Below, piece after piece: positions 1 through 64,000 of a stretch of 64,000 nucleotides of DNA. The notes below the pieces were generated by a model. It saw only the letters and a list, made by a program, of their open reading frames with translations, did not search any database and had not been told where the DNA came from. Source of the DNA: an uncultured Dehalococcoidaceae bacterium. GTDB taxonomy: Bacteria > Chloroflexota > Dehalococcoidia > UBA2979. The DNA is taken from positions 11,696 through 75,695 of the forward strand of contig CAYPYF010000003.1 in the NCBI GenBank assembly GCA_964414675.1, in the 5' to 3' direction. Each line of letters opens with the position of its first letter. The first letter of the stretch is position 1. The position numbers and the translations under genes were made by a program.

Positions 1-1
1 G

Positions 2-388
2 ACGCGGCGCGTCTGGCGCCGTCGTACCCCTGTGGATGTGTCCGACCCAAGTCGCACCGTCGTTGACATCATGGATACTCCCGCAGCAGCGGGTGGGGCA
101 CTTCATGCCGTCGAGGTCCTGCGCGCCTACTTCGAGAGCGAATACGCAGACGAGCGCATGCTGCTGGAGTACGGCGATCGCCTGGGGCGTGGAACGATGT
201 TCAAGCGGCTCGGGTATCTCGTCGAGCATGAGCAACTCGGGACCGAGGCTCTCATCGAAGCCTGTCGCGCGCGGATCAGTAAGGGCATCAGCCGGCTTGA
301 TCCCGATGGTCCGGAGGCCGGCAGGATCGTCTCGCGGTGGAACCTCCGGATAAACGTGCCGCGACTCGCGCCGGCGGACGCGGCATGA
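2..388 (+). CDS. AbiEi-family antitoxin (type IV TA), C-terminal fragment; 5' end lies outside the window
   Basis: The C-terminal region resembles the AbiEi C-terminal domain. Its stop overlaps the downstream AbiEii start by ATGA (385-388), the classic AbiEi/AbiEii coupling. Confidence 0.6.
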   Translation, partial: TRRVWRRRTPVDVSDPSRTVVDIMDTPAAAGGALHAVEVLRAYFESEYADERMLLEYGDRLGRGTMFKRLGYLVEHEQLGTEALIEACRARISKGISRLDPDGPEAGRIVSRWNLRINVPRLAPADAA

Positions 389-1770
389 TCGGGCGGGCCG
401 ATCTCGACGACCGCGTGCGGCGGTGGGGACTCCGCGACGACGTGGTCGAGAAGGACTACGTCCTCGGCTGGATGCTGTGGGGCATCGGCTCCGATCCGCT
501 CCTCGGTTCGACATGGATCTTCAAGGGGGGCACCTGCCTCAAGAAGTGCTACCTCGAGACCTATCGGTTCTCCGAGGACCTGGACTTCACGGTCCTGGAG
601 GAAGGGCCGATCCAGCCGGACGAAGTGATTGCTGCGCTCATGCCGGTGCTCGATCGCATCGGTCAGGAGTCGGGGATCGACTTCACGGTCCGTGAGTCGA
701 CGCTGCGTACCCGCCCGACCGGCCGTTCCGCAGAGGGTCGCGTGTACTACCGCGGGCCGCGTGGCGCGCCGACAGCCGCGAGCATCAAGCTCGATCTCAC
801 GAAGGACGAGCTGCTGGTTCGGCCGCCGGTGCTGCGGCCGATCAACCACGACTACCCGGAGATCCTGCCCGCGCCCGCGCAGGTACGGTGCTACGGGTTC
901 GAGGAGGTCTTCGCTGAGAAGCTCCGCGCGATGGGCGAACGCGCACGGCCGCGTGACCTCTACGACATCGTGAACCTGTTCCGTCGACCTGATTTCCGCG
1001 AGCACGCGGCTCTCGTCCGCGACATCCTCGCGCAGAAGTGCGCCGTGAAGGGGATCGACGTCCCGTCGGTCGCCGCGATCAGCGCCTCGCCGATGTTCGG
1101 TGAGTTGCAGACCGAGTGGGCGAACATGCTGGCGCACCAGTTGCAGGCGCTTCCCGACTTCGACCAGTTCTGGGCGGAGATGCCACGGCTGTTCGCATGG
1201 CTGGAGGGCGCTGAGTTCGATGAGGGAGCGGAGTTGGCGCCGCTCGGCGCCGAAGACGAAGCATGGACGCCGCCTCCCACGTTCTGGACCTCCGGTTCTG
1301 GTAACCGCCTGGAGCCGATCCGGTTTGCCGCGGCGAATCACCTCCTCGTGGAACTCGGATACGACGGCCGTACTCGCTCGATCGAGCCGTACTCGTTGCG
1401 TCAGACCCAGAACCGGAACATCGTCCTGCACGCGCTCCGCGCGGACAGCGGCGAGCACCGTTCGTATCGTGTGGATCGTATTCAGTCGGTCGTGGCGACT
1501 ACGCGCCCATTCACACCGCGGTATCTCGTGGAGTTCGCGAGCGCGGGGCCGATTGCGGTCGCCCCCGCGCCGGCCCCTGCACCCCGCGCCACCCGGACAG
1601 TGCCACGCCGCGGCACAAGGCCGGCCGGTCCAACGTACATTGTTGTGTGCTCGACCTGTCGGAAGCGCTTCAGGCGAGTTCGGCGCAACACGAGGCTGCG
1701 CCCACACAAGGATCCCAGCGGTTCGTGGAACTGCTCCGGTCGGACCGGATACATCGACCGTATCGAGTAG
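385..1770 (+). CDS. AbiEii/DUF1814 nucleotidyltransferase toxin fused to a C-terminal WYL domain and a CxxC...CxxxxC zinc ribbon
   Basis: N-terminal motifs VEKDYVLGWMLWGI and FKGGTCLKKCYL are typical of the AbiEii/AbiGii NTase family. The C-terminus IEPYSLRQTQNRNIVLHALRADSGEHRSYRVDRI matches the WYL pattern, followed by a CSTCRK...CSGRTGY ribbon. Likely start is the internal Met at 385. Confidence 0.7.
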   Translation: MIGRADLDDRVRRWGLRDDVVEKDYVLGWMLWGIGSDPLLGSTWIFKGGTCLKKCYLETYRFSEDLDFTVLEEGPIQPDEVIAALMPVLDRIGQESGIDFTVRESTLRTRPTGRSAEGRVYYRGPRGAPTAASIKLDLTKDELLVRPPVLRPINHDYPEILPAPAQVRCYGFEEVFAEKLRAMGERARPRDLYDIVNLFRRPDFREHAALVRDILAQKCAVKGIDVPSVAAISASPMFGELQTEWANMLAHQLQALPDFDQFWAEMPRLFAWLEGAEFDEGAELAPLGAEDEAWTPPPTFWTSGSGNRLEPIRFAAANHLLVELGYDGRTRSIEPYSLRQTQNRNIVLHALRADSGEHRSYRVDRIQSVVATTRPFTPRYLVEFASAGPIAVAPAPAPAPRATRTVPRRGTRPAGPTYIVVCSTCRKRFRRVRRNTRLRPHKDPSGSWNCSGRTGYIDRIE

Positions 1771-1815
1771 GCATTCGCGAGCCGCACCGGAGCGTGGATC
1801 GACGGAGGGCTGTCT

Positions 1816-3981
1816 ATGCGAGCGATCATCTACTCGCGAGTCTCGACTGACGCGCAGGAGCGCGACGGGACCTCGCTCGAGACACAGGAACGCGCCTGCG
1901 AGGCGCTCATGAACGATCGCGGCTGGCGGGTCGTTCGCCGGATCCGTGACGCGGCCAGCGGCGCTTCGCTCGAACGCGACGGACTCGAAGAGCTCCGCGG
2001 CATGCTCCGGCGCGGCGAGGCCGACACGGTCGTCGCCTACGCCGTCGACCGCCTGTCCCGGAACCAGAACCACATCGGCATCCTCTTCGACGAGTTCCAG
2101 CGAGCGGAGGCGCAACTCGAATTCGTGACGGAGCGTTTCGAGGACACCGCGGTCGGGCGCTTCATCCTCGCGGCGCGTGCCTTCATTGCCGAGGTTGAGC
2201 GCGAGAAGATCCTGGAGCGCACCACGCGCGGCAAGACCGAGCGCGCCCTCAGCGGCAAGATCCCGCAGGCGTTCGGGAAAGGATGCTACGGGTACACCTA
2301 CAACCCGGAGACGGGACGGCGCGATGTTGAGCCCTACCAGGCCAGCGTCGTGCGCCGCATCTTCGAGCGGTATGCCGAGACCCGGAGCTTCTCCGCCGTC
2401 TGTAACGAACTGAACGACGCGGGTATCCCCGCGTTCTCGGGTGGCCAGTGGTACCCAATCACCGTGCGCCGCGTCCTCATGAACGAGGCCTACACCGGAC
2501 GCACCGTGTATCGGCGCACCAAGCGCGTCCCCGTCCGTGGGACCGGGGCGCGCCGACGGAGTCGGGTCATCGAACAGCCGGCAGCGGAATGGATCGACAT
2601 CCCGGGCGCGACCCCGGCGATCATCGACGACGCGCTCTGGAGTCGCATCCGAGCGATCATCGAGGATCCCGCGCGGACCGCTCGGCGATCCGTTGCTCGG
2701 CGCGACTACGCGCTGCGCGGTCGGCTGCGATGTGCGTTGTGCCTGAGCGCGATGGTAGGGCAGACGCTCAGCAACAAGGGCAGGAACTACGAGTACTACC
2801 GCTGCCGCCACGTGTATGCGCGCGTGTCAGGTCGGCAGTGTGAGGGGCGCTACGTCCCGGCAGCAATCTTGGAAGCGGGGGTGTGGTCGAAGATCCGCGA
2901 GGTGCTCACCGCACCGGGGCTGGTGCTTGCCGAGCAGCGTCGGGCCGCCCAGGTGGACGTGGACGAGGGCGCGATCCAGCGGATCGAGTCGCAGGTCGCG
3001 GTGCTCCAGAAGCGTGAGGAACGCCTGGTCCGCATGTTCGGGTTCGAGGAGGTCGAGGAGACAACCGTCCGCAATGAACTCCGCGATGTCCGCCGTCAGC
3101 GTGACGCGCTGACGGTCGACCTCGAGTCGCTCAAGAACGTCTCGGGGCATGGGATCGCCGTCGACGAGGTAGGACTTCGGGACGCATGCGCGAGCATCGC
3201 TGAGCATCTGGACGGCGCTAGTAGCAATCGGCAGGATCAGGTGCTCGAAGCGCTTCAGATTAGCGTGAGTGCGACGAGAGAGACCGCTACGGTCGAAGGA
3301 GTGCTCCCGATCGACGTCCCGGACTTTTTGATCAAAAAGTGGAGTTTATCACCACTGAACAAACATCGGCATGACGACGTGGATGAAGCGGTCGTCGCCG
3401 ACGGGGCGGAGGACGCCCGGGCTCGAGGGGGACGTCGTCTCGATGGCGACGCGGTCCGTGTCGATCACGTTGAGGACATCGGTCAGGTAGCGGCCGTTGA
3501 ACGCGATCTTCGACTCGCCGCCTTCGACGACGGCGTCGAGGATGCCCTCGTTGTCGCCGACTTCCTCCGCGCGTGCGGTGATGTGCAGGCTGCCGGGGTC
3601 GGAGCCCTCACCCGCCGAGGCGATGACGCGGACGATGCCGGAGCCGTCGCGCGCGAAGATCGAGGCGATGCGCGTCTCACGGACGAAGTCCGAGACCGTC
3701 ACTTCGGTGCGCGTTGTGTAGTTCGAGGGGATGAGCTGCTCGTAGTTCGGGAACGTCCCCTGGATCAGGTTCGCGATCAGGCGGGCGTGGCCCACGTCGA
3801 ACTGCACCTGCGTGCCGGTCGGGTTGAAGGTGATCGCCACGTCGCCGCTGCCCACCTCCTGCAGGAGGCGTCCCAGCTCGCCGAGGGCGCGCGCCGGCAC
3901 GATCGCCGTGCGGTCCACCTCGGCGGCGAGGGGCATCGTGTGGACCGAGAGACGGAAGCCGTCCGCGGCCGCCAGCCGTAG
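1816..3981 (+). CDS. Large serine recombinase (resolvase catalytic domain + recombinase domain + zinc ribbon + coiled coil). Recognisable domains end near 3340; the ORF has no stop until 3981 and runs antisense through dnaN
   Basis: N-terminus IIYSRVSTDAQ...DRLSR is the serine-recombinase catalytic motif. The zinc ribbon CALC...YYRCRH...QCEG and coiled-coil region are present. The C-terminal 200 codons are antisense to the dnaN CDS. Confidence 0.8.
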   Translation: MRAIIYSRVSTDAQERDGTSLETQERACEALMNDRGWRVVRRIRDAASGASLERDGLEELRGMLRRGEADTVVAYAVDRLSRNQNHIGILFDEFQRAEAQLEFVTERFEDTAVGRFILAARAFIAEVEREKILERTTRGKTERALSGKIPQAFGKGCYGYTYNPETGRRDVEPYQASVVRRIFERYAETRSFSAVCNELNDAGIPAFSGGQWYPITVRRVLMNEAYTGRTVYRRTKRVPVRGTGARRRSRVIEQPAAEWIDIPGATPAIIDDALWSRIRAIIEDPARTARRSVARRDYALRGRLRCALCLSAMVGQTLSNKGRNYEYYRCRHVYARVSGRQCEGRYVPAAILEAGVWSKIREVLTAPGLVLAEQRRAAQVDVDEGAIQRIESQVAVLQKREERLVRMFGFEEVEETTVRNELRDVRRQRDALTVDLESLKNVSGHGIAVDEVGLRDACASIAEHLDGASSNRQDQVLEALQISVSATRETATVEGVLPIDVPDFLIKKWSLSPLNKHRHDDVDEAVVADGAEDARARGGRRLDGDAVRVDHVEDIGQVAAVERDLRLAAFDDGVEDALVVADFLRACGDVQAAGVGALTRRGDDADDAGAVAREDRGDARLTDEVRDRHFGARCVVRGDELLVVRERPLDQVRDQAGVAHVELHLRAGRVEGDRHVAAAHLLQEASQLAEGARRHDRRAVHLGGEGHRVDRETEAVRGRQP
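3324..3339. repeat. Perfect 16-bp AT-rich palindrome CTTTTTGATCAAAAAG, 9 nt from the dnaN stop and inside the recombinase read-through
   Basis: Read directly; it is its own reverse complement. The local AT-rich stretch stands out in a 70% GC context. Confidence 0.8.
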
Positions 3982-4482
3982 CTCACCGGGCTTGAAGTGG
4001 AAGTGCACGCCCGTCAGCACCGGACGCGAGTCGTCCGTGGCGGCGGCGAAGACCGTCTGTCCGATCGCTGCACGGAGTCGCGACGCGTCGATGCGGATCT
4101 CTTCCGAGCCCGAGACCGAGGGGATCGGCGGGAAGTCGTCCGGGTCCATGCCGCCGATCGACGCCGTGTTGCGGGCGCATGAGAGGCTGACCTGCCGTGA
4201 GCGCTCCGCGAGCGTCATCGTGATCGGCTGGTGTGGGAGCGTGGCGACGAAGTCCGCGAGCAGTCGCGAGGGCATCGTGATCGCCCCTGCTTCGTCGATG
4301 TCCGCCTGGATGCGATAGGTGATCGCGATTGTCTCAGCGTCTGTCGCCGAGAGCGTGATCGAGGAATCGGCGGCCTCGACGAGGACGTGCTGAGTGATCG
4401 GGAGCGTGGAGCGCGCCGGGATGGCGCGTGACACCGCGGAAAGCCCGCGGTGCAGGTCTTCCTGTTGGCAGGACAGCCGCAT
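3349..4482 (-). CDS. dnaN: DNA polymerase III beta subunit (sliding clamp)
   Basis: Full-length three-domain beta-clamp similarity over 377 aa. It is not next to dnaA/recF/gyrB, so it may be a second clamp copy. Confidence 0.85.
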   Translation of the reverse strand: MRLSCQQEDLHRGLSAVSRAIPARSTLPITQHVLVEAADSSITLSATDAETIAITYRIQADIDEAGAITMPSRLLADFVATLPHQPITMTLAERSRQVSLSCARNTASIGGMDPDDFPPIPSVSGSEEIRIDASRLRAAIGQTVFAAATDDSRPVLTGVHFHFKPGELRLAAADGFRLSVHTMPLAAEVDRTAIVPARALGELGRLLQEVGSGDVAITFNPTGTQVQFDVGHARLIANLIQGTFPNYEQLIPSNYTTRTEVTVSDFVRETRIASIFARDGSGIVRVIASAGEGSDPGSLHITARAEEVGDNEGILDAVVEGGESKIAFNGRYLTDVLNVIDTDRVAIETTSPSSPGVLRPVGDDRFIHVVMPMFVQW

Positions 4483-4606
4483 CGATCATCCGATCACGCG
4501 CATGCGCGAATTATCGTGCTGAGTATACGTTCCGCGCGCACGAGCGGGCAATCCGTCCTGTCAACAGCGAGGAGGGTGGGGCGCGCGATCCACGGGGGCC
4601 GCCTGG

Positions 4607-5407
4607 CTACCTCGCAGGCAGCGCCTCAAGGAGCTCGGCGAGCGAGGTGAGCGCGAGGTCGGGCGGCGCGATGTGGTCCGGGAACGCCGCTTCCTCGCGT
4701 CGGATCCACGCGGTGCGGAGTCCGGCGTTCGTCGCCCCGGCGACGTCGGCGAAGGGCGAGTCGCCCACGTAGAGGATCTCCTCGGGGGCCACGCCGAAGC
4801 GCCCCGCGAGCGCGAGGAAGATCGTGCGGTGTGGCTTGTAGGCGCGCAGCGACTCGCTCGACTGGATCACGGAGAAGCGCAGGCGCGCCCGGGAGAGGGC
4901 GGCCTGGAGGAAATCTTCATCGGCGTTCGACAGGAGCCCAAGGAGGTATCCGCGGGCGGCGAGGCCCTCGACTGTGTCGTGTGCATCATCGAACGCGGGC
5001 GCGATTGAGAGCGCCGCGCGGAACCGGTCGGCGGCCGCTGCGGCTTCGCACTCGATCGTGTGGTGGTCGATGGCGGCCTGGAACTGCCGTCGCCAGATCT
5101 CCCATTGCGAGTGCCAGTCGGGGAGCGGGCCGTTGAGGGCGCGCTCGGTCGGCCAGCCCTTCGGACCCTGCTCGGTGCGGTCGCTCTGGTCCCACACGTC
5201 GCCGGCCCGGTAGGAGCGTTGCCACGTCAGGAAGAAGGCGTCGAAGTCCTCGACCTCCACGTGCTGTCCCGCAAGCTCGGCGGCGACGTCCACGCGGAAC
5301 TGCGGCATCCCGTAGTCGAACAGCGTCCCGTAGCCATCGAAGGCGACTGCGCGGATGACGGTGGGGTCGAAGGGCGGACGCGAGTCGGGGGCCACGGCGC
5401 TCCTCAT
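4607..5407 (-). CDS. HAD-superfamily hydrolase
   Basis: Motif I DGYGTLFD and a C-terminal VGDS motif. Confidence 0.7.
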   Translation of the reverse strand: MRSAVAPDSRPPFDPTVIRAVAFDGYGTLFDYGMPQFRVDVAAELAGQHVEVEDFDAFFLTWQRSYRAGDVWDQSDRTEQGPKGWPTERALNGPLPDWHSQWEIWRRQFQAAIDHHTIECEAAAAADRFRAALSIAPAFDDAHDTVEGLAARGYLLGLLSNADEDFLQAALSRARLRFSVIQSSESLRAYKPHRTIFLALAGRFGVAPEEILYVGDSPFADVAGATNAGLRTAWIRREEAAFPDHIAPPDLALTSLAELLEALPAR

Positions 5408-5502
5408 CCGTCGGCGGGCGCCACGAGGGATCCCCGCGGCGGCATCACCTTAGCCGCCCCATGGCCTGACCGTCACCGGGGGCGGCTCGTTCCGACGGCT
5501 CG

Positions 5503-6132
5503 CTAGATGTCGTAGACCGCGGTGAGGGCGAGGAGCACCCGGTCCGCGAGCCCGGCGATCTGCTCGCGCGCGGTCGCGGCCTCGTCGGGCGGCATGCGGT
5601 TGCGGTCCGCGAGCTGCTTGGCGGTCTCGTCGAGGGAGCGGCGGAAGAAGGTGAACGCCTGGATCGCCTGAGACAGCGGCATCCCGCGCCGCTGCAACTC
5701 GGCGCCGTACGCCTCGCCGATCGCGGAGACTTCCTCCTCGAGTTCGTTGCGGCGTCCGCGCTTCGCGATGTAGTCGTCGACGATCTCGAGGAGGCGCTGA
5801 CCCAGCGGACGGAGGGCGTCGCGTTCGTCGGCGTCCGTCTCTCGGTACCAGCGCGCGTCGGACTTGTTCGAGTGCAGCTGTCGGCGGATGCGGGAGAGCG
5901 CGGCCGTCTCCAGCGAGCGGTCGGGCCGCCGGCCGCCGGTGTCGACGAGTTCCTGGAGTTCCGCCTCGTCGAAGCGTCGGTGCCCGCCCGGCGTGCGGAA
6001 CACCTGGATCTCACCAGAGTCCGCCCAGCGTCGGACGGTGGACTCGTTCACCCCGAGGATCTCGCATGCCCGCGCCAGGCTGACCCAGCGGGAGCGGCGT
6101 CGCCCCGTCCGGGACTCATTAGGGGAGGTCAT
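5503..6132 (-). CDS. Excisionase/MerR-family HTH DNA-binding protein with C-terminal domain of unknown function
   Basis: N-terminal LARACEILGVNESTVRRWADSGEIQVFRTPGGHRRF is HTH_17/MerR-type. Confidence 0.65.
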   Translation of the reverse strand: MTSPNESRTGRRRSRWVSLARACEILGVNESTVRRWADSGEIQVFRTPGGHRRFDEAELQELVDTGGRRPDRSLETAALSRIRRQLHSNKSDARWYRETDADERDALRPLGQRLLEIVDDYIAKRGRRNELEEEVSAIGEAYGAELQRRGMPLSQAIQAFTFFRRSLDETAKQLADRNRMPPDEAATAREQIAGLADRVLLALTAVYDI

Positions 6133-6140
6133 AGGCAGCC

Positions 6141-6199
6141 TCCGAATCTCTCGATTCGGATCGAAGTCGTCGTAGATTTGACAGTCTAGAGTCTACGAC
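6141..6199. promoter_or_regulatory. Two inverted repeats in the HTH-gene promoter region: TCCGAATC-tctc-GATTCGGA at 6141-6160 and GTCGTAG...CTACGAC at 6169-6199
   Basis: Read directly. They lie immediately upstream of the regulator start codon at 6132 (minus strand). Confidence 0.45.
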
Positions 6200-6256
6200 T
6201 TACGACCCGCAAGCACGGCCCGCACGTCGAGCCACCGGCCTCACCCGCACTCCATG

Positions 6257-7492
6257 CTACAGCCCCCGGCTGACGGAGCCATCGCCAAACCGTGCACGGA
6301 TTTCGTCGATGGTGCGGTCGAGCTCCTCGACGCGCAGCACGCGCGGGGCGGCGCTCCGGCCGTCGAGGTCGTCGAGTGTCAGTTGCATCTCGTCCTCCAC
6401 GATATTCGTCACGGCGACGCCGATGAGCCGCACCGGGTGGGCGCCCTCGGTGCGGAACACCTCGTCGAGGAGGGCGATGGCGGTGGCGGCGATGTCGGCG
6501 GTCGCCTGCACCGGGCGGTCGACCGTCGCGCTACGGCTCAGCGTGGTGAAGTCCGGCCAGCGCACCTTGAGCGAGACCGTGCGGGCGCGCTTGCCCTGCC
6601 GCCGCAGGTCGGTGCCCACGCGGTCGGCATGACGCCGGATCACGTGACGCAGTTCCTCGAGGTCGCTGATGTCCTCGGAGAACGTGTTCTCGCGCGAGAT
6701 CTGTCGATGCGCGCGCCCGCCCGCGAGGACGGCGTTCGGGTCGATCCCGCGAGCGCGCTCGACGAGCGCCTCGCCGCCCTTCCCGAACTGGGCGGCCAGC
6801 CAGCGAGGGTCGAGGCGCGCCGCGTCGCCGATCGTGCGGACGCCGATCTTCGCGAGCGCCTCGCCGAACTTCGGCCCGACGAACGGAAGGTCGCGGATGC
6901 GCAGCGGCGCGAGGAACTCCGCGTCCCCGCCCACGGGGATCTCGAGGAGCCCGTCCGGCTTCGCGCGGTCAGAGCCCACCTTCGCCGTCGTCTTCGACCC
7001 GGCGATGCAGACCGAGACGGGCAGTCCGAGGTCCTCGCGGACGCGTCGCCTGACTTCGGTCGCGGCGTCGAACGCTCCCGTCTCCGCGCTCCCGATGCCG
7101 GTCAGGTCCACGTACGCCTCGTCAAGGCCCGCGGACTCCACCACCGGAGACGTGTCGTTCAGGACGGCGTGGAACCGCTCCGAGTATTCGCCGTACACGC
7201 CCTGCGAGGGCGGCACGATGATCGCCTGGGGGCAGAGGCGGAGCGCCTGGGACATCGGCTGGGCCGAGTGGCAGCCGAACACGCGCGCCTCATACGACGC
7301 GGTGGCGACGACCCCGCGCCCGCCGGGGTGCCCGACGAGCACCGGCTTCCCGATGAGATCCGGGTTCCGGAGTCGTTCCACGGCGACGAAGAACGAGTCG
7401 AGGTCGAAGTGGGCGATGCGTCTCGCGCGGCGAGGGGCGGGGTCGGGCGTGGTCATCGATGTCCCCGGACGCGGGCGTCCCCGGCACAGCAT
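6257..7492 (-). CDS. dinB: DNA polymerase IV (Y-family translesion polymerase)
   Basis: IAHFDLDSFFVAVE...VLVGHPGGRGVVATASYEARVFG...LDEAYVDLTG are Y-family signature motifs. Confidence 0.9.
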   Translation of the reverse strand: MLCRGRPRPGTSMTTPDPAPRRARRIAHFDLDSFFVAVERLRNPDLIGKPVLVGHPGGRGVVATASYEARVFGCHSAQPMSQALRLCPQAIIVPPSQGVYGEYSERFHAVLNDTSPVVESAGLDEAYVDLTGIGSAETGAFDAATEVRRRVREDLGLPVSVCIAGSKTTAKVGSDRAKPDGLLEIPVGGDAEFLAPLRIRDLPFVGPKFGEALAKIGVRTIGDAARLDPRWLAAQFGKGGEALVERARGIDPNAVLAGGRAHRQISRENTFSEDISDLEELRHVIRRHADRVGTDLRRQGKRARTVSLKVRWPDFTTLSRSATVDRPVQATADIAATAIALLDEVFRTEGAHPVRLIGVAVTNIVEDEMQLTLDDLDGRSAAPRVLRVEELDRTIDEIRARFGDGSVSRGL

Positions 7493-7559
7493 TCTCGGCG
7501 CTGCATTCTCGGCACTGGGGAGCCACGATCGGAGGATAGAGAGCGGACGGGGAGCGCGG

Positions 7560-7961
7560 CTAGGAGCCGGCGGCAGTCCCGTCGATCACGGGCGTGCCCG
7601 GGTCGTCGTCCGGTGTGGTCTCGGCGCCTGCGGGGACCTCGTCGGTCGTGGCGGCAGGTGTCGCGCCGTTCGGGCGGTAGGGTGACCGCTCCACGAGGCG
7701 CAGGCCCTCGATCTCATCTTCGGTGACGTCCCGGACGGCCTCGTGCGGCTTCGCGCCGGCGCGGATGCGCCGCGCGACGGCGACGCCGGCCGCGACGACG
7801 AGCGCCGAGGAGATCGCGGCGCCCCCGGCGAGGAACATGTGGCGCTTCTTCATCTCCGGGAAGCGCTCGATCGCCTCGTGCGCCAGTTTGATCGCGCCGT
7901 GCGCGAGGTCATCGAGCTGTTCGCCGCCGCTGGGGTGCATGAGATCGTCGGGAAGCTTCAT
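7560..7961 (-). CDS. Hypothetical small protein with one predicted TM helix
   Basis: ORF with the hydrophobic stretch FLAGGAAISSALVVAAGVAVA. No recognisable family. Confidence 0.4.
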   Translation of the reverse strand: MKLPDDLMHPSGGEQLDDLAHGAIKLAHEAIERFPEMKKRHMFLAGGAAISSALVVAAGVAVARRIRAGAKPHEAVRDVTEDEIEGLRLVERSPYRPNGATPAATTDEVPAGAETTPDDDPGTPVIDGTAAGS

Positions 7962-8018
7962 CAGCCTATCTTGCGCCTCACCAGCCCTACTGCGCCAGTC
8001 GAGTGCTCGCGGAACTCG

Positions 8019-8498
8019 CTAGTCGAGCGCGGCGAGTTCGCGCAGGACTGCGGCAGAGTGCAGCACGGCGAAGACCGCTTCGCTGCCCTTGTTCCCCACC
8101 GCGCCGCCGGCGCGCGCCTCGGCCTGCTCGAGGGTGTCTGTCGTCGTGACGCCGAGGGCGATCGGGACGCCGGACTCGAGGGTCGCCTGCATCAGCCCGC
8201 GGGCAGCCTCGCCCGCGACGAAGTCGAAGTGGGGCGTCTCGCCGCGGATGACGCAGCCGATCGCGGCGACGGCGTCGGCCCCATGGCCCTCGGCCAGCTC
8301 CTGCGCGACGAGGGCGAGCTCGAACGCGCCCGCGACCCAGCAGACGGTCACGTCGTCGTCAGCGATGCCCATCTCGTGCGCCGTCGCAAGGGCGCCGTCC
8401 AGCATCTTCTTCGTGATCTGGTCGTTGAACATCGAGACTACGATGCCCAGTTTCAGACCCGTCGCGTCGATCTCGTCCTGCCCGATGACACGCGCCAA
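8019..8498 (-). CDS. ribH: 6,7-dimethyl-8-ribityllumazine synthase
   Basis: Full-length lumazine synthase similarity (LGIVVSMFND...GAFELA...IALGV). Confidence 0.9.
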   Translation of the reverse strand: MARVIGQDEIDATGLKLGIVVSMFNDQITKKMLDGALATAHEMGIADDDVTVCWVAGAFELALVAQELAEGHGADAVAAIGCVIRGETPHFDFVAGEAARGLMQATLESGVPIALGVTTTDTLEQAEARAGGAVGNKGSEAVFAVLHSAAVLRELAALD

Positions 8499-8537
8499 CC
8501 TGACCTCCGACCCTTCGTCCTGTGCCTGGTGGTGCGC

Positions 8538-9881
8538 CTAGGCCTCGAGGCCAGGCATCGGCTGGTCGAGGATGTGCCCCATCTTGTCCCGCTTCGTCTG
8601 CAGGTAGCGGATGTTGTGGGCGTTCGCGGCGACCTCCAGCGGGACGCGCTCGACGACCCGCAGCCCGTAGCCGTCGAGGCCCGCGCCGCGCAGTTCACCG
8701 AACTCGTCCAGCTCCTGGATCTTGATCGGGTTGTTCGTCATCAGCCGCATCTGGCGGACACCGAGGTCCACGAGGATCTGCGCGCCCACGCCGTAGTCGC
8801 GGTTCTCCGCCGGCAGCCCCAGCGCCACGTTCGCCTCGACGGTGTCGAGGCCCTCCTCCTGGAGCTTGTAGGCGCGAAGCTTGTTGTGCAGGCCGATGCC
8901 GCGGCCCTCCTGGTCCATGTAGACCACGACGCCCCGGCCCTCCGCGGCGATGCGCTTCATCGCGGCCTCCAGTTGCTCGCCGCAGTCGCAGCGCAGCGAA
9001 CCGAAGACGTCGCCGGTCACGCACTTGTCGTGGACGCGCACCAGCGTCGGCTCGTCGCCGGAGACGTCGCCCATGACGAACGCCATGTGCTCCTTCTTGT
9101 CGAGGTAGGTCTTGTAGCCGATGGCGCGGAACTCGCCCCACTTCGTCGGCATCTGGGCTTCCTCGACGCGCTCGACGAGGCGCTCGTGCGCCACGCGGTA
9201 CGCGATGAGGTCGGCGACGGTGAGGATCTTCAGGCTGTGCTTGCGCGCGAACCTCTCCAGGTCGGGCATGCGTGCCATCGTGCCGTCGTCCTTGATGATC
9301 TCGCAGACCACCGCGACCGGCTCCAGGCCCGCCATCTCGCAGAGGTCCACGGATGCCTCGGTCTGACCGGCCCGCACGAGGACCCCGCCGGGCTTGGCGC
9401 GGAGCGGGAACACGTGGCCCGGACGCGTGAACGACCGCGGCTGCGACTCCGGGTTCGCCAGCATCTGGATCGTGGTCGCGCGGTCGGCGGCGGAGATGCC
9501 GGTCGTGACGCCTCGCGCGGCTTCGACCGAGATCGTGAATGCGGTGCCGAGGGGAGCCGTGTTCACGTCCGCCATCGGCATCAGGTTCAGCTCGTCAGCG
9601 CGAGCCTCCTGCAGCGGGACGCAGATCAGGCCACGCGCGTGCGTGGCCATGAAGTTCACGTGGTCCGGTGTGCAGAACTGCGCGGCGATGACGATGTCGC
9701 CTTCGTTCTCGCGGTCCTCATCGTCCGTGACGATCACCATCCGGCCGTTGCGGATCTCCTCCACGGCCTCCTCGACGGTCGCTCGCAGGGGCGAGCGCTT
9801 CGGGCGCACCGGCGTCCCCGAGGTCGCTCGGGTCGTCCGGGCGGGGGTGCCGCTCGTGGAGGAGGTCTTCTTCGTCGCCAT
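8538..9881 (-). CDS. ribBA: Bifunctional 3,4-dihydroxy-2-butanone-4-phosphate synthase / GTP cyclohydrolase II
   Basis: DHBP synthase region (RENEGDIV...) followed by GTP cyclohydrolase II region (CDCGEQL...GRGIGL). Confidence 0.9.
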
Positions 9882-9924
9882 CGTGTGCTCCCTGCTCGTC
9901 GACGCCTCGTCGGAGGTCGCCGCG

Positions 9925-10518
9925 CTACGCCCTCGCTGCCTCGCGGGCGTCGAGCAGCTGCTCGATGTAGCGCGCGAAGATATCCGTCTCCAGGTTGATG
10001 CTGTCGCCCGGCTTCCGGTGCCGCAGGTTCGTGTGCTCCTGCGTGTACTGCACCAGCGAGACCGAGAACGACTCCTCGTCCCGCCCCATGACCGTGAGCG
10101 AGATCCCGTCCACGCAGACGGGGCCCTTCATGACGATGTACTTCAGGTACTCCGGGTCGGCCTTGAACCGCGCGATGATCGCCTCGCCTTCGGGCGTCAT
10201 GCTGTCCAGCGTGCACGTCGTCTCCACAACGCCGCGCACGACGTGCCCGGACAGCCGGGTGGCGCCCGTCACGGACCGCTCGAGGTTCACGTGGTCGCCG
10301 GGACCGAACTCGACGAGGTTGGAGCGACGGAACGTCTCCGGCATGACGTCGAACGTCATCGACTCGCCGTCCATGGCGCGGACCGTCAGGTCGACGCCGT
10401 TCACCGCGATGGAGTCGCCGAGCTGCGAGCCCTCGAGGATGGTGTCGCACTCGATCACCAGTACGCCGCCATCGCGCGCGCGGACGCGCCCGACCTCTTC
10501 CACGATCCCCGTGAACAT
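9925..10518 (-). CDS. ribE: Riboflavin synthase alpha subunit
   Basis: [10 protein letters not shown]...[11 protein letters not shown] and the second lumazine-binding repeat. Confidence 0.9.
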
Positions 10519-10520
10519 GG

Positions 10521-11660
10521 CTACCCCCTCGTCGGACTCTCTGTGCTGGTGGCGTCCGGCCAGACCGGTACGCCCGAGATGAGAGTGTCCTCCCCGAGCC
10601 GCTCGACGGTCACGTCGCGCAGCCGGGGAGCATCCGCCATCACCTGTGCGCCGATCCCGCTCACCGGGGAGGGGGCGTCGGCTGCGCCAATGATGACGGG
10701 CGCAATAACAGCATACAGGCGGTCGACCCGTCGTTGATCGAACAGCGTGCCCAGCAGCGTCCCGCCACCCTCCACCAGCAGCGTGAGGATCCCACGCTCG
10801 CCGAGCGTATCGAGCAGGCCACCCAACGAGACATAACTCCCGTCCGAGGGCAGCGCGACCACGTCAGCGCCCGTCGCGACGATCGCCCTCGTCCACGCGG
10901 AGGTCGCGCCGCGCGTCGTCACCACCAGCGCGCCGGGGCCGAGGAGGCGGGCGGTGGCGGGCAGTCGCCCGCGCGAGTCGAGCACGATCCGGAGCGGCTG
11001 GTGGGGATCCTCGACGCCGCTCGGTCGGGCGGTCAGCTCCGGGTCATCGACGAGGGCGGTGCCTGAGCCCACCACGATCGCGTCCACCTTTGTCCGGAAT
11101 CCGTGCACCCACTCGCGTGCCTCCGGCCCGGAGACCCAGCGGGCGTCTCCGGATCCGGAGGCGATGCGTCCGTCCACGCTCGCGGCGTACTTCACCAGCA
11201 CCAGCGGCCGGCCGGTCGCGCGGTGGTGCAGGTAGCCCTCCATCACGCGGGCGGCCTCGGCCGCACCGTCGCCCGAGGTCACGTCCAGTCCCGCATTCCG
11301 GAGTCGAGCGGCGCCGCTACCGGCTACGAGGGGGTTCGGGTCGTCCGTCGCGTAGTGCACGGCGGCGACACCGGCTTCGATGATCGCCTCGGTGCAGGGT
11401 GGCGTGCGCCCCTGGTGGTTGTGCGGCTCCAGCGTGACGTACATCGTCGCGCCGCGCGCCGCCGGACCGGCCTCGCGCAGCGCCATCACCTCGGCGTGGG
11501 CGCCACCGGGCGGCTGCGTGTGACCACGCCCGACGATGCGTCCCTCCCGCACGAGGACGGCGCCCACGGCCGGGTTCGGCGAGGTCGTGCCGAGCGCGGC
11601 CTCCGCTTCGTCCAGGGCGGCGCGCATGAACTCGGACGGGGAGGAGAGGGGAGCGGTCAT
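10521..11660 (-). CDS. ribD: Bifunctional diaminohydroxyphosphoribosylaminopyrimidine deaminase / 5-amino-6-(5-phosphoribosylamino)uracil reductase
   Basis: Deaminase HAEV...PC motif plus a C-terminal reductase domain. Confidence 0.9.
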   Translation of the reverse strand: MTAPLSSPSEFMRAALDEAEAALGTTSPNPAVGAVLVREGRIVGRGHTQPPGGAHAEVMALREAGPAARGATMYVTLEPHNHQGRTPPCTEAIIEAGVAAVHYATDDPNPLVAGSGAARLRNAGLDVTSGDGAAEAARVMEGYLHHRATGRPLVLVKYAASVDGRIASGSGDARWVSGPEAREWVHGFRTKVDAIVVGSGTALVDDPELTARPSGVEDPHQPLRIVLDSRGRLPATARLLGPGALVVTTRGATSAWTRAIVATGADVVALPSDGSYVSLGGLLDTLGERGILTLLVEGGGTLLGTLFDQRRVDRLYAVIAPVIIGAADAPSPVSGIGAQVMADAPRLRDVTVERLGEDTLISGVPVWPDATSTESPTRG

Positions 11661-11676
11661 CGTGCCGCCACCTGGC

Positions 11677-12273
11677 CTAGCGGGCGCCGCTGCTTGGAGC
11701 GCCGCCGGGGCCTTGGTAGTCGCGGTAGATGCGGCTCGCCGTCGGCCGGTCCTGTCCCTGGTAGCGAGACTTCAGTTCCGGGTGCCCGTATGGGCGATCA
11801 GCAGCGGTCGTCAGGTTCTGGAACGACAGCTGGCCGATCTTCATGTCGTAGTACAGGCGGATCGGCAGCGTCGCGACGTTCGACAGCTCCATCGTCAGGT
11901 GGCCCTCGAACCCCGGGTCCACGAACCCGGCCGTCGCGTGCACGAGCAGACCGAGGCGTCCCAGTGACGACTTGCCCTCCACGCGCGCAACGAGGTCGTC
12001 GCCGAGCTTCACCCGCTCGACCGTCGAGCCCAGGACGAACTCACCGGGGTGCAGGATGAACGGCTCGTCGTCCGCGATCTCCTCGGGCTCGGTGAGCTCG
12101 GGCATCTCCTCGCGGATGTCGATGTACGGCTGGCGGTGGTTCCGGAAGACACGGAAGTACCGGTCCAGACGGATGTCCAGGGACGCCGGCTGCAGCGCGT
12201 TGTCGCCCAGGGGATCGACGATGAGGCGGCCCGACTCCAGGGCCTCACGGATCGAACGGTCGCTCAGTACCAA
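11677..12273 (-). CDS. dcd: dCTP deaminase
   Basis: Full-length Dcd similarity ([12 protein letters not shown]...LDIRL...). Confidence 0.85.
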
Positions 12274-12513
12274 CGGGAATCCTCATTCGGCGGGGAGGGA
12301 CGCCGGATCGTGCCGAGCGTACCACCGCCCCCGTATTCGGTCGCTCTAGCCGATGCCGCACCACGCGATGACGGCGTGGATCCCGGCCCCCGCCGCAGCA
12401 CTCGCCGGCATCACCGCGAGGGCCAGCGCGACCGCGTTGGCGGCCGCGACCCAGCCGACGAGCCGGAGCATCCGCCACGGACCAGGGTCGTCAGCCCGCG
12501 CCTCGGACCCCAC

Positions 12514-14172
12514 TCAGGCGACCCGGCGTTCCTGGTAGGCGATGGCGTCGCCAACGTGCCGCGTCTCCCACTCGTCCACCACGCGGACGAAGGCGTCCAC
12601 GCAGTCCGGATCAAAGTGCGAGCCGAGGCCGTCCAGGATGATCGGCACCGCGTTGTCCCGCGAGAACGCCGGCCGATACGACCGGTTCGACCGGAGCGCG
12701 TCGTAGACGTCCGCCACCGCTGCGATGCGCGCCTCGAGGGGGATCGAGGTGCCGCTGAGGCCCTCCGGGTAGCCGAGGCCGTCCCAGCGCTCGTGGTGGT
12801 AGCGGATCACGTTCGCCTCCACCTTCTGGTCGAAGTGGTTCCGGAGCATCTCGGAGCCCCGTGCGGGGTGCTCCTTGATCACGGCGTACTCGTCGTCTGA
12901 CAGCCCCGCCGGCTTGTGCAGCACGGCGTCCGGGATGCCGATCTTGCCGACGTCGTGCAGGAGGCTGCCCGCGGCGATCGCGCGCAACTGCCGAGGCGTG
13001 ACGCGCATCTCCTGGCCGATCAGGACCGCCAGCGCCGCGACGCGCTCGCCGTGGCCCAGCGTGTAGCCGTCACGCGCCTCCAGGGCTGCCGACAGCGCGA
13101 CCACGGGCTCCGCAAATCCGGAGCGCAGCTGCTGGAGGACGTCCGAGACCGTCAGCGACTCGAGCGACCGCACCGTGTGCCCTCGCGAGAACTCGATCAC
13201 CACACCCCAGAAGATCGCCGCGAAGCCAGCGAGCAACTGCACGTGGTACAGCCAGAACGTCCCACTCCACGTCGCGCCGAACTGGATCGAGAACTGGGCT
13301 TCCACGATCAGGACCGCGCCGATGGCGGCCGCACCGTGCAGCTGGATCCCGGAGAAGCGGTACGACATGCCGAAGCGGACAGCCGTGGTCAGGCCGAGCA
13401 CCGCGACGACCGAGGTGGACGTGAACGAGGCAGCACTGCTGCCCACGAGCACCGTCGGGACGAGCCACGGCGCGAGGAACGCGAGCGCCGCGTACCCGGC
13501 GACCGCGACGATGCCGGTCGTGAGCAGCAGGTGACGCCGCCGTGTCAGCCACCGCTCGACCGAGGTCGGCCACCGCATCGCGGCGATCGCGAGCAACGTG
13601 ATCGAGGACAGGATCGCGAGCCGGGAGGAGACACCGGTCACGTTGTAGAAGCGGCTCTGTGTCGCGGACGGCGTCGCCTCGACAGGCGTGGGGTTGTTTG
13701 CGTTCGGGAAGTACGAGTCCAGGTACGTCGACGCGGTCGATGCACTCGCCGAGGACTGCGCACCGCTGCCGTACTCGGAGGCGTCATATCCACCACCGGC
13801 GTCCGCCGCAACGCCCGACGTCGTGCCGGCCGCAGGTACCAGGGCCGGCCCTTGCGAGGTCGTAGCGGGGCTGCTGACGATGAATCCCGGTGTGGCGAGG
13901 CCATGCACCGAGAAGATGCCGGCCATCGCGATGAACGACAGCGAGATCAGCGTGACGCGCCAGTTGGCGGTCCGGCGGCCTGCGATCGCGGCGGCCAGCG
14001 CCAGCACGGCGCACAGGAGGGCGGCCGCGCTCACGATCCAGAAGTGCCCGGTCGGGCTGTTCCACGACCAGCCGACCCCGCCGTGTTCGCGGGACTGGAA
14101 CGTGATGAACGTGACCGTGGATGCTCCGACAAGGATCAGCCAGGGCATCACGTTAGGCAGTGCTCGGCGCAT
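12514..14172 (-). CDS. Membrane-bound HD-GYP domain protein (putative c-di-GMP phosphodiesterase). The longest ORF extends to 14349; Met at 14172 is the preferred start
   Basis: Multiple TM helices followed by HD...GYP motifs (LHDVGKIGIPD, HHERWDGLGYPEGL). Confidence 0.75.
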   Translation of the reverse strand: MRRALPNVMPWLILVGASTVTFITFQSREHGGVGWSWNSPTGHFWIVSAAALLCAVLALAAAIAGRRTANWRVTLISLSFIAMAGIFSVHGLATPGFIVSSPATTSQGPALVPAAGTTSGVAADAGGGYDASEYGSGAQSSASASTASTYLDSYFPNANNPTPVEATPSATQSRFYNVTGVSSRLAILSSITLLAIAAMRWPTSVERWLTRRRHLLLTTGIVAVAGYAALAFLAPWLVPTVLVGSSAASFTSTSVVAVLGLTTAVRFGMSYRFSGIQLHGAAAIGAVLIVEAQFSIQFGATWSGTFWLYHVQLLAGFAAIFWGVVIEFSRGHTVRSLESLTVSDVLQQLRSGFAEPVVALSAALEARDGYTLGHGERVAALAVLIGQEMRVTPRQLRAIAAGSLLHDVGKIGIPDAVLHKPAGLSDDEYAVIKEHPARGSEMLRNHFDQKVEANVIRYHHERWDGLGYPEGLSGTSIPLEARIAAVADVYDALRSNRSYRPAFSRDNAVPIILDGLGSHFDPDCVDAFVRVVDEWETRHVGDAIAYQERRVA

Positions 14173-14273
14173 TGAATCCCCCGTTGTGTCAGGGGAATCA
14201 TCGGCGAGTTTTCCGCGACCCTTAGGGGAGTCGCACCCATCTTCCGTAAGCGCGGAGATGTTCGGGAACCGAA

Positions 14274-14351
14274 GAGGCCGCCCCCGGACGCGTTGTGGCG
14301 TGGGGGCGGCCTCCGTCGTGTGGGCCGATGGGCGGGCGCCGAGGCCCACAC
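14274..14351. terminator. Two tandem GC-rich hairpins (12-bp and 9-bp stems) downstream of the SIMPL gene
   Basis: GAGGCCGCCCCC...GGGGGCGGCCTC and GTGTGGGCC...GGCCCACAC read from the sequence. Coordinates are approximate. Confidence 0.4.
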
Positions 14352-14363
14352 GGACTGCCGAGA

Positions 14364-15194
14364 CTACTCGGTGATGGCGAACACCACCGAGACGTAGACG
14401 CGCAGTTCCTGCTCGCCTGGGTTGACCGGGGTCGCGCCGCCGAGGCCGCCCTCCATGCGGGCGTCCGCGGCCGGGTAGTAGATGTCGCCGCCGAAGTTCG
14501 TGGACTCGTTGATGCTGATCGCCGTGCCCAGCTTCACGCCGGCCGCCTCCGCGAGGACCTCGGCCTTGGCACGGGCGTCCGTGACGGCCTCGCGGCGGGC
14601 GTCGCCCAGGAACTCGTCGGGGTCCTCCACCGTGAAGGTGATGCCGTTCACGCGGACCGCGTCGCCGCCCGCCTCGATCGAGGCGTCCAGCACCGCGGAG
14701 ACCGAGTCCAGGTTGCGGACCTTCACCTGCACCTGGTTCGAGACGACGTACCCGATGATCTGCGGGCCGCTGCTCTCGGAGTAGTTGTACTGCGGGTAGA
14801 TGTTGAAGTACTGGGTCTGGATGTCCTCGTCGGCGACGCCCTCGTCACCCATGGCGTCCTGCATCGCCTGCATCGCGTCCGCCGCCTCGTCGCGGGCGCC
14901 CGCGACCGTCTCCGCTGTCACCTCGATGCCGAGGTTGACGAGCGCGATGTCCGGCCGCACCGAGACGGTGCCTTCGCCGGAGACGGCGATGCCCTGCGCG
15001 GCCGTGCCGTCATTGCCGGCGACGGTGACCTCCGTGGTGGGGGTGCACGCCACGCCCAGCGCGAGGATCGCGCCGGCGCCGGCGAGGAGCGCGCCGCGTC
15101 TGACGCGACGACTCCACTGGATGGGGTTCAACTGGTCCGGGTTCACTCTGGTGCCTCTTTCGTACGAGCCGGGTCGGATGACCGGGCGAGGCAC
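14364..15194 (-). CDS. SIMPL-domain (DUF541) secreted protein
   Basis: Signal/TM N-terminus and SIMPL-type C-terminal region. Confidence 0.65.
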   Translation of the reverse strand: MPRPVIRPGSYERGTRVNPDQLNPIQWSRRVRRGALLAGAGAILALGVACTPTTEVTVAGNDGTAAQGIAVSGEGTVSVRPDIALVNLGIEVTAETVAGARDEAADAMQAMQDAMGDEGVADEDIQTQYFNIYPQYNYSESSGPQIIGYVVSNQVQVKVRNLDSVSAVLDASIEAGGDAVRVNGITFTVEDPDEFLGDARREAVTDARAKAEVLAEAAGVKLGTAISINESTNFGGDIYYPAADARMEGGLGGATPVNPGEQELRVYVSVVFAITE

Positions 15195-15202
15195 GCGCCC
15201 CG

Positions 15203-16096
15203 CTACCGGGTCTGGCTGGTCTGGCCGTCCGAGCGTCGAACCCAGGCCGTGAGTGCTGACAGGGCTGCCAGCAGTGCGGCGAGGGCTCCCAGCCCGAGGG
15301 CCATGCCTCCTGCACCCTGAGACGAATTCTCGAGAAGTTCGGTTCCCGTCGCGAGCGGCCGCAGCTCCTCGGTGTTCCGGGCGCCCTCCGCCTGCACCTC
15401 CGCGCCCTGGGGCTCGACTCCGCCGCCCATGCCGCCGCCGGCGCCCCCGCCGGGCGCGTCGGCACTCGGCGCCGGCGCTCCGCCCGGCTGGACGTCGTTC
15501 CCCGCGCCCCCGTCGGCGCCGTCATCGTCGGAGGTGTCCCCGTCGGCCGGGGCGGGTGCCGCGAGGCCGGTCGCACCGATCTCGGCGCCGCCGTCGCCCT
15601 TCTGCGTCTCCTCCGCTGCCGCCAGCGATGCGCCGCTCTCCGCTGCGCCCTGAGCGCTGCGGAGCGTCGTCGCCGCGGTGTCGAACGCGAGGTTCGAGGT
15701 GGGGTTCGAGGTGGGGTTCGACACCGGCGTGCCGCCGGGATCGTTCACCACCGCGACCAGGAAGAACAGCGCCGCGACCGCCGCCGAGGCGCGCATGAAC
15801 ATCTCCGTGCGGCGGAAGAGCGCCAGTGGCGTCCGCGCGGATCGCGCGGAGGGCTCGGCCGGGATCGCGAACGACCGCGGCGCGCGCACCTCGCCCAGCG
15901 CGCCGAAGGCGCTGCGCACCAGGCGCAGGTCGCCCAGGACCTCCGCGGCCGCAGCGTCGCGCGCGATCAGCGACTCGACCTCGGCCGCGTCGGCCTCGGT
16001 CAACTCGCCGTCGATGTACGCCGACAACTGCTCCAGCACGCGGTCTTGCGCCGTGCTCGCGTCGTCGTCTCGTCGTCTCCAGAACATCAGGTTCAC
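15203..16096 (-). CDS. Anti-sigma factor (zf-HC2-like N-terminus, single TM)
   Basis: N-terminal LSAYIDGELT motif, a TM helix, and a start overlapping the ECF sigma stop (ATGA). Confidence 0.65.
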   Translation of the reverse strand: MNLMFWRRRDDDASTAQDRVLEQLSAYIDGELTEADAAEVESLIARDAAAAEVLGDLRLVRSAFGALGEVRAPRSFAIPAEPSARSARTPLALFRRTEMFMRASAAVAALFFLVAVVNDPGGTPVSNPTSNPTSNLAFDTAATTLRSAQGAAESGASLAAAEETQKGDGGAEIGATGLAAPAPADGDTSDDDGADGGAGNDVQPGGAPAPSADAPGGGAGGGMGGGVEPQGAEVQAEGARNTEELRPLATGTELLENSSQGAGGMALGLGALAALLAALSALTAWVRRSDGQTSQTR

Positions 16097-16743
16097 CGCC
16101 TGACTCCTAGACGCTCCACGGCTTCGGAGAGTTCCCGCGACTCGATGATGACCTCGCGCAATCTCCCTCGCGCGCGGCTCAGCCGAGATTTCACCGTCCC
16201 CAGCGCCAGCCCTGTGGTCTCCGCGATCTCTCGATAGTCCAGGCCGTGGATGTCGGAGAGCACCACCAGCTCGCGCCAGTCATCCGGCAGCGTCATCAGC
16301 GCCTGCTCGAGCGCCACCCGCATCTCGCCGCGCTCCGCCTCGTCCTCCGGGGAGGGTTCGTCGCCCGGCGGGTCGAGGTCCGGGGGGTCCGGGTCGTCGC
16401 GGGCCTCGTCCAGGCTGCGCGCGGGGCGGCGGGCGCGTCGGCGCAACTCGTCGCGCGCCTGGTTCGCGGCGATGGTGAACACCCAGGACCGGAAGGAGCC
16501 TCCGCGGAACGTGTCGATGCGTTGCCACGCCTTGATGAAGGCGTCCTGCGTCGCATCCTCGGCGGCCTGGGACGATCCGAGCATGCGCAGGGTGAGGCTG
16601 TAGATGCCGTCCTGGAAGCGGGCGACCAGCGCGTTGAACGCCTGCAGCTCCCCCGCCCGGGCGCGTTCCACCAGCGCGTCGAGGACCTCGTCGCTGCCGG
16701 TGCCGGTGCCGGGTGATGGAGTGGGGGAGGCGCTGCTGGTCAT
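16093..16743 (-). CDS. ECF-family RNA polymerase sigma-70 factor
   Basis: Sigma-70 region 2 (DATQDAFIKAW) and region 4 (LDYREIAETTGLALGTVKSRL). Start assigned to the internal Met at 16743. Confidence 0.8.
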   Translation of the reverse strand: MTSSASPTPSPGTGTGSDEVLDALVERARAGELQAFNALVARFQDGIYSLTLRMLGSSQAAEDATQDAFIKAWQRIDTFRGGSFRSWVFTIAANQARDELRRRARRPARSLDEARDDPDPPDLDPPGDEPSPEDEAERGEMRVALEQALMTLPDDWRELVVLSDIHGLDYREIAETTGLALGTVKSRLSRARGRLREVIIESRELSEAVERLGVRR

Positions 16744-16886
16744 GTGCCGATCGGTGCCGCGAGGGCAGTGCGGTTCGCCCCCCAGCCGCAGGCCGAGCGT
16801 AGCATGCAGGTCGGCTACGTTCGGGGTGCGTGACGCACCCGTGGAGGGCGATCGCGAGCTCGCGCCCGAGGGCCAGAGGAGCACCG

Positions 16887-17717
16887 ATGCCGTTGTCCGG
16901 CGGACACGAGTTGCTGGCCGCCGCGGAGCGCGGCGGGTACGCCGTCCCCGGGTTCAACGTCTCCAACATCGAGATGATCCGAGGCGTCCTCGATGCCGCC
17001 GAGGCGAAGCGCGCCGGGATCTTCCTGCAGTTCAACCCCTCCAACCTGGACCACATGGGTGGGGTGGAGGTGGCCGCGGCCACGGCGCGCGCGTTCATCG
17101 CGACGGCCGGCGTCCCCGTTGCGCTCCACCTCGACCACGGCCCCAGCGTCGACCTCGTGCGTCACGCCATGCGCCAGGGGTTCACGTCCCTGATGTTCGA
17201 TGGCTCCACGTTTCCGCTGGAGCGGAACCGCCGCGAGACGATGCAGGCGTACGCCGTCGCGCAGGAGTTCCGCCTCGCGCTGGAGGCGGAACTGGGGCAC
17301 GTCGGCGGGCGCGAGCCCGGTGTCGCCACCTCGGAGCGCGTGCTCACCGATCCGGAGGCCGCCGCCCGGTTCGTGGAGGAGACCCGCGTCGACTCGCTCG
17401 CGGTCTCCGTGGGCACCGCGCACGGCCTCGCCGGTGAGGTGGACCTCGCGCTCCTCGACGAGATCCGGGCCGCCGTGCGGGGCCTCCCGCTCGTCCTCCA
17501 TGGGGGCTCCGGCGTCACCCCGGCCGACATGCGCCTCGCCGTCGCGCATGGGATCCGGAAGGTGAACATCAGCAGTGAGCTCCACGCCGCGTTTGCGCGC
17601 GCCCTGCAAGGAGCCTCCGGGAGCGACCCGCGCCCGGCCCTCCGCGCCGCCCGCGAAGCCGTCGCACAGGTCGCGGAGGACCGCATCGACCTGCTGGGAG
17701 CGGCCTACTCGGCATAG
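16887..17717 (+). CDS. Class II ketose/fructose-bisphosphate aldolase family protein
   Basis: GYAVPGFNV...LHLDHG... class II aldolase motifs. Confidence 0.75.
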   Translation: MPLSGGHELLAAAERGGYAVPGFNVSNIEMIRGVLDAAEAKRAGIFLQFNPSNLDHMGGVEVAAATARAFIATAGVPVALHLDHGPSVDLVRHAMRQGFTSLMFDGSTFPLERNRRETMQAYAVAQEFRLALEAELGHVGGREPGVATSERVLTDPEAAARFVEETRVDSLAVSVGTAHGLAGEVDLALLDEIRAAVRGLPLVLHGGSGVTPADMRLAVAHGIRKVNISSELHAAFARALQGASGSDPRPALRAAREAVAQVAEDRIDLLGAAYSA

Positions 17718-17734
17718 ATGCCCTCACCGGGCGG

Positions 17735-18631
17735 GTGCCTATACTCGGATCGATGTCCTTCCTCACACCTCCCCCGTCGGATGACGAGCCTTCGCACGAC
17801 GGCGAGACGAGCACCTCGGCAGGTTGGAGCACACCCCCCGCCTCGGACCGCGCCCCCGGCTCCGTCTCGCCGTGGGCCGCCTCGCCCGCGCCTGCCACCG
17901 CGCTGGAAGGCGAGCAGATCTCCCACGCCGGACTGACCTCGGTCGATCCGTGGTCGACACGCCAGCCCTGGCACCACGCGATCTGGCCGTGGGGCCTCGG
18001 CGGCGTCATCGAGACGCTCGACGTCGTGATCCTCGCCCTGATGATGTTCCTGTGCGTCCGCTTCGTTGCGCACAACTACATCGTCGACGGCGCCTCGATG
18101 GTCCCGACGTTCGAGGACAGTGACTTCCTCATCGTGAACCGCCTCGCGTACCGCTCGTTCGACTTCTCGTGGATCCCCGGCGTCGACGAGGACGAGTGGC
18201 GCCCGTTCGGCGGCCCCAGGCCAGGCGACGTGATCGTCTTCATCTACCAGGAGCAGCCGACGGAGCGCGACTTCATCAAGCGCGTCATCGCGCTGCCCGG
18301 TCAGACCGTCCAGGTCACCGGGGGGACCGTCTACGTGGACGACACACCCCTGGACGAGTCCTACATCGCACAGCCGCCGAACTACGAGTACCCGCTGACG
18401 GTCGTCGAGCCCGGGACGCTCTTCGTGCTGGGCGACAACCGCAACAACTCGTTCGACTCCCACGCGTTCGGCCCCATCCCTGCGGAGTCCGTCGTTGGTC
18501 GCGCAGACCTGCGGTACTGGCCCGTCTCGCGATGGGGGTTCATCGATCACGTCCTGGGTGATGGCAACGGCACCGGCGCCGCGGGTCGGCTCGGGCAGGC
18601 CGGAGAGGGGCTCGCGTCAGCATGGTGGTAG
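17735..18631 (+). CDS. lepB: Signal peptidase I
   Basis: S26 motifs GASMVPT and GDNRNNSFDSH. Confidence 0.85.
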   Translation: MPILGSMSFLTPPPSDDEPSHDGETSTSAGWSTPPASDRAPGSVSPWAASPAPATALEGEQISHAGLTSVDPWSTRQPWHHAIWPWGLGGVIETLDVVILALMMFLCVRFVAHNYIVDGASMVPTFEDSDFLIVNRLAYRSFDFSWIPGVDEDEWRPFGGPRPGDVIVFIYQEQPTERDFIKRVIALPGQTVQVTGGTVYVDDTPLDESYIAQPPNYEYPLTVVEPGTLFVLGDNRNNSFDSHAFGPIPAESVVGRADLRYWPVSRWGFIDHVLGDGNGTGAAGRLGQAGEGLASAWW

Positions 18632-19185
18632 ATACCGAGGTCATGGAGGCGCTGACTGCCTCCGGCGCATTCCTCAGCGGACACTTCCAGCTCTCGTCTG
18701 GCCGTCACTCGGACGCCTACGTGGAGAAGTTCAACCTCCTCCAGTGGCCGCACTACACCGAGCTCGTCTGCCGCAAGATGGCCGCATGGGGGCGCGAGTA
18801 TGCGCCGCGCACCGTCGCCGGCCCCACCACCGGTGGCGTCCTGCTGGCGTACGAGGTGGGCCGCCAGCTCGGCCTCCGCGGCATCTTCGCCGAGCGCGCG
18901 CCTGAGGGCGGGCGCTCCTTCCAGCGTGACTTCCGCCTCGAACCCGGCGAGCCGGTCATGGTCGTCGACGACATCACCTCGACCGGTGAGGCCGTCCTCG
19001 ACACCGTCGAGGCCGTGCGCAGGGCCGGCGGGACGCCGGTCTGCGCCGCCGTGATCGTGGACCGCTCCGGCGGCGCCATCGACGTCGGCGTGCCGCTCTA
19101 CTCGACGACGGAGATCACGATGCAGACGTGGGCGCCCGAGGACTGCCCGCTCTGCCCGCAGGGCGTCCCGCTCAAGATCACCTAG
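18622..19185 (+). CDS. pyrE: Orotate phosphoribosyltransferase
   Basis: PRPP-binding motif VMVVDDITSTGEA and full-length similarity. Confidence 0.85.
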   Translation: MVVDTEVMEALTASGAFLSGHFQLSSGRHSDAYVEKFNLLQWPHYTELVCRKMAAWGREYAPRTVAGPTTGGVLLAYEVGRQLGLRGIFAERAPEGGRSFQRDFRLEPGEPVMVVDDITSTGEAVLDTVEAVRRAGGTPVCAAVIVDRSGGAIDVGVPLYSTTEITMQTWAPEDCPLCPQGVPLKIT

Positions 19186-19205
19186 CCCCGTCGCTCGTTG
19201 GCTCG

Positions 19206-20009
19206 CTAGCCTCGCGTGATCGCAGGCACGATCACGGGCATCCCCGTGTCCGGGTGCGGTAGCACGCGCACGTGCGCGCCGTACACCGCCGCGACGTGCG
19301 AGGGCGCTAGCACCTCCTGCGGCGCGCCGGACGCCACGAGGCGTCCCCGGTGCATCAGCAACAGGCGGTCGCAGTAGGCCGCGGCAAACGTCAGGTCGTG
19401 CATCACGACGAGCACGCCGACGCCCGCCGTCGCGAGGTCGCGGAGCAGCTCCAGGATCTGCGCCTGCGCGTCGGCGTCGAGGTTGGCGGTGGGCTCGTCG
19501 AGGAGCAGCAGCCGCGGCTCCTGGGCCAGCGCCCGCGCGATGAACGCTCGCCGCCGCTCGCCGCCCGAGAGGGTCCCCAGCATCCGCTCGGCGAACGCGG
19601 CGCACCCCGTCCGCACCATCGCCGCGCGTACGATCTCGTGGTCGCGCTCGCTCTCACGGCGGAACAGGCCGAGGTGTGGGTAGCGCCCCAGCATCACGAG
19701 GTCGCCGACCGTCATGGAGAGCGGCGCCTCCGGCAGCTGCTGCACCACCGCAAGCGTCCGGTACAACTCGCCGCGCGGCACCTCGCTCAGCGCGCGCCCC
19801 TCGAGGCGCACCGTCCCGCTCGAGGCTCGGACGCCGGTTGCCGCGCGGAGCAGTGTGCTCTTCCCCGCCCCGTTCGGGCCCACCAGTCCGACGACCTCGC
19901 CTGCCTCGACGGTGACGTCGACATCCTCGACGAGCGTCCGGCCGTCGATCGTCACGGTGATGCCACGGACCTCGAGGAGTGGTGCGGCCACCGGCGTGAC
20001 GGCGGTCAC
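19206..20009 (-). CDS. ABC transporter ATP-binding protein (iron-siderophore/cobalamin FecE family)
   Basis: Walker A GPNGAGKST, signature LSGGERRR, Walker B LLLDEP. GTG start overlaps the permease stop (GTGA). Confidence 0.8.
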   Translation of the reverse strand: MTAVTPVAAPLLEVRGITVTIDGRTLVEDVDVTVEAGEVVGLVGPNGAGKSTLLRAATGVRASSGTVRLEGRALSEVPRGELYRTLAVVQQLPEAPLSMTVGDLVMLGRYPHLGLFRRESERDHEIVRAAMVRTGCAAFAERMLGTLSGGERRRAFIARALAQEPRLLLLDEPTANLDADAQAQILELLRDLATAGVGVLVVMHDLTFAAAYCDRLLLMHRGRLVASGAPQEVLAPSHVAAVYGAHVRVLPHPDTGMPVIVPAITRG

Positions 20010-21076
20010 AGGAACACCCGCCGTCCGCGCAGCAGCAGGATGAAGAACGGCCCGCCGAGGATCGCCGTGAGGACGCCCACCGGGATCTCCTGCGGCTGGA
20101 TCAGCGTCCGCGCCACCAGGTCCACGCCGATCAGCAGCGCCGCGCCGCCGAGGATCGTCACCGGTAGCGTCCGCCGGTAGTCCGTCCCGAACAGCAGCCG
20201 CGCGAGGTGCGGCACGATCAGCCCGAGGAACCCGATCACCCCGGCCACCGCCACGGCTGTCGCCGCCGCGAGTGATCCCGCCGCCAGCAGCACCAGCTTC
20301 GTCCGCAGCACGTTGATGCCCAGGTGGCTCGCCTGTTCCTCGTCCAGTTGCAGGACGTTCAGCGCCCGCGCATGCACGGCCACCACCGCGATCCCCACGG
20401 CCATGTACGGTGCGCCGAGGACCAGCTTCTGCCAGGAGACCGTGTTGAAGCCGCCGAAGAGGAAGGTGAGGATCGGCTGCGACACCGAACTCTCGCTGTT
20501 GATGATCACGAACGAGGTCACGCCACCCCAGACGGCGGAAAGCGCCACCCCGGCGAGGATCAGCGACCCGTTGTCCAGCGTCGCCGCCGTCCTCGCGGTC
20601 ATGTAGACGATCAACACCGTCCCCATCCCGCCGACGAACGCGAACAGCGGCAGCGCGACGAAGCCGGTGGACGAGACGGGGAACGGCGAGACGTACGCGA
20701 GGGCGACCGCGAGCCCGGCGCCCGCCGCCACACCGAGGAGGTACGGGTCCGCGAGGGGGTTCCGGAAGCAGCCCTGGTACGCCGACCCGGAGACCGCCAG
20801 CGCCGCGCCGACGAACCCGGCCGCGAGCACCCTCGGCAGCCGGATGTCGAAGACGATCCGCTCCCACGAGGCGACGTCCGCGCCGGTCGCGATGTCCACG
20901 AAGGGCAGCCGGTCCACCAGCATCCGGACGACCACCCCGAACGGGATGTCCGCTGCCCCCTGCGTGAGGGCGTAGAGCGCGACGAGCACGAGCGTGATCC
21001 CGAGGACGGCGATCCCCGGCACGGCGGGCACGCGGCGAGTCGGGGCGACGATGGCGGCAAGTTCGCGGGAGGCCAT
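20006..21076 (-). CDS. FecCD-family ABC transporter permease
   Basis: Multi-TM FecCD/BtuC-type sequence. Start assigned to the internal Met. Confidence 0.8.
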   Translation of the reverse strand: MASRELAAIVAPTRRVPAVPGIAVLGITLVLVALYALTQGAADIPFGVVVRMLVDRLPFVDIATGADVASWERIVFDIRLPRVLAAGFVGAALAVSGSAYQGCFRNPLADPYLLGVAAGAGLAVALAYVSPFPVSSTGFVALPLFAFVGGMGTVLIVYMTARTAATLDNGSLILAGVALSAVWGGVTSFVIINSESSVSQPILTFLFGGFNTVSWQKLVLGAPYMAVGIAVVAVHARALNVLQLDEEQASHLGINVLRTKLVLLAAGSLAAATAVAVAGVIGFLGLIVPHLARLLFGTDYRRTLPVTILGGAALLIGVDLVARTLIQPQEIPVGVLTAILGGPFFILLLRGRRVFL

Positions 21077-21366
21077 GGAGCCCTCGGAGCGCGGGACCAC
21101 CGAGGGCGAGCGTGTGCGCGACCGAGGCCGCGGACGCTTGCCGTCGCCTGTCCGCGCAGGGTCGACAAGGAGTTGCACGCCGGTCAGCGGTGCTCTGGCT
21201 CCCCGGTCGCGCCAAGGCGCGTGGGCCGGGTCACAGTTGCGGGACAGCGTCGGACTCACACCGACTTCCCCGATGACCGAACGCCGAGCAGTGTAGCACC
21301 GCCGCCGGGATGCCCCGGGGGATACTTTCTGGACAAGTAGTTACCCGAGAAGTAGCATCCCGCGCC

Positions 21367-21918
21367 ATGGACCAACGCGATCTACTGCCCGGCGAGTACG
21401 CGGCCCTGGGGCTCCTGGCCCTGGAGCCCGCCCACGGTTACGAGCTGCACCGCCGCTGGCAGGCGTCCCCGCTCGCCGAGGTGCTCCCGCTCGAGCAGAG
21501 CGTCCTCTACGGCTACCTCCGCACGCTCGACCGTCGAGGTCTCCTCGACTGGGAGGAGCACCGCGTCGGGAACCGGCCGCTTCGGAAGATCTACCGTCCA
21601 AGCGAACTCGGCGAGGAGTTCCTCCGCGCGTGGTTGCGCGCGCCGGTCCACCATCTCCGCGACGTCCGACTGGACTTCCTCCTCAAGTTGCACGTGGTGG
21701 GCCAGCTCGACCCGCGCTCCAAGACGTCGCTCCTCGATCGGCAGATCACGATCTGCGGACGCCTTCTCGAGGAAGCGACCGCGGCGCTCCGCGCCATCGA
21801 AGACGAGACCGACTTCACCGCGTTGTTTCAGCAATCTCGGATGTCCGCTGCTGGCGCGGCGTTGGTGTGGCTGCGGGGATACCGCGACCGCGAGAACAGG
21901 AAGGCGAACGCTTCATGA
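21367..21918 (+). CDS. PadR-family transcriptional regulator
   Basis: Winged-helix PadR motif (HGYELHRRW...SVLYGYLRTLDRRGLL). Confidence 0.75.
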   Translation: MDQRDLLPGEYAALGLLALEPAHGYELHRRWQASPLAEVLPLEQSVLYGYLRTLDRRGLLDWEEHRVGNRPLRKIYRPSELGEEFLRAWLRAPVHHLRDVRLDFLLKLHVVGQLDPRSKTSLLDRQITICGRLLEEATAALRAIEDETDFTALFQQSRMSAAGAALVWLRGYRDRENRKANAS

Positions 21919-22787
21919 CCACGGTCCGACGGTTCATTACCCTACTTGCCGTGCTGGCGCTGGTATTGCTGGGCGCATGCTCCGATGGGGACACGGCCAG
22001 CACGCCCACGGCCGAGGGTACGGCGTCGACCCCCGAGGCGACTGCTTCGTCAGTTGCCTCGGCGACTGAGACTGCCGCGCCGGCCGAACTGACCGGTCGG
22101 ATCGTGGTCTCCGCGGCATCGTCATTGACGGATGTCTTCACCGAACTGGCCGAGGCGTTCAGGGCTCAGCACAGCGGCGTCCAGGTTGACCTGAACTTCG
22201 CCAGTTCGTCCGCGCTCGCCGTCCAGATCGTGGAGGGCGCCCCGGCCGATGTCTTCGCCTCGGCGAACGCTGCGCAGATGCAGGTGGTGGTCGACGACGG
22301 AAAGGCGGAGGCGTCCGACATCTTCGCCCAGAACGAGATCGTCGTCGTGACCCCGCGGGGGCGCGGCCTCATCGCCGGGTTCGAGGACCTTGCGAGCGAC
22401 GGGATCCGCCTCGTCCTCGCCGGGCCGGAGGTGCCGGTCGGCGTCTACGCCCGCGAGGCGATCGCCGCGGCGGACGCGAGCATCGGCGGCGGGTTCGCGG
22501 ACGCGGTGCTCGCGAATGTCGTGAGCGAGGAGGCCAATGTCCGCGCCGTCCTCGCGAAGGTCGAGCTCGGCGAGGCGGACGCGGGGATCGTCTACGCGAC
22601 GGACGCGGCGGTCGCCGGGGACGCTGTCGAGATGTACCGCTTCCCCTCGGAGTTCGCGCCCCCTGCCGAGTATGTGATCGCCGCGCTCACCAATACCCCC
22701 GAGGCTGCGGCCGCGTTCGTCGAGTTCGTGCTGTCCGAGGCCGGCCAGGCGATCCTCGAGCGGCACGGGTTCAGCCGGGCGGGTTGA
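21915..22787 (+). CDS. modA: Molybdate ABC transporter substrate-binding lipoprotein
   Basis: Lipobox LLGACS and ModA-type binding protein. It precedes modB and modC. Confidence 0.8.
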   Translation: MTTVRRFITLLAVLALVLLGACSDGDTASTPTAEGTASTPEATASSVASATETAAPAELTGRIVVSAASSLTDVFTELAEAFRAQHSGVQVDLNFASSSALAVQIVEGAPADVFASANAAQMQVVVDDGKAEASDIFAQNEIVVVTPRGRGLIAGFEDLASDGIRLVLAGPEVPVGVYAREAIAAADASIGGGFADAVLANVVSEEANVRAVLAKVELGEADAGIVYATDAAVAGDAVEMYRFPSEFAPPAEYVIAALTNTPEAAAAFVEFVLSEAGQAILERHGFSRAG

Positions 22788-23608
22788 TGACGCTCCGCTC
22801 GCCGCGCGCGGACCTCGTCGGCCTCGCGTTGCTCCTGGTGCTCGGGTTGGTGTTCGCCCTGATCTTCGCGCTCCCCCTGGTGGGGCTGAGCGTGCGCGCC
22901 GCCTCCGACGGTCGTGTCTGGGAGCTCGCCACGTCTGGCCCCGTCAGGAGCGCGCTCGTCCTCTCGCTGTGGACCGCGACGCTGTCGACGGTCCTCGCCG
23001 TCGTCCTCGGGACGCCGGTCGCCTACTGGCTGGCACGCACCCGCGTCCGCGCGCGCGCGGCGCTCGATGCGCTCGTCGACCTGCCGATCGTGCTGCCACC
23101 GACCGTCGCTGGCGTCGCCCTGCTCACCGCCTTCGGGTCGCAGGGGTTGGTCGGTAAACCGCTCGCGGACCTCACCGGGATCCGCCTCACGTTCACCGCA
23201 ACGGCCGTCGTCATGGCGCAACTGCTCGTCGCCGCGCCGTTCTACGTCCGCGCGGCACGCAGCGGCTTCGCCGCCGTCGACCCGCAGCTCGAGCGCGTCG
23301 CCTACACGCTGGGCGCGTCGCGCATCGAGACGTTCGTCCGCATCACCGTGCCCCAGGCACGCGGCGCGATCCTCGCCGGCGTCGTCCTCTGCTGGGCGCG
23401 CGCCCTCGGCGAGCTCGGCGCGACGCTGATCTTCGCCGGCAGCCTCGAGGGCCGCACGCGCACGATGCCCCTCGCGATCATCGACGCGTTCGAGCGCTCC
23501 ACGCTCGGCCTCTCCGGCGCGGTGAGCATGTCCCTCGTGCTGCTCGCCGTCGCGTTCGTCGTGCTGGTGGTGTTCCGCCTCGCCACGCCCGGAGCGCCTA
23601 ACCGATGA
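22784..23608 (+). CDS. modB: Molybdate ABC transporter permease
   Basis: ABC-type inner-membrane permease signature region (...FAGSLE... context). Confidence 0.8.
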   Translation: MMTLRSPRADLVGLALLLVLGLVFALIFALPLVGLSVRAASDGRVWELATSGPVRSALVLSLWTATLSTVLAVVLGTPVAYWLARTRVRARAALDALVDLPIVLPPTVAGVALLTAFGSQGLVGKPLADLTGIRLTFTATAVVMAQLLVAAPFYVRAARSGFAAVDPQLERVAYTLGASRIETFVRITVPQARGAILAGVVLCWARALGELGATLIFAGSLEGRTRTMPLAIIDAFERSTLGLSGAVSMSLVLLAVAFVVLVVFRLATPGAPNR

Positions 23609-24714
23609 GCGCGCTCCGCTACGAAGCGAGCCTGCGCCTCGGCGCGTTCCAGTACGACGCGGCCTTCGAGGCGGACGGCGAGGTCGTCGTCCTCTTCGGC
23701 CACTCCGGCGCAGGCAAGAGCCTGACGCTGCAGGCGTCGGCCGGGCTGCTCACCCCCAACTCCGGCCACATCGAGATCGCAGGCCGCACGGTCTTCGACA
23801 GCGCTGCCGGAGTCGATGTCCCACCGCAGGGCCGCAATGTCGGCTATGTCGTCCAGGAACTGGCGCTCTTCCCCCACATGACCGTGCTGGAGAACGTCGC
23901 CTTCGGCGTGAGCGGGGCTCGCGCCGAACGCACCCGGACCGCGCGCGGGCTGCTGCATCGACTGGGCCTCGAGGGCTACGACGACCGCAGTCCCGGATCG
24001 CTCTCCGGGGGGCAGCGCCAGCGCGTCGCCCTTGCCCGGGCGCTGGCGCGCGACGTGCCGCTGCTGCTCCTCGACGAGCCGTTCTCAGCCCTTGACTCAT
24101 CGCTGCGCCGCACCCTGCGCGCCGAGCTGCTGCGGCTGCGCGCCGAACTCGGCCTGACCGTCGTCTTCGTGACGCACGACCTTCGCGAGGCCCACCTGCT
24201 CGCCGACCGGCTCGCGGTGTTCGACCAGGGACGCATCCTCCAGTTCGACCGGCGCGAGGAGGTGTTCCGCCGTCCCGCCTCCCGGCGCGTCGCCGAGTTG
24301 ACCGGTGTGAGCAACGTGATGGAGGCGCGCGTCCTCGATCGGTTCGACGGCGGACTCCACGTCGATGTCGACGGCCTGGTGCTGCGCGTCGCCGACCCGG
24401 GGTGGCGTCCGTCGCCTGGGGAGCGGGTGGAACTGGCGCTCCGCGCGGAGCGCGTGAACCTGCGCCGCGTGGCGTCCGAGGAACAGGGAGCGACGAACCT
24501 CCTTGCCGCCGAGGTCATCGAGGAGCACGCGTACGGCGCGGGCCACACGCTGCGCTTCCGCCCGCTGGGCGTCGGGCCGCACCTGGAGGTCGATCTGCCC
24601 TCGCGGCCGTACGAGGTGCTCGGCGTCCAGGACCGGCGACGGTGGACGCTGGAGCTACCGCCGGAGGATCTGCACGTCATGCGTCCGGACGAGGGCGCCG
24701 GCGCGACGTCCTAG
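23605..24714 (+). CDS. modC: Molybdate ABC transporter ATP-binding protein with C-terminal TOBE/MOP domain
   Basis: Walker A GHSGAGKS, LSGGQRQR, LLLDEP, plus a C-terminal Mo-binding TOBE region. Confidence 0.8.
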   Translation: MSALRYEASLRLGAFQYDAAFEADGEVVVLFGHSGAGKSLTLQASAGLLTPNSGHIEIAGRTVFDSAAGVDVPPQGRNVGYVVQELALFPHMTVLENVAFGVSGARAERTRTARGLLHRLGLEGYDDRSPGSLSGGQRQRVALARALARDVPLLLLDEPFSALDSSLRRTLRAELLRLRAELGLTVVFVTHDLREAHLLADRLAVFDQGRILQFDRREEVFRRPASRRVAELTGVSNVMEARVLDRFDGGLHVDVDGLVLRVADPGWRPSPGERVELALRAERVNLRRVASEEQGATNLLAAEVIEEHAYGAGHTLRFRPLGVGPHLEVDLPSRPYEVLGVQDRRRWTLELPPEDLHVMRPDEGAGATS

Positions 24715-26141
24715 CCGAACGCGCCGCCGTTCTGCTCGAAGAGGTACTGGACGCACAGCTGGTAGAACTCGTCCCGTGGCTGGCGGCGGCGCGCCTCCTC
24801 CATCTCGCCAAGGGCCTCCGACCAGTCCTCGGGGTTCTGCACCAGCAGCCCGAACGCCCGCACGGCGTGCGCGGCGGCGAGGTCGGGTGCGAGGGCGAGT
24901 GCACGCTCGCTGTAGTCCAGCGTCCACGCGGCCGTGGCGTCGGCCCAGCTGCCCTCGGCGACGGTGCCCGCGATCAGCGGCCCGTTCGGGTCGAGCGCGA
25001 CGGCTGGCTCGTACGGCCGCATGAGGTCTACCGCGGCCTCGTACTCACCGGCCAGGATGTTGGTCATGAACGGCTGCTGGTCGGCGCCGGCATCCGCGAG
25101 GCGTGGCTCCGCGACGCGCTCGATCAGCGTGTACAGCCAGAACACGTCCATGTTCTTCGGGTCCGCGTTCCGCGCCTCCGTCACGGTCCTCAGGGCGTGT
25201 GCCCAGAGGTCGGCCTGGGCGAGGAGGGCGGCGGCCTCGGTGAGGTCCGTGATGAGCTGGTCGTTGGCCGCCACCCCGGCCAGCGGAACCTCCACGAGCT
25301 GGCCCTCGACCCAGCGGTAGATGACCTCGTGCCAGGCGCGGACGCCGCACGCGTAGCAGTAGACATAAGGGTCCGTCGCGTTGAGGACGATCTCGGGCGG
25401 GTCGACGCCGTCGAGGTCGACGATCGTCGCGGCGCCGGGCATGGAGCTGAACCACCAGACCGAGGACGTCAGGTCGACGCCGTCGAACTGCAGCAGCTCG
25501 AACGTACCGCTGTGGGCGCCGGTGAACCCGTGGACCGCGATCCAGGACGAGCCCTCGTACTCGTCCGCGACGACCTCGACCTCGGCCACGGTCGGGCCGG
25601 ACTCCAGCGTGAGGTTGGACAGCTCCACCCAGTCGTCGCCGCTCTGCTCGTAGATCGCGGCGACGTGCTCGCGCGCCTCCGGGAGGTCGTAGATCCCGGC
25701 GCCCGAGGTGACCGCGACACGGAGCGTCCGGCCCTCCGCCTCGATCGGCGCTGTCACGACCTCGATCCCCTGGAGCGCCTGGCGCGTCTCGTCCGGGGCG
25801 AGCCCGGTCGTCAGGCTGCTCAGCAGGCTGCGGCGCAGCGCGGCCTCGGGATCGCCGGGCGCGCTGGTGGCGGTGAGGCTCGCGGTCGCGGTCTCGGTGG
25901 TGCCGCCGGGGACGGTACCCGTGGACGAAGGCGTATTGGGAGGCTCCGTCGCCGTGCTTGAGCTCGTGCCCGTGCTGGTCGCGGTGCCGGAGGCGTCCCC
26001 CGCCGTCGGATCGATGTCCGGGTTGGCACACGCCACCGCACCCAGTGCGACAACGGCGATCGCCGTCGCGGCTGCGAGGCGGACGCCGAAGCGTCCCAGG
26101 CGGCCAATATGGCCAGTACGGGGGGTGAGGTGCGTGATCAT
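24711..26141 (-). CDS. Hypothetical lipoprotein with Ser/Thr-rich linker
   Basis: Signal peptide with lipobox LGAVAC and an S/T-rich low-complexity stretch. No recognised family. Confidence 0.5.
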   Translation of the reverse strand: MITHLTPRTGHIGRLGRFGVRLAAATAIAVVALGAVACANPDIDPTAGDASGTATSTGTSSSTATEPPNTPSSTGTVPGGTTETATASLTATSAPGDPEAALRRSLLSSLTTGLAPDETRQALQGIEVVTAPIEAEGRTLRVAVTSGAGIYDLPEAREHVAAIYEQSGDDWVELSNLTLESGPTVAEVEVVADEYEGSSWIAVHGFTGAHSGTFELLQFDGVDLTSSVWWFSSMPGAATIVDLDGVDPPEIVLNATDPYVYCYACGVRAWHEVIYRWVEGQLVEVPLAGVAANDQLITDLTEAAALLAQADLWAHALRTVTEARNADPKNMDVFWLYTLIERVAEPRLADAGADQQPFMTNILAGEYEAAVDLMRPYEPAVALDPNGPLIAGTVAEGSWADATAAWTLDYSERALALAPDLAAAHAVRAFGLLVQNPEDWSEALGEMEEARRRQPRDEFYQLCVQYLFEQNGGAFG

Positions 26142-26223
26142 GAACTTCTATGGTCGCGCCCGCGCGGCTACGCGCCATAGTCCACGTGCCTCGGTAGCGA
26201 CGTGTCCGTTAGGGGCAGGGATG

Positions 26224-27225
26224 CTAGTGGGCGAGGAGCAGCGCGCGCTCCTCGGGCGTGAGCGGGGGCGCCGAGTGCAGCTCGCGGAGGCGGTCGATCC
26301 GGTCGGGGAGGGCTGGATGGGTCGCCCAGATCGAGGTCGCGCGCTCCTCGAACTTCCGGATGGGGTTCACGATGTACAGGTGTTGGGTGGAGCGGTTCGC
26401 GACCTCCAGCACCTCGCGGTCGGCCCCCAGCTTCCACAGCGCGTTCTCGATCCCTACGGGGTTGCGCGTCAGCTCCACCGCCGTCGCGTCGGCAAGGTAC
26501 TCCCGCTGCCGGCTCACCGACATCTGTACGAGGCGTGCCGCGATGGGTGCGAGGATCGCGAGGACGATCGCGAGCACGAACATCACGATCTGGATCGCCC
26601 CGCCCCCGCTGTCCCGGGAGCCGCCTCGGCGTCCGCGGCCGAAGAACAGGCTGTACCGCAGGAACATGTCGGCCACCAGGGCGACACCGCCCACCAGCAC
26701 GCCGATCAGCAGCATGAAGCGGATGTCGTAGTTCCGGACGTGTCCGAGCTCGTGCGCGATCACGCCCTGGAGTTCCTCGCGGTCGAGACGGTCGAGGAGC
26801 CCCTCGGTCACGGCGATCGACGCGTGTTCAGGGTCGCGGCCCGTGGCAAAGGCGTTCAGGGCGGTATCCGGGATCGTGTAGACCTTCGGCATCGGCAGGT
26901 TCGCCGCCAGGCACATCTCCTGCACCACGTTCATCAGCACCGGGTGGGACGCCTCGGTCACCGGTTGCGCCCTTGAGGCGGCGAGCACGGCGCGGTCGCC
27001 GCCGTAGTACGAGCCCATCCCGAGGACGACGGCGAGGATCACGGCGATCACGGTGAAGCCGAGTCCGCCGAACGGGTCGCCGGTGGTCCCGAACCCGATC
27101 GCGAACCCGAAGACGCCGAGGAGCAGGCCGACGCTCAGCAGCAGCAGGATCGACTTCCGTCGGTTCGCCGCCTGCTGGGCGAAGAAGGTGCTACGGCCGG
27201 CCATGGGGCGCTCGCGCGGCGGCAC
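26224..27225 (-). CDS. htpX: Zinc metalloprotease HtpX (M48 peptidase)
   Basis: HELGH zinc motif with TM helices. Confidence 0.85.
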   Translation of the reverse strand: MPPRERPMAGRSTFFAQQAANRRKSILLLLSVGLLLGVFGFAIGFGTTGDPFGGLGFTVIAVILAVVLGMGSYYGGDRAVLAASRAQPVTEASHPVLMNVVQEMCLAANLPMPKVYTIPDTALNAFATGRDPEHASIAVTEGLLDRLDREELQGVIAHELGHVRNYDIRFMLLIGVLVGGVALVADMFLRYSLFFGRGRRGGSRDSGGGAIQIVMFVLAIVLAILAPIAARLVQMSVSRQREYLADATAVELTRNPVGIENALWKLGADREVLEVANRSTQHLYIVNPIRKFEERATSIWATHPALPDRIDRLRELHSAPPLTPEERALLLAH

Positions 27226-27240
27226 TCCCGAGGGAGCGCG

Positions 27241-27807
27241 CTAGCGGAGCTGGACCTCCGGGACCTCGCGCGCGGCGTCCTCAGCCTCGAAGAAGTCGCG
27301 CTTGGTGAAGCCGAACACACCCGCGATGAAGACCGCGGGCACGGTGGCGATCGCCGTGTTGTAGTCCCGGACGGTCGCGTTGTAGTGCTGGCGCGAGAAC
27401 GAGATCTGGTTCTCGGTGGTGCTCAGCTCTTCCTGCAGGCTCATGACGTTCTGGCTGGCCTTCAGGTCCGGGTAGTTCTCCATCACCGCGAACAGCGAGC
27501 GCAGCGTGCCGGTCAGGGCGTTCTCCGCGTCCGCCTGGTCGGCCGGCCCTCGGGCCCCTGCCGCAACGGCGTCCGCGCGGGCCTGGGTCACCCTCGTGAG
27601 GGTCTCCTCTTCGAACTCCATGTAGCCGCGGACGGCGTTCACGAGGTTCGGGATCAGGTCATGACGTCGCTTCAGTTGCACGTCGATCTGCGACCAGGCT
27701 TCGTCCACGCGCAGCCGGCGCTGGACGAGCCCGTTGTAGAGCGCGACCACGAAGAGGGCGATGAGCACCACGATGCCCAGCACCACGAGCAGGACGATGA
27801 CTTCCAT
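27241..27807 (-). CDS. LemA family protein
   Basis: N-terminal TM helix followed by LemA-type sequence. Confidence 0.75.
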   Translation of the reverse strand: MEVIVLLVVLGIVVLIALFVVALYNGLVQRRLRVDEAWSQIDVQLKRRHDLIPNLVNAVRGYMEFEEETLTRVTQARADAVAAGARGPADQADAENALTGTLRSLFAVMENYPDLKASQNVMSLQEELSTTENQISFSRQHYNATVRDYNTAIATVPAVFIAGVFGFTKRDFFEAEDAAREVPEVQLR

Positions 27808-27951
27808 GCCGACTCCCGTACGAGCGGACGCACCTGAGCGTCACACCGAGGATAGCGCGCGGCCCGGCCGGCGCGTCTCTCTTGAGGAGGATTCACCTTA
27901 CCGGAGGCGATCCTGGCATGCGTAGAATCGGCCGATGCTGGTGAGCGCTCG

Positions 27952-29160
27952 GTGAATGCCCCACGGTTGGTGGTCGAGGAACGCGGCTCACCGCTCGAGG
28001 TCTTCCTCGTCGCGCTACGCCTGGGCCTGACCTCCTTTGGCGGTCCCGTCGCCCACCTCGGCTACTTCCACCACGAGTACGTCGTCCGCCGTGCCTGGCT
28101 CGATGAGCGTCGCTATGCCGACCTGCTCGCGCTCTGCCAGTTCCTGCCCGGCCCCGCCAGCAGCCAGGTCGGGATCGCCGTCGGGACGGTGCGCGCCGGG
28201 TACCTCGGCGGGTTCCTCGCGTGGCTCGGGTTCACGCTCCCCTCCGCCGCGGCGCTGATCGCCTTCGCGCTGCTCGTCGGCTCCGTGGACGTCGAGGACG
28301 CCGGCTGGCTGCACGGCCTGAAGCTGGCCGCGGTCGCCGTCGTCGCCCAGGCCGTCTGGGGCATGGCTCGCACCCTCGCGATCGGGCGCGCTCGCGCCAC
28401 CATCGCCATCCTCGCGGCCGTCGTCGTCCTCGTCGCGGCGAACGCCCTCGCCCAGGTGGTCGTGATCGTCGCGGGGGGCCTCGTCGGCGTCGTGCTGTTC
28501 CGAGACGATGTCGCCACCGGCGGTGACGCGGTGGAGCCATCCACCCGTCGAGGGCACGGCGTCGCGTGGCTCGCGCTCTTCCTCGTCGGGTTCGTTGGGC
28601 TGCCGGTGCTCGCCGCGACGCTCGACCTCCGCGCCGTGGAGGTCGTCGACGCCTTCTACCGCGCAGGCTCGCTCGTCTTCGGTGGTGGGCACGTGGTGCT
28701 TCCGCTGATCGAGCAGGAGGTCGTCCCGCCGGGATGGCTGGACGCGGACACCTTCATCGCCGGGTACGGCGCCGCGCAGGCCGTGCCGGGCCCGCTGTTC
28801 ACGTTCGCCGCGTACCTCGGCGCGGCGTTCGAGGTGGAGCCGAACGGCCTCGCCGGAGGTCTCCTCGCGCTCGGCGCGATCTTCCTGCCCTCGTTCTTCC
28901 TCGTCTGGGGAGTGCTGCCGTTCTGGGACCGCCTGCGGGGTGTCCCGTCCGTGCGGTCGGCGCTCGTCGGTGTTGGCGCCGCCGTCGTCGGGATCCTCGC
29001 GGCGGCGCTCTACGACCCGGTGTGGACCAGCGCGGTGTTCGATGCGCGTGACCTCGCGCTCGTGCTCGTCGCATTCGGGCTGCTCGTCGCGTGGAAGGCG
29101 CCACCGTGGCTGGTCGTGCTCTTCGCGGCTGCGGGCGGGGAGGTCTTAACGCGACTTTGA
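27952..29160 (+). CDS. chrA: Chromate transporter
   Basis: Duplicated CHR domain (LGLTSFGGP... repeated). Confidence 0.8.
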   Translation: MNAPRLVVEERGSPLEVFLVALRLGLTSFGGPVAHLGYFHHEYVVRRAWLDERRYADLLALCQFLPGPASSQVGIAVGTVRAGYLGGFLAWLGFTLPSAAALIAFALLVGSVDVEDAGWLHGLKLAAVAVVAQAVWGMARTLAIGRARATIAILAAVVVLVAANALAQVVVIVAGGLVGVVLFRDDVATGGDAVEPSTRRGHGVAWLALFLVGFVGLPVLAATLDLRAVEVVDAFYRAGSLVFGGGHVVLPLIEQEVVPPGWLDADTFIAGYGAAQAVPGPLFTFAAYLGAAFEVEPNGLAGGLLALGAIFLPSFFLVWGVLPFWDRLRGVPSVRSALVGVGAAVVGILAAALYDPVWTSAVFDARDLALVLVAFGLLVAWKAPPWLVVLFAAAGGEVLTRL

Positions 29161-29289
29161 CGGGCGGAATTGCTCAAGGGCGTTATCATCCGCACGTCTA
29201 GAAGCGAGGACACACTGACCATCCACACCGACGCCTCGGTGTCTCGCTATGACCTCTCGTTGGCGCGGCTCGGTGACGACCGTGCGAGG

Positions 29290-30798
29290 ATGTTCGGCAT
29301 GGCCGGTCGTCGTGTCGCCGTCATCGACATCGGGTCCAACTCCGGGCGCGTCGTCGTCCTGCAGATCGCGGAGCGCGGGGCGCTCGAGGTGATCGACGAG
29401 TTGCGCGCCCCCCTGCGCCTCGCCCGCACCCTCGACCACGACGGTCGCCTCACGAACCAGGCCTTCGAGACCACCCTCGACGCGATGGGCGATTTCGTTG
29501 CGCTCGCGCGCGGACAGGGCGCCGAGGAGATCCGCGCCGTCGGCACCTTCGCGATGCGCGAGGCGAAGAACGGCGGCGTGCTGGCCGAGCTGATCCGCGA
29601 GCGGTTCGGCGTCACGGTGGAGATCGTGGACGGCTACCGCGAGGCCCGCTTCGGGTTCGTCGGCGCCGCCTACGGGATCGACGTGAATGACGGCCTCAGC
29701 GTGGACATCGGCGGCGGCTCGTTGCAGATCGTCCGCTTCCGCGACCGCGCGCCGGACTACGCATGGACGTTCCCCTTCGGCGCGCTGCGCCTGACGGACG
29801 GCTTCCTTCCCAACGACCCACCGAAGAACGGCGAGGTCCGCGCCCTCCGCAAGCACGTCCGCGAAGCACTGCGCGAGGCGGGCGTCCCCACCCTCGGCGC
29901 GGGCGAGGCGCTAGTCGGGACGGGCGGCACGATCCGCAACCTCGCGAAGATCGACCTGCGTCGCGAGCAGTACCCGCTCACCCGTCTCCACGGGTACGAG
30001 GTGACGCGCGACGGCGTCCGACGGCTCGCGCGCCTCCTCGCCCGTCTCGACTCGCCGCGCCGTGCCGCCGTCCCGGGCTTGAACAGCAGCCGCGCCGACT
30101 CGATCGTCGCGGGCGCGGTGGCCGTGGACGAGGTGATGGAGTTCACAGGCGCGTCTCGCCTCCACGTCTCCGGCCAGGGACTGCGCGAGGGCGTCATCCG
30201 CGGCATGGTCTCCGAGGCGCTACCGGCGCCGGAGGTCGTCCGTGCCGCCTCGATCCGTGCGCTGTGTCGCGCCTTCTCGCGCTGGAACCAGCCGCACGCC
30301 GACCGCCGCGCCCGGCTCGCTGTCTCGCTGTTCGACACGCTCATCCCGGGTGGCGAGCCCATCCTGCGCGAGTCACTCGAGCATGCCGCGCAGGTGATCG
30401 ACGTCGGCGCGACGATCGATGTCTACAACCGGCACGCCCGCGCCGCGGACGTCGTGGTGGACTCGGACCTCCAGGGGTTCTCCCACACCATGCTCGTCGC
30501 GGTCGCGTCGCTCCTCCTGCTCGCCGAGCGCCCCAGTACGAGCCTCAAGGCCTACCGCCCGATCTCGGATGCACTGCCGGCCGAGGACCTCGCGGCCGCC
30601 GCCGCCATCCTCGACCTCGCGGACCAGGTCGAGCGGCGCTCGCCTCCGGACGCCCTCGGCGAGACGCGTGTCGTACTGAACGACGATGTACTGGAGGTCC
30701 ACGCGCCGGTCTCACGCTGGTGGCGGGGCCAGGAATGCGGCGCGCGGTTCCAGTCCGCCTTCGGGCGGGAACTGCGGATCGTCTCGACCCAGGAGTGA
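29290..30798 (+). CDS. ppx: Exopolyphosphatase / guanosine pentaphosphate phosphohydrolase (Ppx/GppA)
   Basis: RVAVIDIGSNSGRVVV N-terminal actin-like ATPase motif. The longest ORF starts at 29170. Confidence 0.8.
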   Translation: MFGMAGRRVAVIDIGSNSGRVVVLQIAERGALEVIDELRAPLRLARTLDHDGRLTNQAFETTLDAMGDFVALARGQGAEEIRAVGTFAMREAKNGGVLAELIRERFGVTVEIVDGYREARFGFVGAAYGIDVNDGLSVDIGGGSLQIVRFRDRAPDYAWTFPFGALRLTDGFLPNDPPKNGEVRALRKHVREALREAGVPTLGAGEALVGTGGTIRNLAKIDLRREQYPLTRLHGYEVTRDGVRRLARLLARLDSPRRAAVPGLNSSRADSIVAGAVAVDEVMEFTGASRLHVSGQGLREGVIRGMVSEALPAPEVVRAASIRALCRAFSRWNQPHADRRARLAVSLFDTLIPGGEPILRESLEHAAQVIDVGATIDVYNRHARAADVVVDSDLQGFSHTMLVAVASLLLLAERPSTSLKAYRPISDALPAEDLAAAAAILDLADQVERRSPPDALGETRVVLNDDVLEVHAPVSRWWRGQECGARFQSAFGRELRIVSTQE

Positions 30799-31130
30799 CC
30801 GCCCCCGTCGGCGTTCGTCCCTCTGCTCTCAATCCCTAATCGACAGTTAACGCACATCCGGCACGATGACTCCGTGGTCATCTACGTAAACCGCATCGTG
30901 CATGACCGGACTACCTCGCGGGTGTCCCGCGACCCCTCTGATGGACGGCGCCGGCTCACCCCGGCGCCGCTCCATTTCTGCGGCATCACCGGCGTCCCCG
31001 CCGACGTGGCGCGACGCACCCACATCCAACGCTGTCCACGCTCGGGCATCCGGGCGTCCAGGCCACGCGACGGGGTGTTCCCGCCGCGTCATCCCTCGCC
31101 ACACACGGCATGTCATGGAGAAGAGAGAGC

Positions 31131-32033
31131 ATGAGTCACAACATCACCCACCCCACCCCCACCGCACACATCGAGGAGTCCCTCCCCGCCGCCGTCACGC
31201 GGCGCTCTGTCGCGACCCTCGGGATCCCGAGCGTCTTCGAGATGCTGGAGGAGACCGCTTACGACCTCGCGGTCCTCGCCGGTGAGCACCTGATCGACGC
31301 GCTCGGCCGCCCGATCTCGGTCCGCTACAAGGACCAGCGTCGAGGCATCATGGCGCCGCACGACGTGGCGTCCGACGTCGACGAGGAGATCGAGTCGCTG
31401 CTCCGCCGCCGGCTCTCCGTCCGCCACCCGGACCACGCGGTCCTCGGTGAGGAGGGCGGCCTCGGCGGCGCGGTTGGGTCGCCGTTCACCTGGACCATCG
31501 ACCCCATCGACGGCACCGCGAACTTCGTGAACGGCCTTCCGTTCTACGCCTCGGCCATCGGTGTGCTGTTCCACGGCGTGCCGGTCGCGGGTGCGGTGTG
31601 GTGCTCTGCTACCCACGCGCTGCGTCCCGGCGTCTACCACGCGCGCGAGGGCGGCTCGTTCCGCTTCGAGGGCCGCGTCGCCTCGGGCGGCCTGCGCGCC
31701 GTCGGCCGCGAGCGCCTGCTCAGCACGACCCCCGCCCCGTACAAGCAGCGTGAGCCCGGCTGGGACCATCGCCACTTCGGCGCCATCGCGCTGGAGTCGG
31801 CGCTGGTCGCCGCCGGCGTCCTCGCCTCCGCCCGTACCGCGAACTCCCGTGTCTGGGACGTCGCCCCGGGCATCGTCCTCGCGCGGTCCGCGGGGCACGA
31901 GGTCTGGACGCAGGGTGCGGAGCGGTGGGAGCCGTTCGAGCGGTTCGAGGACCCCGAGACGTGGGTGCAGCCGCTGCTCTTCGCGGACGCGGATGCCGTG
32001 ACCGCACTTCGCGTCGGCGCCCTCGCGCTCTAG
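31131..32033 (+). CDS. Inositol monophosphatase family protein
   Basis: IMPase motifs (WTIDPIDGTANF). Start assigned to the internal Met. Confidence 0.75.
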   Translation: MSHNITHPTPTAHIEESLPAAVTRRSVATLGIPSVFEMLEETAYDLAVLAGEHLIDALGRPISVRYKDQRRGIMAPHDVASDVDEEIESLLRRRLSVRHPDHAVLGEEGGLGGAVGSPFTWTIDPIDGTANFVNGLPFYASAIGVLFHGVPVAGAVWCSATHALRPGVYHAREGGSFRFEGRVASGGLRAVGRERLLSTTPAPYKQREPGWDHRHFGAIALESALVAAGVLASARTANSRVWDVAPGIVLARSAGHEVWTQGAERWEPFERFEDPETWVQPLLFADADAVTALRVGALAL

Positions 32034-32152
32034 GGCGACGCACCGCGCGTCCACCTCGCGTCCACCTCGGCCTACCGGCCGAGCCCGCCAGCCCCGCGCG
32101 ATCGCGCGGGGCTGCTACGTCCCCGCACCGATCTCCCGTGCGTTGTAGCGCG

Positions 32153-33523
32153 CTAGTCGGCCTCGTCCGGCAGCGGTGGGTAGACGCGGCGCAGGACGAG
32201 GAACCCGACGATCCCCGCGAGCGCCGAGGCGAACAGGATCCCGAGTTTTGCATCGGTCAGCAGTTGCGCGTCGGTGAACGACAGCTCGGTGATGAGCAGG
32301 GAGACGGTGAACCCGATGCCGCCGAGGATCCCCATACCGATCACACCTGCCCAGCCGACGCCCGCAGGCAACCTCGCCCCCAGCCGTACGGTCATCCACA
32401 CCGCGAGGAAGATGCCCAGCGGTTTGCCGATCAGCAGCCCGAAGAACACTCCGAGGGCGACCGGCGCCGTCGCCGCGACCTGGAGCGTGTCGAGGCTCAT
32501 CGAGACGCCCGCGTTCGCGAACGCGAAGATCGGCACGATCACGAAGGCGACCAGCGGCTGCAGTTCGTGCTCGATCCGGTCGAGTGGCGCGATGCTGCGG
32601 TCGGTCAGGAACCGCAGTTGGTGCAGGGCGTGGCTCTTCTGCTCATGCGCAAACTCTTCGTCGTGTGAGCGGGATGCCTCGTCGAACCGTTGGAGCTCAT
32701 CCCGCGCCAGCGCGGTGAACCCGACCTCGGAGTACCAGGCCTTCCACGGTGCGAGGATGCCGAGCAGCACACCCACGATCGTCGGGTGGATGCCGGACGA
32801 CACGGTGGCGGCCCACGCGACCACCCCGAGGGCGACATAGATCGGGAGGTACCAGATCCCGTTCTGCCGGAGTACGAGGGCGAGGACCAGCAGCACCCCG
32901 GTGAGCGCCAGCGGCATGAACGCCAGCTCGCTCGTGTAGAAGACCGCGATCACGATGATCCCGCCGATGTCGTCGACGATCGCGAGCGCCAGCAGCATCA
33001 CGCGCAGGCCGAACGGCACCCGCTTCCCCACCACCGAGAGCACGCCGAGCGCTAACGCGATGTCCGTGGCCAGCGGGATGCCCCAGCCGCTCGCGCCGTC
33101 GCCGCCGCGCAGGACGGCCGTGAAGATCACCGCGGGCGCGATCATCCCGCCCAGCGCGCCCATGATCGGGACCACCACCTGGCGCGCGTCGGAGAGTTCG
33201 CCGATGACGACCTCGCGCTTGATCTCCAGCCCGACGACGAAGAAGAACACCACCATCGCGGCGTCGTTGACCCAGAAGTGGACGGGCTTGTCCAGCGCCC
33301 AGAACCCGAGGTCGATCGCGAAGTGGTGCTCCAGCAACTCGTGGTATGTGTGGCTCCACGGCGAGTTCGCCCAGATGAGGGCGATCACCGCCGCGACGAG
33401 CAGCACGACGCCGCCCGCGATCTCCGTCGCGATGAACTGCTGGACCGGGCGGGTGAAACGCTCGACGCGCTGTCGTCGTTCCGCCGCCCTTGGATCCTGG
33501 GCGTGGACCACGGGTTCCGGCAC
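32153..33523 (-). CDS. nhaA: Na+/H+ antiporter NhaA
   Basis: Full-length NhaA similarity with about 12 TM helices. Confidence 0.85.
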   Translation of the reverse strand: MPEPVVHAQDPRAAERRQRVERFTRPVQQFIATEIAGGVVLLVAAVIALIWANSPWSHTYHELLEHHFAIDLGFWALDKPVHFWVNDAAMVVFFFVVGLEIKREVVIGELSDARQVVVPIMGALGGMIAPAVIFTAVLRGGDGASGWGIPLATDIALALGVLSVVGKRVPFGLRVMLLALAIVDDIGGIIVIAVFYTSELAFMPLALTGVLLVLALVLRQNGIWYLPIYVALGVVAWAATVSSGIHPTIVGVLLGILAPWKAWYSEVGFTALARDELQRFDEASRSHDEEFAHEQKSHALHQLRFLTDRSIAPLDRIEHELQPLVAFVIVPIFAFANAGVSMSLDTLQVAATAPVALGVFFGLLIGKPLGIFLAVWMTVRLGARLPAGVGWAGVIGMGILGGIGFTVSLLITELSFTDAQLLTDAKLGILFASALAGIVGFLVLRRVYPPLPDEAD

Positions 33524-33578
33524 GGTGGCTCCGATTACTAAGACCGGATGCTAGAGGTTTCTGGAACGGGACGCTGGG

Positions 33579-35018
33579 TCAGCCGGTTGGCCGCTGAGAC
33601 GCCTCGGCCGGCGCGTCGTCGTCCTCGGCCATGCGTGGTTGTACCGGACGGCGGGGCTCGTCGTCTCGTGCATCGTCCCCGTAGGCCTCGCCGTGTGCGT
33701 AGTAGTAGCCGGCCTCCCGGTTCGCGATGCGGTTGAGGATCACACCCGCGATCGGCCGGCCGGACTGAGCCAGCTCCTCGATCGTCGCCTTGAGGGCTCC
33801 GCGCCGCGTCTTTCCGGCGCGCGCCACCACCACCAGGCCGTCCACCAGCGTGGAGAGCACCGAGGCATCTGTCACCACAAGGGCAGGCGGCGAGTCCAGC
33901 AGCACGATGTCGAAGCGGCCGCGGAGGCGCTCCAGCACTTCCTGCATGCGCGCCGACCCGAGCAGTTCGGACGGGTTCGGTGGCAGCGGCCCGGCTGTGA
34001 CGACGGACACGTTCGTATAGATCGAGCGCTGGACAGCGCGGTCGATGTCGGGCTCGCGGGCGAGGAGCAGCGTGGTCAGGCCCTCGCCGTTCTCGAGCCC
34101 GTACACGCGGTGCAGCGTGGGGCGGCGCAGGTCCGTGTCGATGACGCAGACGCGGTGGCCCGCCAGCCCGAAGACCACCGCGAGGTTGGCAGCAGTGGTC
34201 GTCTTGCCCTCACCCGGCCCGGGCGAGGTGACCAGCACGAGCTTCCGCTCCCGGCCGAGGTCGAGGGCGTACGTGAGGTTGGTGCGGGCCGCGCGGTAGG
34301 CCTCTGCCACGGTGCTGCGAGGCTTGGTCGCCGATTGAAGCTGCTCGCGCGGAGACCGCATCCCCTCGAACCGCTCGATGCGCCCCAGCGTCGGCAGCCC
34401 GGTGATCTCCTGGGCCTGCTCGGGCCCCTTCACCGTGTCGTCCAGGTACTCGACGAGGAGGACGATGGCGCCGGCGGCGCCGATCGCGAGCATCGCCGCG
34501 AGGACGGCGTTGAGGTGTGTGCGCGGCGAGACCGGGAAGTCGGACGCGATCGCGTCTTCGACGACGGAGACCGTGCCCGGCCGGGCGGTACGCTCCGCCT
34601 CGTTGGAGGAGATGAAGGCCGCGGCGACGGCGTTCGCCATGCGGGCTGCCAGCTCTGCGTCGTCGGCGCGCGCCGACACCTCCAGCAGCTGGGTGCCGGC
34701 CGGGTTCGCCACCGTGATCCGTTCATCGAGCGCGTTGACAGAGAACGGCAGCGCTCCCTCGCCAATCGCCTGATCGAGGACCGGCCGGAGCGTCACCAGG
34801 CGCGAGAACGTGTTCGCCAGGCGCTCCGCCGTCTGGATGTCGTTGAGCTGCACGACGCCCTCGGTCTCGCGCTGCGTGACGAGGAGCGTGGTAGTGGATT
34901 CATAGGTCGGGGTGATCTGGAGGGAAAGCCCGTATCCGAGTGCGCCACCCACCACCGTGGCGGCAATCAGCGCCCACCACCACCTGCGGATCATGCGCCA
35001 GGCAAGTGTCACATCCAT
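33579..35018 (-). CDS. Polysaccharide chain-length determinant / BY-kinase (Wzz domain + tyrosine autokinase)
   Basis: N-terminal Wzz TM domain. Walker A SPGPGEGKTT, followed by ...DTDLRRP... and ...LLDSPP.... Confidence 0.8.
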   Translation of the reverse strand: MDVTLAWRMIRRWWWALIAATVVGGALGYGLSLQITPTYESTTTLLVTQRETEGVVQLNDIQTAERLANTFSRLVTLRPVLDQAIGEGALPFSVNALDERITVANPAGTQLLEVSARADDAELAARMANAVAAAFISSNEAERTARPGTVSVVEDAIASDFPVSPRTHLNAVLAAMLAIGAAGAIVLLVEYLDDTVKGPEQAQEITGLPTLGRIERFEGMRSPREQLQSATKPRSTVAEAYRAARTNLTYALDLGRERKLVLVTSPGPGEGKTTTAANLAVVFGLAGHRVCVIDTDLRRPTLHRVYGLENGEGLTTLLLAREPDIDRAVQRSIYTNVSVVTAGPLPPNPSELLGSARMQEVLERLRGRFDIVLLDSPPALVVTDASVLSTLVDGLVVVARAGKTRRGALKATIEELAQSGRPIAGVILNRIANREAGYYYAHGEAYGDDARDDEPRRPVQPRMAEDDDAPAEASQRPTG

Positions 35019-35089
35019 CTCGCGAAGTCTCGCACCACGTGGGGTTTACGTCACCAGCGGACTATTCTGGCGGAGTTCGGGGAGGCGCT

Positions 35090-35797
35090 ATGACCCTGGT
35101 CCTCGTCGTGGAAGATGACACGACGATTCGCGAGACGATTGCATACAACCTGCAGCGCGATGGACACGAGGTCGTGACCGCCAGCGACGGGGTGACCGGG
35201 CTTGAGGTCGCCCGGGATCGCCAGCCTGACCTGATCGTGCTGGACGTCATGCTGCCACGCATGTCCGGCCTCGATGTCTGTCGGGTCATCCGCACGGAGA
35301 CCCCCGTCCCCATCCTCCTGCTCACCGCTCGCGACTCCGAGGCAGACGTGGTCCAGGGCCTCGAGATGGGTGCCGACGAGTACGTCTCGAAGCCGTTCTC
35401 CATGCGCGAGCTCCGCGCCCGTGTTGCCTCGATGCTTCGGCGCGACCGGCTCTCCCGCGACGCGGGGCCTGCGAGCGCGGAGCGCGACGGCGGGTCGGAG
35501 ATGCTGACCGCGGGCGACCTGGTGCTGTCACCCACCGCGCACGAGCTCACCCGCCGAGGCATCCCGGTGAAGCTCCGGCCACGCGAGTTCGCCCTGCTGG
35601 AGTTCTTGATGCGGAACCCGGGCCAGGTCTTCACGCGGGACGTCATCCTGGAGCAGGTCTGGGGGCTCACCTACCCCGGCGAGACCCGCACGGTGGACGT
35701 CCACGTCCGATGGCTCCGGGAGAAGATCGAGGACGACCCGTCCGATCCCCGCCATATCCAGACCGTGAGGTCGGTGGGGTACAAGTTCCAGGCATGA
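35090..35797 (+). CDS. OmpR/PhoB-family response regulator (RegX3/PhoP-like)
   Basis: Receiver domain (LVVEDD...D...) plus winged-helix. RBS GGAGG sits 5 nt upstream. Confidence 0.8.
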   Translation: MTLVLVVEDDTTIRETIAYNLQRDGHEVVTASDGVTGLEVARDRQPDLIVLDVMLPRMSGLDVCRVIRTETPVPILLLTARDSEADVVQGLEMGADEYVSKPFSMRELRARVASMLRRDRLSRDAGPASAERDGGSEMLTAGDLVLSPTAHELTRRGIPVKLRPREFALLEFLMRNPGQVFTRDVILEQVWGLTYPGETRTVDVHVRWLREKIEDDPSDPRHIQTVRSVGYKFQA

Positions 35798-36987
35798 ACG
35801 CCAATCGCACCGCCGGCTGGTTCGCCGTCGCGGGACTCGTCGCCCTCATCGTCCTGCTCGTGCCGACCGGGGTCGCCGCCGCCTGTGCCGCGGCGGTCGT
35901 CGTCGTCGCCGGGCTCGCGACGGCGGCGCGGCACGCACGCGAGGCGCCGCCGTCGTCTCCGCTGCCCGAGGCCGTGCCCGCGCACGAGCCGGAGCACGAC
36001 CAGATCGCCGCACTGCTCGACCTCTTCTCGGAGGGCGTCCTGTTGCTCGATGCCGAGAACACCGTCATCGCCGCGAACACCGCCGCCGCCACGCTGCTGG
36101 CACGTCCGAGGAACACGATGACCGGCGTCTCGCTCATCCGGGCGGCGCGCGACCACGTCTTCCTGGAGGTCCTCCGTGAGTCAGCAGCGGAACCCCGCCA
36201 GGTCGAGCTGGGCGAGGGGCGCGTGATCTTCGCCACGGCCACGCCCGTGGAGTCCGACGACATCCGCACCGTCCTCACGCTGCAGGACATGACCGCACTC
36301 CGCCGTGCGGAACGCGCCCGCCAGGACCTCATCGCGAACGTCTCGCACGAGCTCCGGACGCCGATCGCGGCGGCCCTCGCCCTCGCCGAGACGCTCGAGT
36401 CGGGCGTCGAGGAGCCGGACCAGCGCGCCCGCTTCTCGCGCCAGCTGACCTCCGAGATCGAGCGGCTCGGGCGCATCGTCGACCGGCTCCTCCGCCTGTC
36501 GCGCCTCGAATCGCGCGCCGAGGAGTTCCACCTCGAACCCGTCGATGTCGCCGACCTGCTGGCGGAGGCCCAGCGCCGCATCGCGCCGGTCGCCGAGCAA
36601 CGGCGCGTCGTCATCGACCACTTCGTCGCCGACGAGATCCCCCCGATGAACGCGGACCGCGAGCGCGTGCTGGAGGTGCTGTCGAACCTGGTCGACAACG
36701 CCATCCGCCACTCCCCCGAGGGCGGGCAGGTGATGCTCCGAGGCGCGGTGCACCGGGACGGCGTGCAGATCGACGTCTGCGACGAAGGCCCCGGGATCGT
36801 CCCCCAGGACCGGCTCCGTATCTTCGAGCGCTTTTACACCGGGGACCGTTCCCGAGGCGACGGGCTCGGCACCGGGCTCGGGCTCGCGATCGCGCGGCAC
36901 ATTGTCACGCGCCACGGCGGTGAGATCTGGGTCGGGGATGCGGGCGAAGGCGCGACGCTCTCGTTCACGCTCCCGCGGGCGGGCTAG
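35794..36987 (+). CDS. Sensor histidine kinase (SenX3/PhoR-like; TM, PAS-like, HisKA, HATPase)
   Basis: H-box VSHELRTP and a G-box. Start overlaps the response-regulator stop (ATGA). Confidence 0.8.
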   Translation: MNANRTAGWFAVAGLVALIVLLVPTGVAAACAAAVVVVAGLATAARHAREAPPSSPLPEAVPAHEPEHDQIAALLDLFSEGVLLLDAENTVIAANTAAATLLARPRNTMTGVSLIRAARDHVFLEVLRESAAEPRQVELGEGRVIFATATPVESDDIRTVLTLQDMTALRRAERARQDLIANVSHELRTPIAAALALAETLESGVEEPDQRARFSRQLTSEIERLGRIVDRLLRLSRLESRAEEFHLEPVDVADLLAEAQRRIAPVAEQRRVVIDHFVADEIPPMNADRERVLEVLSNLVDNAIRHSPEGGQVMLRGAVHRDGVQIDVCDEGPGIVPQDRLRIFERFYTGDRSRGDGLGTGLGLAIARHIVTRHGGEIWVGDAGEGATLSFTLPRAG

Positions 36988-37670
36988 GCAGTCCCGGGCG
37001 AGTCCCCGCGGTCGAACGTGTTTGCCGCGATGCGCTGCCCCGTGAGCATGAAGATCAGGGACTCGCAGACGTTCGTCGCCCGGTCGCCCACGCGCTCCAG
37101 GTTGTGCGCGACCCACAGCACGTAGGTCTGCTCCTCGACGCGGGAGGGGTCCTCGATCATCGCGCGGAAGGCATCGGTGTAGACGCGGTCCTGGAGGCGG
37201 TCCAGGTCGTCGTCCGCCACCAGCACGTGCCGCGCGCGCTCCGGTTCGTCGTCGCGGAGGGCGCGGAGGGCGTCGTCGAGCATGGCGAGCGCCTTGTCGG
37301 CCATCGAGGGGATGAACCCGAGCCGGCGTGGCGGGCTCGCGGTACCCATCAGCTGGTTGATCTCGCAGATCCCGCGCGCGTAGTCGCCGATGCGGGCCAG
37401 GTCCGCCAGCATCTCCAGGAACCCCACCAGCTGTCGGCAGTCCCTCGCGACCGGCTGCTGCTCCGCGACGGCGATGATCGTGCGCTCCTCGATGTCCCAG
37501 CGCACGCTCGCCACGTTCGCGAGGCGGTCCATCAGCCCTCGGGACCGGCGGATGTCCGCCTGGCGCAGGGCCAGCACGCTCTCGTCCACCGCGTCACGGA
37601 CGCGGGCGCCCAGGGCGATGACGTCGTTGCGGAGTTCGTCGAGCTCGGCCTGAAAGGTGTCTCGCGGCAT
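36984..37670 (-). CDS. phoU: Phosphate signalling complex protein PhoU (copy 1)
   Basis: Two PhoU repeats. Start assigned to the internal Met at 37670. Confidence 0.8.
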   Translation of the reverse strand: MPRDTFQAELDELRNDVIALGARVRDAVDESVLALRQADIRRSRGLMDRLANVASVRWDIEERTIIAVAEQQPVARDCRQLVGFLEMLADLARIGDYARGICEINQLMGTASPPRRLGFIPSMADKALAMLDDALRALRDDEPERARHVLVADDDLDRLQDRVYTDAFRAMIEDPSRVEEQTYVLWVAHNLERVGDRATNVCESLIFMLTGQRIAANTFDRGDSPGTA

Positions 37671-37808
37671 GGCGAGGATCGTAGGCGGCGCCTGCCTCCC
37701 GCCATTTAAACGAGCATTAACCCGCCACCCAGACCATCCATCCTGGACAGAGGGAAAGACCGCCGCACGGGATGGTCCCGACCGCGGCACCAGACTGAAG
37801 GAGCCTGA

Positions 37809-38786
37809 ATGGTGTTCAAGCAAGTATTCGGCAAGCGCACGCTGCTGCTGGCCCTCATGGTCGGCATGCTCGGCGTGCTGCTCGTCGCCTGTAGCGAGGA
37901 CAAGGACCCCGGCAACGGCACCGCCGCCGCGACCACGGCGTCCGGTGGCACCGCCACCGCGGCGGGCGCGGAAGCGCTCTCCGGTTCACTCAACATCGAG
38001 GGTTCGTCCACGGTTGCGCCGTACACCCGGCTCGCGATCGAAGCGTTCGAGGCCCTGCACTCCGGCGTGACCGTCACGACGGGCGAACTCGGCTCGGGTG
38101 GTGGCATCACCGCCTTCATCAACAAGGAAGTCCCGATCGCCGCAGCTTCGCGCGAGATCAGCGCCGAAGAGATCACCCAGGCGAAGGCCGCCGGCCTTGA
38201 CCCCTTCGAGACCACGATCTTCCGTGACGCCCTCGCGATCGTCGTGCACCCCTCGAACACGGCCGTCGAGCGCCTGACGTTCGAGCAGGTCGCGATGATC
38301 TTCGCCGGCCAGATCTCCAACTGGTCTGAGGTTGGCGGTGCGGACGCTGAGATCGTCCTCTACACCCGCAACGAAGAGTCCGGGACGTTCGCGTACCTCG
38401 AAGAGGAAGTCATCCAGGAGGCCCTGGGCGACGACGCCGAGTACTCGCCGGACATCAACAAGCAGGCGAGCGCGCCGGCTGGCCTGACCGCCGTGGCTGG
38501 TGACCCGAACGGCATCTTCTACGCCGGCCTCGGTAACCTCGCCGACATCCCCGCGGGCTCCGTCCGCGTGGTGCCGGTGGCCAAGGACGACGCGTCGGAC
38601 GCCTTCGAGCCGTCCGAGGCGACGGTGGCGTCGGGCGACTACCCGATCGCCCGTGGCCTCTACTACTACACCGACGGCGACCCGGCTGCGTCCGCGGACC
38701 CGCTGGTGAAGGCCTACATCGCCTTCGTCCTGAGCCCGGAGGGCCAGGCGCTCGGCGAGGAGATTGGCTTCCTCCCGGTCAACTAA
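37809..38786 (+). CDS. pstS: Phosphate ABC transporter substrate-binding protein
   Basis: Lipoprotein signal (LLVACS) with PstS similarity. Confidence 0.85.
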   Translation: MVFKQVFGKRTLLLALMVGMLGVLLVACSEDKDPGNGTAAATTASGGTATAAGAEALSGSLNIEGSSTVAPYTRLAIEAFEALHSGVTVTTGELGSGGGITAFINKEVPIAAASREISAEEITQAKAAGLDPFETTIFRDALAIVVHPSNTAVERLTFEQVAMIFAGQISNWSEVGGADAEIVLYTRNEESGTFAYLEEEVIQEALGDDAEYSPDINKQASAPAGLTAVAGDPNGIFYAGLGNLADIPAGSVRVVPVAKDDASDAFEPSEATVASGDYPIARGLYYYTDGDPAASADPLVKAYIAFVLSPEGQALGEEIGFLPVN

Positions 38787-38845
38787 CGGGACGAGATGAG
38801 CAAGAGGAGAGGGGTGGGCCCCCGTGCCCGCCCCTCTCCCTGTCC

Positions 38846-38886
38846 CGAGGCCGGCTGTCGGATGTCCTGGTGGACAGCCGGCCTCG
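38846..38886. promoter_or_regulatory. Perfect 14-bp stem hairpin in the pstS-pstC intergenic region (attenuator/terminator-like)
   Basis: CGAGGCCGGCTGTC-13 nt-GACAGCCGGCCTCG read from the sequence. Confidence 0.55.
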
Positions 38887-38903
38887 AGACAGCGACGAAC
38901 GCG

Positions 38904-39884
38904 ATGGAGGTTCAGGTGGCGGTAGCCCAACCTACGGGTGATGTCCCCCGCGCGACGCTGGCCGAGTCCGTGAAGCGGCGGCGTGTCGGTGCGTTCTGGG
39001 AGTCGGTGGTCGAGGCCGTCATCTACGGGACAGGGTTGTTCACCATCGTCCTGCTGATCGGGATCCTCCTCCTGCTTGGCCAGCAGGGACTCCGGCTCTT
39101 CGTCGAGATGGACTACTCCTTCTCGCGGTTCCTCACGTTTAACAACGCGATCACGGAGAACACCTCCGACCCGGAGAAGTTTCGCTTCGGCATCCTCGCG
39201 CCGCTGGTCGCCAGCCTCTGGGTGACCCTGGTCACCATGGTCATCGCCGTCCCGCTGGGACTCGCGACCGCGGTCTACATCTCCGAGCTGGCGCCCCCGC
39301 GCCTGCGCCTCTTCATCAAGTCTGGCGCGGAACTGCTGGCGGGCGTCCCCACTGTGCTGTTCGGGTTCGTCGGCCTGTTCCTCCTCGTGCCGTTTGTGCG
39401 GGATCAGTTCGGCTGGGGCGCCGGCGGCATGTCCGGGATGACGGCCGGTATCGTGGTCGCGTTCATCGCCGTGCCGTTGATCATCTCGATCGCGGACGAC
39501 GCGCTGCAGGCCGTGCCCCTGGACTTCAAGGAGAACGCCTACGCCCTGGGGTGCAACAAGCTCCAGGCCATCTGGTTTGTGATCATGCCGGCGGCCATCT
39601 CCGGGATCACCGCCGCGGTCATGCTCGGCATGGCGCGTGCCATCGGCGAGACGATGACAGTCCTGATCCTCGCCGGGGGTAACTCATCGGTGCCCGAGGG
39701 GCCAACGGAGTCGATGCGGACGATGACCGCGACGATCGCATCCGGCTTCGGGAACGCCTCGAACTTCTCGCTGCTCCGCCCGGCGCTCTTCATGACCGGC
39801 GCGGTGCTCTTCCTGATCACGCTGGCCACCACCATGATCGCGGACCTGGTCCTGGACAAGCAGCGGAAGCGGTTCGCCCGATGA
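38904..39884 (+). CDS. pstC: Phosphate ABC transporter permease PstC
   Basis: PstC-type permease. Start placed after the hairpin at Met 38904; the longest ORF begins at 38796. Confidence 0.75.
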   Translation: MEVQVAVAQPTGDVPRATLAESVKRRRVGAFWESVVEAVIYGTGLFTIVLLIGILLLLGQQGLRLFVEMDYSFSRFLTFNNAITENTSDPEKFRFGILAPLVASLWVTLVTMVIAVPLGLATAVYISELAPPRLRLFIKSGAELLAGVPTVLFGFVGLFLLVPFVRDQFGWGAGGMSGMTAGIVVAFIAVPLIISIADDALQAVPLDFKENAYALGCNKLQAIWFVIMPAAISGITAAVMLGMARAIGETMTVLILAGGNSSVPEGPTESMRTMTATIASGFGNASNFSLLRPALFMTGAVLFLITLATTMIADLVLDKQRKRFAR

Positions 39885-40792
39885 CCAGCGCACCTACCGA
39901 CAGCTGGCTGCAGACCACCCCGGAGGGCCGGCGGAAGAACCTGGTCCAGAACCTGGTGTTCGCGATGACGATCGTCGCGACGATCATCGTGCTCACCCCG
40001 ATCGTCATCGTCACCGGCTACGTCCTCCGTGAGGGCTTCAGCGCCATCACCCCGGAGTTCCTCTTCGAAGGCCCCCGCCGCGATGGCGCGGAGGGCGGCA
40101 TCCTGCCGGTCATCGTCCTCACCGGTTACACGCTCATCCTCGTCGTGATCCTCGCGGTGCCGTTCGGCGTCGGGTCGGCGGTCTTCCTGTCGGAGTACGC
40201 GCGGCCGGGTAAGTTGCTGCGCTTCATCAACCTCACGATCATCAACCTCGCCGGCGTGCCCTCGATCGTCTACGGGCTGTTCGGCGCTGCCTTCTTCCTC
40301 GACCTCCTCGGTGGCTCGAAGAGCCTGTGGGTGGTCTCTGCCACGCTCGCGCTCCAGGCGCTGGCGATCATCATCACGAGTTCCCGCGAGTCGCTGATCG
40401 CGGTCAGCCGAGGCATCCGCGAGGGCTCGCTCGCGCTCGGTGTCTCGCGACTGCGGACCACCACGTTCATTACGCTGCCGCAGGCGCTTCCCGGCATCAT
40501 CACCGGCGTGCTCCTCGCCATCAGCCGCGCCGCCGGCGAGACGGCGCCGGTCATCGTGGTGGGCGCCATCATCGCGAAGAACGTGAACCTCTCTCCCACG
40601 GCCGTCATCAACGAGCGCGCGCAGGCGCTCTCGTTCGAACTCTACGGACGCATTGTCGAAGGCATCGGGTACCCCGAGGAGCGAAAGTGGGGCATCGCCC
40701 TCGTGCTCCTCACCCTGGTGCTGATGTTCAACGTGGCCGCGCTGATCCTCCGCTGGAGGATCTCGCAACTCGGCTCCGTCAGGAGGAACTAA
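39881..40792 (+). CDS. pstA: Phosphate ABC transporter permease PstA
   Basis: PstA-type permease, overlapping pstC and pstB. Confidence 0.8.
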
Positions 40793-41685
40793 TGACCAAC
40801 GAGACTTCCACCGACCCGATCGTGGAGCAGGTCCGCATGCACGGCGGTGGGGTGGACGTGAAGACCACCGTTGCGGCGGCCCACGCCGCCTCCCCCAAGA
40901 AGGGGACCGCAGGGGACGTTGCGCTCCGTCTCGAGGGCGTCGGCGTCTGGTACGGCGCCCACCAGGCGGTCGCCGATGTCTCCTTTGACATCTACGCGAA
41001 GGCCACCACGGCGCTCATCGGACCCTCGGGCTGCGGCAAGAGCACGCTCCTGCGTTCGTTCAACCGCATGAACGACCTGATCCCCGGCGCGCGCGTCACG
41101 GGCAAGATCAGCATCGAAGGCACGGACATCTACTCAAGGGAAGTCGACGCGGTGCAGTTGCGCCGTCACGTCGGCATGGTCTTCCAGAAGCCGAACCCGT
41201 TCCCCATGTCGATCCGGGAGAACATCGCGTTCGGCCCCAAGCGGCTGGGCCTGGTCTCCTCCAAGGCCCAGATGACCGAACTCATCGAGCAGTCGCTCCG
41301 CGAGGCGGCGCTCTGGGACGAGGTGAAGGACAAGCTGGATGAGCCGGGCACCTCGCTCTCCGGCGGCCAGCAGCAGCGCCTCTGCATCGCACGCGTCCTC
41401 GCCGTCCGGCCGGACGTGATCCTGATGGACGAGCCGTGTTCCGCCCTCGACCCGATCGCGACGCTGAAGATCGAAGACCTGATGCGGACCCTCGCGCGGG
41501 ACTACACCATCGTCGTCGTCACCCACAACATGCAGCAGGCTGCGCGCGTCTCGGACTGGACGGCCTTCCTGCTCGCGGGCGAGGAGCGGACCGGCAAGCT
41601 CATCGAGTACAGCCCCACCGAGGAGCTCTTCACCAACCCGAGCGACAAGCGCACCGAGGACTACATCACCGGCCGCTTCGGCTAG
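40792..41685 (+). CDS. pstB: Phosphate ABC transporter ATP-binding protein
   Basis: Walker [33 protein letters not shown] precedes the start. Confidence 0.85.
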
Positions 41686-41802
41686 CCGGCGCCTCGCGGA
41701 TCCCCGGGGCGGCTGTCCCCAGCGAGCACCTTGGGGTCAAGCGTGCAAGCCGTTATCATCCATAGTCATTCTTCCCGGCGGGGGAGATGAGATGGGGCTC
41801 GC

Positions 41803-42468
41803 ATGGCGCGGGAGGCCTTCACAAAACAACTGTCCCATCTACAGGATCTCGTCCTGGAGATGGGGTCGATGGTCGACCGCGCGGTCGACCGGTCGATGAC
41901 GGCGCTCCTCGATCGCGATGCCGAGCTCGCTCGCTCCGTCGTGGAGGGCGACAAGGTCGTCAACTCCAAGAACTTCGAGTGCCAGAACGAGGTGATCTCC
42001 CTGATCACCCAGCAGGCCCCCATGGCCCGCGACCTGCGCCTCGTCGTCTCCGTCGCCGCGATCATGACCGACCTCGAGCGCATGGGAGACCACGCCGAGG
42101 GCATCGCCCGCATCGTGATCATGATGCAGGACGAACCCCTCGTGAAGCCGCTCATCGACATCCCGATCATGGCTGGCCACGCCCGCGAGATGCTCCGCGA
42201 CTCGATCCAGGCGTTCGTCGACCAGGATGTGGACGCGGCCTACCGCGTCGGCAACCGGGACGACGAGGTGGACAGCCTGTACGACCGCATCTACCAGGAC
42301 CTCATCCAGATCATGATCGGCGACCCCTCGACCATCGAGCCGTCGACGCACCTGCTCTGGGTCGCCCACAACCTGGAGCGCATCGCGGACCGCGCGACGA
42401 ACATCGCGGAGCGCACGGTGTACTCCGCCACCGGCAACCTCCCGCAGATGGACGTCTCCTCGTACTAG
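41803..42468 (+). CDS. phoU: PhoU family protein (copy 2)
   Basis: Two PhoU repeats; paralogous to copy 1. Confidence 0.8.
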   Translation: MAREAFTKQLSHLQDLVLEMGSMVDRAVDRSMTALLDRDAELARSVVEGDKVVNSKNFECQNEVISLITQQAPMARDLRLVVSVAAIMTDLERMGDHAEGIARIVIMMQDEPLVKPLIDIPIMAGHAREMLRDSIQAFVDQDVDAAYRVGNRDDEVDSLYDRIYQDLIQIMIGDPSTIEPSTHLLWVAHNLERIADRATNIAERTVYSATGNLPQMDVSSY

Positions 42469-42562
42469 CCCCCTCCGAGGGCTGCGCATCGTGACGACGC
42501 CTGCCGGGGCGTCCCGCTGTGTCGTATCCTGTGACTCCGCTCCCGGGGTCGGGAAACACCAC

Positions 42563-43576
42563 ATGCGCTCATCCTCCAGGACGTACTCGCGCCGCCGCTT
42601 CCTCGGCGTCGCCGCTGGCGGCAGCGTTGCTGCGGCCGCCGGCGCGCTTCTCGCTGGCTGCACCGCCGAGGACGATCCCGCCGTCGACGCACGCGCGGCG
42701 AGTCCGACCGGGGTCGCTCCTACCGCCGAGGCCACCGCGCTCGCGGCACGCGCGACCGCCTCGCCGACATCCACGCCCACACCTACGCCGTCACCCCGTC
42801 CGCGCGGCCGCGAGGATGTCGTGCTCATGGCCGGGACCGAGTGGGAGGCGACCGGCACCATCCACCACTCCGGCCTGGACGGCCCGCGCGTGATGGTGCT
42901 TGGCGGTGTGCACGGCAACGAGCCCGGCGGCTGGATGGGCGCTGAGGCCGTCGCCGACTGGGACGTCCAGCGCGGCTCGATCATCGTCCTGCCGCGACTG
43001 AACTGGCGCTCGGCCGCGGCCTTCGAGCGCACCCTCGACGGCTTCGGTGACCTCAACCGCCTCTACCCGGGCCACCCCGAGGGCCTGCCGATGGCGCGCA
43101 TGGCCGCCGAGGTGACCGCCCTCGCCGAGTACTGGCGCCCGCTCTTCCTCTGGGACATGCACGAGTCATGGGGCTTCTTCAACGAGCGTGGTGCGAACGG
43201 CGGCACGGCATTCATCGGTCAGACCGTCACCACCGCCGACACTCCCGGCGGCGCCGTCGTCCAGCAGGTCGTCGGGCGCGTCAACGCCGCGATCTCCGAG
43301 CGCGAGGCGTTCTCGATGCGCTCGCGACCCGGTGGGGTCTTCGGCGCTGGCGGCCCGGACCCCGTCCCGAACCGCACGCCGACGCCCGAGGAGCTCGCGC
43401 AGCGCACGCTGCCGGACGGGACACGAGGATCGTCGTCGCTCAGCATGGGCCGCTTCGTCTCCGGGGTGAGCCCCGTGCTCGTCGAGATGGGCCAGATGGA
43501 CCAGCCGGAGACGCGCCGCTCCGAGCTTCATCAGCTCCTGATGCGCGAACTGCTCACGGACCTGAGGATGCTCTAG
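42563..43576 (+). CDS. Tat-secreted succinylglutamate desuccinylase/aspartoacylase (AstE/AspA) family zinc hydrolase
   Basis: Tat motif SRRRFLGVAAGG and GGVHGNEP zinc-binding motif. Confidence 0.65.
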   Translation: MRSSSRTYSRRRFLGVAAGGSVAAAAGALLAGCTAEDDPAVDARAASPTGVAPTAEATALAARATASPTSTPTPTPSPRPRGREDVVLMAGTEWEATGTIHHSGLDGPRVMVLGGVHGNEPGGWMGAEAVADWDVQRGSIIVLPRLNWRSAAAFERTLDGFGDLNRLYPGHPEGLPMARMAAEVTALAEYWRPLFLWDMHESWGFFNERGANGGTAFIGQTVTTADTPGGAVVQQVVGRVNAAISEREAFSMRSRPGGVFGAGGPDPVPNRTPTPEELAQRTLPDGTRGSSSLSMGRFVSGVSPVLVEMGQMDQPETRRSELHQLLMRELLTDLRML

Positions 43577-43669
43577 GCCCGCTGCGGGCGGCGCAAAGTC
43601 CGCGCAAGGGTCGCGTGCTACCGTGCCGTTCCTGACTCTGGACTGCGGATCTGCTGGAAGGTGCCTGAC

Positions 43670-44563
43670 ATGAAGTTCGCCGCGTGGCTCAATCTCTCGA
43701 CCCCGTGGGAGGCCGTCCTCGACCAGGCGAAGCATGTCGAGGCGACCGGCTGGGACGGCATCTACCTCGCGGACCACTTCATGCCCAACCAGGAGGACAC
43801 CAGCGGCCCCACGCAGGAGTGCTGGACGTCCATGGCCGCCGTCGCTGCTTCCACCTCGCGGGTGCGCATCGGCTCGCTCGTCACCGGCAACACCTACCGG
43901 CACCCGGCCGTCCTCGCGAAGATGGCGGCGCAGGTGGACATCATCTCCGGCGGCCGCGTCGTCCTCGGCCTCGGCGCCGGCTGGCAGCGCAACGAGCACG
44001 AGGCGTACGGCATCGACTTCCTCACCCTTGGCGGGCGCATGCGCCGCCTGGAGGAGAGCGCGCAGGTCATCAAGTCGCTGTTCCAGAACGATGTCACCAA
44101 CTTCGAGGGCCGTGCCTACACGCTGACCAACGCCCCGCTCGCCCCGAAGCCAGTCCAGGCCGGTGGGCCGCCGCTGCTCATCGGCGGCGGCGGCGAGCAG
44201 CGGACCCTGAGGATCGCCGCGCTCTACGCGGACGAGTGGAACGTCTGGGGCTCGCCCGAGACGCTGGCGCACAAGGGCTCCGTCCTCGAACGACACTGCG
44301 AGGAGGTCGGCCGCGACCCGAAGAGCATCCGGCACTCCGCGCAGGCGATGGTGACGATCTCGGACGACCCGAAGGTCGTCGAGGCGGCGCGCCAGCCGGG
44401 CCGCCCCGTCCTCGCCGGGAACGCCGCCGAGCTCGTGGACACGCTCGGACGCTACGCCGAGGCCGGTGTGGACGAGTTCATCGTCCCCAACTTCAACTTC
44501 GGACGCGGCTCCAAGGACACCTACGACCGCCTGATGTCAGACGTCATCCCGCAGCTCCGCTAG
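43670..44563 (+). CDS. LLM-class (luciferase-like) F420/flavin-dependent oxidoreductase
   Basis: LLM fold similarity (GLGAGW...). Confidence 0.7.
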   Translation: MKFAAWLNLSTPWEAVLDQAKHVEATGWDGIYLADHFMPNQEDTSGPTQECWTSMAAVAASTSRVRIGSLVTGNTYRHPAVLAKMAAQVDIISGGRVVLGLGAGWQRNEHEAYGIDFLTLGGRMRRLEESAQVIKSLFQNDVTNFEGRAYTLTNAPLAPKPVQAGGPPLLIGGGGEQRTLRIAALYADEWNVWGSPETLAHKGSVLERHCEEVGRDPKSIRHSAQAMVTISDDPKVVEAARQPGRPVLAGNAAELVDTLGRYAEAGVDEFIVPNFNFGRGSKDTYDRLMSDVIPQLR

Positions 44564-44603
44564 CGCCAGTCCCCATCGAGGAGTCCCCGTTCCAGGAGGT
44601 CCA

Positions 44604-45419
44604 GTGACCGCTCCCTCGGACCGCTACACCCACGGCCACCACGCCTCCGTCGTCGGGCAGCACGCCCGGCGCACCGCGGAACGTGAGGCGGCGTACCTCC
44701 TCCCGAGGCTGGCGCCCGGGATGCGCTTGCTCGATGTCGGCTGCGGCCCCGGCACCATCACCACCGGCCTCGCCCGCGCCGTTGCGCCCGGCGAGACGAT
44801 CGGCATCGAGGTCGTCCCGAATGTCCTCGACCAGGCGCGCGACCACGCCGCGTCCGAGGGCGTCACGAACGTGCGGTTCGAGGAGGCGAGCGTCTACGCG
44901 CTGCCGTATGCCGACGCCACCTTCGACGTCGCGCACGCGCACCAGGTGCTCCAGCACCTCACCCAGCCCGAGGACGCCGCGCGGGAGGTGCTCCGGATCC
45001 TGAGGCCGGGCGGCCTCTTCGCCGTCCGCGACGCGGACTACGCGACGATGGTCGCGTGGCCTCGGTCGCCGCTCATCGACCGCTGGCTGGAGGTCTACCA
45101 CCAGGTCGCGACCCGCAACGAGGCGGACGCCGACGCCGGTCGCCGCCTCGGCGCGTGGCTCAAGCACGCCGGCTTCACGGACCTGGTGACGACCGGCACC
45201 GCGATGGTGTTCTCGCAGCCCGCCGACACCCAGAACTGGGGCTACTCCTGGGCAGACCGCACGGTGCACTCGGCGTTCGGCAAGCAGGCCGTCGAGTACG
45301 GTTTTGCCTCCGCCGCGGAGCTCGAGGAGATTGCCGCCGCGTGGCGCGCCTGGGCGGACCACCCCGACGCCTTCTTCTCGTACACGAACATCGAGGTCAT
45401 CGGCGTGAAGCCGGCCTAG
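44604..45419 (+). CDS. Class I SAM-dependent methyltransferase
   Basis: Motif I LLDVGCGPG. Confidence 0.75.
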   Translation: MTAPSDRYTHGHHASVVGQHARRTAEREAAYLLPRLAPGMRLLDVGCGPGTITTGLARAVAPGETIGIEVVPNVLDQARDHAASEGVTNVRFEEASVYALPYADATFDVAHAHQVLQHLTQPEDAAREVLRILRPGGLFAVRDADYATMVAWPRSPLIDRWLEVYHQVATRNEADADAGRRLGAWLKHAGFTDLVTTGTAMVFSQPADTQNWGYSWADRTVHSAFGKQAVEYGFASAAELEEIAAAWRAWADHPDAFFSYTNIEVIGVKPA

Positions 45420-45431
45420 CCGGCATCCCGG

Positions 45432-46772
45432 TCAGCGCGCGCAGAAGCGCCGCACCACCTCGAACATCACTTCGAGGCCGAGGTTGAAGTTCTCCACGGT
45501 CAGGTACTCGTCGTTCGCGTGGAAGCGATCCCGCTCTTCCTGGCTCAGCAGGCACGGGATGAACCCGTAGGACGGGATGCCCAGCGGCCTCAGGAAGCGG
45601 TTGTCCGTCCCCACGATCGCCGTCGAGGGCACCACGACGGCATCCTCGAACGCCTCGCGCAGCACGCTCTCGATGAGGCCGGACATCTCCGTGTCCCACG
45701 CCGACACCGCCGGTTCCGGCTCATGCTCGTAGATGAACGACACTTCGACGCGCGGGTCGCCGATCCGCTCGACCACCTGGCGACGCCAGTCCTCCGGGTC
45801 GGTCCCGGCGAGGAGGCGGCAGTCCACCTCGGCCTCCGCGACTGCGGGGATCACGTTGTTCTTCATCCCGGCGCGGATGATCGTCGCGTTCAGCGTGTTC
45901 GTGAACGCGGCCTCCGTGTCCGGGCTCGTCTTCACGTCCGCCTCGATCGCCCCAACGTCCGAGGCGTCCGCGATGATCCCGCCGGCCTGCAGCCGCTCGA
46001 GGTAGGCGCGGGTGGCGGAAGTCAGCTCGACGTGCCGCTCCCACGAGGCGAGGCGTTCGAGGGCGGCGATCAGTGGCAGGATCGGGTTTCCGGGGGCCGG
46101 CTTGCTGCCGTGCCCGGGCGTCCCGACCACGCGCAGGCGGAGTGGCGCCATCGCCTTCTCGGACACCGCGATCTCGAAGAGGTGTGCGTCCCGCCCGCCG
46201 AAGTCCGGCATCCCGCTCGCGCCCTCGTTCAACGAGCACTCGATGTCGAAGAGGTCGCGCCGGTGTTCCACCAGCCATGCCATCCCGAGCGCGCTCCCCG
46301 TCTCCTCGTCCGGCGCGGCGAGGAACACCACGTCCCGTGCGAGCGGCAGCCCGAGGCGCTTGAGGAGCACCATCGCGACGAGGTGCATCACTCCGACGCT
46401 CTTCATATCGATCGCGCCGCGCCCGTAGATGCGCCCGTCGCGGACCTCCGCGCCGAACGGGTCGACGCTCCAGAACTCGCGTTGCACGGGCACCACGTCC
46501 AGGTGGTTCGAGAGCATCAGCGCCCGCCGTGACCCGTCACCCGCGAGGCGCGCGACCAGCGCGACGCGCTCCGGCGCGATCTCGATGTACTCGGTGGGGA
46601 TGCCCTCGGCCTCCAGCAGCCCGCCGAGGTAACGCGCGGCCGCCTCCTCGCGCCCCGGTGGGTTCGACGTGTCGATCCGCAGGTAGGCGCGCAGGACCTC
46701 CAGCGCCTCCGCTCGCACGGAGGCCCAGTCGACCGCGGGAGTCGAGGATGGCGTGGGCTGATCGGCTGGCAT
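45432..46772 (-). CDS. M20-family metallopeptidase (dipeptidase/ArgE/DapE-like)
   Basis: Metal-binding motifs (HLDVVP..., ...GRGAIDMK...). Confidence 0.75.
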   Translation of the reverse strand: MPADQPTPSSTPAVDWASVRAEALEVLRAYLRIDTSNPPGREEAAARYLGGLLEAEGIPTEYIEIAPERVALVARLAGDGSRRALMLSNHLDVVPVQREFWSVDPFGAEVRDGRIYGRGAIDMKSVGVMHLVAMVLLKRLGLPLARDVVFLAAPDEETGSALGMAWLVEHRRDLFDIECSLNEGASGMPDFGGRDAHLFEIAVSEKAMAPLRLRVVGTPGHGSKPAPGNPILPLIAALERLASWERHVELTSATRAYLERLQAGGIIADASDVGAIEADVKTSPDTEAAFTNTLNATIIRAGMKNNVIPAVAEAEVDCRLLAGTDPEDWRRQVVERIGDPRVEVSFIYEHEPEPAVSAWDTEMSGLIESVLREAFEDAVVVPSTAIVGTDNRFLRPLGIPSYGFIPCLLSQEERDRFHANDEYLTVENFNLGLEVMFEVVRRFCAR

Positions 46773-46811
46773 TGCGCCACATCATAGGATGCGAAGCGGA
46801 GGGCAGGGCCT

Positions 46812-47303
46812 GTGACCGATCGATCAGCAGCCGAACGCGCCACCGTCGAGGTGATCCGTAGCGCCGCACAGATGCAGGACGCCTTCGGCATCCGCTTCCG
46901 CGTCTTCGTCGAGGAGCAACATGTCCCCATCGAGGAGGAAGTCGACGCCTTCGACGACCGTCCCGGCGACCGCGAGGACGTGGTGCAGGTGCTCGTCCGC
47001 CTCGACGGCGCTCCCGCGGCTACCGCCCGCCTGCTCCTCGGCCACCGTGACCCGACTGCGGACGCCTACCCCCACGTCGGCCGCGTCGCCGTCCTCGCCG
47101 ATCACCGCGGCACCGGCCTCGGTCGGGTCGTGATGGACGCCCTCCACCGCGAAGCGCGCACCCGCGGCGAGCGAGGCATCACCCTCTCCGCCCAGCTCCA
47201 CGCCATCCCGTTCTACGAGCGCCTCGGCTACGTCGCCCGTGGCCCCGTCTACCTTGACGCCGGCATCGAGCACCGCGACATGGACTACGTGTTCGAGGAC
47301 TGA
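46812..47303 (+). CDS. GNAT-family N-acetyltransferase
   Basis: Acetyl-CoA binding motif (RGTGLGRVVM). Confidence 0.7.
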   Translation: MTDRSAAERATVEVIRSAAQMQDAFGIRFRVFVEEQHVPIEEEVDAFDDRPGDREDVVQVLVRLDGAPAATARLLLGHRDPTADAYPHVGRVAVLADHRGTGLGRVVMDALHREARTRGERGITLSAQLHAIPFYERLGYVARGPVYLDAGIEHRDMDYVFED

Positions 47304-47382
47304 CCGGCGAGGCGAGCGACCTGCGGGGCTTTGCAGTTCGGCGCGACGCCGCCCGATGCGCGCGATGCCGCGGTATGCCGTC

Positions 47383-48876
47383 CTACGCGAGCCAGGCGCG
47401 CAGCCGCTCGACCGAGCCCGGGTGGCGCACGAGCGCCTGGTGCGAGACCGCGTCCGCGGGCTGGAAGACGTGGCGGTCCTGGATCGGGAAGTTCTTGCTG
47501 CCCTCGACCTCGTACACGCTGGCGGTGGGTACCATCAGGTCGTTCTTTCCACGCAGGATCAGGTCCTGGAGCGTGTCCGCGGCGTACGAGGCAAGTCCAC
47601 TGTCGGGCGCCGGCTCGAAGTCCGCGGCCAGCGCCCGATACGTCGCCTCGGCCTTCGGCGCGCCGTTCAGCGCCTTGAGGAACGCGCTGTCGGGCGCCAT
47701 CGCGGTCAGGCCCGGGAGGCCGCCTGCCGCGCCGACCGCGAGTTGCTTCACCACCGTGATCACCGTAGCCAGCACGTCCGACGCGCCCGCGTCCGGGAAC
47801 AGGTTGGCGATCGTCGTCGCCGTGTCGATGAGGTCCCCGAGGTGCTTCGGGTCAGCGAGGCGCGTGCCCGCATTCGGCGTGCCGAGGAACACGACGCGGT
47901 TCACGCGTACGCTCCCCGCCCCATCACTGCCGCCCGCGACGCCCTCGATCGTCGGCGGCTGCTCCGCCAGTACACGCGCCACCAGTCCCCCTCGAGAGTG
48001 CGCAATGACATCGAGGTCGAGCGTGACGCCGGCCGGTGCCTGCCGGAGCAACCACTCTGCATTCTCGCTCGGGTCCGCGGAGAGCGTCGGGTGGTCGAGC
48101 GCGATCACGCGACCCTCGTACCGTTCGTGGAGCCACTGGACGAAGTCCGGCGGGAGCGCACCGAACGCCGAGTGCGTCCGGCCGAGCGGCCCGTGGATCA
48201 GAAGCAGCGCGCGTCCCGCCGCGAGGCCTGCCCACGCCCCTGCCTCGATCGGTGTGACCTCGGACGAGGTGTAGTCGTCGGGCGTGAAGGTGCGCAGGCG
48301 GTACGGGCGCTTCGAGGCCTCCCAGCGGGACGCCAGCGCGTCACCCACCCGTCCCGCGATCGGATCGAGCCGCGGAAACACCAGCACCTTCAACACCCGG
48401 ATCGCGGCGGCGCCGAGGAGTCCCCGCGTCTCCGCCGGCCCCGCTGGAGGCGGGACATGGCGCGGCACCAGGTAGGTGCGCGACGCCCCGCCCCGTGTGG
48501 CCTCACCCGGTGCGCCAGCAGCCGCGATGCTCCACGATGCGACTCCCGACTCATCGACGGCGAGCAGCACTTGCTCCCAGTCAGGCCCGGGATCCGGGAC
48601 GGTGATCTCGATGGCGGGCTGTCCGAGGGCGGTGCTCCGCGTCACCCCGGCCCCGACCGGCACCTCGCGCGCCCCGACGATCTCGATCGTCTCCTGCGTC
48701 TGCATCGACTCGCCGGCGAGCACCGACTCGAGGACATCGCTCTCGCTGCTGGTGGAGCGCGTCCCGCCCGGACCGGCAGCACGCATCGTCACGCTTCCGG
48801 CCAGGCCCGGCGTGCGCAGGGTGGTACGTCCGATCTGCAGCGGCGTCCCGTTCGAGATCAGGTCAGGCATCGTCAA
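47383..48876 (-). CDS. PGAP1-like/DUF676 alpha/beta hydrolase (putative lipase/esterase) with roughly 200-aa N-terminal extension of unknown function
   Basis: Nucleophile elbow AHSRGGLVARV resembles the GHSMGG motif of PGAP1-like lipases. No signal peptide. It overlaps the upstream CHAT gene by 14 nt. Confidence 0.55.
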   Translation of the reverse strand: MTMPDLISNGTPLQIGRTTLRTPGLAGSVTMRAAGPGGTRSTSSESDVLESVLAGESMQTQETIEIVGAREVPVGAGVTRSTALGQPAIEITVPDPGPDWEQVLLAVDESGVASWSIAAAGAPGEATRGGASRTYLVPRHVPPPAGPAETRGLLGAAAIRVLKVLVFPRLDPIAGRVGDALASRWEASKRPYRLRTFTPDDYTSSEVTPIEAGAWAGLAAGRALLLIHGPLGRTHSAFGALPPDFVQWLHERYEGRVIALDHPTLSADPSENAEWLLRQAPAGVTLDLDVIAHSRGGLVARVLAEQPPTIEGVAGGSDGAGSVRVNRVVFLGTPNAGTRLADPKHLGDLIDTATTIANLFPDAGASDVLATVITVVKQLAVGAAGGLPGLTAMAPDSAFLKALNGAPKAEATYRALAADFEPAPDSGLASYAADTLQDLILRGKNDLMVPTASVYEVEGSKNFPIQDRHVFQPADAVSHQALVRHPGSVERLRAWLA

Positions 48877-51538
48877 TCCCTCCGTTCCTCTTCAGGCGCA
48901 AGGATGGGTGTCCATAGAAGAGGTACGCGAGGCTCGTCGCTGAGACGACATCCACGCCGTCCCCGAATGCCCCACGTTCACGCCTGAGGATCTCGGCAGG
49001 CGGGACGCCGGCGAAGCTCTGCTCGTAGAACCGCAGCGCGATCTCGTGGGCGACCGTGTCCTTGATCGACCACAGCGGGGCCAGCACGCCGGCCGCGCCC
49101 GAGAACAGGAACGCCTCGGCCATGCCCGCATAGTCGCCCAGGATGCGCTGGGCGCTGCCCACCTGGCAGGCGTTCAGGAACACGAACGGGGCTCGGGTGA
49201 ACGTGTGGCCGCGGATCTGCAGCGGATCGATCGTCTGCCCATCGGCGAGCACGAGGCCATGGAGCGTCGAGTTCGGGTCGTAGATCCCGTGCATCGCGAA
49301 GTGCAGCAGCTCCGCCGCCGGCTCACCGCCGAGGCAGGACAGCACGTCCGTCGCCAGTGCGTTGACCGCGACCGCGCCGTATCGCTCCTGGAGCGCCTCC
49401 GCCTCCGCCTCGGCCTCCAGAAGAGGGCTCCAGCCCGGCAGCGCGTACTGACCGCTGATCACCGCGATCGACGAGATCACCACCTCCGCCGGCGGCGGCA
49501 GCTTCGGACGGCGCGTACCCAGCACCCAGCGTCCCACGCACGTTTGCGCGCCGAGGAAGGGCGGCGCTTGCGGGTCGAGCCTGGGCTCCACGGTGGCGAG
49601 CTCCCACGGGACGTACGGCTCCTCCGACAGCAGGAAGATCGTCGGTGCGCGCCCTTCCGCACGGGCGTGGGCCGCGACCGAATCGAGCATCGACCAGAAC
49701 TGCGGTGGCAGTTGCTCGGCGACGGTGTGTCCAACCCCGAGGAGGTACGAGGCGAGGCCCGGCGTACCCTCGCGCGAGCCGACGCCGTCGACGAGCTGAC
49801 GCGCGAACTGGCCCGGCGCATCGCCGATGTCCGTCACCTCCAGCGCCCCGGGCGGCAGCGCCACATGCGGCGAGGTCATCGTCCAGCGGAGGCGGCCCCG
49901 CGACTCCTCGTCCTCCTCGATGACGACGGTCAGGTCCGCCACCGTGCGCTGCTGCGGGATCGCCACCATGCCGCGCTCGCCCTGCGCGGGTTCGTCCGCG
50001 GCGTCAAGGTCCGCCTCGGTCGCGACGGTCGTCACGTACCGCTTCGCGTAGCCGATCACAGCCCCCTCGAGGACGAAGAGCGCGCGGATGCTGCGGACAT
50101 CCGGGCCTTCGCCACGCAGCGCCAGCGGCACCAGCCGCACGTCCACCGTCGGGAAGCGCTGCCCCTCCGAGATCGTCAGGGAGCGGCGGAGTGCTGCTCC
50201 ATCGCTGACGACGAAGCCCGGCGTGTCCAGCTCGACGAGGAGTTCGTACGACTCGACGGCCGGCGAAGGCAGCTCAAACGCCTCGCCGGTCACGCCCGTG
50301 ACCTGCTCGGGTGACAGCCCGACCTCGAGTGTGAACTCTCGTCCCACGACGACCACCGGCGGGCAGTCCAGTAGCCCGTGCGCGCTGTACGTCGCCTCGC
50401 GTGACTCGCCCATGCCCGCGCTGGCGCCGGGCATGGGCGCGAGGGATGGCGTCGCACCGTTCGGCGTTACGGTTCCCACCGAGGTGGGGACGCCTGGCGT
50501 CGTCGTCGTCGGGGCTGGCGCTGGGGTGGAGACTGGCGCTGGCTGCGGTGCCGGCACGGGAGCAGACGGCGGCGTCGAGGATGGCGGGAGGGCGGTCGGT
50601 GCCGGGGCCTCGGGCGCATTGGCCCCACCACCATTCGGCGATGCCTCATCCCGGATGTCCTCGAGCCCGGGAGCCGATCCATGCCCGGCGGTCCGCCTCC
50701 GTCCGAGGAGTCCCGCGCCGGCGTTCACCACCGCGCCGATGCCCACGGGCGGAGTGCTCCAGCGCGCCCACGAGTTCCATGTGAGCGGCTCCCAGCCGAA
50801 CTGCTGGGCCAACACGCACCCGGAGAGCCCCACCATCAGGCCGCACAGCACCGCCATCATGATCCCGAACACCAGCCCGCGGCCAGCGTTCAGCACGCGC
50901 AACGCGATGAACAGCATGCCGGCGATGCCGGCGACCCCCACGAGCGCCGCGATCGCCCCGACTGGCGTCGTCAGTGGGTGAGCGCCGCCGACCTTCACCC
51001 ACCCGCTGATCGGCTCGCAGTCACCTGCGCTCACGACCACCCGGTACAGCCCGATGACCTGGAGGTGATCCCCGACGCGGATCGGCGGCTCGGCCACCCA
51101 TCGCCCATCCCGCGCCTCGAAGGACACGACATCCGTCGAGATCGGCCCGACAGACACGGTGACGGTCCCCGGAACCTTGGACGTACGGCCCACGCCCTGG
51201 ATCTCGAAGGCGACGGCCAGGCTGTCGTCCGCACGGATCGGGAGCGCGTTGTCGTAGTCCCCGAACGTATCGAGGGGGACGCCATCGATCGAGGCCTGGC
51301 ATTGCCACGGCGCACCCTGGGCGACCGCCTCGTGCGGGGCGGGAAGGGCCAGGGAGGCGAGGACCGCGCCAGCCAGTACGAAGGCCAGGGCGACGACCGG
51401 GGTGAGGCGGCGCACCACTCCGAGCACCGCGTCGGGCGCCCGGTGAGGCACAGGCGACGCAGGCGGCACTAGCCAGCGCATCAGTCGCTCCTCAGCGGGG
51501 CGCCCAGCGGCCGATCTGCCACGGCGGGGCGTACGCAT
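48863..51538 (-). CDS. Membrane-anchored CHAT-domain (caspase-like) protease: signal peptide, about 130-aa extracytoplasmic domain, two TM helices, Pro/Thr-rich linker, middle domain, C-terminal CHAT
   Basis: C-terminal LHFAMHG...FVFLNACQVGS carries the CHAT His/Cys dyad. N-terminal hydrophobic segments and a PAPTALPPSSTPPSAPVPAPQPAP linker are present. A possible alternative start is at 51481. Confidence 0.65.
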   Translation of the reverse strand: MRTPRRGRSAAGRPAEERLMRWLVPPASPVPHRAPDAVLGVVRRLTPVVALAFVLAGAVLASLALPAPHEAVAQGAPWQCQASIDGVPLDTFGDYDNALPIRADDSLAVAFEIQGVGRTSKVPGTVTVSVGPISTDVVSFEARDGRWVAEPPIRVGDHLQVIGLYRVVVSAGDCEPISGWVKVGGAHPLTTPVGAIAALVGVAGIAGMLFIALRVLNAGRGLVFGIMMAVLCGLMVGLSGCVLAQQFGWEPLTWNSWARWSTPPVGIGAVVNAGAGLLGRRRTAGHGSAPGLEDIRDEASPNGGGANAPEAPAPTALPPSSTPPSAPVPAPQPAPVSTPAPAPTTTTPGVPTSVGTVTPNGATPSLAPMPGASAGMGESREATYSAHGLLDCPPVVVVGREFTLEVGLSPEQVTGVTGEAFELPSPAVESYELLVELDTPGFVVSDGAALRRSLTISEGQRFPTVDVRLVPLALRGEGPDVRSIRALFVLEGAVIGYAKRYVTTVATEADLDAADEPAQGERGMVAIPQQRTVADLTVVIEEDEESRGRLRWTMTSPHVALPPGALEVTDIGDAPGQFARQLVDGVGSREGTPGLASYLLGVGHTVAEQLPPQFWSMLDSVAAHARAEGRAPTIFLLSEEPYVPWELATVEPRLDPQAPPFLGAQTCVGRWVLGTRRPKLPPPAEVVISSIAVISGQYALPGWSPLLEAEAEAEALQERYGAVAVNALATDVLSCLGGEPAAELLHFAMHGIYDPNSTLHGLVLADGQTIDPLQIRGHTFTRAPFVFLNACQVGSAQRILGDYAGMAEAFLFSGAAGVLAPLWSIKDTVAHEIALRFYEQSFAGVPPAEILRRERGAFGDGVDVVSATSLAYLFYGHPSLRLKRNGGIDDA

Positions 51539-51539
51539 G

Positions 51540-52493
51540 TCAGCGGGGGATCACCAGGATCTGGCCCACCCGGATCACATTGATGTCCACGATCTGGTTC
51601 GCTGCCGCGATTGCCGCGACGGTGACGCCGAATCGCACCGCGATGGACCCGAGGGTGTCGCGCGGGCGCACCTCGTAGTGCTGTCCGGGCACGGTGAGTA
51701 CCTGGCCGGTCTCGATGAGGTCCGGGTTCGCGTCCACCAGTGCCGGGAGCGCGACGCCCAGGCGCTGCGCGACCTCCACCAGCCGGTCGCCTGCCTGTAC
51801 GGTGTACTGGCTGATCGAGGTCGCAGGCGCCTCCACCTCCCGCGTTCCGATCGTGGTCGCAGTGACCGTGGCGCGGTCAATCGTCGAACTGCGTTCGCCC
51901 TCGACCCCGGCGAGCACGAACGATGCGGCGACGGTCCCCTTTTCGACGCGATCCCCCCGGACGGCGAGCGCCGTGGAGCCGAAGCCCTCCAGGTGGAGGT
52001 GGGAGTGGCAGGCGCAGCTGGAGTGATACTCGTGTCGCCGAGGATCCCCGGCCCCGTGCTGCTGGCCGCATCGCCCCGTGGGCCAGTGCTGGGGCTCCGC
52101 CGGGCCGAGCGCCCCGATCTGCACGCGCCCGGCTCCCAGCACGGATCCTGGCCCCACCAGGACGGGGTCGAGGTGGCCGTAGAGGATGCGCAGGCCGGTC
52201 TCGATCCAGCGGTCCGAGCCCTCGCGGCGCTGCAATGTCAACTGCACCACCAGTCCGCCTTCCTCGATCCGCCCGCTCCGGCAGGCCGGACGTACTGACT
52301 CGACGACCGCGCGCACCGGCGGGCCGTCGGTGCGCGCCTCGAAGAACACCGGTGTACCCCGGCTGTCCGCGAGCACGTCCATGTCGCACGACCGGTTGCC
52401 GCCGTAGGGACGGTGGTGCCCATGCGAGGACGAGGTCGTCACTACCGCCGGGATGTCGAAGGGAGAAAGGATCGAGAGTGTCGGCATGTTCAA
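51540..52493 (-). CDS. M23 (LytM-type) metallopeptidase with two C-terminal LysM domains; no obvious signal peptide
   Basis: YGHL...HLHLEG M23 motifs. Two LysM repeats (YTVQAGDRLVEVAQRLGV and YEVRPRDTLGSIAVRFGV). Confidence 0.7.
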   Translation of the reverse strand: MNMPTLSILSPFDIPAVVTTSSSHGHHRPYGGNRSCDMDVLADSRGTPVFFEARTDGPPVRAVVESVRPACRSGRIEEGGLVVQLTLQRREGSDRWIETGLRILYGHLDPVLVGPGSVLGAGRVQIGALGPAEPQHWPTGRCGQQHGAGDPRRHEYHSSCACHSHLHLEGFGSTALAVRGDRVEKGTVAASFVLAGVEGERSSTIDRATVTATTIGTREVEAPATSISQYTVQAGDRLVEVAQRLGVALPALVDANPDLIETGQVLTVPGQHYEVRPRDTLGSIAVRFGVTVAAIAAANQIVDINVIRVGQILVIPR

Positions 52494-52601
52494 CCCCTAT
52501 CGGTGCTGTGGATCGGGCTTGCGGGTGCGCGCGGTTCCGTTCAGCGCACAGGCCGCGCCCGGTCGCCTAGACTCGCCCCGGGCGGCGCGAGACGAGGCAA
52601 C

Positions 52602-53000
52602 ATGACCGAGACTCCGGCCGTGACTCGGCCGCCGAGGCTGTCCGAGGCGACGATTCAGTCGCTGCTCACGTACGTCGACGAGGAGTCCCTGCGCACCACG
52701 AGGCCTCGCACGTCGGCGCCATGGACCTGGGCGCCTCGGACGCTGCGCGTCGGGGCCGTCACCCTGGGCCGCGATATCTGCTTTCGCCCCGGCGCGTTCC
52801 GCGAAGCGGACGTGCGAGGCCTCGCGCTGATCGCGCACGAGTGCACGCATGTCCGGCAGTACCGCGAACTCGGCGCGGCGCGATTCCTGCTCCGCTATCT
52901 CTGGGGGGCGATCCGCGTGCGTTTCGTTCATGATCTCCATCCGCTCGAACTCGAACCGCAGGCGGTGCAGGTCCGTGCCCGCACCAGCCTCACCCTCTGA
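52602..53000 (+). CDS. DUF4157-like zincin-type putative metallopeptidase domain protein
   Basis: IAHECTHVRQY matches the HExxHxxQ signature of DUF4157. Divergently transcribed from the CHAT operon. Confidence 0.5.
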   Translation: MTETPAVTRPPRLSEATIQSLLTYVDEESLRTTRPRTSAPWTWAPRTLRVGAVTLGRDICFRPGAFREADVRGLALIAHECTHVRQYRELGAARFLLRYLWGAIRVRFVHDLHPLELEPQAVQVRARTSLTL

Positions 53001-53016
53001 GCGCCGCCGCCCGCCG

Positions 53017-54048
53017 TTAGTCGTCCAGCTCCCGCAGGATCAGCGGGAAGACATCCTCGGACGCCCGTTCGCCCATGAAGATGTCCAGGTGGCCGTACCC
53101 CGGGATCACGTGCAGCGACGAGGCGATGCCCTGCGACTGGAGGTAGTAGTGCGTCCGCGCCTGCGAGGCAGGCAGGAAGCACCGGTTCTGCTCGCCGGCG
53201 ATCAGCGCGAAGCGCGCGTCCGTCCGAGGGCGCTCTGCGACGAACGAGTCCGGGAGCCCCTCCACCTTGCCGGTGGAGACCAGCGCGCCCGCGCGGACGC
53301 TGGACAGCATCTGCTCGAAGAACGTGCGCGGCACCGCCGCGAACTCGTTCGTCAGCCAGTCATGTGTCGCGTCGTTCAGGTTCTCGTGGCGCCAGAGCGT
53401 CGGGAACCCGACGCCGTACGTGAACGAGGCCCAGCGGCAGACGTTGTTTCGGCACTCGTGATGCGTGGCCATGACCATGGCGTGCATGGCCTTCTGCTTC
53501 AGCCCGGGCTGGCGCTGTCCCCACTGGGGATCGAGGTACATCAGCCAGCGCCGGCTCAACGGGAGCATCATGCGGATCTTCAGCCGCGCGACGGACGGCA
53601 ACACCGGATGCAGCGACACCGCGTTGCTCACGATCGTCCGCACCTGCGGGACCAGCCCGGCAACCGCCGACATCATGAAGGAGGTGGATCCCTGGCAGTG
53701 GATCACCGCCTGCATCGAGTCCGTCCCCGTCTCACGGACGATCGTCTCGATCGCACTCGGATGGTCGTATCGCGCGGCCTGGTCGAGATCCCACAGGTTC
53801 GGCGCCACATCGATGCTCGCGCGCCAGTTCTCGAGCCACACGTCGTAGCCCGCCTCGACGAGGGCGTCGACGAGCGTCTGCCGGATCGGTGCGCGAAAGA
53901 TCTCCGCGCGCACACCGGCGCCATGCACCAGCACCACCGGCCCGCGCGTCGGCTCCGTGTCGCCGCGCACGTTGATCAGCGTGTTCTGCAACCCGTCGCC
54001 CGCCGTGTAGGGCACCACGCGGTCGTGGGTCATCGATGATGTGGTCAT
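53017..54048 (-). CDS. Alpha/beta hydrolase (putative lipase/esterase)
   Basis: Oxyanion-hole VLVHGAG and nucleophile elbow HCQGS. Confidence 0.65.
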   Translation of the reverse strand: MTTSSMTHDRVVPYTAGDGLQNTLINVRGDTEPTRGPVVLVHGAGVRAEIFRAPIRQTLVDALVEAGYDVWLENWRASIDVAPNLWDLDQAARYDHPSAIETIVRETGTDSMQAVIHCQGSTSFMMSAVAGLVPQVRTIVSNAVSLHPVLPSVARLKIRMMLPLSRRWLMYLDPQWGQRQPGLKQKAMHAMVMATHHECRNNVCRWASFTYGVGFPTLWRHENLNDATHDWLTNEFAAVPRTFFEQMLSSVRAGALVSTGKVEGLPDSFVAERPRTDARFALIAGEQNRCFLPASQARTHYYLQSQGIASSLHVIPGYGHLDIFMGERASEDVFPLILRELDD

Positions 54049-55208
54049 CGTCCGCGGGTCGCCTTCGCCCGGCCGCGCTCCAGCAGCTCCATCGCTTCGT
54101 CCGCGACGCGCTCCACGAGGTTCTCCTCGTGCTTCTTCTCAAGCTTGCACGTCTCCATCCACCGCAGCGGCTCGCGCCAGCGGAGGTCACGGGACGAGGT
54201 GCTTGCCCACGGCCCGATGACCCCGACACTGCCCAGCAGCCGTGGGCGCGTCGAACCCCAGAACCCGCGGTACCGCATCCACCAGAGGTCCGAGTCGGGT
54301 GTCGGATCGCCCTCGATCATCTCGATGACCTCGGGATGGACGCGGACACCCACCTTCTCGCTCGGCGCGGTCGTGTCAAAGGCCGGGTCGGCGGGGGGGT
54401 TGTCGCGGAACAGGCGGATGCCCGGCACGCGCTGGAGCCACTTGATGAAGACGTTGGCGATCCGCCGCGCGTAGATCACGAAGAACAGCGCGGCCGGCAG
54501 CCTCCCGGCGCTCAGCTCTCCGATGAGCGGATGCCCTCCGGAGGCGAACCGGAAGTACCCGGCGTGGGACCCGCGCGCCACGTAGACCAGCGGGCTCTCA
54601 CCCACCCGCGGAACGTCCTCCCACCTCCGTCGCACGCCGCCGTGGTGGTTGGAGTACGCGACCTCCACCGGCCGGTCATCCGTGCCGAGGGAGATCGAGA
54701 CCATCTCCCAGTCGCCCTCGTGGTGGTTCAGGAAGTCGTTGTAGATGTACAGGTACCAGTACTGGAGCACCTTCCCCTGCGGCGTGGCCACCTCGCGCGC
54801 GTAGGTCACGCAGCGGAATGGCGTGGCCTCGGATTCGGGCGTGCTCAGGTACCGCTTGTTCACCTCCCACGCCTCCGAGGGGCGTTGAGAAGCGATCTCA
54901 CAGACGTCGAGTTCCCACGCCGTGCTCTGCTCCGGCCGAGTCACGCCGATGAACGTCCGCGTGGCGAGTAGGCCGTCCGGTGTCAGCCGCCGCGATGAGT
55001 CACCACGGAAGCGACTGAGGATGCCGGCAACGAAGTCGTAGTTCTCCGGACAGTCACGACGGACTGCACGGTCGATAAAGAAGTCGACTGTGCAGGGGTG
55101 GTAGTCGCCCCAACCCTGTCGAGGACGGAATCCTCCGGGCCGGTCCCGTGAGGGATCCTGGGGGTACATAACCAGCGTGGGGTTATAGCGAGATAGGAGA
55201 GCGGACAT
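54045..55208 (-). CDS. Hypothetical protein; weak resemblance to Vps62/DUF946-type proteins
   Basis: Long ORF with NHHEGDWEMV. Start overlaps the upstream hydrolase stop. Family assignment is unsure. Confidence 0.35.
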   Translation of the reverse strand: MSALLSRYNPTLVMYPQDPSRDRPGGFRPRQGWGDYHPCTVDFFIDRAVRRDCPENYDFVAGILSRFRGDSSRRLTPDGLLATRTFIGVTRPEQSTAWELDVCEIASQRPSEAWEVNKRYLSTPESEATPFRCVTYAREVATPQGKVLQYWYLYIYNDFLNHHEGDWEMVSISLGTDDRPVEVAYSNHHGGVRRRWEDVPRVGESPLVYVARGSHAGYFRFASGGHPLIGELSAGRLPAALFFVIYARRIANVFIKWLQRVPGIRLFRDNPPADPAFDTTAPSEKVGVRVHPEVIEMIEGDPTPDSDLWWMRYRGFWGSTRPRLLGSVGVIGPWASTSSRDLRWREPLRWMETCKLEKKHEENLVERVADEAMELLERGRAKATRGR

Positions 55209-55480
55209 AGATGGCGCAGGAACCTTTCCTGCCGCCCGATAGGGATTCTACTCACACTCGAGATGATTTTGGGAAGAGGTGGCGGAACATTCGAGTGGTC
55301 GAAGTAGTTGCCTCCCGGGCGACAGATGTGCATGATGCGTGCGGGCGGCACCCAGCGTTGCACCACACGAGCTGATGCTCGGTAGTGAGGGAGCCCACGG
55401 ATGCCCGCCCACTCCTCCTCGTCGGCGTCACCCTCGTCGGCCCACCGTGCCACTGCCTGCCCTCCTTCCCGTACCCGAAG

Positions 55481-57130
55481 ATGGCACTCGTGACCGTCGC
55501 GGCCGAGGGCATCCCGGCGCCCCCGCCTGCGCACGGCGACGCCACCGACTACGACGCCATCGTGATCGGCTCCGGCTTCGGTGGCGCCGTCACCGCCTGC
55601 CGCCTCGCCGAGCACGGCTACCGCGTGCTCATCCTCGAACGCGGACGGCGGTGGCATCCCCGCGACTATCCGAGGCGTCCGGGCGATGCCTGGTTCTGGG
55701 ACTCCAACCATCCCGAGCGCGCGAACGGCTGGATCGACCTGCGCCTCTTCCCCCGTATGGCGGTGGCGCAGGGGGCCGGCGTCGGCGGTGGTTCGCTCAT
55801 CTACGCCAACATCTCGATCGATGCGAAGGAGGAGCTCTTCGAGCGCGGTTGGCCTCCCGAGGTCACCTTCGAGGAATTGAAGCCGTACTACGCCGAAGTC
55901 GGTCGCATGCTGAACGTGGCGCCGGTGCCGGAACGACAGCGCACCGCGCGCGCCCGGCTGGTCGAGGAGGCGGCGAACGCGATCGGCCACGGCGCGCGGT
56001 ACCGGAACCTCGACCTCGCCGTCACGTTCGACCCGGACTGGACGTATGAACAGGAACGCCCCTACGACCCTGACCGATCGAAGACGTTCACCAACGAGCA
56101 CGGCCGGGAGCAGGGGACCTGCATCCACCTGGGCAACTGCGACATCGGCTGCGACGTCCTCGCCAAGAACACGCTCGACCTCAACTACCTCGCCCGGGCG
56201 GAGAACCTCGGCACGGAGATCCGCCCGCTGCACCTCGTCAGCAAGATCGAGCCTGGCGACCGCTCCTACACCGTCCGCTATGACCGGCTGGAGGGCGGGC
56301 GTCGCATCCCTGGCCAGGTGTCGGGGCGCATCATCGTGCTCGCCGCCGGCTCACTCGGATCGACCGAGCTCTTGCTGCGCTGTCGCGACGAGTTCCACAC
56401 GCTGCCGGACCTCAGCCCCGCGCTCGGCCGGGGCTGGTGCAGCAACGGCGACTTCCTGACGCCGGCGCTCCACGCGGACCGCGACGTCAGCCCCACTCGC
56501 GGCCCGACGATCTCCTCGGGCATCGACTTCCTCGACGGCTCGGAGGGAGGCCAGCACTTCCTCATCGAGGACGGCGGGTTTCCCGCCGTCCTCGAGAACG
56601 CGCTCCGCGACGGGCTGATCGAGACGAACGGCTTCCTGAAGGGCCGCGCCCTCAACCTTTCGATTCAGCGCGCCCTCCAGGGACACGACTCGATGAGCGG
56701 CGTGATGCCGTGGTTCGCCCAGGGACGCGATATGTCGGACGGGTCGTTCCGGTTGCGGCGGCGCTGGTTCGGCCTGTTCGGCCGGAAGCGTCTGCACCTC
56801 GACTGGGAGGTCGGCCGCTCCGGACTGGTGATGGAGGCAATCGTGGACATGCATCAGCGCCTCGCGAGGGCGACCGGCGGCACCCCGCTGGTCCCCGCGA
56901 CGTGGACCTTCGCCCGCGCCCTCGTCACCCCTCACCCACTGGGGGGCGCGGTCCTCGGAGCGTCGTCCGCGGACGGCGTCGTGGACCACCGGGGCGAGGT
57001 CTTCGGATACCCGAACCTCTATGTCGCCGACGGCGCGATCGTCCCCGAGGCGATCGGCGCGAACCCATCGAAGACCATCGCCGCGCTCGCCGAGCGCATC
57101 GCGGGCGAGATTGTGGACGGACACCGCTAA
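55481..57130 (+). CDS. GMC-family FAD-dependent oxidoreductase (cholesterol-oxidase-like)
   Basis: N-terminal FAD fingerprint YDAIVIGSGFGGAV...RVLILERG with a C-terminal GMC region. The longest ORF starts at 55385. Confidence 0.75.
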   Translation: MALVTVAAEGIPAPPPAHGDATDYDAIVIGSGFGGAVTACRLAEHGYRVLILERGRRWHPRDYPRRPGDAWFWDSNHPERANGWIDLRLFPRMAVAQGAGVGGGSLIYANISIDAKEELFERGWPPEVTFEELKPYYAEVGRMLNVAPVPERQRTARARLVEEAANAIGHGARYRNLDLAVTFDPDWTYEQERPYDPDRSKTFTNEHGREQGTCIHLGNCDIGCDVLAKNTLDLNYLARAENLGTEIRPLHLVSKIEPGDRSYTVRYDRLEGGRRIPGQVSGRIIVLAAGSLGSTELLLRCRDEFHTLPDLSPALGRGWCSNGDFLTPALHADRDVSPTRGPTISSGIDFLDGSEGGQHFLIEDGGFPAVLENALRDGLIETNGFLKGRALNLSIQRALQGHDSMSGVMPWFAQGRDMSDGSFRLRRRWFGLFGRKRLHLDWEVGRSGLVMEAIVDMHQRLARATGGTPLVPATWTFARALVTPHPLGGAVLGASSADGVVDHRGEVFGYPNLYVADGAIVPEAIGANPSKTIAALAERIAGEIVDGHR

Positions 57131-57996
57131 TGGCCATCCCCAGGCGATCGCGGAGACAGGAAGGCATGCACGCCGTGGTGGACGGCATCCACTTCCCGAT
57201 GCCGATCGAGACCAGCGAGTCCAGCGCGTTCCTCGCGGCGTTCACGGTGGACGCCGCGAAGGTCCAGGAGCTGCTGCCCGGTAACGAGCTGCACGCGCTG
57301 CGGCTCTGGGGCGGCCGTGGGTTGCTGATGGTGACGGTCGTCGACTACCAGAAGACGGACATCGGCAAGTACATCGAGTTCAGCGTCGGGCTCGCCTGCA
57401 CCTTCGGCGAACGGCCCGCGCCGCCGCTGCTGCCGCTGCTGCTGCGCGGGCGGTATGGCTTCGGCCAGTACGTCCTCGACCTCCCCGTGAGCACGGAGGT
57501 GTCCGTGAAGGGCGGCAAGGGCATCTGGGGGATGCCGAAGCATCAAGCCAGCCTGGACTTCCTCGTGGACGACCGATCTGTCAGCAGCCAGTACGACCTC
57601 GATGGGCAGATGGCGCTGCGCATCGACATCGGCCGTCCGAAGCGGCGCATGCTGCCGCTCGGGTTCAGCTCCGCGAACTACTCCTACTTCCGCGGCATGA
57701 TCGTCAAGTCGTACGTGGCGTTCGAAGGCAGCCCGAAACTGGGGCTCATCCGCCCCAGCGCCACGCTTGAGGTCGGCCCGTCCCCCCGGCTCGCCGTGCT
57801 TCGCGATCTCGACATCAGCCGCCGTCCCATCGCCACGGTCTTCTACCCGGAGTTCGGGGGTGTCCTGGACGACTACATGGAATCCTGGTTCGCGGTCTGG
57901 CCGGAGCCGCCCGGCGCGGTCGAGGGCCTCGAGTCAGTCGTCGGCCTCGGGCAGGGCCAGGAGTGGCCGGCTCCGCCGGTAAGGACGCGACCATGA
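57130..57996 (+). CDS. Acetoacetate decarboxylase (ADC)-like fold protein
   Basis: ADC-family similarity. The 57130 start overlaps the GMC stop; an alternative Met is at 57166. Confidence 0.55.
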   Translation: MAIPRRSRRQEGMHAVVDGIHFPMPIETSESSAFLAAFTVDAAKVQELLPGNELHALRLWGGRGLLMVTVVDYQKTDIGKYIEFSVGLACTFGERPAPPLLPLLLRGRYGFGQYVLDLPVSTEVSVKGGKGIWGMPKHQASLDFLVDDRSVSSQYDLDGQMALRIDIGRPKRRMLPLGFSSANYSYFRGMIVKSYVAFEGSPKLGLIRPSATLEVGPSPRLAVLRDLDISRRPIATVFYPEFGGVLDDYMESWFAVWPEPPGAVEGLESVVGLGQGQEWPAPPVRTRP

Positions 57997-58547
57997 CGAC
58001 GCAAGCATCCACGCGACGAGGGGGGTTGCGGGGCCGGGTGGAGGGCGCTCTCGACTGGCTGGCGGTACGGCACCTGCTCACCGCGAACCACGCCGTCCTG
58101 TTCCTCTGCGCATCGATCTACCTGGGCACCGGCATCTCGTTGACGCTGTTCCAGTTCCCGTCGTTCGACGACCTCACGGTGGGCAACTACTCGATCATCG
58201 TCGTGCCACCGATCGAGCGCGCGACGAACTTCTTCACGTACATGACCCAGGTGATGTTCGTCACCGGCGTCGTCATGCTGCTGGCGGAATGGCGCACCAG
58301 GATGCGCTGGGTCCCCATCGTCGTGCTGCTCGCCCTCATCGCGACCACCGCGCTCACCGTCCTGTTCATCTTCGACTACAACGAGGAACTGAATGCCGGC
58401 ATCACCGACCCGGCCCGGCTGGTCGAGGTGATGGACCAGTGGATGCGCCTCAACTGGATCCGCGTCGGGATCTGGGTCGTCATGTGGGCGGCGATGATCG
58501 CCTACTTCGCCGTCCGAGCGGCGGAGTCGATCCAGGCCCGACGATGA
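57993..58547 (+). CDS. Small integral membrane protein (4 TM)
   Basis: Hydrophobic profile. Start overlaps the ADC-like stop (ATGA). Confidence 0.5.
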   Translation: MTTQASTRRGGLRGRVEGALDWLAVRHLLTANHAVLFLCASIYLGTGISLTLFQFPSFDDLTVGNYSIIVVPPIERATNFFTYMTQVMFVTGVVMLLAEWRTRMRWVPIVVLLALIATTALTVLFIFDYNEELNAGITDPARLVEVMDQWMRLNWIRVGIWVVMWAAMIAYFAVRAAESIQARR

Positions 58548-58924
58548 TCAGCACGAGCCTGCTGCGCCGCCTCTCCTGGGCGATCGCCGCCATCACCGTC
58601 GCCAGCGGCACCGTTCAGGTGGTGTTCACGGGGTGGGAGCTGGACTTCCTGGACGCGGAGAACACCGCCACCACCCGGCATTTCTTCGCCATCGTCGGGA
58701 TGTTCATGGTGCTGTTCGGCGGACTCGTCCTGCACGTGCTCCGCGACCCATCGAGGGCGCAGACGCCGATGCTCTGGGCCTCGCTCCAGAAGTTTGGAGC
58801 CGCCGCCGCGGTCGGGCTGGGAGTGGCCGGCGAGGTCTTCTCCGCGCTCGCGCTTGGCGTCGCTGCGTTCGACCTCGCCTCGGCAGTCGTGTATCTGCTC
58901 TATCGGCGCAGGGTGGCTTCATGA
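58544..58924 (+). CDS. Small integral membrane protein
   Basis: Hydrophobic profile with ATGA overlap to the previous gene. Confidence 0.5.
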   Translation: MISTSLLRRLSWAIAAITVASGTVQVVFTGWELDFLDAENTATTRHFFAIVGMFMVLFGGLVLHVLRDPSRAQTPMLWASLQKFGAAAAVGLGVAGEVFSALALGVAAFDLASAVVYLLYRRRVAS

Positions 58925-59352
58925 TCCGCTGGGCCGCGTTGCTGCTGTTCTACGGCTACGTGCTGCTGCTGATCGTCGCCGGCGCATGGGGTCTGCTGTT
59001 CGGCGATGTTGACCAGTGGTGGCTCCTCGGGATGGACCTCAGCCTCGTGGAGGACGAGCAGGTCCAGGCGAACGTCCTCACGCAATACCGCTTCCTGAGG
59101 GCTATCGAGCTCGGCTTCGGACTCTGCGCGTTTCGATACCGCCACGAGGTCTTCGAGGCCGTGGGCTTCTACCGGCTGTTCCTGCCGGTCATGATCTTCG
59201 GCGTCGTCGCCCGCCTGGTCTCCATCCTCGTCGATGGGTGGCCGCATCCGATCTTCCTCGCGTTCATGGGGCTCGAGGCGGCAGGCGTCGTCGCGATCTA
59301 CGCAGCGACCGCGCCCCAGCGCGAACTCCACGCCCAGGGCCAGCCCGCGTGA
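58921..59352 (+). CDS. Small integral membrane protein
   Basis: Hydrophobic profile with ATGA overlap to the previous gene. Confidence 0.5.
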   Translation: MIRWAALLLFYGYVLLLIVAGAWGLLFGDVDQWWLLGMDLSLVEDEQVQANVLTQYRFLRAIELGFGLCAFRYRHEVFEAVGFYRLFLPVMIFGVVARLVSILVDGWPHPIFLAFMGLEAAGVVAIYAATAPQRELHAQGQPA

Positions 59353-60980
59353 CTGCCCTCGGCGCGCACCGCCCGGCGCTGACGGCGCCCCCCGCCGAGG
59401 CGACACCGTCGATCGACGCGACGCCGAACCGCGCGCTCATCCTCGCGGGGGGTGGGATGCGTGTCGCCTATCAGGCGGGTGTCCTCCGCGCGGTCGAGGA
59501 GGCGGGCATCACCTTCCACCACTTCGACGGCACCTCGGGCGGCATCATCAACCTCGGGATGCTGTTCTCCGGCGTTGCGCCGGAGGAGATGTGCCGCCGC
59601 TGGCGCTCCCTGAACGTTCGGAAGTTCGTCTCCCTGCCCCCCGCACGGAGGTTCTTGCGCGCCACTCGCATGGCCGCCGTCGGCGACGCCCGCGGCATCG
59701 TCCAGCAGGTGTTCCCTCACCTCGGCATCGACCCGTCGAGGATCAATGCGGCCGCCGGCGGAACGGCCACGTTCAACGTCTGCAACTTCACCGACAAGAC
59801 CATCGAGGCCATCCCGCACGATCGGGTGACGCGTGACCTCCTCGTCGCCGGGATATCGCTCCCCGTGTTGATGCCCGCGGTGCGCGTCGGGGACGTTACG
59901 TACACCGATGCGGTGTGGATCAAGGACGCCAACCTCCTGGAGGCCGTCCGTCGTGGCGCCGAGGAGCTCTGGCTGGTCTGGTGCATCGGCAACACACCGG
60001 CGTTCCGGGACGGCGCGCTCAACCAGTACGTGCACATGATCGAGATGAGCGCGAACGGCTCGCTGTTCGACGAGTTCGCGCAGATCCAGGTCCTGAACGA
60101 AGAGATCGAGGCCGGCCGGTCACGCTACGGTCAGAGGCGCCCGGTCCGGCTCCACGTCATCAAGCCGGCCCTCCCGCTGCCGCTCGACCCGGATCTCTAC
60201 CTCGGCCACATCGACAACGCGACGCTGATCGACATGGGGTACCGGGACGCCTCGACGTACCTGCGCACCCGATCAGAAGCAGGGGTGCGATTCACCCCGG
60301 AGGCCACGAAGATGACCGAACCGCAGCTCGGGATCACGTTCCGCGAGACCATGTCCGGCCCGTTCGCCCTCGGCGAGACCGACCCGCGCGCCGGCGCCGA
60401 AGCAGGCAAGCGCGCCGGCACCAACCTCGCGATGCATGCCGCTGTCGAGATCGACTCGATACGCGCGTTCGTCGACGACCCCGAGCACCCCGGCAGCCTC
60501 GCCGGCCGCATCGACTTCACCCCCTGGGGCGAGGCCATCCCCGCTGCCAGCGGCGTCTTCAACCTGTTCGCCCCCACCGCGCAGCCAGACCTGAAGCACA
60601 TGGTGTACGAGTTGCAGTTCCAACATGCCGGTCAGGCGTACTACCTTGCCGGCCGCAAGGAGGTGAAGAGCGACAGCCACGGCCTTGACCTCTGGTCAGA
60701 CACCACCACCCTGCTGACGACGCTGCACGAGGGTGACGACGCCTCCGGCCCGGTCGTCGGTGCAGGTGTCCTCTCACTCGGCCCGGACGACCTCGCGCGC
60801 CTCATCAAGACCGTGCGCGTCACCGGAGACCCGTCCGCCCTCGACCGCGCGCGCACCATCGCCACGTTTGGCTCGTTCTTCATGGGCGAACTGTGGGATA
60901 CCTACGCCACTCCAATCCTCCAACCGGCCTCGTGGTGGAAGCGCCCGTTCCGATGGCTGCGCGGCCTGGCCCGTCAGTAG
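59349..60980 (+). CDS. Patatin-like phospholipase with roughly 290-aa C-terminal extension
   Basis: Oxyanion GGGMR, nucleophile DGTSGG, catalytic Asp in DGA. GTG start overlaps the previous stop (GTGA). Confidence 0.75.
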   Translation: MTALGAHRPALTAPPAEATPSIDATPNRALILAGGGMRVAYQAGVLRAVEEAGITFHHFDGTSGGIINLGMLFSGVAPEEMCRRWRSLNVRKFVSLPPARRFLRATRMAAVGDARGIVQQVFPHLGIDPSRINAAAGGTATFNVCNFTDKTIEAIPHDRVTRDLLVAGISLPVLMPAVRVGDVTYTDAVWIKDANLLEAVRRGAEELWLVWCIGNTPAFRDGALNQYVHMIEMSANGSLFDEFAQIQVLNEEIEAGRSRYGQRRPVRLHVIKPALPLPLDPDLYLGHIDNATLIDMGYRDASTYLRTRSEAGVRFTPEATKMTEPQLGITFRETMSGPFALGETDPRAGAEAGKRAGTNLAMHAAVEIDSIRAFVDDPEHPGSLAGRIDFTPWGEAIPAASGVFNLFAPTAQPDLKHMVYELQFQHAGQAYYLAGRKEVKSDSHGLDLWSDTTTLLTTLHEGDDASGPVVGAGVLSLGPDDLARLIKTVRVTGDPSALDRARTIATFGSFFMGELWDTYATPILQPASWWKRPFRWLRGLARQ

Positions 60981-60986
60981 CGGAGC

Positions 60987-61063
60987 TGGCGCCCTCCGGG
61001 AGGACTCGAACCTCGGACCAGCGGATGAGAAGGCCGCTGCTCTATCCCCTGAGCTACGAGGGC
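60987..61063 (-). pseudogene. Degenerate tRNA-Arg(TCT)-like copy (77 nt; extra C disrupts T/acceptor stems; pyrimidine at position 37)
   Basis: About 95% identical to the intact tRNA at 63790-63865, including 8 nt beyond the 5' end. Its cloverleaf is imperfect. Confidence 0.55.
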
Positions 61064-61259
61064 GTACGTCCCTCTACTCAACTGGCGAGTGGAGCCGGGA
61101 GACGCTCGGCCAGTGTCCCGGATGGTGCGAGTCCGTGGACCGCATTGGCCTGTGCACAGCAGCGGCCGACAGAAGATCGGAGGTCGGTGCGCCTCCGGCC
61201 TCCGCACCTCCGGCCTGCGCACCCCTCGTTCGCCGTCGAGCCTCAGACACCCTTCGTGA

Positions 61260-63695
61260 CTAGTCCGAAGCAACGACTCCCGTCCCGAGGGCGAGTCCGA
61301 ATGGGTTGTCCTGGATCCACGCCTCGAACTGCGCGGCCGGCATCGGTCGGGCGAAGTAGTACCCCTGCGCGACATCGCATCCGAGCTCGGTCAGCAGGTC
61401 CGCGACCTCCTGAGTCTCGACGCCCTCGGCGATCGACCTCACGCCGAGGCGGCTCGCCATCGCGATCGTGCTTTCGACGATGTCGCGAGATCGCGGGTTC
61501 GACATCAGGTCCCGCACGAACGACTGATCGATCTTGATCGTCGAGATCGGCAGGCGGTGGAGGTACACGAACGGTGAGTAGCCCGTCCCGAAGTCGTCGA
61601 TGGAGAGGTCGAGGCCAGCGCGACGGAGGTTCTCGCAGACGGAGACCGCCTCATCCATGTCGGAGAGGATCGCCGTTTCGGTGATCTCGATGTCCAGTGC
61701 CCCCTCCGGCAGTGCCCACTCCGCGACGATGTCCGTGATGCGCGCCGCGAGCTGTGTGTCCTCGAAGTCGGCTGCCGACACGTTCACGCCGATCGGCACG
61801 GGGCGCCCAGCCTCCTGCCAGGTGTGCGCCTGCTGGCTGGCCGTCTTGACGGCCCACGTCGTGAGGTGCCGGACGTAGCCGGTCTGCTCCGCCAGCCCGA
61901 TGAACTGTGCCGGCGGGACGAACGTGCCGTCCTCCCGCTGCCAGCGCATGAGCGCTTCGACCCCGACGATCCGGTTTCGCTGGAGGTCGACCTGCGGTTG
62001 GTAGTAGAACTCCAGGTCGCCATCGCTGAGGGCGCCCCGAAGCGCGGTCAGCAGTTTCAACTGGTCCGCCCGAGGTTCATCGCGGGCGGCGTCGTACATC
62101 GCCAACCCGTGATGCCCGAGCTTCGTCCGGCGGAGCGCGAGGCTGGCCCGCCTCGCGAGCGCCGCCGCAGTCGTGCCGTTCTCGGGGTAGCGCGCGAGGC
62201 TCGCACGGCTGCCCAGGTAGACCGGCTCCCCGTTCATCTGGAACGGCCGCTCGAATGCGTGTTCCAGCGTCGTCGAGACATCGAACGCGCTCCCGAACGA
62301 TGCGTCATCCTCGATCGTCGGGGTCAGCAGCGCCATGAACTCGTCGCCACCCGTGCGCCCTACCAGCGTCTCGCTGCCGAAGACCTCGACGAGTCGCGGG
62401 CCAATCTGGCGGAGGAGCTCGTCGCCGCCGTCGAACCCGAACGTGGCGTTGACCGCGCCGAACTGTCGGAGTTGGACCTCCAGGAGGAGTAGTGGAGTCT
62501 CCGGCGACTGCTGGATGCGCTCATCAATGAGGCGCTCCATCTCCATCCGGTTCGGGAGCGACGTCAGCATGTCCGTCGTCGCGTTTCGCCGCAGCGTGAC
62601 GTGTGCCTCGCCGACCGCGTCCGCCATCGACTCGAAGGCGCCGGCGAGCGACGCCATCTCGCTGCTCGAGGTCCGTGTAAGCCCGACGCGCGCTCCGAAG
62701 TCGCCACTCGAGTACCGCTGCGCCGTGCGCAGGAGTCTCTGCACCGGGTGAAGCACGCTCACCGTGCTGATCCCCCATGACCACGTGAGTCCTACCACGG
62801 TCATCACCCCGAGCACGCCGAGGGCCTGTTGGAAGGTGCGGTTGGCTCCGGCGAGGGCGCGGCTCTTGGGCGAAGTCACCACCACGTATCCCGGGATCGA
62901 ACCGGCGTGGCTGTCCAGCGGGACGACAGCGCCCAGCACCGGTTCCTCCCCCGGCGTCGCGATCTCCAGGACGGAGGGCTTCGTCGTGCGGACCGCGCTG
63001 CCCGACCACGGGAGGAGACCGGCGCCGCCGACAGGCGTCGCGGTTGCCCGTGGCACCTGGAGGAGCACGAACCCGTTTGGGCCCAGGACGGTCGTCTGGA
63101 TGTCGGCGCGGGTACTGAGTGATTCGAAGAGCATCTCGAGCCACGCGAGGTTGACCGAAAGCTGGACCACCCCCACGGGCACCCCGTCACCGTCCAGGAG
63201 CGGCATGGCGAAGAGGGACACCGGCCGGTTCGAGATACGCCCGAACAGGTACCCACTCGATGCGAGGTCGCGCGTCCGGAGTGTCTCCTGGAAGTATGGG
63301 CGGTCGCCGACGAACGCCCCCATCCCGTCGGGGTTCGCCGAGCAGACCACCACCCCGTTCCGCCCGACGACCGCAGTGTTTGAGTACGCGGAATGCGCCG
63401 ACGTCACCCGACGGAGCACCTCGTTACAGGAGTCAGCGCCGAACACGCGCAGCGCCGGGTCGATCGACAGTTCCCGCAGGAGGTCTGCGACGACATCGAT
63501 CAGCTGGTTATGGGTGGTGGCCACGAGGCGCGCCTGCGCCAGGAGGTCGCCTTCCACCTGAGTGATCGCGCTCTCCCGTTCGCTGTTGCTCTTCCAGAGC
63601 AACAGCGCCCCCATCGCAACGATCAGGACGAGGATCATCGTCATCAGTCGCCATCGGATGCCGAACAAGAAGACAGGCACGGAGAACTCCGTCAT
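61260..63695 (-). CDS. Membrane sensor diguanylate cyclase/phosphodiesterase (periplasmic Cache-like domain, HAMP, GGDEF, EAL)
   Basis: GGDEF motif RTGGDEF and EAL motifs (EALMRW, ...DDFGTGYS...). Confidence 0.85.
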   Translation of the reverse strand: MTEFSVPVFLFGIRWRLMTMILVLIVAMGALLLWKSNSERESAITQVEGDLLAQARLVATTHNQLIDVVADLLRELSIDPALRVFGADSCNEVLRRVTSAHSAYSNTAVVGRNGVVVCSANPDGMGAFVGDRPYFQETLRTRDLASSGYLFGRISNRPVSLFAMPLLDGDGVPVGVVQLSVNLAWLEMLFESLSTRADIQTTVLGPNGFVLLQVPRATATPVGGAGLLPWSGSAVRTTKPSVLEIATPGEEPVLGAVVPLDSHAGSIPGYVVVTSPKSRALAGANRTFQQALGVLGVMTVVGLTWSWGISTVSVLHPVQRLLRTAQRYSSGDFGARVGLTRTSSSEMASLAGAFESMADAVGEAHVTLRRNATTDMLTSLPNRMEMERLIDERIQQSPETPLLLLEVQLRQFGAVNATFGFDGGDELLRQIGPRLVEVFGSETLVGRTGGDEFMALLTPTIEDDASFGSAFDVSTTLEHAFERPFQMNGEPVYLGSRASLARYPENGTTAAALARRASLALRRTKLGHHGLAMYDAARDEPRADQLKLLTALRGALSDGDLEFYYQPQVDLQRNRIVGVEALMRWQREDGTFVPPAQFIGLAEQTGYVRHLTTWAVKTASQQAHTWQEAGRPVPIGVNVSAADFEDTQLAARITDIVAEWALPEGALDIEITETAILSDMDEAVSVCENLRRAGLDLSIDDFGTGYSPFVYLHRLPISTIKIDQSFVRDLMSNPRSRDIVESTIAMASRLGVRSIAEGVETQEVADLLTELGCDVAQGYYFARPMPAAQFEAWIQDNPFGLALGTGVVASD

Positions 63696-63789
63696 GACGA
63701 GGGCTTCGTGTCTCGAATATAGCGTCGCTCATGACGATTTGGGCGGCTCGCACATCGCGCATCTCAAGCGGCGCCTGTGAGTGGACGAG

Positions 63790-63865
63790 TGGCGCCCTCG
63801 GGAGGACTCGAACCTCCGACAAGCGGATTAGAAGGCCGCTGCTCTATCCCCTGAGCTACGAGGGC
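63790..63865 (-). tRNA. tRNA-Arg (anticodon TCT)
   Basis: Perfect cloverleaf folded by hand: acceptor GCCCTCG/CGAGGGC, D-arm GCTC/GAGC, anticodon loop CTTCTAA, T-arm GGAGG-TTCGAGT-CCTCC, discriminator G. The 3' CCA is encoded in the genome. Confidence 0.85.
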
Positions 63866-64000
63866 GTACGTCCAGTTTACCCGCCCGGCGGGCGGAGGCG
63901 ATGAGCCCGCGCCGCTATGGCGGGCATGGCGCAGGGACTTCGCGGCGGCTTGCGGGCACGTCGTGGGCGGCACTGAGACGGTCCGGATTTGCGACTCGAG

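Follow-up and report, generated by a model that had tools for sequence, protein, structure and literature searches.

The window analysed here, a stretch of 64,000 nucleotides from an uncultured Dehalococcoidaceae bacterium (Chloroflexota), carries on its minus strand a real pair of overlapping genes, one for a CHAT protease and the other for an alpha/beta-hydrolase of the family DUF7379 (Table 1). A sequence-only reading of this DNA had proposed that the hydrolase is a pro-effector under the control of the adjacent protease. The open reading frame on which it was based (47383..48876, minus strand) is present, with a start different from the TTG at 48876 that it had assumed. The SD sequence GGAGGG, as read in the DNA, stands 7 nt from the ATG at 48870 and only 1 nt from this TTG. 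The N-termini of the homologs (MPDL... or MPE...) agree with the ATG, and an independent gene call gives a hydrolase of 495 residues whose gene overlaps that of the protease by 8 nt. The start is therefore the ATG, and the overlap is 8 nt (ATGCCTGA) instead of 14. Comparable overlaps of 1-8 nt, or short gaps, occur at other loci of our comparison set (L001, L005, L029, L035, and L054).

Table 1. Features of the protease-hydrolase gene pair, with positions in the window
Feature	Positions	Strand	Basis or remark
CHAT protease gene, 891 aa	48863..51538	-	Pfam CHAT; hydropathy profile
CHAT His750 (HFAMHG)	49289..49291	-	Invariant in 37 homologs
CHAT Cys791 (LNACQ)	49166..49168	-	Invariant in 37 homologs
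Coupling junction	48863..48883	-	SD GGAGGG 48878..48883; ATG 48868..48870; CHAT stop TGA 48863..48865; 8-nt overlap ATGCCTGA
Hydrolase gene (N-domain, hinge, DUF7379 core)	47383..48870	-	495 aa; ATG at 48870; TAG stop 47383..47385
N-domain, aa 1-140	48451..48870	-	AF2 domain model; conserved alpha+beta domain
GTR38-S39, candidate protease site	48754..48759	-	Arg in 86% of 291 modules; P1' A/G/S; low-pLDDT loop 38-43
VTR78-S79, candidate protease site	48634..48639	-	Arg 85%; P2 T/S 64%; P1' S/G/A
ATR126-G127, candidate protease site	48490..48495	-	Arg 82%, Gly 80%; low-pLDDT segment 117-127
ETR149-G150, best candidate cleavage site	48421..48426	-	N-domain/hydrolase boundary; low-pLDDT segment 143-174
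Hinge, aa 141-215	48226..48450	-	Hydrophobic/amphipathic helix GLLGAAAIRVLKVLVFP, then RWE...KRPYRLRTF helix-strand into the hydrolase
DUF7379 alpha/beta-hydrolase core, aa 216-495	47386..48225	-	Pfam, invariant columns, Foldseek
Catalytic Ser292	47995..47997	-	Nucleophile motif AHSRGG
Catalytic Asp444	47539..47541	-	Invariant column
Catalytic His477	47440..47442	-	Invariant column

The catalytic core of the hydrolase is well defined. An alpha/beta-hydrolase with the nucleophile AHSRGG had been recognised from the sequence, and our alignment of 31 homologs confirms it: Ser292, Asp444, and His477 form an invariant triad in the order typical of the fold. The core had been placed from about residue 230, close to residue 224, where Pfam begins to recognise DUF7379 (PF24096; E = 1.3e-52, 179 bits against a cutoff of 33, residues 224-404 covering profile positions 1-191). 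The assignment to a PGAP1-like family has to be replaced, since DUF7379 is the best family and PGAP1 (PF07819) gave no match to the hydrolase of the window at E <= 0.01 in Pfam. Some homologs show sub-threshold or weak Pfam similarity to Palm_thioest, PGAP1, and LCAT. The core resembles bacterial lipases and esterases (Foldseek, E values down to 1e-7) and includes a hydrophobic lid at about residues 341-403; the model of the full-length protein is of moderate quality only (pLDDT 71). The hydrolase matched nothing in NCBIfam or PADLOC-DB 2.0, and searching the literature for "DUF7379" yielded no papers.

The upstream CHAT gene, also noticed at the outset, is supported by a match to the CHAT profile (PF12770; E = 2.3e-19, 70 bits against a cutoff of 24) and by the invariant dyad of His750 and Cys791. 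Its product starts with four hydrophobic segments flanking a domain of about 120 residues, followed by a Pro/Thr-rich linker, a conserved middle domain, and the C-terminal CHAT domain. The domain between the hydrophobic segments is probably extracytoplasmic, in a predicted topology that depends on the weak fourth segment. In PADLOC-DB 2.0 the protease had only a weak match to BovA (E = 0.0026). We considered a homology between its N-terminal membrane region and the N-terminal extension of two hydrolases from Acidimicrobiia (L049 and L050) and set it aside as not demonstrable (BLASTP E = 0.16). Judging from the invariance of S292/D444/H477 in one protein and of H750/C791 in the other, both enzymes look active.

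A conserved N-terminal domain with exposed arginine loops

The N-terminal part of the hydrolase had been described as a low-complexity extension without family resemblance. Only half of this description stands. The region indeed lacks any match in Pfam, NCBIfam, the PDB (by fold or by sequence profile), or viral folds, but it consists of a conserved folded domain of about 140 residues and a conserved hinge: its approximately 215 residues align end to end with homologs of many phyla at 45-62% identity, and the domain model of AF2 is compact (pLDDT 82, pTM 0.76), with predicted strands at residues 11-13, 16-19, 23-30, 61-69, 85-92, 102-105, 111-114, and 130-136 and a helix at 42-53. A phmmer search with the N-domain against 1.84 billion representatives retrieved 360 matching cluster representatives. 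By their length, the 150 listed are compatible with standalone proteins (about 490-515 aa), protease-fused modules, or gene fragments, and among 10 long or atypical matches scanned with Pfam, nine carry DUF7379 and the tenth is a fragment ending after the N-domain. These results suggest that the N-domain is specific to the DUF7379 module. A profile of the N-domain alignment, searched against a word-indexed database, retrieved nine short proteins, and the two of them found on longer contigs are split genes adjoining CHAT. The hinge is conserved as well across 291 modules (E184 in 291/291, R193 in 98%, W183 in 92%), and it is weakly recognisable in a DUF7379-CHAT fusion of Ruegeria (E = 1.6e-4).

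A (T/S)-R-(G/S/A) motif is present in each of four exposed, flexible loops of the N-terminal module. Within residues 1-152, the stricter pattern TR[GS] has four occurrences where 0.22 would be expected (P about 1e-5). The most conserved of these motifs lies at the boundary with the hydrolase: R149 is found in 287 of the 291 modules (98.6%) and G150 in 261 (90%), and the pair is kept both in standalone forms (251/254) and in forms fused to a Peptidase_C14 caspase (38/39). R126, at 82% overall, is conserved in only about half of the C14-fused forms. R38, R126, and R149 are in loops modelled with low confidence, R78 in one of intermediate confidence. In the hydropathy profile of the protein, R149-G150 is followed by its most hydrophobic segment. 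The conserved arginines could instead serve structure or ligand binding, which counts against the pro-effector reading.

Association with caspase-fold proteases

We compared 80 genomic loci from many phyla, of which about 76 are informative. A CHAT gene ends just upstream on the same strand in 49 of the 80, a Peptidase_C14 caspase is encoded in frame or directly upstream in 25, and CHAT or C14 lies just downstream in three truncated loci. Hence, a caspase-fold protease is adjacent or fused in 77/80 loci, and fusions were found in all orders (C14-module, CHAT-module, module-CHAT, and module-C14). The evidence that the module of N-domain and DUF7379 is tied to a caspase-fold protease in essentially all informative loci is very strong. 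Furthermore, the distances between CHAT proteins correlate with those between the hydrolases (Mantel r = 0.81, a value reached by 0 of 2000 permutations). A conserved folded domain in homologs lacking a neighbouring protease had been named in advance as a finding that would speak against control by proteolysis. The domain is folded and conserved, but homologs without a protease occur in only 2 of the approximately 76 informative loci; these two, L049 and L050 of Acidimicrobiia, have the N-domain and lack a caspase within 10 kb, which counts against the pro-effector reading.

Variants of this arrangement were also found. In the C14-fused relatives a second gene follows, encoding either a caspase-STAND-WD40 protein or CHAT. 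Shorter DUF7379 proteins without the N-domain also adjoin CHAT or C14. In some of these short homologs, such as P0272, the N-terminus is approximately at the position of G150, so that they resemble the predicted mature form of the longer hydrolases. A search with the DUF7379 core of Ruegeria for short proteobacterial relatives gave many DUF7379 proteins of 300-440 aa, none of them named Lysobacter. At one locus (L084), a pair of genes for one of these shorter DUF7379 proteins and CHAT lies beside a pair encoding C14 and a gasdermin.

Comparison with known systems

The closest precedent comes from Lysobacter capsici AZ78, in which LcCaspase cuts the zymogen LcHydrolase at two conserved R|G sites; the pieces from its N and C termini are toxic together and not singly, and the piece between them can be left out (Evans et al., bioRxiv Nov 2025, PMC12642450). 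Both systems encode a caspase-fold cysteine protease beside an alpha/beta-hydrolase with conserved Arg-Gly motifs in its N-terminal part, which are cleavage sites in Lysobacter and candidate sites here; this likeness is drawn from the published description of LcHydrolase. Both have variable sensor domains on the protease, and versions with STAND/WD40 also adjoin modules of the type found in the window. Cell death is the predicted outcome in both. The differences are substantial. LcHydrolase has about 33 kDa (approximately 297 aa) and is cut at R73 and R117 inside the hydrolase fold, whereas the hydrolase of the window has 52 kDa (495 aa) and carries four motifs, instead of two, in a separate domain of about 150 residues and the hinge, outside the core. 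The partner is here a predicted membrane-anchored CHAT protease, in contrast to the soluble, caspase-like LcCaspase. Since the activity of LcHydrolase needs its N-terminal fragment (PMC12642450), the N-domain described here may not be purely inhibitory.

A pairing of alpha/beta-hydrolases and caspases was described earlier in the vWA-MoxR/VMAP and GAP1 conflict systems (Kaur, Burroughs, Iyer, and Aravind, eLife 2020, PMC7159879), in work that neither predicted cleavage nor described the N-domain of the window. In these systems, as in ours, a caspase-superfamily peptidase and an alpha/beta-hydrolase are obligate neighbours, and two CHAT partners of the module carry TCAD7, a domain of the ternary systems. 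Annotation of the neighbouring genes revealed no vWA, MoxR, VMAP, or GTPase genes near the pair of the window.

Two other families of protease-controlled systems invite comparison. In the Craspase system (gRAMP/TPR-CHAT with Csx30), a CHAT protease has its substrate encoded nearby, as the candidate substrate is here, with the difference that the substrate there, Csx30, is no enzyme. Cleavage after Leu or Met is established for some CHAT proteases, among them Craspase, and counts against the pro-effector reading. We rejected a CRISPR/Craspase context for the pair, as there is no repeat array, no TPR match, and no cas genes, and the neighbours are unrelated. Johnson and colleagues reportedly described, in 2022, pairs of a bacterial gasdermin and a caspase-like or CHAT protease. 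These are likewise two-gene cassettes of a protease with variable sensor domains and an effector held off by a cleavable segment, a role only predicted for our system. The effector is here an enzyme and there a pore-former, and inhibition is presumed to come from a folded N-terminal part, in contrast to the short C-terminal peptide of gasdermins.

Proposed mechanism and alternative explanations

The coupling to CHAT and the conserved N-domain with its four exposed Thr-Arg-Gly/Ser loops suggest that the hydrolase is most likely a cell-death enzyme activated by the protease. We thus propose, with a probability of roughly 55%, that the gene pair is a protease-gated death-effector cassette and that the hydrolase is a latent lipase-like enzyme activated by cleavage. 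The low-complexity segment and the 14-nt overlap of the sequence-only reading have fallen away. Its pro-effector idea, with cleavage as a prediction, is well supported by comparison, through the association with proteases, the correlated distances, the conserved N-domain, the four loop motifs with R149-G150 at the boundary, and the R|G precedent.

From this comparison we infer cleavage, its site, the activation of the enzyme, a lipid substrate, and a role in defence, which could be connected as follows. The hydrolase would be made in a latent form, its lipase-like DUF7379 core standing behind a dedicated N-terminal domain of about 150 residues. An unknown signal, presumably sensed by the variable N-terminal part of the membrane-anchored CHAT protease, would switch this protease on. 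It would then cut after the arginines of the exposed (T/S)-R-(G/S/A) loops in the N-terminal module of the hydrolase. The key cut would be R149|G150, exactly between the N-domain and the hydrolase, with R126|G127, R78|S79, and R38|S39 as probable additional sites. Cleavage would detach or dismantle the N-domain and expose the hydrophobic helix 150-168 as a new N-terminus, and the freed esterase or lipase would probably attack membrane lipids and kill or arrest the cell.

Other explanations deserve consideration. One possible, if rather unlikely, alternative is that the N-domain serves for docking, or as an adaptor, and holds the hydrolase on the protease or its oligomer, so that the two enzymes act as co-effectors or assembly turns the hydrolase on allosterically, without its being cut. 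Fusions in every order are expected of obligate partners, the N-domain is too well folded and too strongly conserved to be a simple linker, and Kaur et al. concluded only that the members of such pairs "operate together" (PMC7159879). Docking leaves unexplained, however, the four loop motifs and the near-invariant R149-G150 at the domain boundary. The short DUF7379 partners of CHAT and C14 have no N-domain at all, and the sole caspase/hydrolase pair tested acts by cleavage (PMC12642450). It is somewhat more doubtful that cleavage excises a short internal piece, e.g., residues 127-149, and leaves the N-terminal fragment bound and needed for activity, as in LcHydrolase with its jointly toxic fragments and dispensable middle piece (PMC12642450). 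R126-G127 and R149-G150 do flank a single segment of 23 residues containing a strand, and the core of the N-domain is strongly conserved, which suggests that it does more than mask. Yet R126 is conserved far less well than R149 (82% overall and about 50% in C14-fused forms, against about 99%), natural short homologs do without the entire N-domain, and the hydrolase core looks complete without it.

The roles could also be inverted, with the hydrolase acting on the protease (e.g., by deacylating or activating it) or processing a shared substrate or lipid signal upstream, and the protease as the terminal effector. The caspase-like terminal effector reported in type IV Thoeris (10.1101/2024.10.24.620036) and the weak similarity of some homologs to the thioesterase/deacylase families Palm_thioest, PGAP1, and LCAT are compatible with this scheme, which we consider very improbable: it has no precedent, the conserved Arg-Gly loops are in the hydrolase and not in a pro-region of the protease, and the experiments in Lysobacter point the opposite way (PMC12642450). 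Finally, the adjacency could be a coincidence and the hydrolase a lipase or esterase with housekeeping duties whose N-terminal domain binds lipids or membranes, as its housekeeping neighbourhood (pst/phoU, GNAT, M20 peptidase, methyltransferase) and a GC3 equal to that of the neighbours might suggest. The comparative data effectively refute this, with a protease of either of two families adjacent or fused in 77/80 loci in several gene orders, an 8-nt overlap, and co-varying proteins.

The N-domain of about 150 residues might, tentatively, be regarded as a dedicated "caspase-substrate cassette" of a kind not described before, whose several (T/S)-R|G loops are shredded to license the lipase. The C14-fused relatives would then stand, as executioner caspase-lipase fusions, at the end of a two-tier bacterial caspase cascade that starts with a sensor/initiator caspase, and the version in the window would receive its input through the extracytoplasmic domain of the membrane-embedded CHAT, acting as an envelope-sensing death switch and not as a cytoplasmic sensor of phage proteins. 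Proteolytic cascades in bacteria could come to light through the caspase-hydrolase fusions found in nature and through the tandem caspase genes. Control of effectors by proteases is coming to be seen as one of the main principles behind bacterial immunity and cell death (gasdermins, Craspase, MBL, Pepco, EACC1, and hydrolase zymogens), and the protease-activated hydrolases among them were experimentally demonstrated only in 2025 (PMC12642450). Relative to the sole hydrolase zymogen tested, the novelty here is a separate N-terminal domain of novel fold with four candidate arginine sites.

Genomic context and distribution

The neighbours of the pair in the window encode M23/LysM and DUF4157 proteins, a GNAT, an M20 peptidase, another hydrolase, and a GMC oxidoreductase. 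We considered the LysM/M23 and DUF4157 genes as potential parts of the system and rejected them, as a tblastn search of the 80 loci detected neither. No defence-island context is seen in the window, which counts against the pro-effector reading, and this subfamily is absent from the defence-system catalogue that we searched (PADLOC-DB 2.0). The cassette is widespread: it was matched in at least 519 species-level genomes of Chloroflexota, Acidobacteriota, Gemmatimonadota, Actinomycetota, Planctomycetota, Rhodothermales, and others, and among the matches listed the lineages that carry it are mostly uncultured soil bacteria.

Association with caspase-fold proteases

Comparative sequence evidence strongly supports the hydrolase as a protease-linked pro-effector. 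We confirmed at least 519 relatives and assigned 80 loci of the module (N-domain plus DUF7379 unit), drawn from species-representative genomes, to classes using tblastn and custom CHAT and Peptidase_C14 (C14) HMMs. The window layout, with a CHAT gene ending just upstream on the same strand, recurs at 49/80 loci, and at 25 a C14 caspase either shares the reading frame of the module or directly precedes it. Three loci are truncated upstream and have CHAT or C14 just downstream, and one is ambiguous. The sequence-only reading would have been countered by a conserved domain in homologs lacking a neighboring protease; the domain is conserved and modeled as folded, yet protease-linked, the only exceptions found being two Acidimicrobiia loci (L049 and L050) with no caspase-fold domain detected within 10 kb. 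There, the fusion partner of the module is an N-terminal region that combines hydrophobic segments with a beta-rich stretch.

Products of the C14 class have 1120-1207 aa, in the order C14, about 400 aa (sometimes DUF4384), N-domain, and DUF7379. Other fusion orders are module-CHAT (P0136, P0222), module-C14 (P0240), and CHAT-module (P0131). Plasmid-borne distant DUF7379 cores lie within CHAT fusion proteins (Ruegeria pomeroyi and a second example in Burkholderia), and short DUF7379 proteins (315-395 aa), which lack the N-domain, likewise adjoin CHAT or C14. Furthermore, pairwise distances between CHAT domains and between adjacent hydrolases correlate (r = 0.81, matched in 0/2000 permutations).

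Wherever vWA-MoxR/VMAP and GAP1 systems contain a caspase-superfamily domain, an alpha/beta-hydrolase gene is found with it (Kaur et al. 2020, PMC7159879), and such hydrolases are assumed to act on membrane lipids (Kaur et al. 2021, PMC8195603). Recently, a Lysobacter capsici caspase was reported to cut its partner hydrolase of about 33 kDa and unknown substrate (LcHydrolase) after R73 and R117, both in conserved R-G motifs, the N- and C-fragments together being toxic (Evans et al., bioRxiv, November 2025, PMC12642450). The window pair thus follows an established logic. Its hydrolase differs from LcHydrolase, as described in that publication, in size (52 kDa), in having four Arg motifs rather than two, and in the location of these motifs, which lie in a domain of their own, of unknown fold, instead of inside the hydrolase. 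Its protease, unlike the Lysobacter caspase, is a CHAT protein with hydrophobic segments, a probable extracytoplasmic domain, and a Pro/Thr-rich linker.

At many C14-fused loci, the fusion gene is immediately followed by another gene, for either a CHAT protein or a C14-nSTAND1-WD40 protein; the latter is giant at L026 and L052 (also L033, L048, and L069). Two consecutive caspase-domain genes suggest an initiator/executioner arrangement. On the Ruegeria pomeroyi DSS-3 megaplasmid (L081), WP_051420469.1 (966 aa) combines an N-terminal region of about 210 aa with DUF7379 and CHAT; a SIR2-ABC-ATPase protein is next and an IS5 transposase adjoins, a defense-island-like setting in a cultured model bacterium. 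L084 has two protease/effector modules within one island: a C14 and bacterial gasdermin pair and, directly next to it, a short DUF7379 hydrolase paired with CHAT.

Positions of the features discussed, in the window or in the named locus
Feature	Positions	Strand	Remark
Hydrolase ORF of the sequence-only reading	47383..48876	-	overlaps CHAT gene end
CHAT protein, 891 aa	48863..51538	-	starts one nucleotide after M23-like/LysM ORF
CHAT residues 1-300	50639..51538	-	signal-anchor-like segment at N terminus
M23-like/LysM protein, 317 aa	51540..52493	-	first of three gapless minus-strand ORFs
DUF4157/eCIS_core protein	52599..53000	+	ORF listed from 52413
Patatin-like phospholipase, 654 aa	59016..60980	+	about 10 kb from cassette
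L026, C14-nSTAND1-WD40	11468-15616		
L035, Nocardioides immobilis (P0308)	10001-11494		
L049, module fusion	8846-11455		
L050, module fusion	8836-11460		
L052, C14-nSTAND1-WD40	11451-16040		
L081, Ruegeria pomeroyi	5365-11262		
L084, two modules	2153-7855		

The N-domain and the hydrolase core

The N terminus had been described as low-complexity and without family resemblance. Instead, residues 1-215 can be aligned throughout among homologs, with conserved blocks GNPVxVGxxTLRTPGLxG, TRSTxxGEPAIE, WGQVVLxxDESGVxTWNF, TRGxxTRTYVIxR, TRGLxGAxGKKxLKVLVFPL, and RWExxKRPYRxRxF. AlphaFold2 models residues 1-152 (33-sequence alignment; pLDDT 82, pTM 0.76) as a compact alpha+beta domain of eight strands and one helix, and the hinge (residues 150-215) as helix-helix-strand ahead of the hydrolase (full-length model, pLDDT 71). 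For the N-domain fold, neither PDB nor BFVD gave a significant match; a sequence-profile search of PDB gave none, and the domain falls outside every Pfam and NCBIfam model.

A phmmer search with residues 1-215 matched 360 of 1.84 billion cluster representatives (236 at E <= 1e-10). Among the 150 matches listed, lengths correspond to standalone modules, protease-fused modules, or gene fragments. DUF7379 was present in 9 of ten long or atypical matches scanned with Pfam; the remaining one is a fragment ending after the N-domain. The two proteins on longer contigs that seemed to consist of the N-domain alone were split genes adjoining CHAT. P0308 is annotated as a 368-aa "esterase/lipase family protein" starting inside the module, and the L035 DNA codes for a complete N-domain. 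The annotation probably begins at the wrong start codon, which would hide the N-domain in databases.

The core, previously called PGAP1-like, belongs to Pfam DUF7379 (residues 224-404, E 1.3e-52), with no PGAP1 match in the Pfam search. Ser292 (AHSRGG), Asp444, and His477 are invariant among 31 homologs. In the full-length model, the core has the canonical alpha/beta-hydrolase fold and a helical lid; in Foldseek, the core resembles bacterial family-I lipases, esterases, and MenH. A homology search gave 438 relatives. Of the best 120, which span Chloroflexota, Bacillota, Acidobacteriota, Solirubrobacterales, and other groups, nearly all are 486-517 aa long at 98-100% query coverage.

Candidate cleavage sites and proposed activation

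Residues 1-152 of the window hydrolase contain four TR[GS] motifs, compared with a mean of 0.22 in composition-preserving shuffles (P about 1e-5). Three of these sites are in low-confidence model loops, and the R78 loop has intermediate confidence. R149-G150 falls exactly at the N-domain/hinge boundary, right before the most hydrophobic stretch of the hydrolase, GLLGAAAIRVLKVLVFPRL. Standalone modules keep it in 251/254 cases and C14-fused ones in 38/39; conservation of R38 and R126 is weaker in the C14-fused class. An RG-plus-hydrophobic-helix element also precedes the core in the Ruegeria and Burkholderia fusions, and the linker ahead of the N-domain in C14 fusions has further (M/T)R(S/D) motifs.

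Conservation of the candidate sites over 291 distinct modules
Site	P1 Arg	P1'	P2
R38	86%	A/G/S	mostly M/T/L
R78	85%	S/G/A	T/S about 60-66%
R126	82%	G 80%	T/S about 60-66%
R149	98.6%	G 90%, S 8%	T/S about 60-66%

The sequence-only observation is confirmed in part, and its pro-effector reading is supported in part: linked loci, fusions, co-variation, and Arg motifs speak for it, and cleavage and inhibition are predictions. We give a probability of roughly 0.55 to the most likely mechanism, in which activated CHAT would cleave after Arg within the N-terminal loops, decisively between R149 and G150; this would release a lipase-like enzyme with the hydrophobic helix as its new N terminus, leading to cell death. 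Given the locus counts and fusions, a coincidental adjacency of CHAT and hydrolase is effectively excluded. A hydrolase acting upstream of the protease seems very improbable.

Two alternatives keep the protease link. The N-domain, compactly folded in the model, could be an uncleaved docking domain, which we consider unlikely; the excess of TR[GS] sites and the near-invariant R149 fit cleavage better. Somewhat less likely still, cleavage would excise residues 127-149, between the last two Arg sites, and the active enzyme would retain the N-fragment, as LcHydrolase does. Natural short homologs, e.g., P0272, start near the G150 position. P0271, P0272, and P0274 are short DUF7379 proteins that begin there with a hinge-like helix pair and have 70-100-aa C-terminal tails in place of the N-domain. 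In this subfamily, the regulatory and possibly cleavable portion may have shifted to the C terminus.

The gene pair, its surroundings, and the CHAT protein

The CHAT/hydrolase junction reads GGAGGG-ATTGACG-ATG-CCTGA. Shine-Dalgarno spacing is 7 nt to the ATG at 48870 and merely 1 nt to the TTG at 48876, homologs begin MPDL.../MPE... in the alignment, and an independent gene call on a public contig gives the identical 495-aa product with 8 nt of overlap. With the ATG as start, the two genes thus share ATGCCTGA (8 nt) rather than the 14 nt first proposed. Translational coupling is plausible; overlaps of 1-8 nt or short gaps also occur at related loci L001, L005, L029, L035, and L054.

GC3 of both genes is like that of their neighbors. 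The window has no CRISPR array and no defense-island genes around the pair, and PADLOC did not recognize the hydrolase. The LysM/M23-like protein has two C-terminal LysM domains, an M23-like HxxxD/HxH pattern, and no obvious signal peptide. Divergent from the LysM-CHAT-hydrolase operon is the gene for a small zincin-like DUF4157/eCIS_core protein (HECTH motif). By tblastn, these LysM/M23 and DUF4157 neighbors accompany the cassette at 0/80 related loci. The patatin-like phospholipase has long flanking regions.

Pfam places the CHAT domain at residues 702-856 (E 2.3e-19); its His750/Cys791 dyad is invariant among 37 homologs. Hydropathy indicates hydrophobic segments at 45-67, 191-214, 220-244, and, more weakly, 262-278. 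The region of about 120 aa that they flank is a probable extracytoplasmic domain, and a Pro/Thr/Ala-rich linker of about 90 aa follows the two or three further segments; the topology hinges on the weak fourth one. Residues 1-300, common only to the Dehalococcoidia loci L001 and L012, may form an envelope sensor. The N termini of CHAT partners vary (HEAT, subtilase, kinase, RRM, TCAD7, membrane regions, or unknown), which is typical of conflict systems.

Follow-up and report, generated by a model that had tools for sequence, protein, structure and literature searches.

Organization of the locus

The window, i.e. the whole 64-kb stretch of DNA that was analysed, contains a gene coding for a protein with an N-terminal M23-like catalytic domain and C-terminal LysM repeats (M23LysM), followed on the same strand by genes coding for a CHAT protein and a DUF7379 protein (Table 1). 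The longest open reading frame of the M23LysM gene (51540..52493, minus strand) begins at a TTG codon and encodes 317 amino acids, but the ATG at 52487 is the likelier start; it lies 6 nt downstream of an AGGGG Shine-Dalgarno sequence, and a public gene call (P0001) is an identical 315-aa protein that agrees with it. An in-frame TAG at 52497-52499, one codon 5′ of the TTG, excludes a leader-bearing upstream start. The CHAT gene begins 1 nt after the M23LysM stop if read from ATG 51538, or 58 nt after it if read from ATG 51481, which has the better Shine-Dalgarno sequence (GAGGAG); a homologous CHAT protein at another locus (L013) begins with MRWL. The start of the DUF7379 gene overlaps the stop of the CHAT gene by 8 nt (ATGCCTGA). 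M23LysM is thus the first gene of a tight array ahead of the CHAT gene, as the preliminary description had it in calling this the head of an operon, and the three genes are presumably co-transcribed. Their promoter is presumed to lie in the intergenic region upstream, in which a scan for the sigma-70 consensus found no match; promoter and terminator scans at the locus were uninformative.

By hydropathy, the CHAT protein is membrane-bound and its His/Cys dyad is intact, which agrees with its earlier description as a membrane protease. A Pro/Thr-rich linker connects the transmembrane region to the CHAT domain, which would lie on the cytoplasmic side, and a search of the PDB matched the protein to another CHAT protein (PDB identifier 8rot_B, E 1.4e-5). 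The predicted topology is consistent with a sensor domain outside the membrane and a protease inside. The DUF7379 protein has no signal peptide and shows, besides a nucleophile elbow, an HG motif at about residues 227-228; some of its homologues match Abhydrolase_6 or bear the JGI name carboxylesterase. We regard it as a candidate lipase-like α/β-hydrolase, for which lipase activity may be proposed from these motifs. A literature search returned no mention of DUF7379 or of any system combining CHAT and LysM.

Table 1. Features of the M23LysM-CHAT-DUF7379 locus in window coordinates (residues of the CHAT protein follow the 891-aa numbering).
Feature	Position	Strand	Details	Basis
M23LysM gene	51540..52487	-	ATG 52487, 315 aa; alternative start TTG 52493; stop 51540-51542	ORF list and sequence
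Divergent M23-like catalytic domain	51903..52487	-	aa 1-195	Invariant columns, motif survey of 85 proteins, AF2, Foldseek
Predicted zinc ligand H24	52416-18	-		Analogy with M23 definition (PMC9662197)
Predicted zinc ligand D35	52383-85	-		Analogy with M23 definition (PMC9662197)
Predicted catalytic H105	52173-75	-		Analogy with M23 definition (PMC9662197)
Predicted catalytic H163	51999-52001	-		Analogy with M23 definition (PMC9662197)
Predicted zinc ligand H165	51993-95	-		Analogy with M23 definition (PMC9662197)
Disordered, non-conserved linker	51816..51902	-	aa 196-224	pLDDT <50 for residues 196-224
LysM domain 1	51687..51815	-	aa ~225-267	Pfam PF01476, AF2, PDB LysM matches
LysM domain 2	51546..51686	-	aa ~268-314	Pfam PF01476 (best stretch), AF2, PDB matches
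Intergenic region, M23LysM gene to divergent DUF4157 gene	52488..52601	.	114 bp	Coordinates
Membrane CHAT protease gene	48863..51538	-	891-aa ORF; likely start ATG 51481, 872 aa	
CHAT protein, signal peptide or TM1			aa 47-65	Hydropathy
CHAT protein, ecto-domain			About 130 aa	Hydropathy
CHAT protein, TM2 and TM3			aa 195-244	Hydropathy
CHAT protein, weak Gly-rich TM4, then RRR			About aa 263-279	Hydropathy
CHAT domain	48971..49435	-	aa 702-856	Pfam PF12770, E 2.3e-19
CHAT dyad H750	49289-91	-		Motif
CHAT dyad C791	49166-68	-		Motif
DUF7379 gene	47383..48870	-	ATG 48870, 495 aa	Pfam PF24096, E 1.3e-52
DUF7379 nucleophile elbow AHSRGG, S294	47995-97	-		Motif

A divergent M23-like domain fused to LysM repeats

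The catalytic domain of M23LysM escapes the usual sequence searches. The window protein has no match to the Pfam family PF01551 at E<=0.01 and does not reach its gathering score of 28.7 bits, while its relatives give sub-threshold matches of 17-22 bits. NCBIfam leaves the domain unmatched, with partial matches in the LysM part only, and neither phmmer with the protein nor hmmsearch with the family profile found an M23 structure among the PDB sequences. Using hhalign, a single stretch (YxHL...G..iG, 31 columns) could be aligned at 58% probability with a small canonical M23 alignment, in which a lysostaphin sequence serves for the register only.

The signature residues of M23 are nevertheless discernible. 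The pairs H24-x10-D35 and H163-x-H165 (within H163-L-H165-L-E167) and the upstream H105 (within YGHL) are invariant in the 20 full-length close homologues and are retained in most of 63 more distant representatives, among which H24 is found in 53 of 57 aligned sequences and D35 in 54 of 58. The M23 family definition accepts a variable spacing in H(x)nD, being H(x)12D in LasA (PMC9662197). H105 precedes the HxH motif by 57 residues and not by about 30 because of a clade-specific, invariant His/Cys-rich insertion (residues ~129-161), which includes H144, H155, C158 and H161. The AF2 model of the domain (pLDDT 82.5, pTM 0.82; the loop of H24 and the insertion are low-confidence regions) was compared with the PDB using Foldseek, and the top 46 matches are all M23/LytM-domain proteins, the best being LasA, with probabilities of 0.30-1.00 (>=0.9 for most), E-values of 2e-3 to 0.3 and TM-scores of 0.22-0.57 (mostly 0.33-0.57). 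The modelled domain has the β-sheet core of the M23 fold, with a moderate similarity at the level of the fold.

The LysM part is recognized readily by PF01476 as two stretches (77 bits, E 8.8e-22; the cut-off is 20.9 bits), and the β-α-α-β elements of the first repeat are seen in the AF2 model. The linker that precedes it varies in length, is nearly absent in 295-aa homologues and has no conserved candidate site for CHAT cleavage among the homologues. Thus, of the architecture described earlier, M23 with two LysM repeats, the LysM part is borne out by Pfam, and the M23 part stands by fold and motif though not by the PF01551 threshold. The protein probably combines a zinc endopeptidase, from an M23-like family that is both rare and divergent, with two LysM modules, and its substrate is presumably peptidoglycan.

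Absence of an export signal

M23LysM has no recognizable means of leaving the cytoplasm, as judged by K/R content, hydropathy, motifs and, for its relatives, a crude hydrophobicity heuristic. There is no Lys or Arg in residues 1-22, Kyte-Doolittle means over 10 residues peak at 1.41 within the first 50 residues, and the whole protein is devoid of a twin-arginine motif and of transmembrane segments; a Sec/Tat signal peptide, lipobox or membrane anchor, as borne by secreted LytM-type proteins, is not found. In the AF2 model, residues 3-7 and 14-20 are β-strands inside the folded domain (pLDDT ~94). All relatives in the core clade likewise lack a hydrophobic N-terminus, whereas one is present in almost every full-length protein of the distant clade. 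On this sequence evidence, the close family as a whole has conserved the leaderless state, which is not an artefact of the start codon. The Sec and Tat routes to the wall are therefore closed and M23LysM, which is predicted to stay in the cytoplasm apart from its substrate, depends on something else. The preliminary description thus holds on the lack of a signal peptide and on the need for a second factor; neither of the two observations that would have overturned it, an upstream in-frame start with a signal peptide or close homologues that are ordinary secreted LytM factors, is made here.

Relatives and gene neighbourhoods

The close family comprises 22 proteins, and all members that could be placed occur in MAGs of Chloroflexota of the class Dehalococcoidia; the wider family amounts to 65 representative clusters among 1.84 billion. 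Public records label these proteins only as 'LysM domain-containing'. For comparison, relatives of the lineage's DnaN number in the thousands, and this patchy distribution argues against a housekeeping role, as had been suggested from the operon context. Some relatives combine this catalytic domain with SH3_3 and LysM domains or with a GH46 domain. A secreted sister clade (P0056-P0097), with the pattern HHRPYGGD...YAHL...CWxGPHVHVE, belongs to the same fold family by profile comparison (E 1e-10 to 1e-3) and shares H24, D35, C69, the YxHL motif, C158 and HxHxE with the leaderless clade. Unlike the latter, its members bear classical signal peptides or lipoboxes and lack the 129-161 insertion, of whose residues C158 alone is common to both; dockerin, SLH, tectonin and Ig-like domains are their other accessory domains.

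The close family occupies 11 distinct loci of three types, with the gene orders M23LysM>CHAT>DUF7379 (four loci), Tle1-like (DUF2235) lipase>M23LysM (five loci) and ~180-aa protein>M23LysM (two loci). At every one of the 11, the M23LysM gene is adjoined in the same orientation by a gene for a leaderless hydrolase, which overlaps it or lies no more than 58 nt away. The partners include a lipase-like α/β-hydrolase (DUF7379 or Tle1-like DUF2235) at nine loci; the two proteins have no detectable similarity, and 'lipase-like partner' is therefore a functional grouping and not one family. The ~180-aa protein (DDCDGFA...HTVCAFH) matches nothing in Pfam, NCBIfam or the PDB, and its motif gives the impression of a papain/transglutaminase-like Cys-His enzyme. 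No obvious regulator is seen at the loci of the second and third types. CHAT is absent beside M23LysM at seven of the 11 loci and in one MAG, which has all three genes, CHAT-DUF7379 and M23LysM are on separate contigs; control by CHAT is therefore not a general mechanism. In turn, hundreds of homologues of the CHAT>DUF7379 pair are known from different phyla, and the pair is widespread without M23LysM, including in Acidobacteria. Thus, the link between M23LysM and CHAT that the window suggested does not extend to the family.

M23LysM had also been likened to phage endolysins. Its leaderless catalytic domain with C-terminal wall-binding repeats does have their layout, but a phage relationship was not borne out: no relative of the protein was found in IMG/VR and no match by tblastn in INPHARED, PHROGs matches cover the LysM part and leave the catalytic domain unmatched, and viral M23 folds show no advantage over cellular ones as matches to the domain model. 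The window ORFs scanned are ordinary chromosomal genes and include, near M23LysM, no holin, integrase or structural phage gene. M23LysM resembles an endolysin in layout only.

A proposed function and its alternatives

The recurrent pairing of leaderless enzymes hints that these uncultured Chloroflexota may carry a latent cassette for lysis or killing. We tentatively propose, with a probability of roughly 0.35, that M23LysM degrades the wall as one component of a lytic cassette that stays latent in the cytoplasm, and that it depends on a partner enzyme for access to the wall. A trigger, which at this locus the CHAT protein probably senses through its extracytoplasmic domain, would switch on the cassette and be relayed by CHAT proteolysis; the lipase-like partner would breach the cytoplasmic membrane from inside, after which the M23-LysM enzyme could reach and cut peptidoglycan and the cell would lyse. 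The hydrolase partner would thus substitute for the holin in an endolysin-like scheme, with activation presumably dependent on CHAT and self-lysis the presumed outcome. A more specific version, that of a holin-independent suicide-lysis cassette in which CHAT senses envelope or phage stress and unleashes the lipase-like DUF7379 protein and M23-LysM as executioners, with the Tle1-like lipase and M23-LysM forming simpler two-gene versions in sister lineages, is unlikely in this full form. Genes for peptidoglycan synthesis are missing from some Dehalococcoidia, namely the Dehalococcoidales and SAR202 (PMC10608941), no wall-synthesis gene was found in the 64-kb window, and self-lysis would be impossible if the host has no peptidoglycan.

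The main rival, possible though somewhat doubtful, turns the same enzymes outward: M23-LysM and its hydrolase partners would form a bacteriolytic cocktail that attacks other bacteria at their walls and membranes, harmless to the producer while leaderless and released by vesicles, by lysis of a subpopulation or by an unrecognized secretion or injection system. A patchy, accessory distribution suits a weapon, as do the modular shuffling of wall-binding and catalytic domains that is typical of weaponized hydrolases and the Tle1-like partner, whose family is named after anti-bacterial effectors of T6SS. Hosts without peptidoglycan would also fit, and there is a precedent in archaea that lack peptidoglycan and yet make killing peptidoglycan hydrolases, 68% of them without a recognized signal peptide and the leaderless ones tending to co-occur with contractile injection systems (PMC12352652); were the hosts here without peptidoglycan, the family would be a bacterial parallel to these weapons. 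In the window, a divergent 132-aa DUF4157/eCIS_core gene adjoins the cassette. However, this neighbour is not conserved with the cassette, which at L013 abuts the remnant of another gene instead, and we have dropped the link to eCIS that it suggested; no sheath, tube or baseplate gene occurs among the about 45 window ORFs scanned, and neither the 64-kb window nor any locus flank revealed secretion or injection genes. No candidate immunity gene was seen, and the CHAT and DUF7379 partners look cytoplasmic. Alternatively, and improbably, the enzyme may work inside the cell and require no export, cutting the stem peptides of UDP-MurNAc-peptide or of lipid I/II, whose GlcNAc/MurNAc moiety LysM would bind, or cutting a protein, as LasA-type M23 enzymes also do (PMC9662197). 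Its conserved leaderless state would then be explained, and the His/Cys-rich insertion could be an extra metal site that fits the reducing cytoplasm. Against this, the SH3_3 and GH46 modules on the relatives point to the polymeric wall as substrate, and the constant pairing with lipase-like genes is left unexplained. M23 enzymes are not known to act on precursors in the cytoplasm.

Fusion of M23 to LysM is also a common layout of autolysins, which the NCBIfam partial matches of DipM type recall, and sortases in the MAG that holds locus L004 suggest a wall. M23LysM would then be an ordinary wall-remodelling enzyme of division or cell separation that uses an unrecognized export route of Chloroflexota, its neighbours being incidental. 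This would come as a surprise given its very sparse distribution in the lineage and three recurrent, tight partnerships with other hydrolases; moreover, the host does use Sec-type leaders, as seen from the predicted signal peptide of the CHAT protein and from a gene for signal peptidase I in the window, and, as the distant secreted clade shows, proteins of this fold normally bear one. It is still harder to see M23LysM as a domesticated endolysin left over from a prophage lysis module, despite its layout, LysM segments that match PHROGs endolysin families and a fold that weakly resembles Arthrobacter phage Lysin A: the phage searches and gene neighbourhood described above speak against such an origin, and M23LysM, CHAT and DUF7379 diverge in parallel, which suggests vertical inheritance. 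Equally hard to sustain is a catalytically dead regulator in the manner of EnvC, NlpD or SpoIIQ, activating or scaffolding the partner enzyme. The fold matches EnvC, DipM and SpoIIQ as well and a partner gene is always present, but H24, D35, H105, H163 and H165, which are lost in degenerate LytM factors, are invariant here.

Comparison with known systems

Whatever the mechanism, the M23-like catalytic domain defined here is one that present family libraries fail to recognize, and the clean split into secreted and leaderless clades offers a useful natural experiment in the restraint of wall hydrolases. Among known enzymes, those of M23A (LasA/staphylolysin, β-lytic protease and pseudoalterin) are the best structural matches (PDB identifiers 3it5, 8af1 and 6ik4). 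They have a catalytic domain of similar size (about 180-195 residues), a long H(x)nD spacer (10 residues in M23LysM, 12 in LasA) and the same HxH motif with an upstream catalytic His. The identity in fold alignments is 10-15% and there is no match at the sequence level; M23LysM further differs from M23A in being predicted to be neither secreted nor made with a pro-peptide, in its LysM modules and in the invariant His/Cys-rich insertion of ~30 residues before HxH.

Endolysins of phages of Gram-positive bacteria combine an N-terminal catalytic domain with a C-terminal LysM or SH3 domain, are leaderless and depend on holins, and in mycobacteriophages a wall hydrolase (LysA) is paired with a lipolytic enzyme (LysB). 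The leaderless modular layout and the logical need for a membrane-crossing factor are common to M23LysM, and its pairing with a co-encoded lipase-like enzyme at nine of the 11 loci recalls LysA and LysB. The differences are that M23LysM has neither a phage homologue nor a holin or prophage context and that its partners are CHAT, DUF7379, the Tle1-like lipase or the ~180-aa protein. If M23LysM is indeed part of a latent lytic cassette, bacteria would hold an endolysin-like enzyme dormant in the cytoplasm with no phage involved and release it by a lipase or a caspase-like protease in place of a holin. Programmed lysis, or the discharge of killing enzymes, would then have a new route.

Operons for cell death that pair a protease with an executioner are known from bacterial gasdermins, which have caspase-like or CHAT proteases encoded beside them, and from the TPR-CHAT protein of the type III-E Craspase. 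The window locus shares with these a CHAT protein with an intact His/Cys dyad encoded beside potential effectors, and it gives the CHAT-DUF7379 pair a first testable context. In contrast, M23LysM adjoins a CHAT gene, there with an intact dyad, at only four of the 11 loci, and M23LysM, CHAT and DUF7379 match no PADLOC defence model apart from a marginal match to BovA (E 0.0026). The effector here would be a wall hydrolase and/or a lipase-like enzyme and not a pore-former; if the suicide-lysis version of the proposal is true, it would represent protease-controlled bacterial death by way of enzymes that degrade the cell envelope.

The gene and its N-terminus

The minus-strand ORF of M23LysM, which encodes an M23-like N-terminal domain, a linker and two LysM repeats, is a genuine coding sequence, with a third-position GC of 0.87 (window GC 69.7%). 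Its probable start is ATG 52487, which yields 315 aa, follows AGGGG at a spacer of 6 nt and agrees with the public gene call. An in-frame TAG lies one codon 5' of the TTG, so a start with a signal peptide further upstream is impossible. The N-terminus (MPTLSILSPFDIPAVVTTSSSHGHH...) has no Lys or Arg among its first 22 residues, and inspection revealed neither a hydrophobic core nor a twin-arginine motif; AF2 models these residues with confidence as beta-strands of the first domain. The C-terminal LysM pair (Pfam, E 8.8e-22) is the only Pfam match. Thus the preliminary description correctly reported a protein with two C-terminal LysM repeats and no signal peptide.

A divergent M23-type domain

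By the Pfam criterion the N-terminal domain is not M23: PF01551 does not match it, solved M23 structures gave no sequence match to the catalytic domain even with the family profile, and the hhalign match is short and confined to the YxHL...G..iG stretch. However, AF2 yielded a beta-rich domain (pLDDT 82.5 and pTM 0.82 for the domain alone; pLDDT 78.6 at full length), and the best 46 Foldseek matches of this model in the PDB are all M23/LytM-domain proteins, with TM-scores of 0.22 to 0.57, most of them 0.33-0.57. These include LasA, Csd1/2, ShyA, pseudoalterin, beta-lytic protease, LysTt72, StM23, phi29 gp13, LytU, LytM, SpoIIQ, EnvC, DipM, EnpA and lysostaphin. M23 is defined by H(x)nD and HxH, where n varies (12 in LasA, 7 in gp13), with one more His upstream of HxH (PMC9662197). 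All M23-defining residues occur, without variation in the close family, as H24-x10-D35, H105 (YGHL) and H163-x-H165-x-E167. Domain homologues with other architectures give sub-threshold PF01551 matches of 17-22 bits. Because modelled fold, invariant residues and these weak matches agree, the domain is probably a divergent M23-type domain, and the original M23 label holds on these grounds, though not by Pfam. The insertion before HxH carries invariant Q133, W135, H144, E153-Y-H155 and H161; C158 in this region is also invariant, and is shared with the distant clade.

Leaderless and secreted clades

The full-length architecture has 22 members (49-100% identity) among 5.8 billion clusters, and the catalytic-domain profile retrieved 65 representative clusters from a set of 1.84 billion, with E below 1e-30 for 18 of the 65. 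All six matches in species-representative genomes are metagenome-assembled genomes (MAGs); five carry a Chloroflexota or Dehalococcoidia label and the sixth is named simply 'bacterium'. By DnaN the window itself belongs to this group. Judged by a crude hydrophobicity heuristic, the family divides cleanly. No core-clade member has an N-terminal leader, whether built as domain plus two LysM, SH3_3 plus LysM plus domain, GH46 and further regions plus domain, or domain alone. In the distant clade, which lacks the insertion and matches at E 1e-10 to 1e-3, a classical signal peptide or lipobox is present in nearly all members. The leaderless state is thus conserved and selected in the core clade; its members are not ordinary secreted LytM factors, an outcome that would have spoken against the preliminary description. 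The leaderless P0037, which combines a glycosidase with the M23-like domain, would be a wall hydrolase with two catalytic heads and no export signal.

Partners and neighbourhood

Three kinds of immediate same-strand partner occur in 11 distinct loci. M23LysM precedes CHAT, a caspase-like membrane protease gene, and DUF7379, an alpha/beta-hydrolase candidate, in type 1 (window; L013/L014; L001/L002/L006; L015). It follows a Tle1-like DUF2235 lipase with a 14-nt overlap in type 2 (L003/L018; L008/L011; L009; L019; L020), and an unannotated protein after a gap of 11-21 nt in type 3 (L004/L007; L005/L012). CHAT and DUF7379 are found together without M23LysM in L022 and in Acidobacteria; L022 shares one MAG with L004, in which M23LysM lies apart and all three proteins have diverged from those of the window in parallel (~60% identity). 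Hence the CHAT link is recurrent and not obligatory: M23LysM heads a putative CHAT operon, as first described, in type 1 loci only. What stays constant is that M23LysM is tightly paired with a second hydrolase that also lacks a leader; a lipase-like enzyme is among the partners in 9 of the 11 loci. The type-3 partner (60% identity) matches nothing in Pfam, NCBIfam or the PDB sequences; its DDCDGFAAL and HTVCAFH motifs may point to a Cys/His hydrolase. Because L003 and L011 are broadly syntenic, the DedA/VTT adjacency in the two does not count as independent support for a link.

CHAT may start at ATG 51538, 1 nt past the M23LysM stop, or, more likely, at ATG 51481, 58 nt past it; the latter is preceded by the Shine-Dalgarno sequence GAGGAG, and the L013 homologue begins at the equivalent MRWL. 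In the CHAT protein a signal peptide precedes an external domain (~130 aa). Two TM helices are clear; a third, Gly-rich and conserved, is weak and has RRR after it. A Pro/Thr-rich linker leads to the C-terminal CHAT domain, whose His/Cys dyad (H750, C791) is intact. We infer that this domain is cytoplasmic, consistent with the in-in TM hairpin of the acidobacterial homologue. The ATG that starts DUF7379 overlaps the CHAT stop (ATGCCTGA), and its HG and AHSRGG motifs are typical of alpha/beta-hydrolases; some homologues also match Abhydrolase_6. Homologues of DUF7379 number more than 395; their taxa include Chloroflexia, Acidobacteria, Krumholzibacteria and Planctomycetes, and Thermoanaerobaculia and Isosphaeraceae are among the named sources. 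The CHAT-DUF7379 pair is far more widespread than M23LysM. This translationally coupled module (4-8 nt overlap) is conserved across phyla, with gene context from Dehalococcoidia and Acidobacteria, while the N-terminal membrane/sensor regions of CHAT vary between phyla. The literature searched made no mention of DUF7379.

The DUF4157/eCIS_core neighbour is not conserved with M23LysM, being absent from syntenic L013, and the window genes scanned include none for structural parts of a contractile injection system. Reduction of the 387-aa gene in L013 indicates a ~2.6 kb deletion or insertion between the two genomes. Lipase-like genes (patatin-like, DUF7379, 343-aa alpha/beta-hydrolase) are unusually many near the cassette, which may be coincidence.

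Features of the window, related loci and the M23LysM protein (unprefixed locations refer to the window)
Feature	Location	Strand	Remarks
M23LysM ORF	51540..52493	-	TTG start, 317 aa
Insertion	aa ~129-161		~30 aa, core-clade-specific, low AF2 model quality
Linker	aa 196-224		disordered, non-conserved; joins N-terminal domain to LysM pair
CHAT-DUF7379 module	47383..51538	-	also L022:4471-8473, L023:4209-8476
DUF4157/eCIS_core gene	52602..53000	+	132 aa, stand-alone, HECTH zincin motif; divergent from M23LysM
Two genes upstream of cassette	53017..55208	-	alpha/beta-hydrolase 343 aa, unannotated 387 aa; overlap 4 nt
Remnant of 387-aa protein	L013:7137-7421		N-terminal 94 aa, abuts M23LysM start
Patatin-like phospholipase gene	59016..60980	+	within ~7 kb of cassette; syntenic L013:2777-4402
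AbiEii protein	337..1770	+	477 aa, far end of window; Pfam E 1.9e-40; nucleotidyltransferase toxin domain, type IV toxin-antitoxin/abortive infection
dCache-HAMP-GGDEF-EAL signalling protein	61260..63695	-	
LysM+EAL protein	L001:16064-16888		3 kb downstream of cassette; LysM fusion, leaderless-looking
Type-3 partner	L004:7413-7979, L012:4450-4989		~180 aa
DedA/VTT-domain membrane protein gene	L003:9235-9903, L011:6076-6753		type 2, directly after M23LysM, same strand
P0037	L017:1704-4049		781 aa; N-terminal GH46-type glycosidase, long repeat-rich middle, C-terminal M23-like domain

Origin and possible function

IMG/VR, INPHARED and PHROGs hold no relative of the catalytic domain, viral M23 folds match it no better than cellular folds, and the other window genes scanned are ordinary chromosomal ones (dnaN, dinB, rib genes, pst/phoU, nhaA, transporters, signal peptidase). 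We therefore reject phage descent, and a prophage remnant is among the lesser explanations; PADLOC found no known defence system. The endolysin architecture noted at the outset survives in the leaderless catalytic domain and LysM layout, as a likeness of design and not of descent.

All functional statements here are predictions from uncultured genomes. The M23LysM protein is predicted, with a probability of roughly 0.8, to be an active, wall-targeted M23-type hydrolase incapable of its own export; a degenerate LytM regulator, a housekeeping autolysin and action on an intracellular substrate are lesser alternatives. For its route to the substrate, our preferred but tentative model is a latent lytic cassette, in which the lipase-like partner, possibly controlled in the window by the membrane CHAT protease, would open the membrane and free the hydrolase onto the wall, thus doing a holin's job. 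The main rival, only slightly less likely, is an anti-bacterial weapon released by a route yet to be named. It would gain if the hosts lack peptidoglycan, the pathway for which is missing in Dehalococcoidales and SAR202 and retained in basal Dehalococcoidia (PMC10608941), and bacteria-killing archaea commonly have leaderless peptidoglycan hydrolases (PMC12352652); a hint that at least one host has a wall comes from the sortases in the MAG holding L004.

The M23 fold, LysM and CHAT are parts of known kinds. What is new is a catalytic subfamily overlooked by current family libraries, its clean division into leaderless and secreted clades, and the repeated pairing of M23LysM with three different leaderless hydrolase partners, among them the widespread and uncharacterised CHAT-DUF7379 pair.
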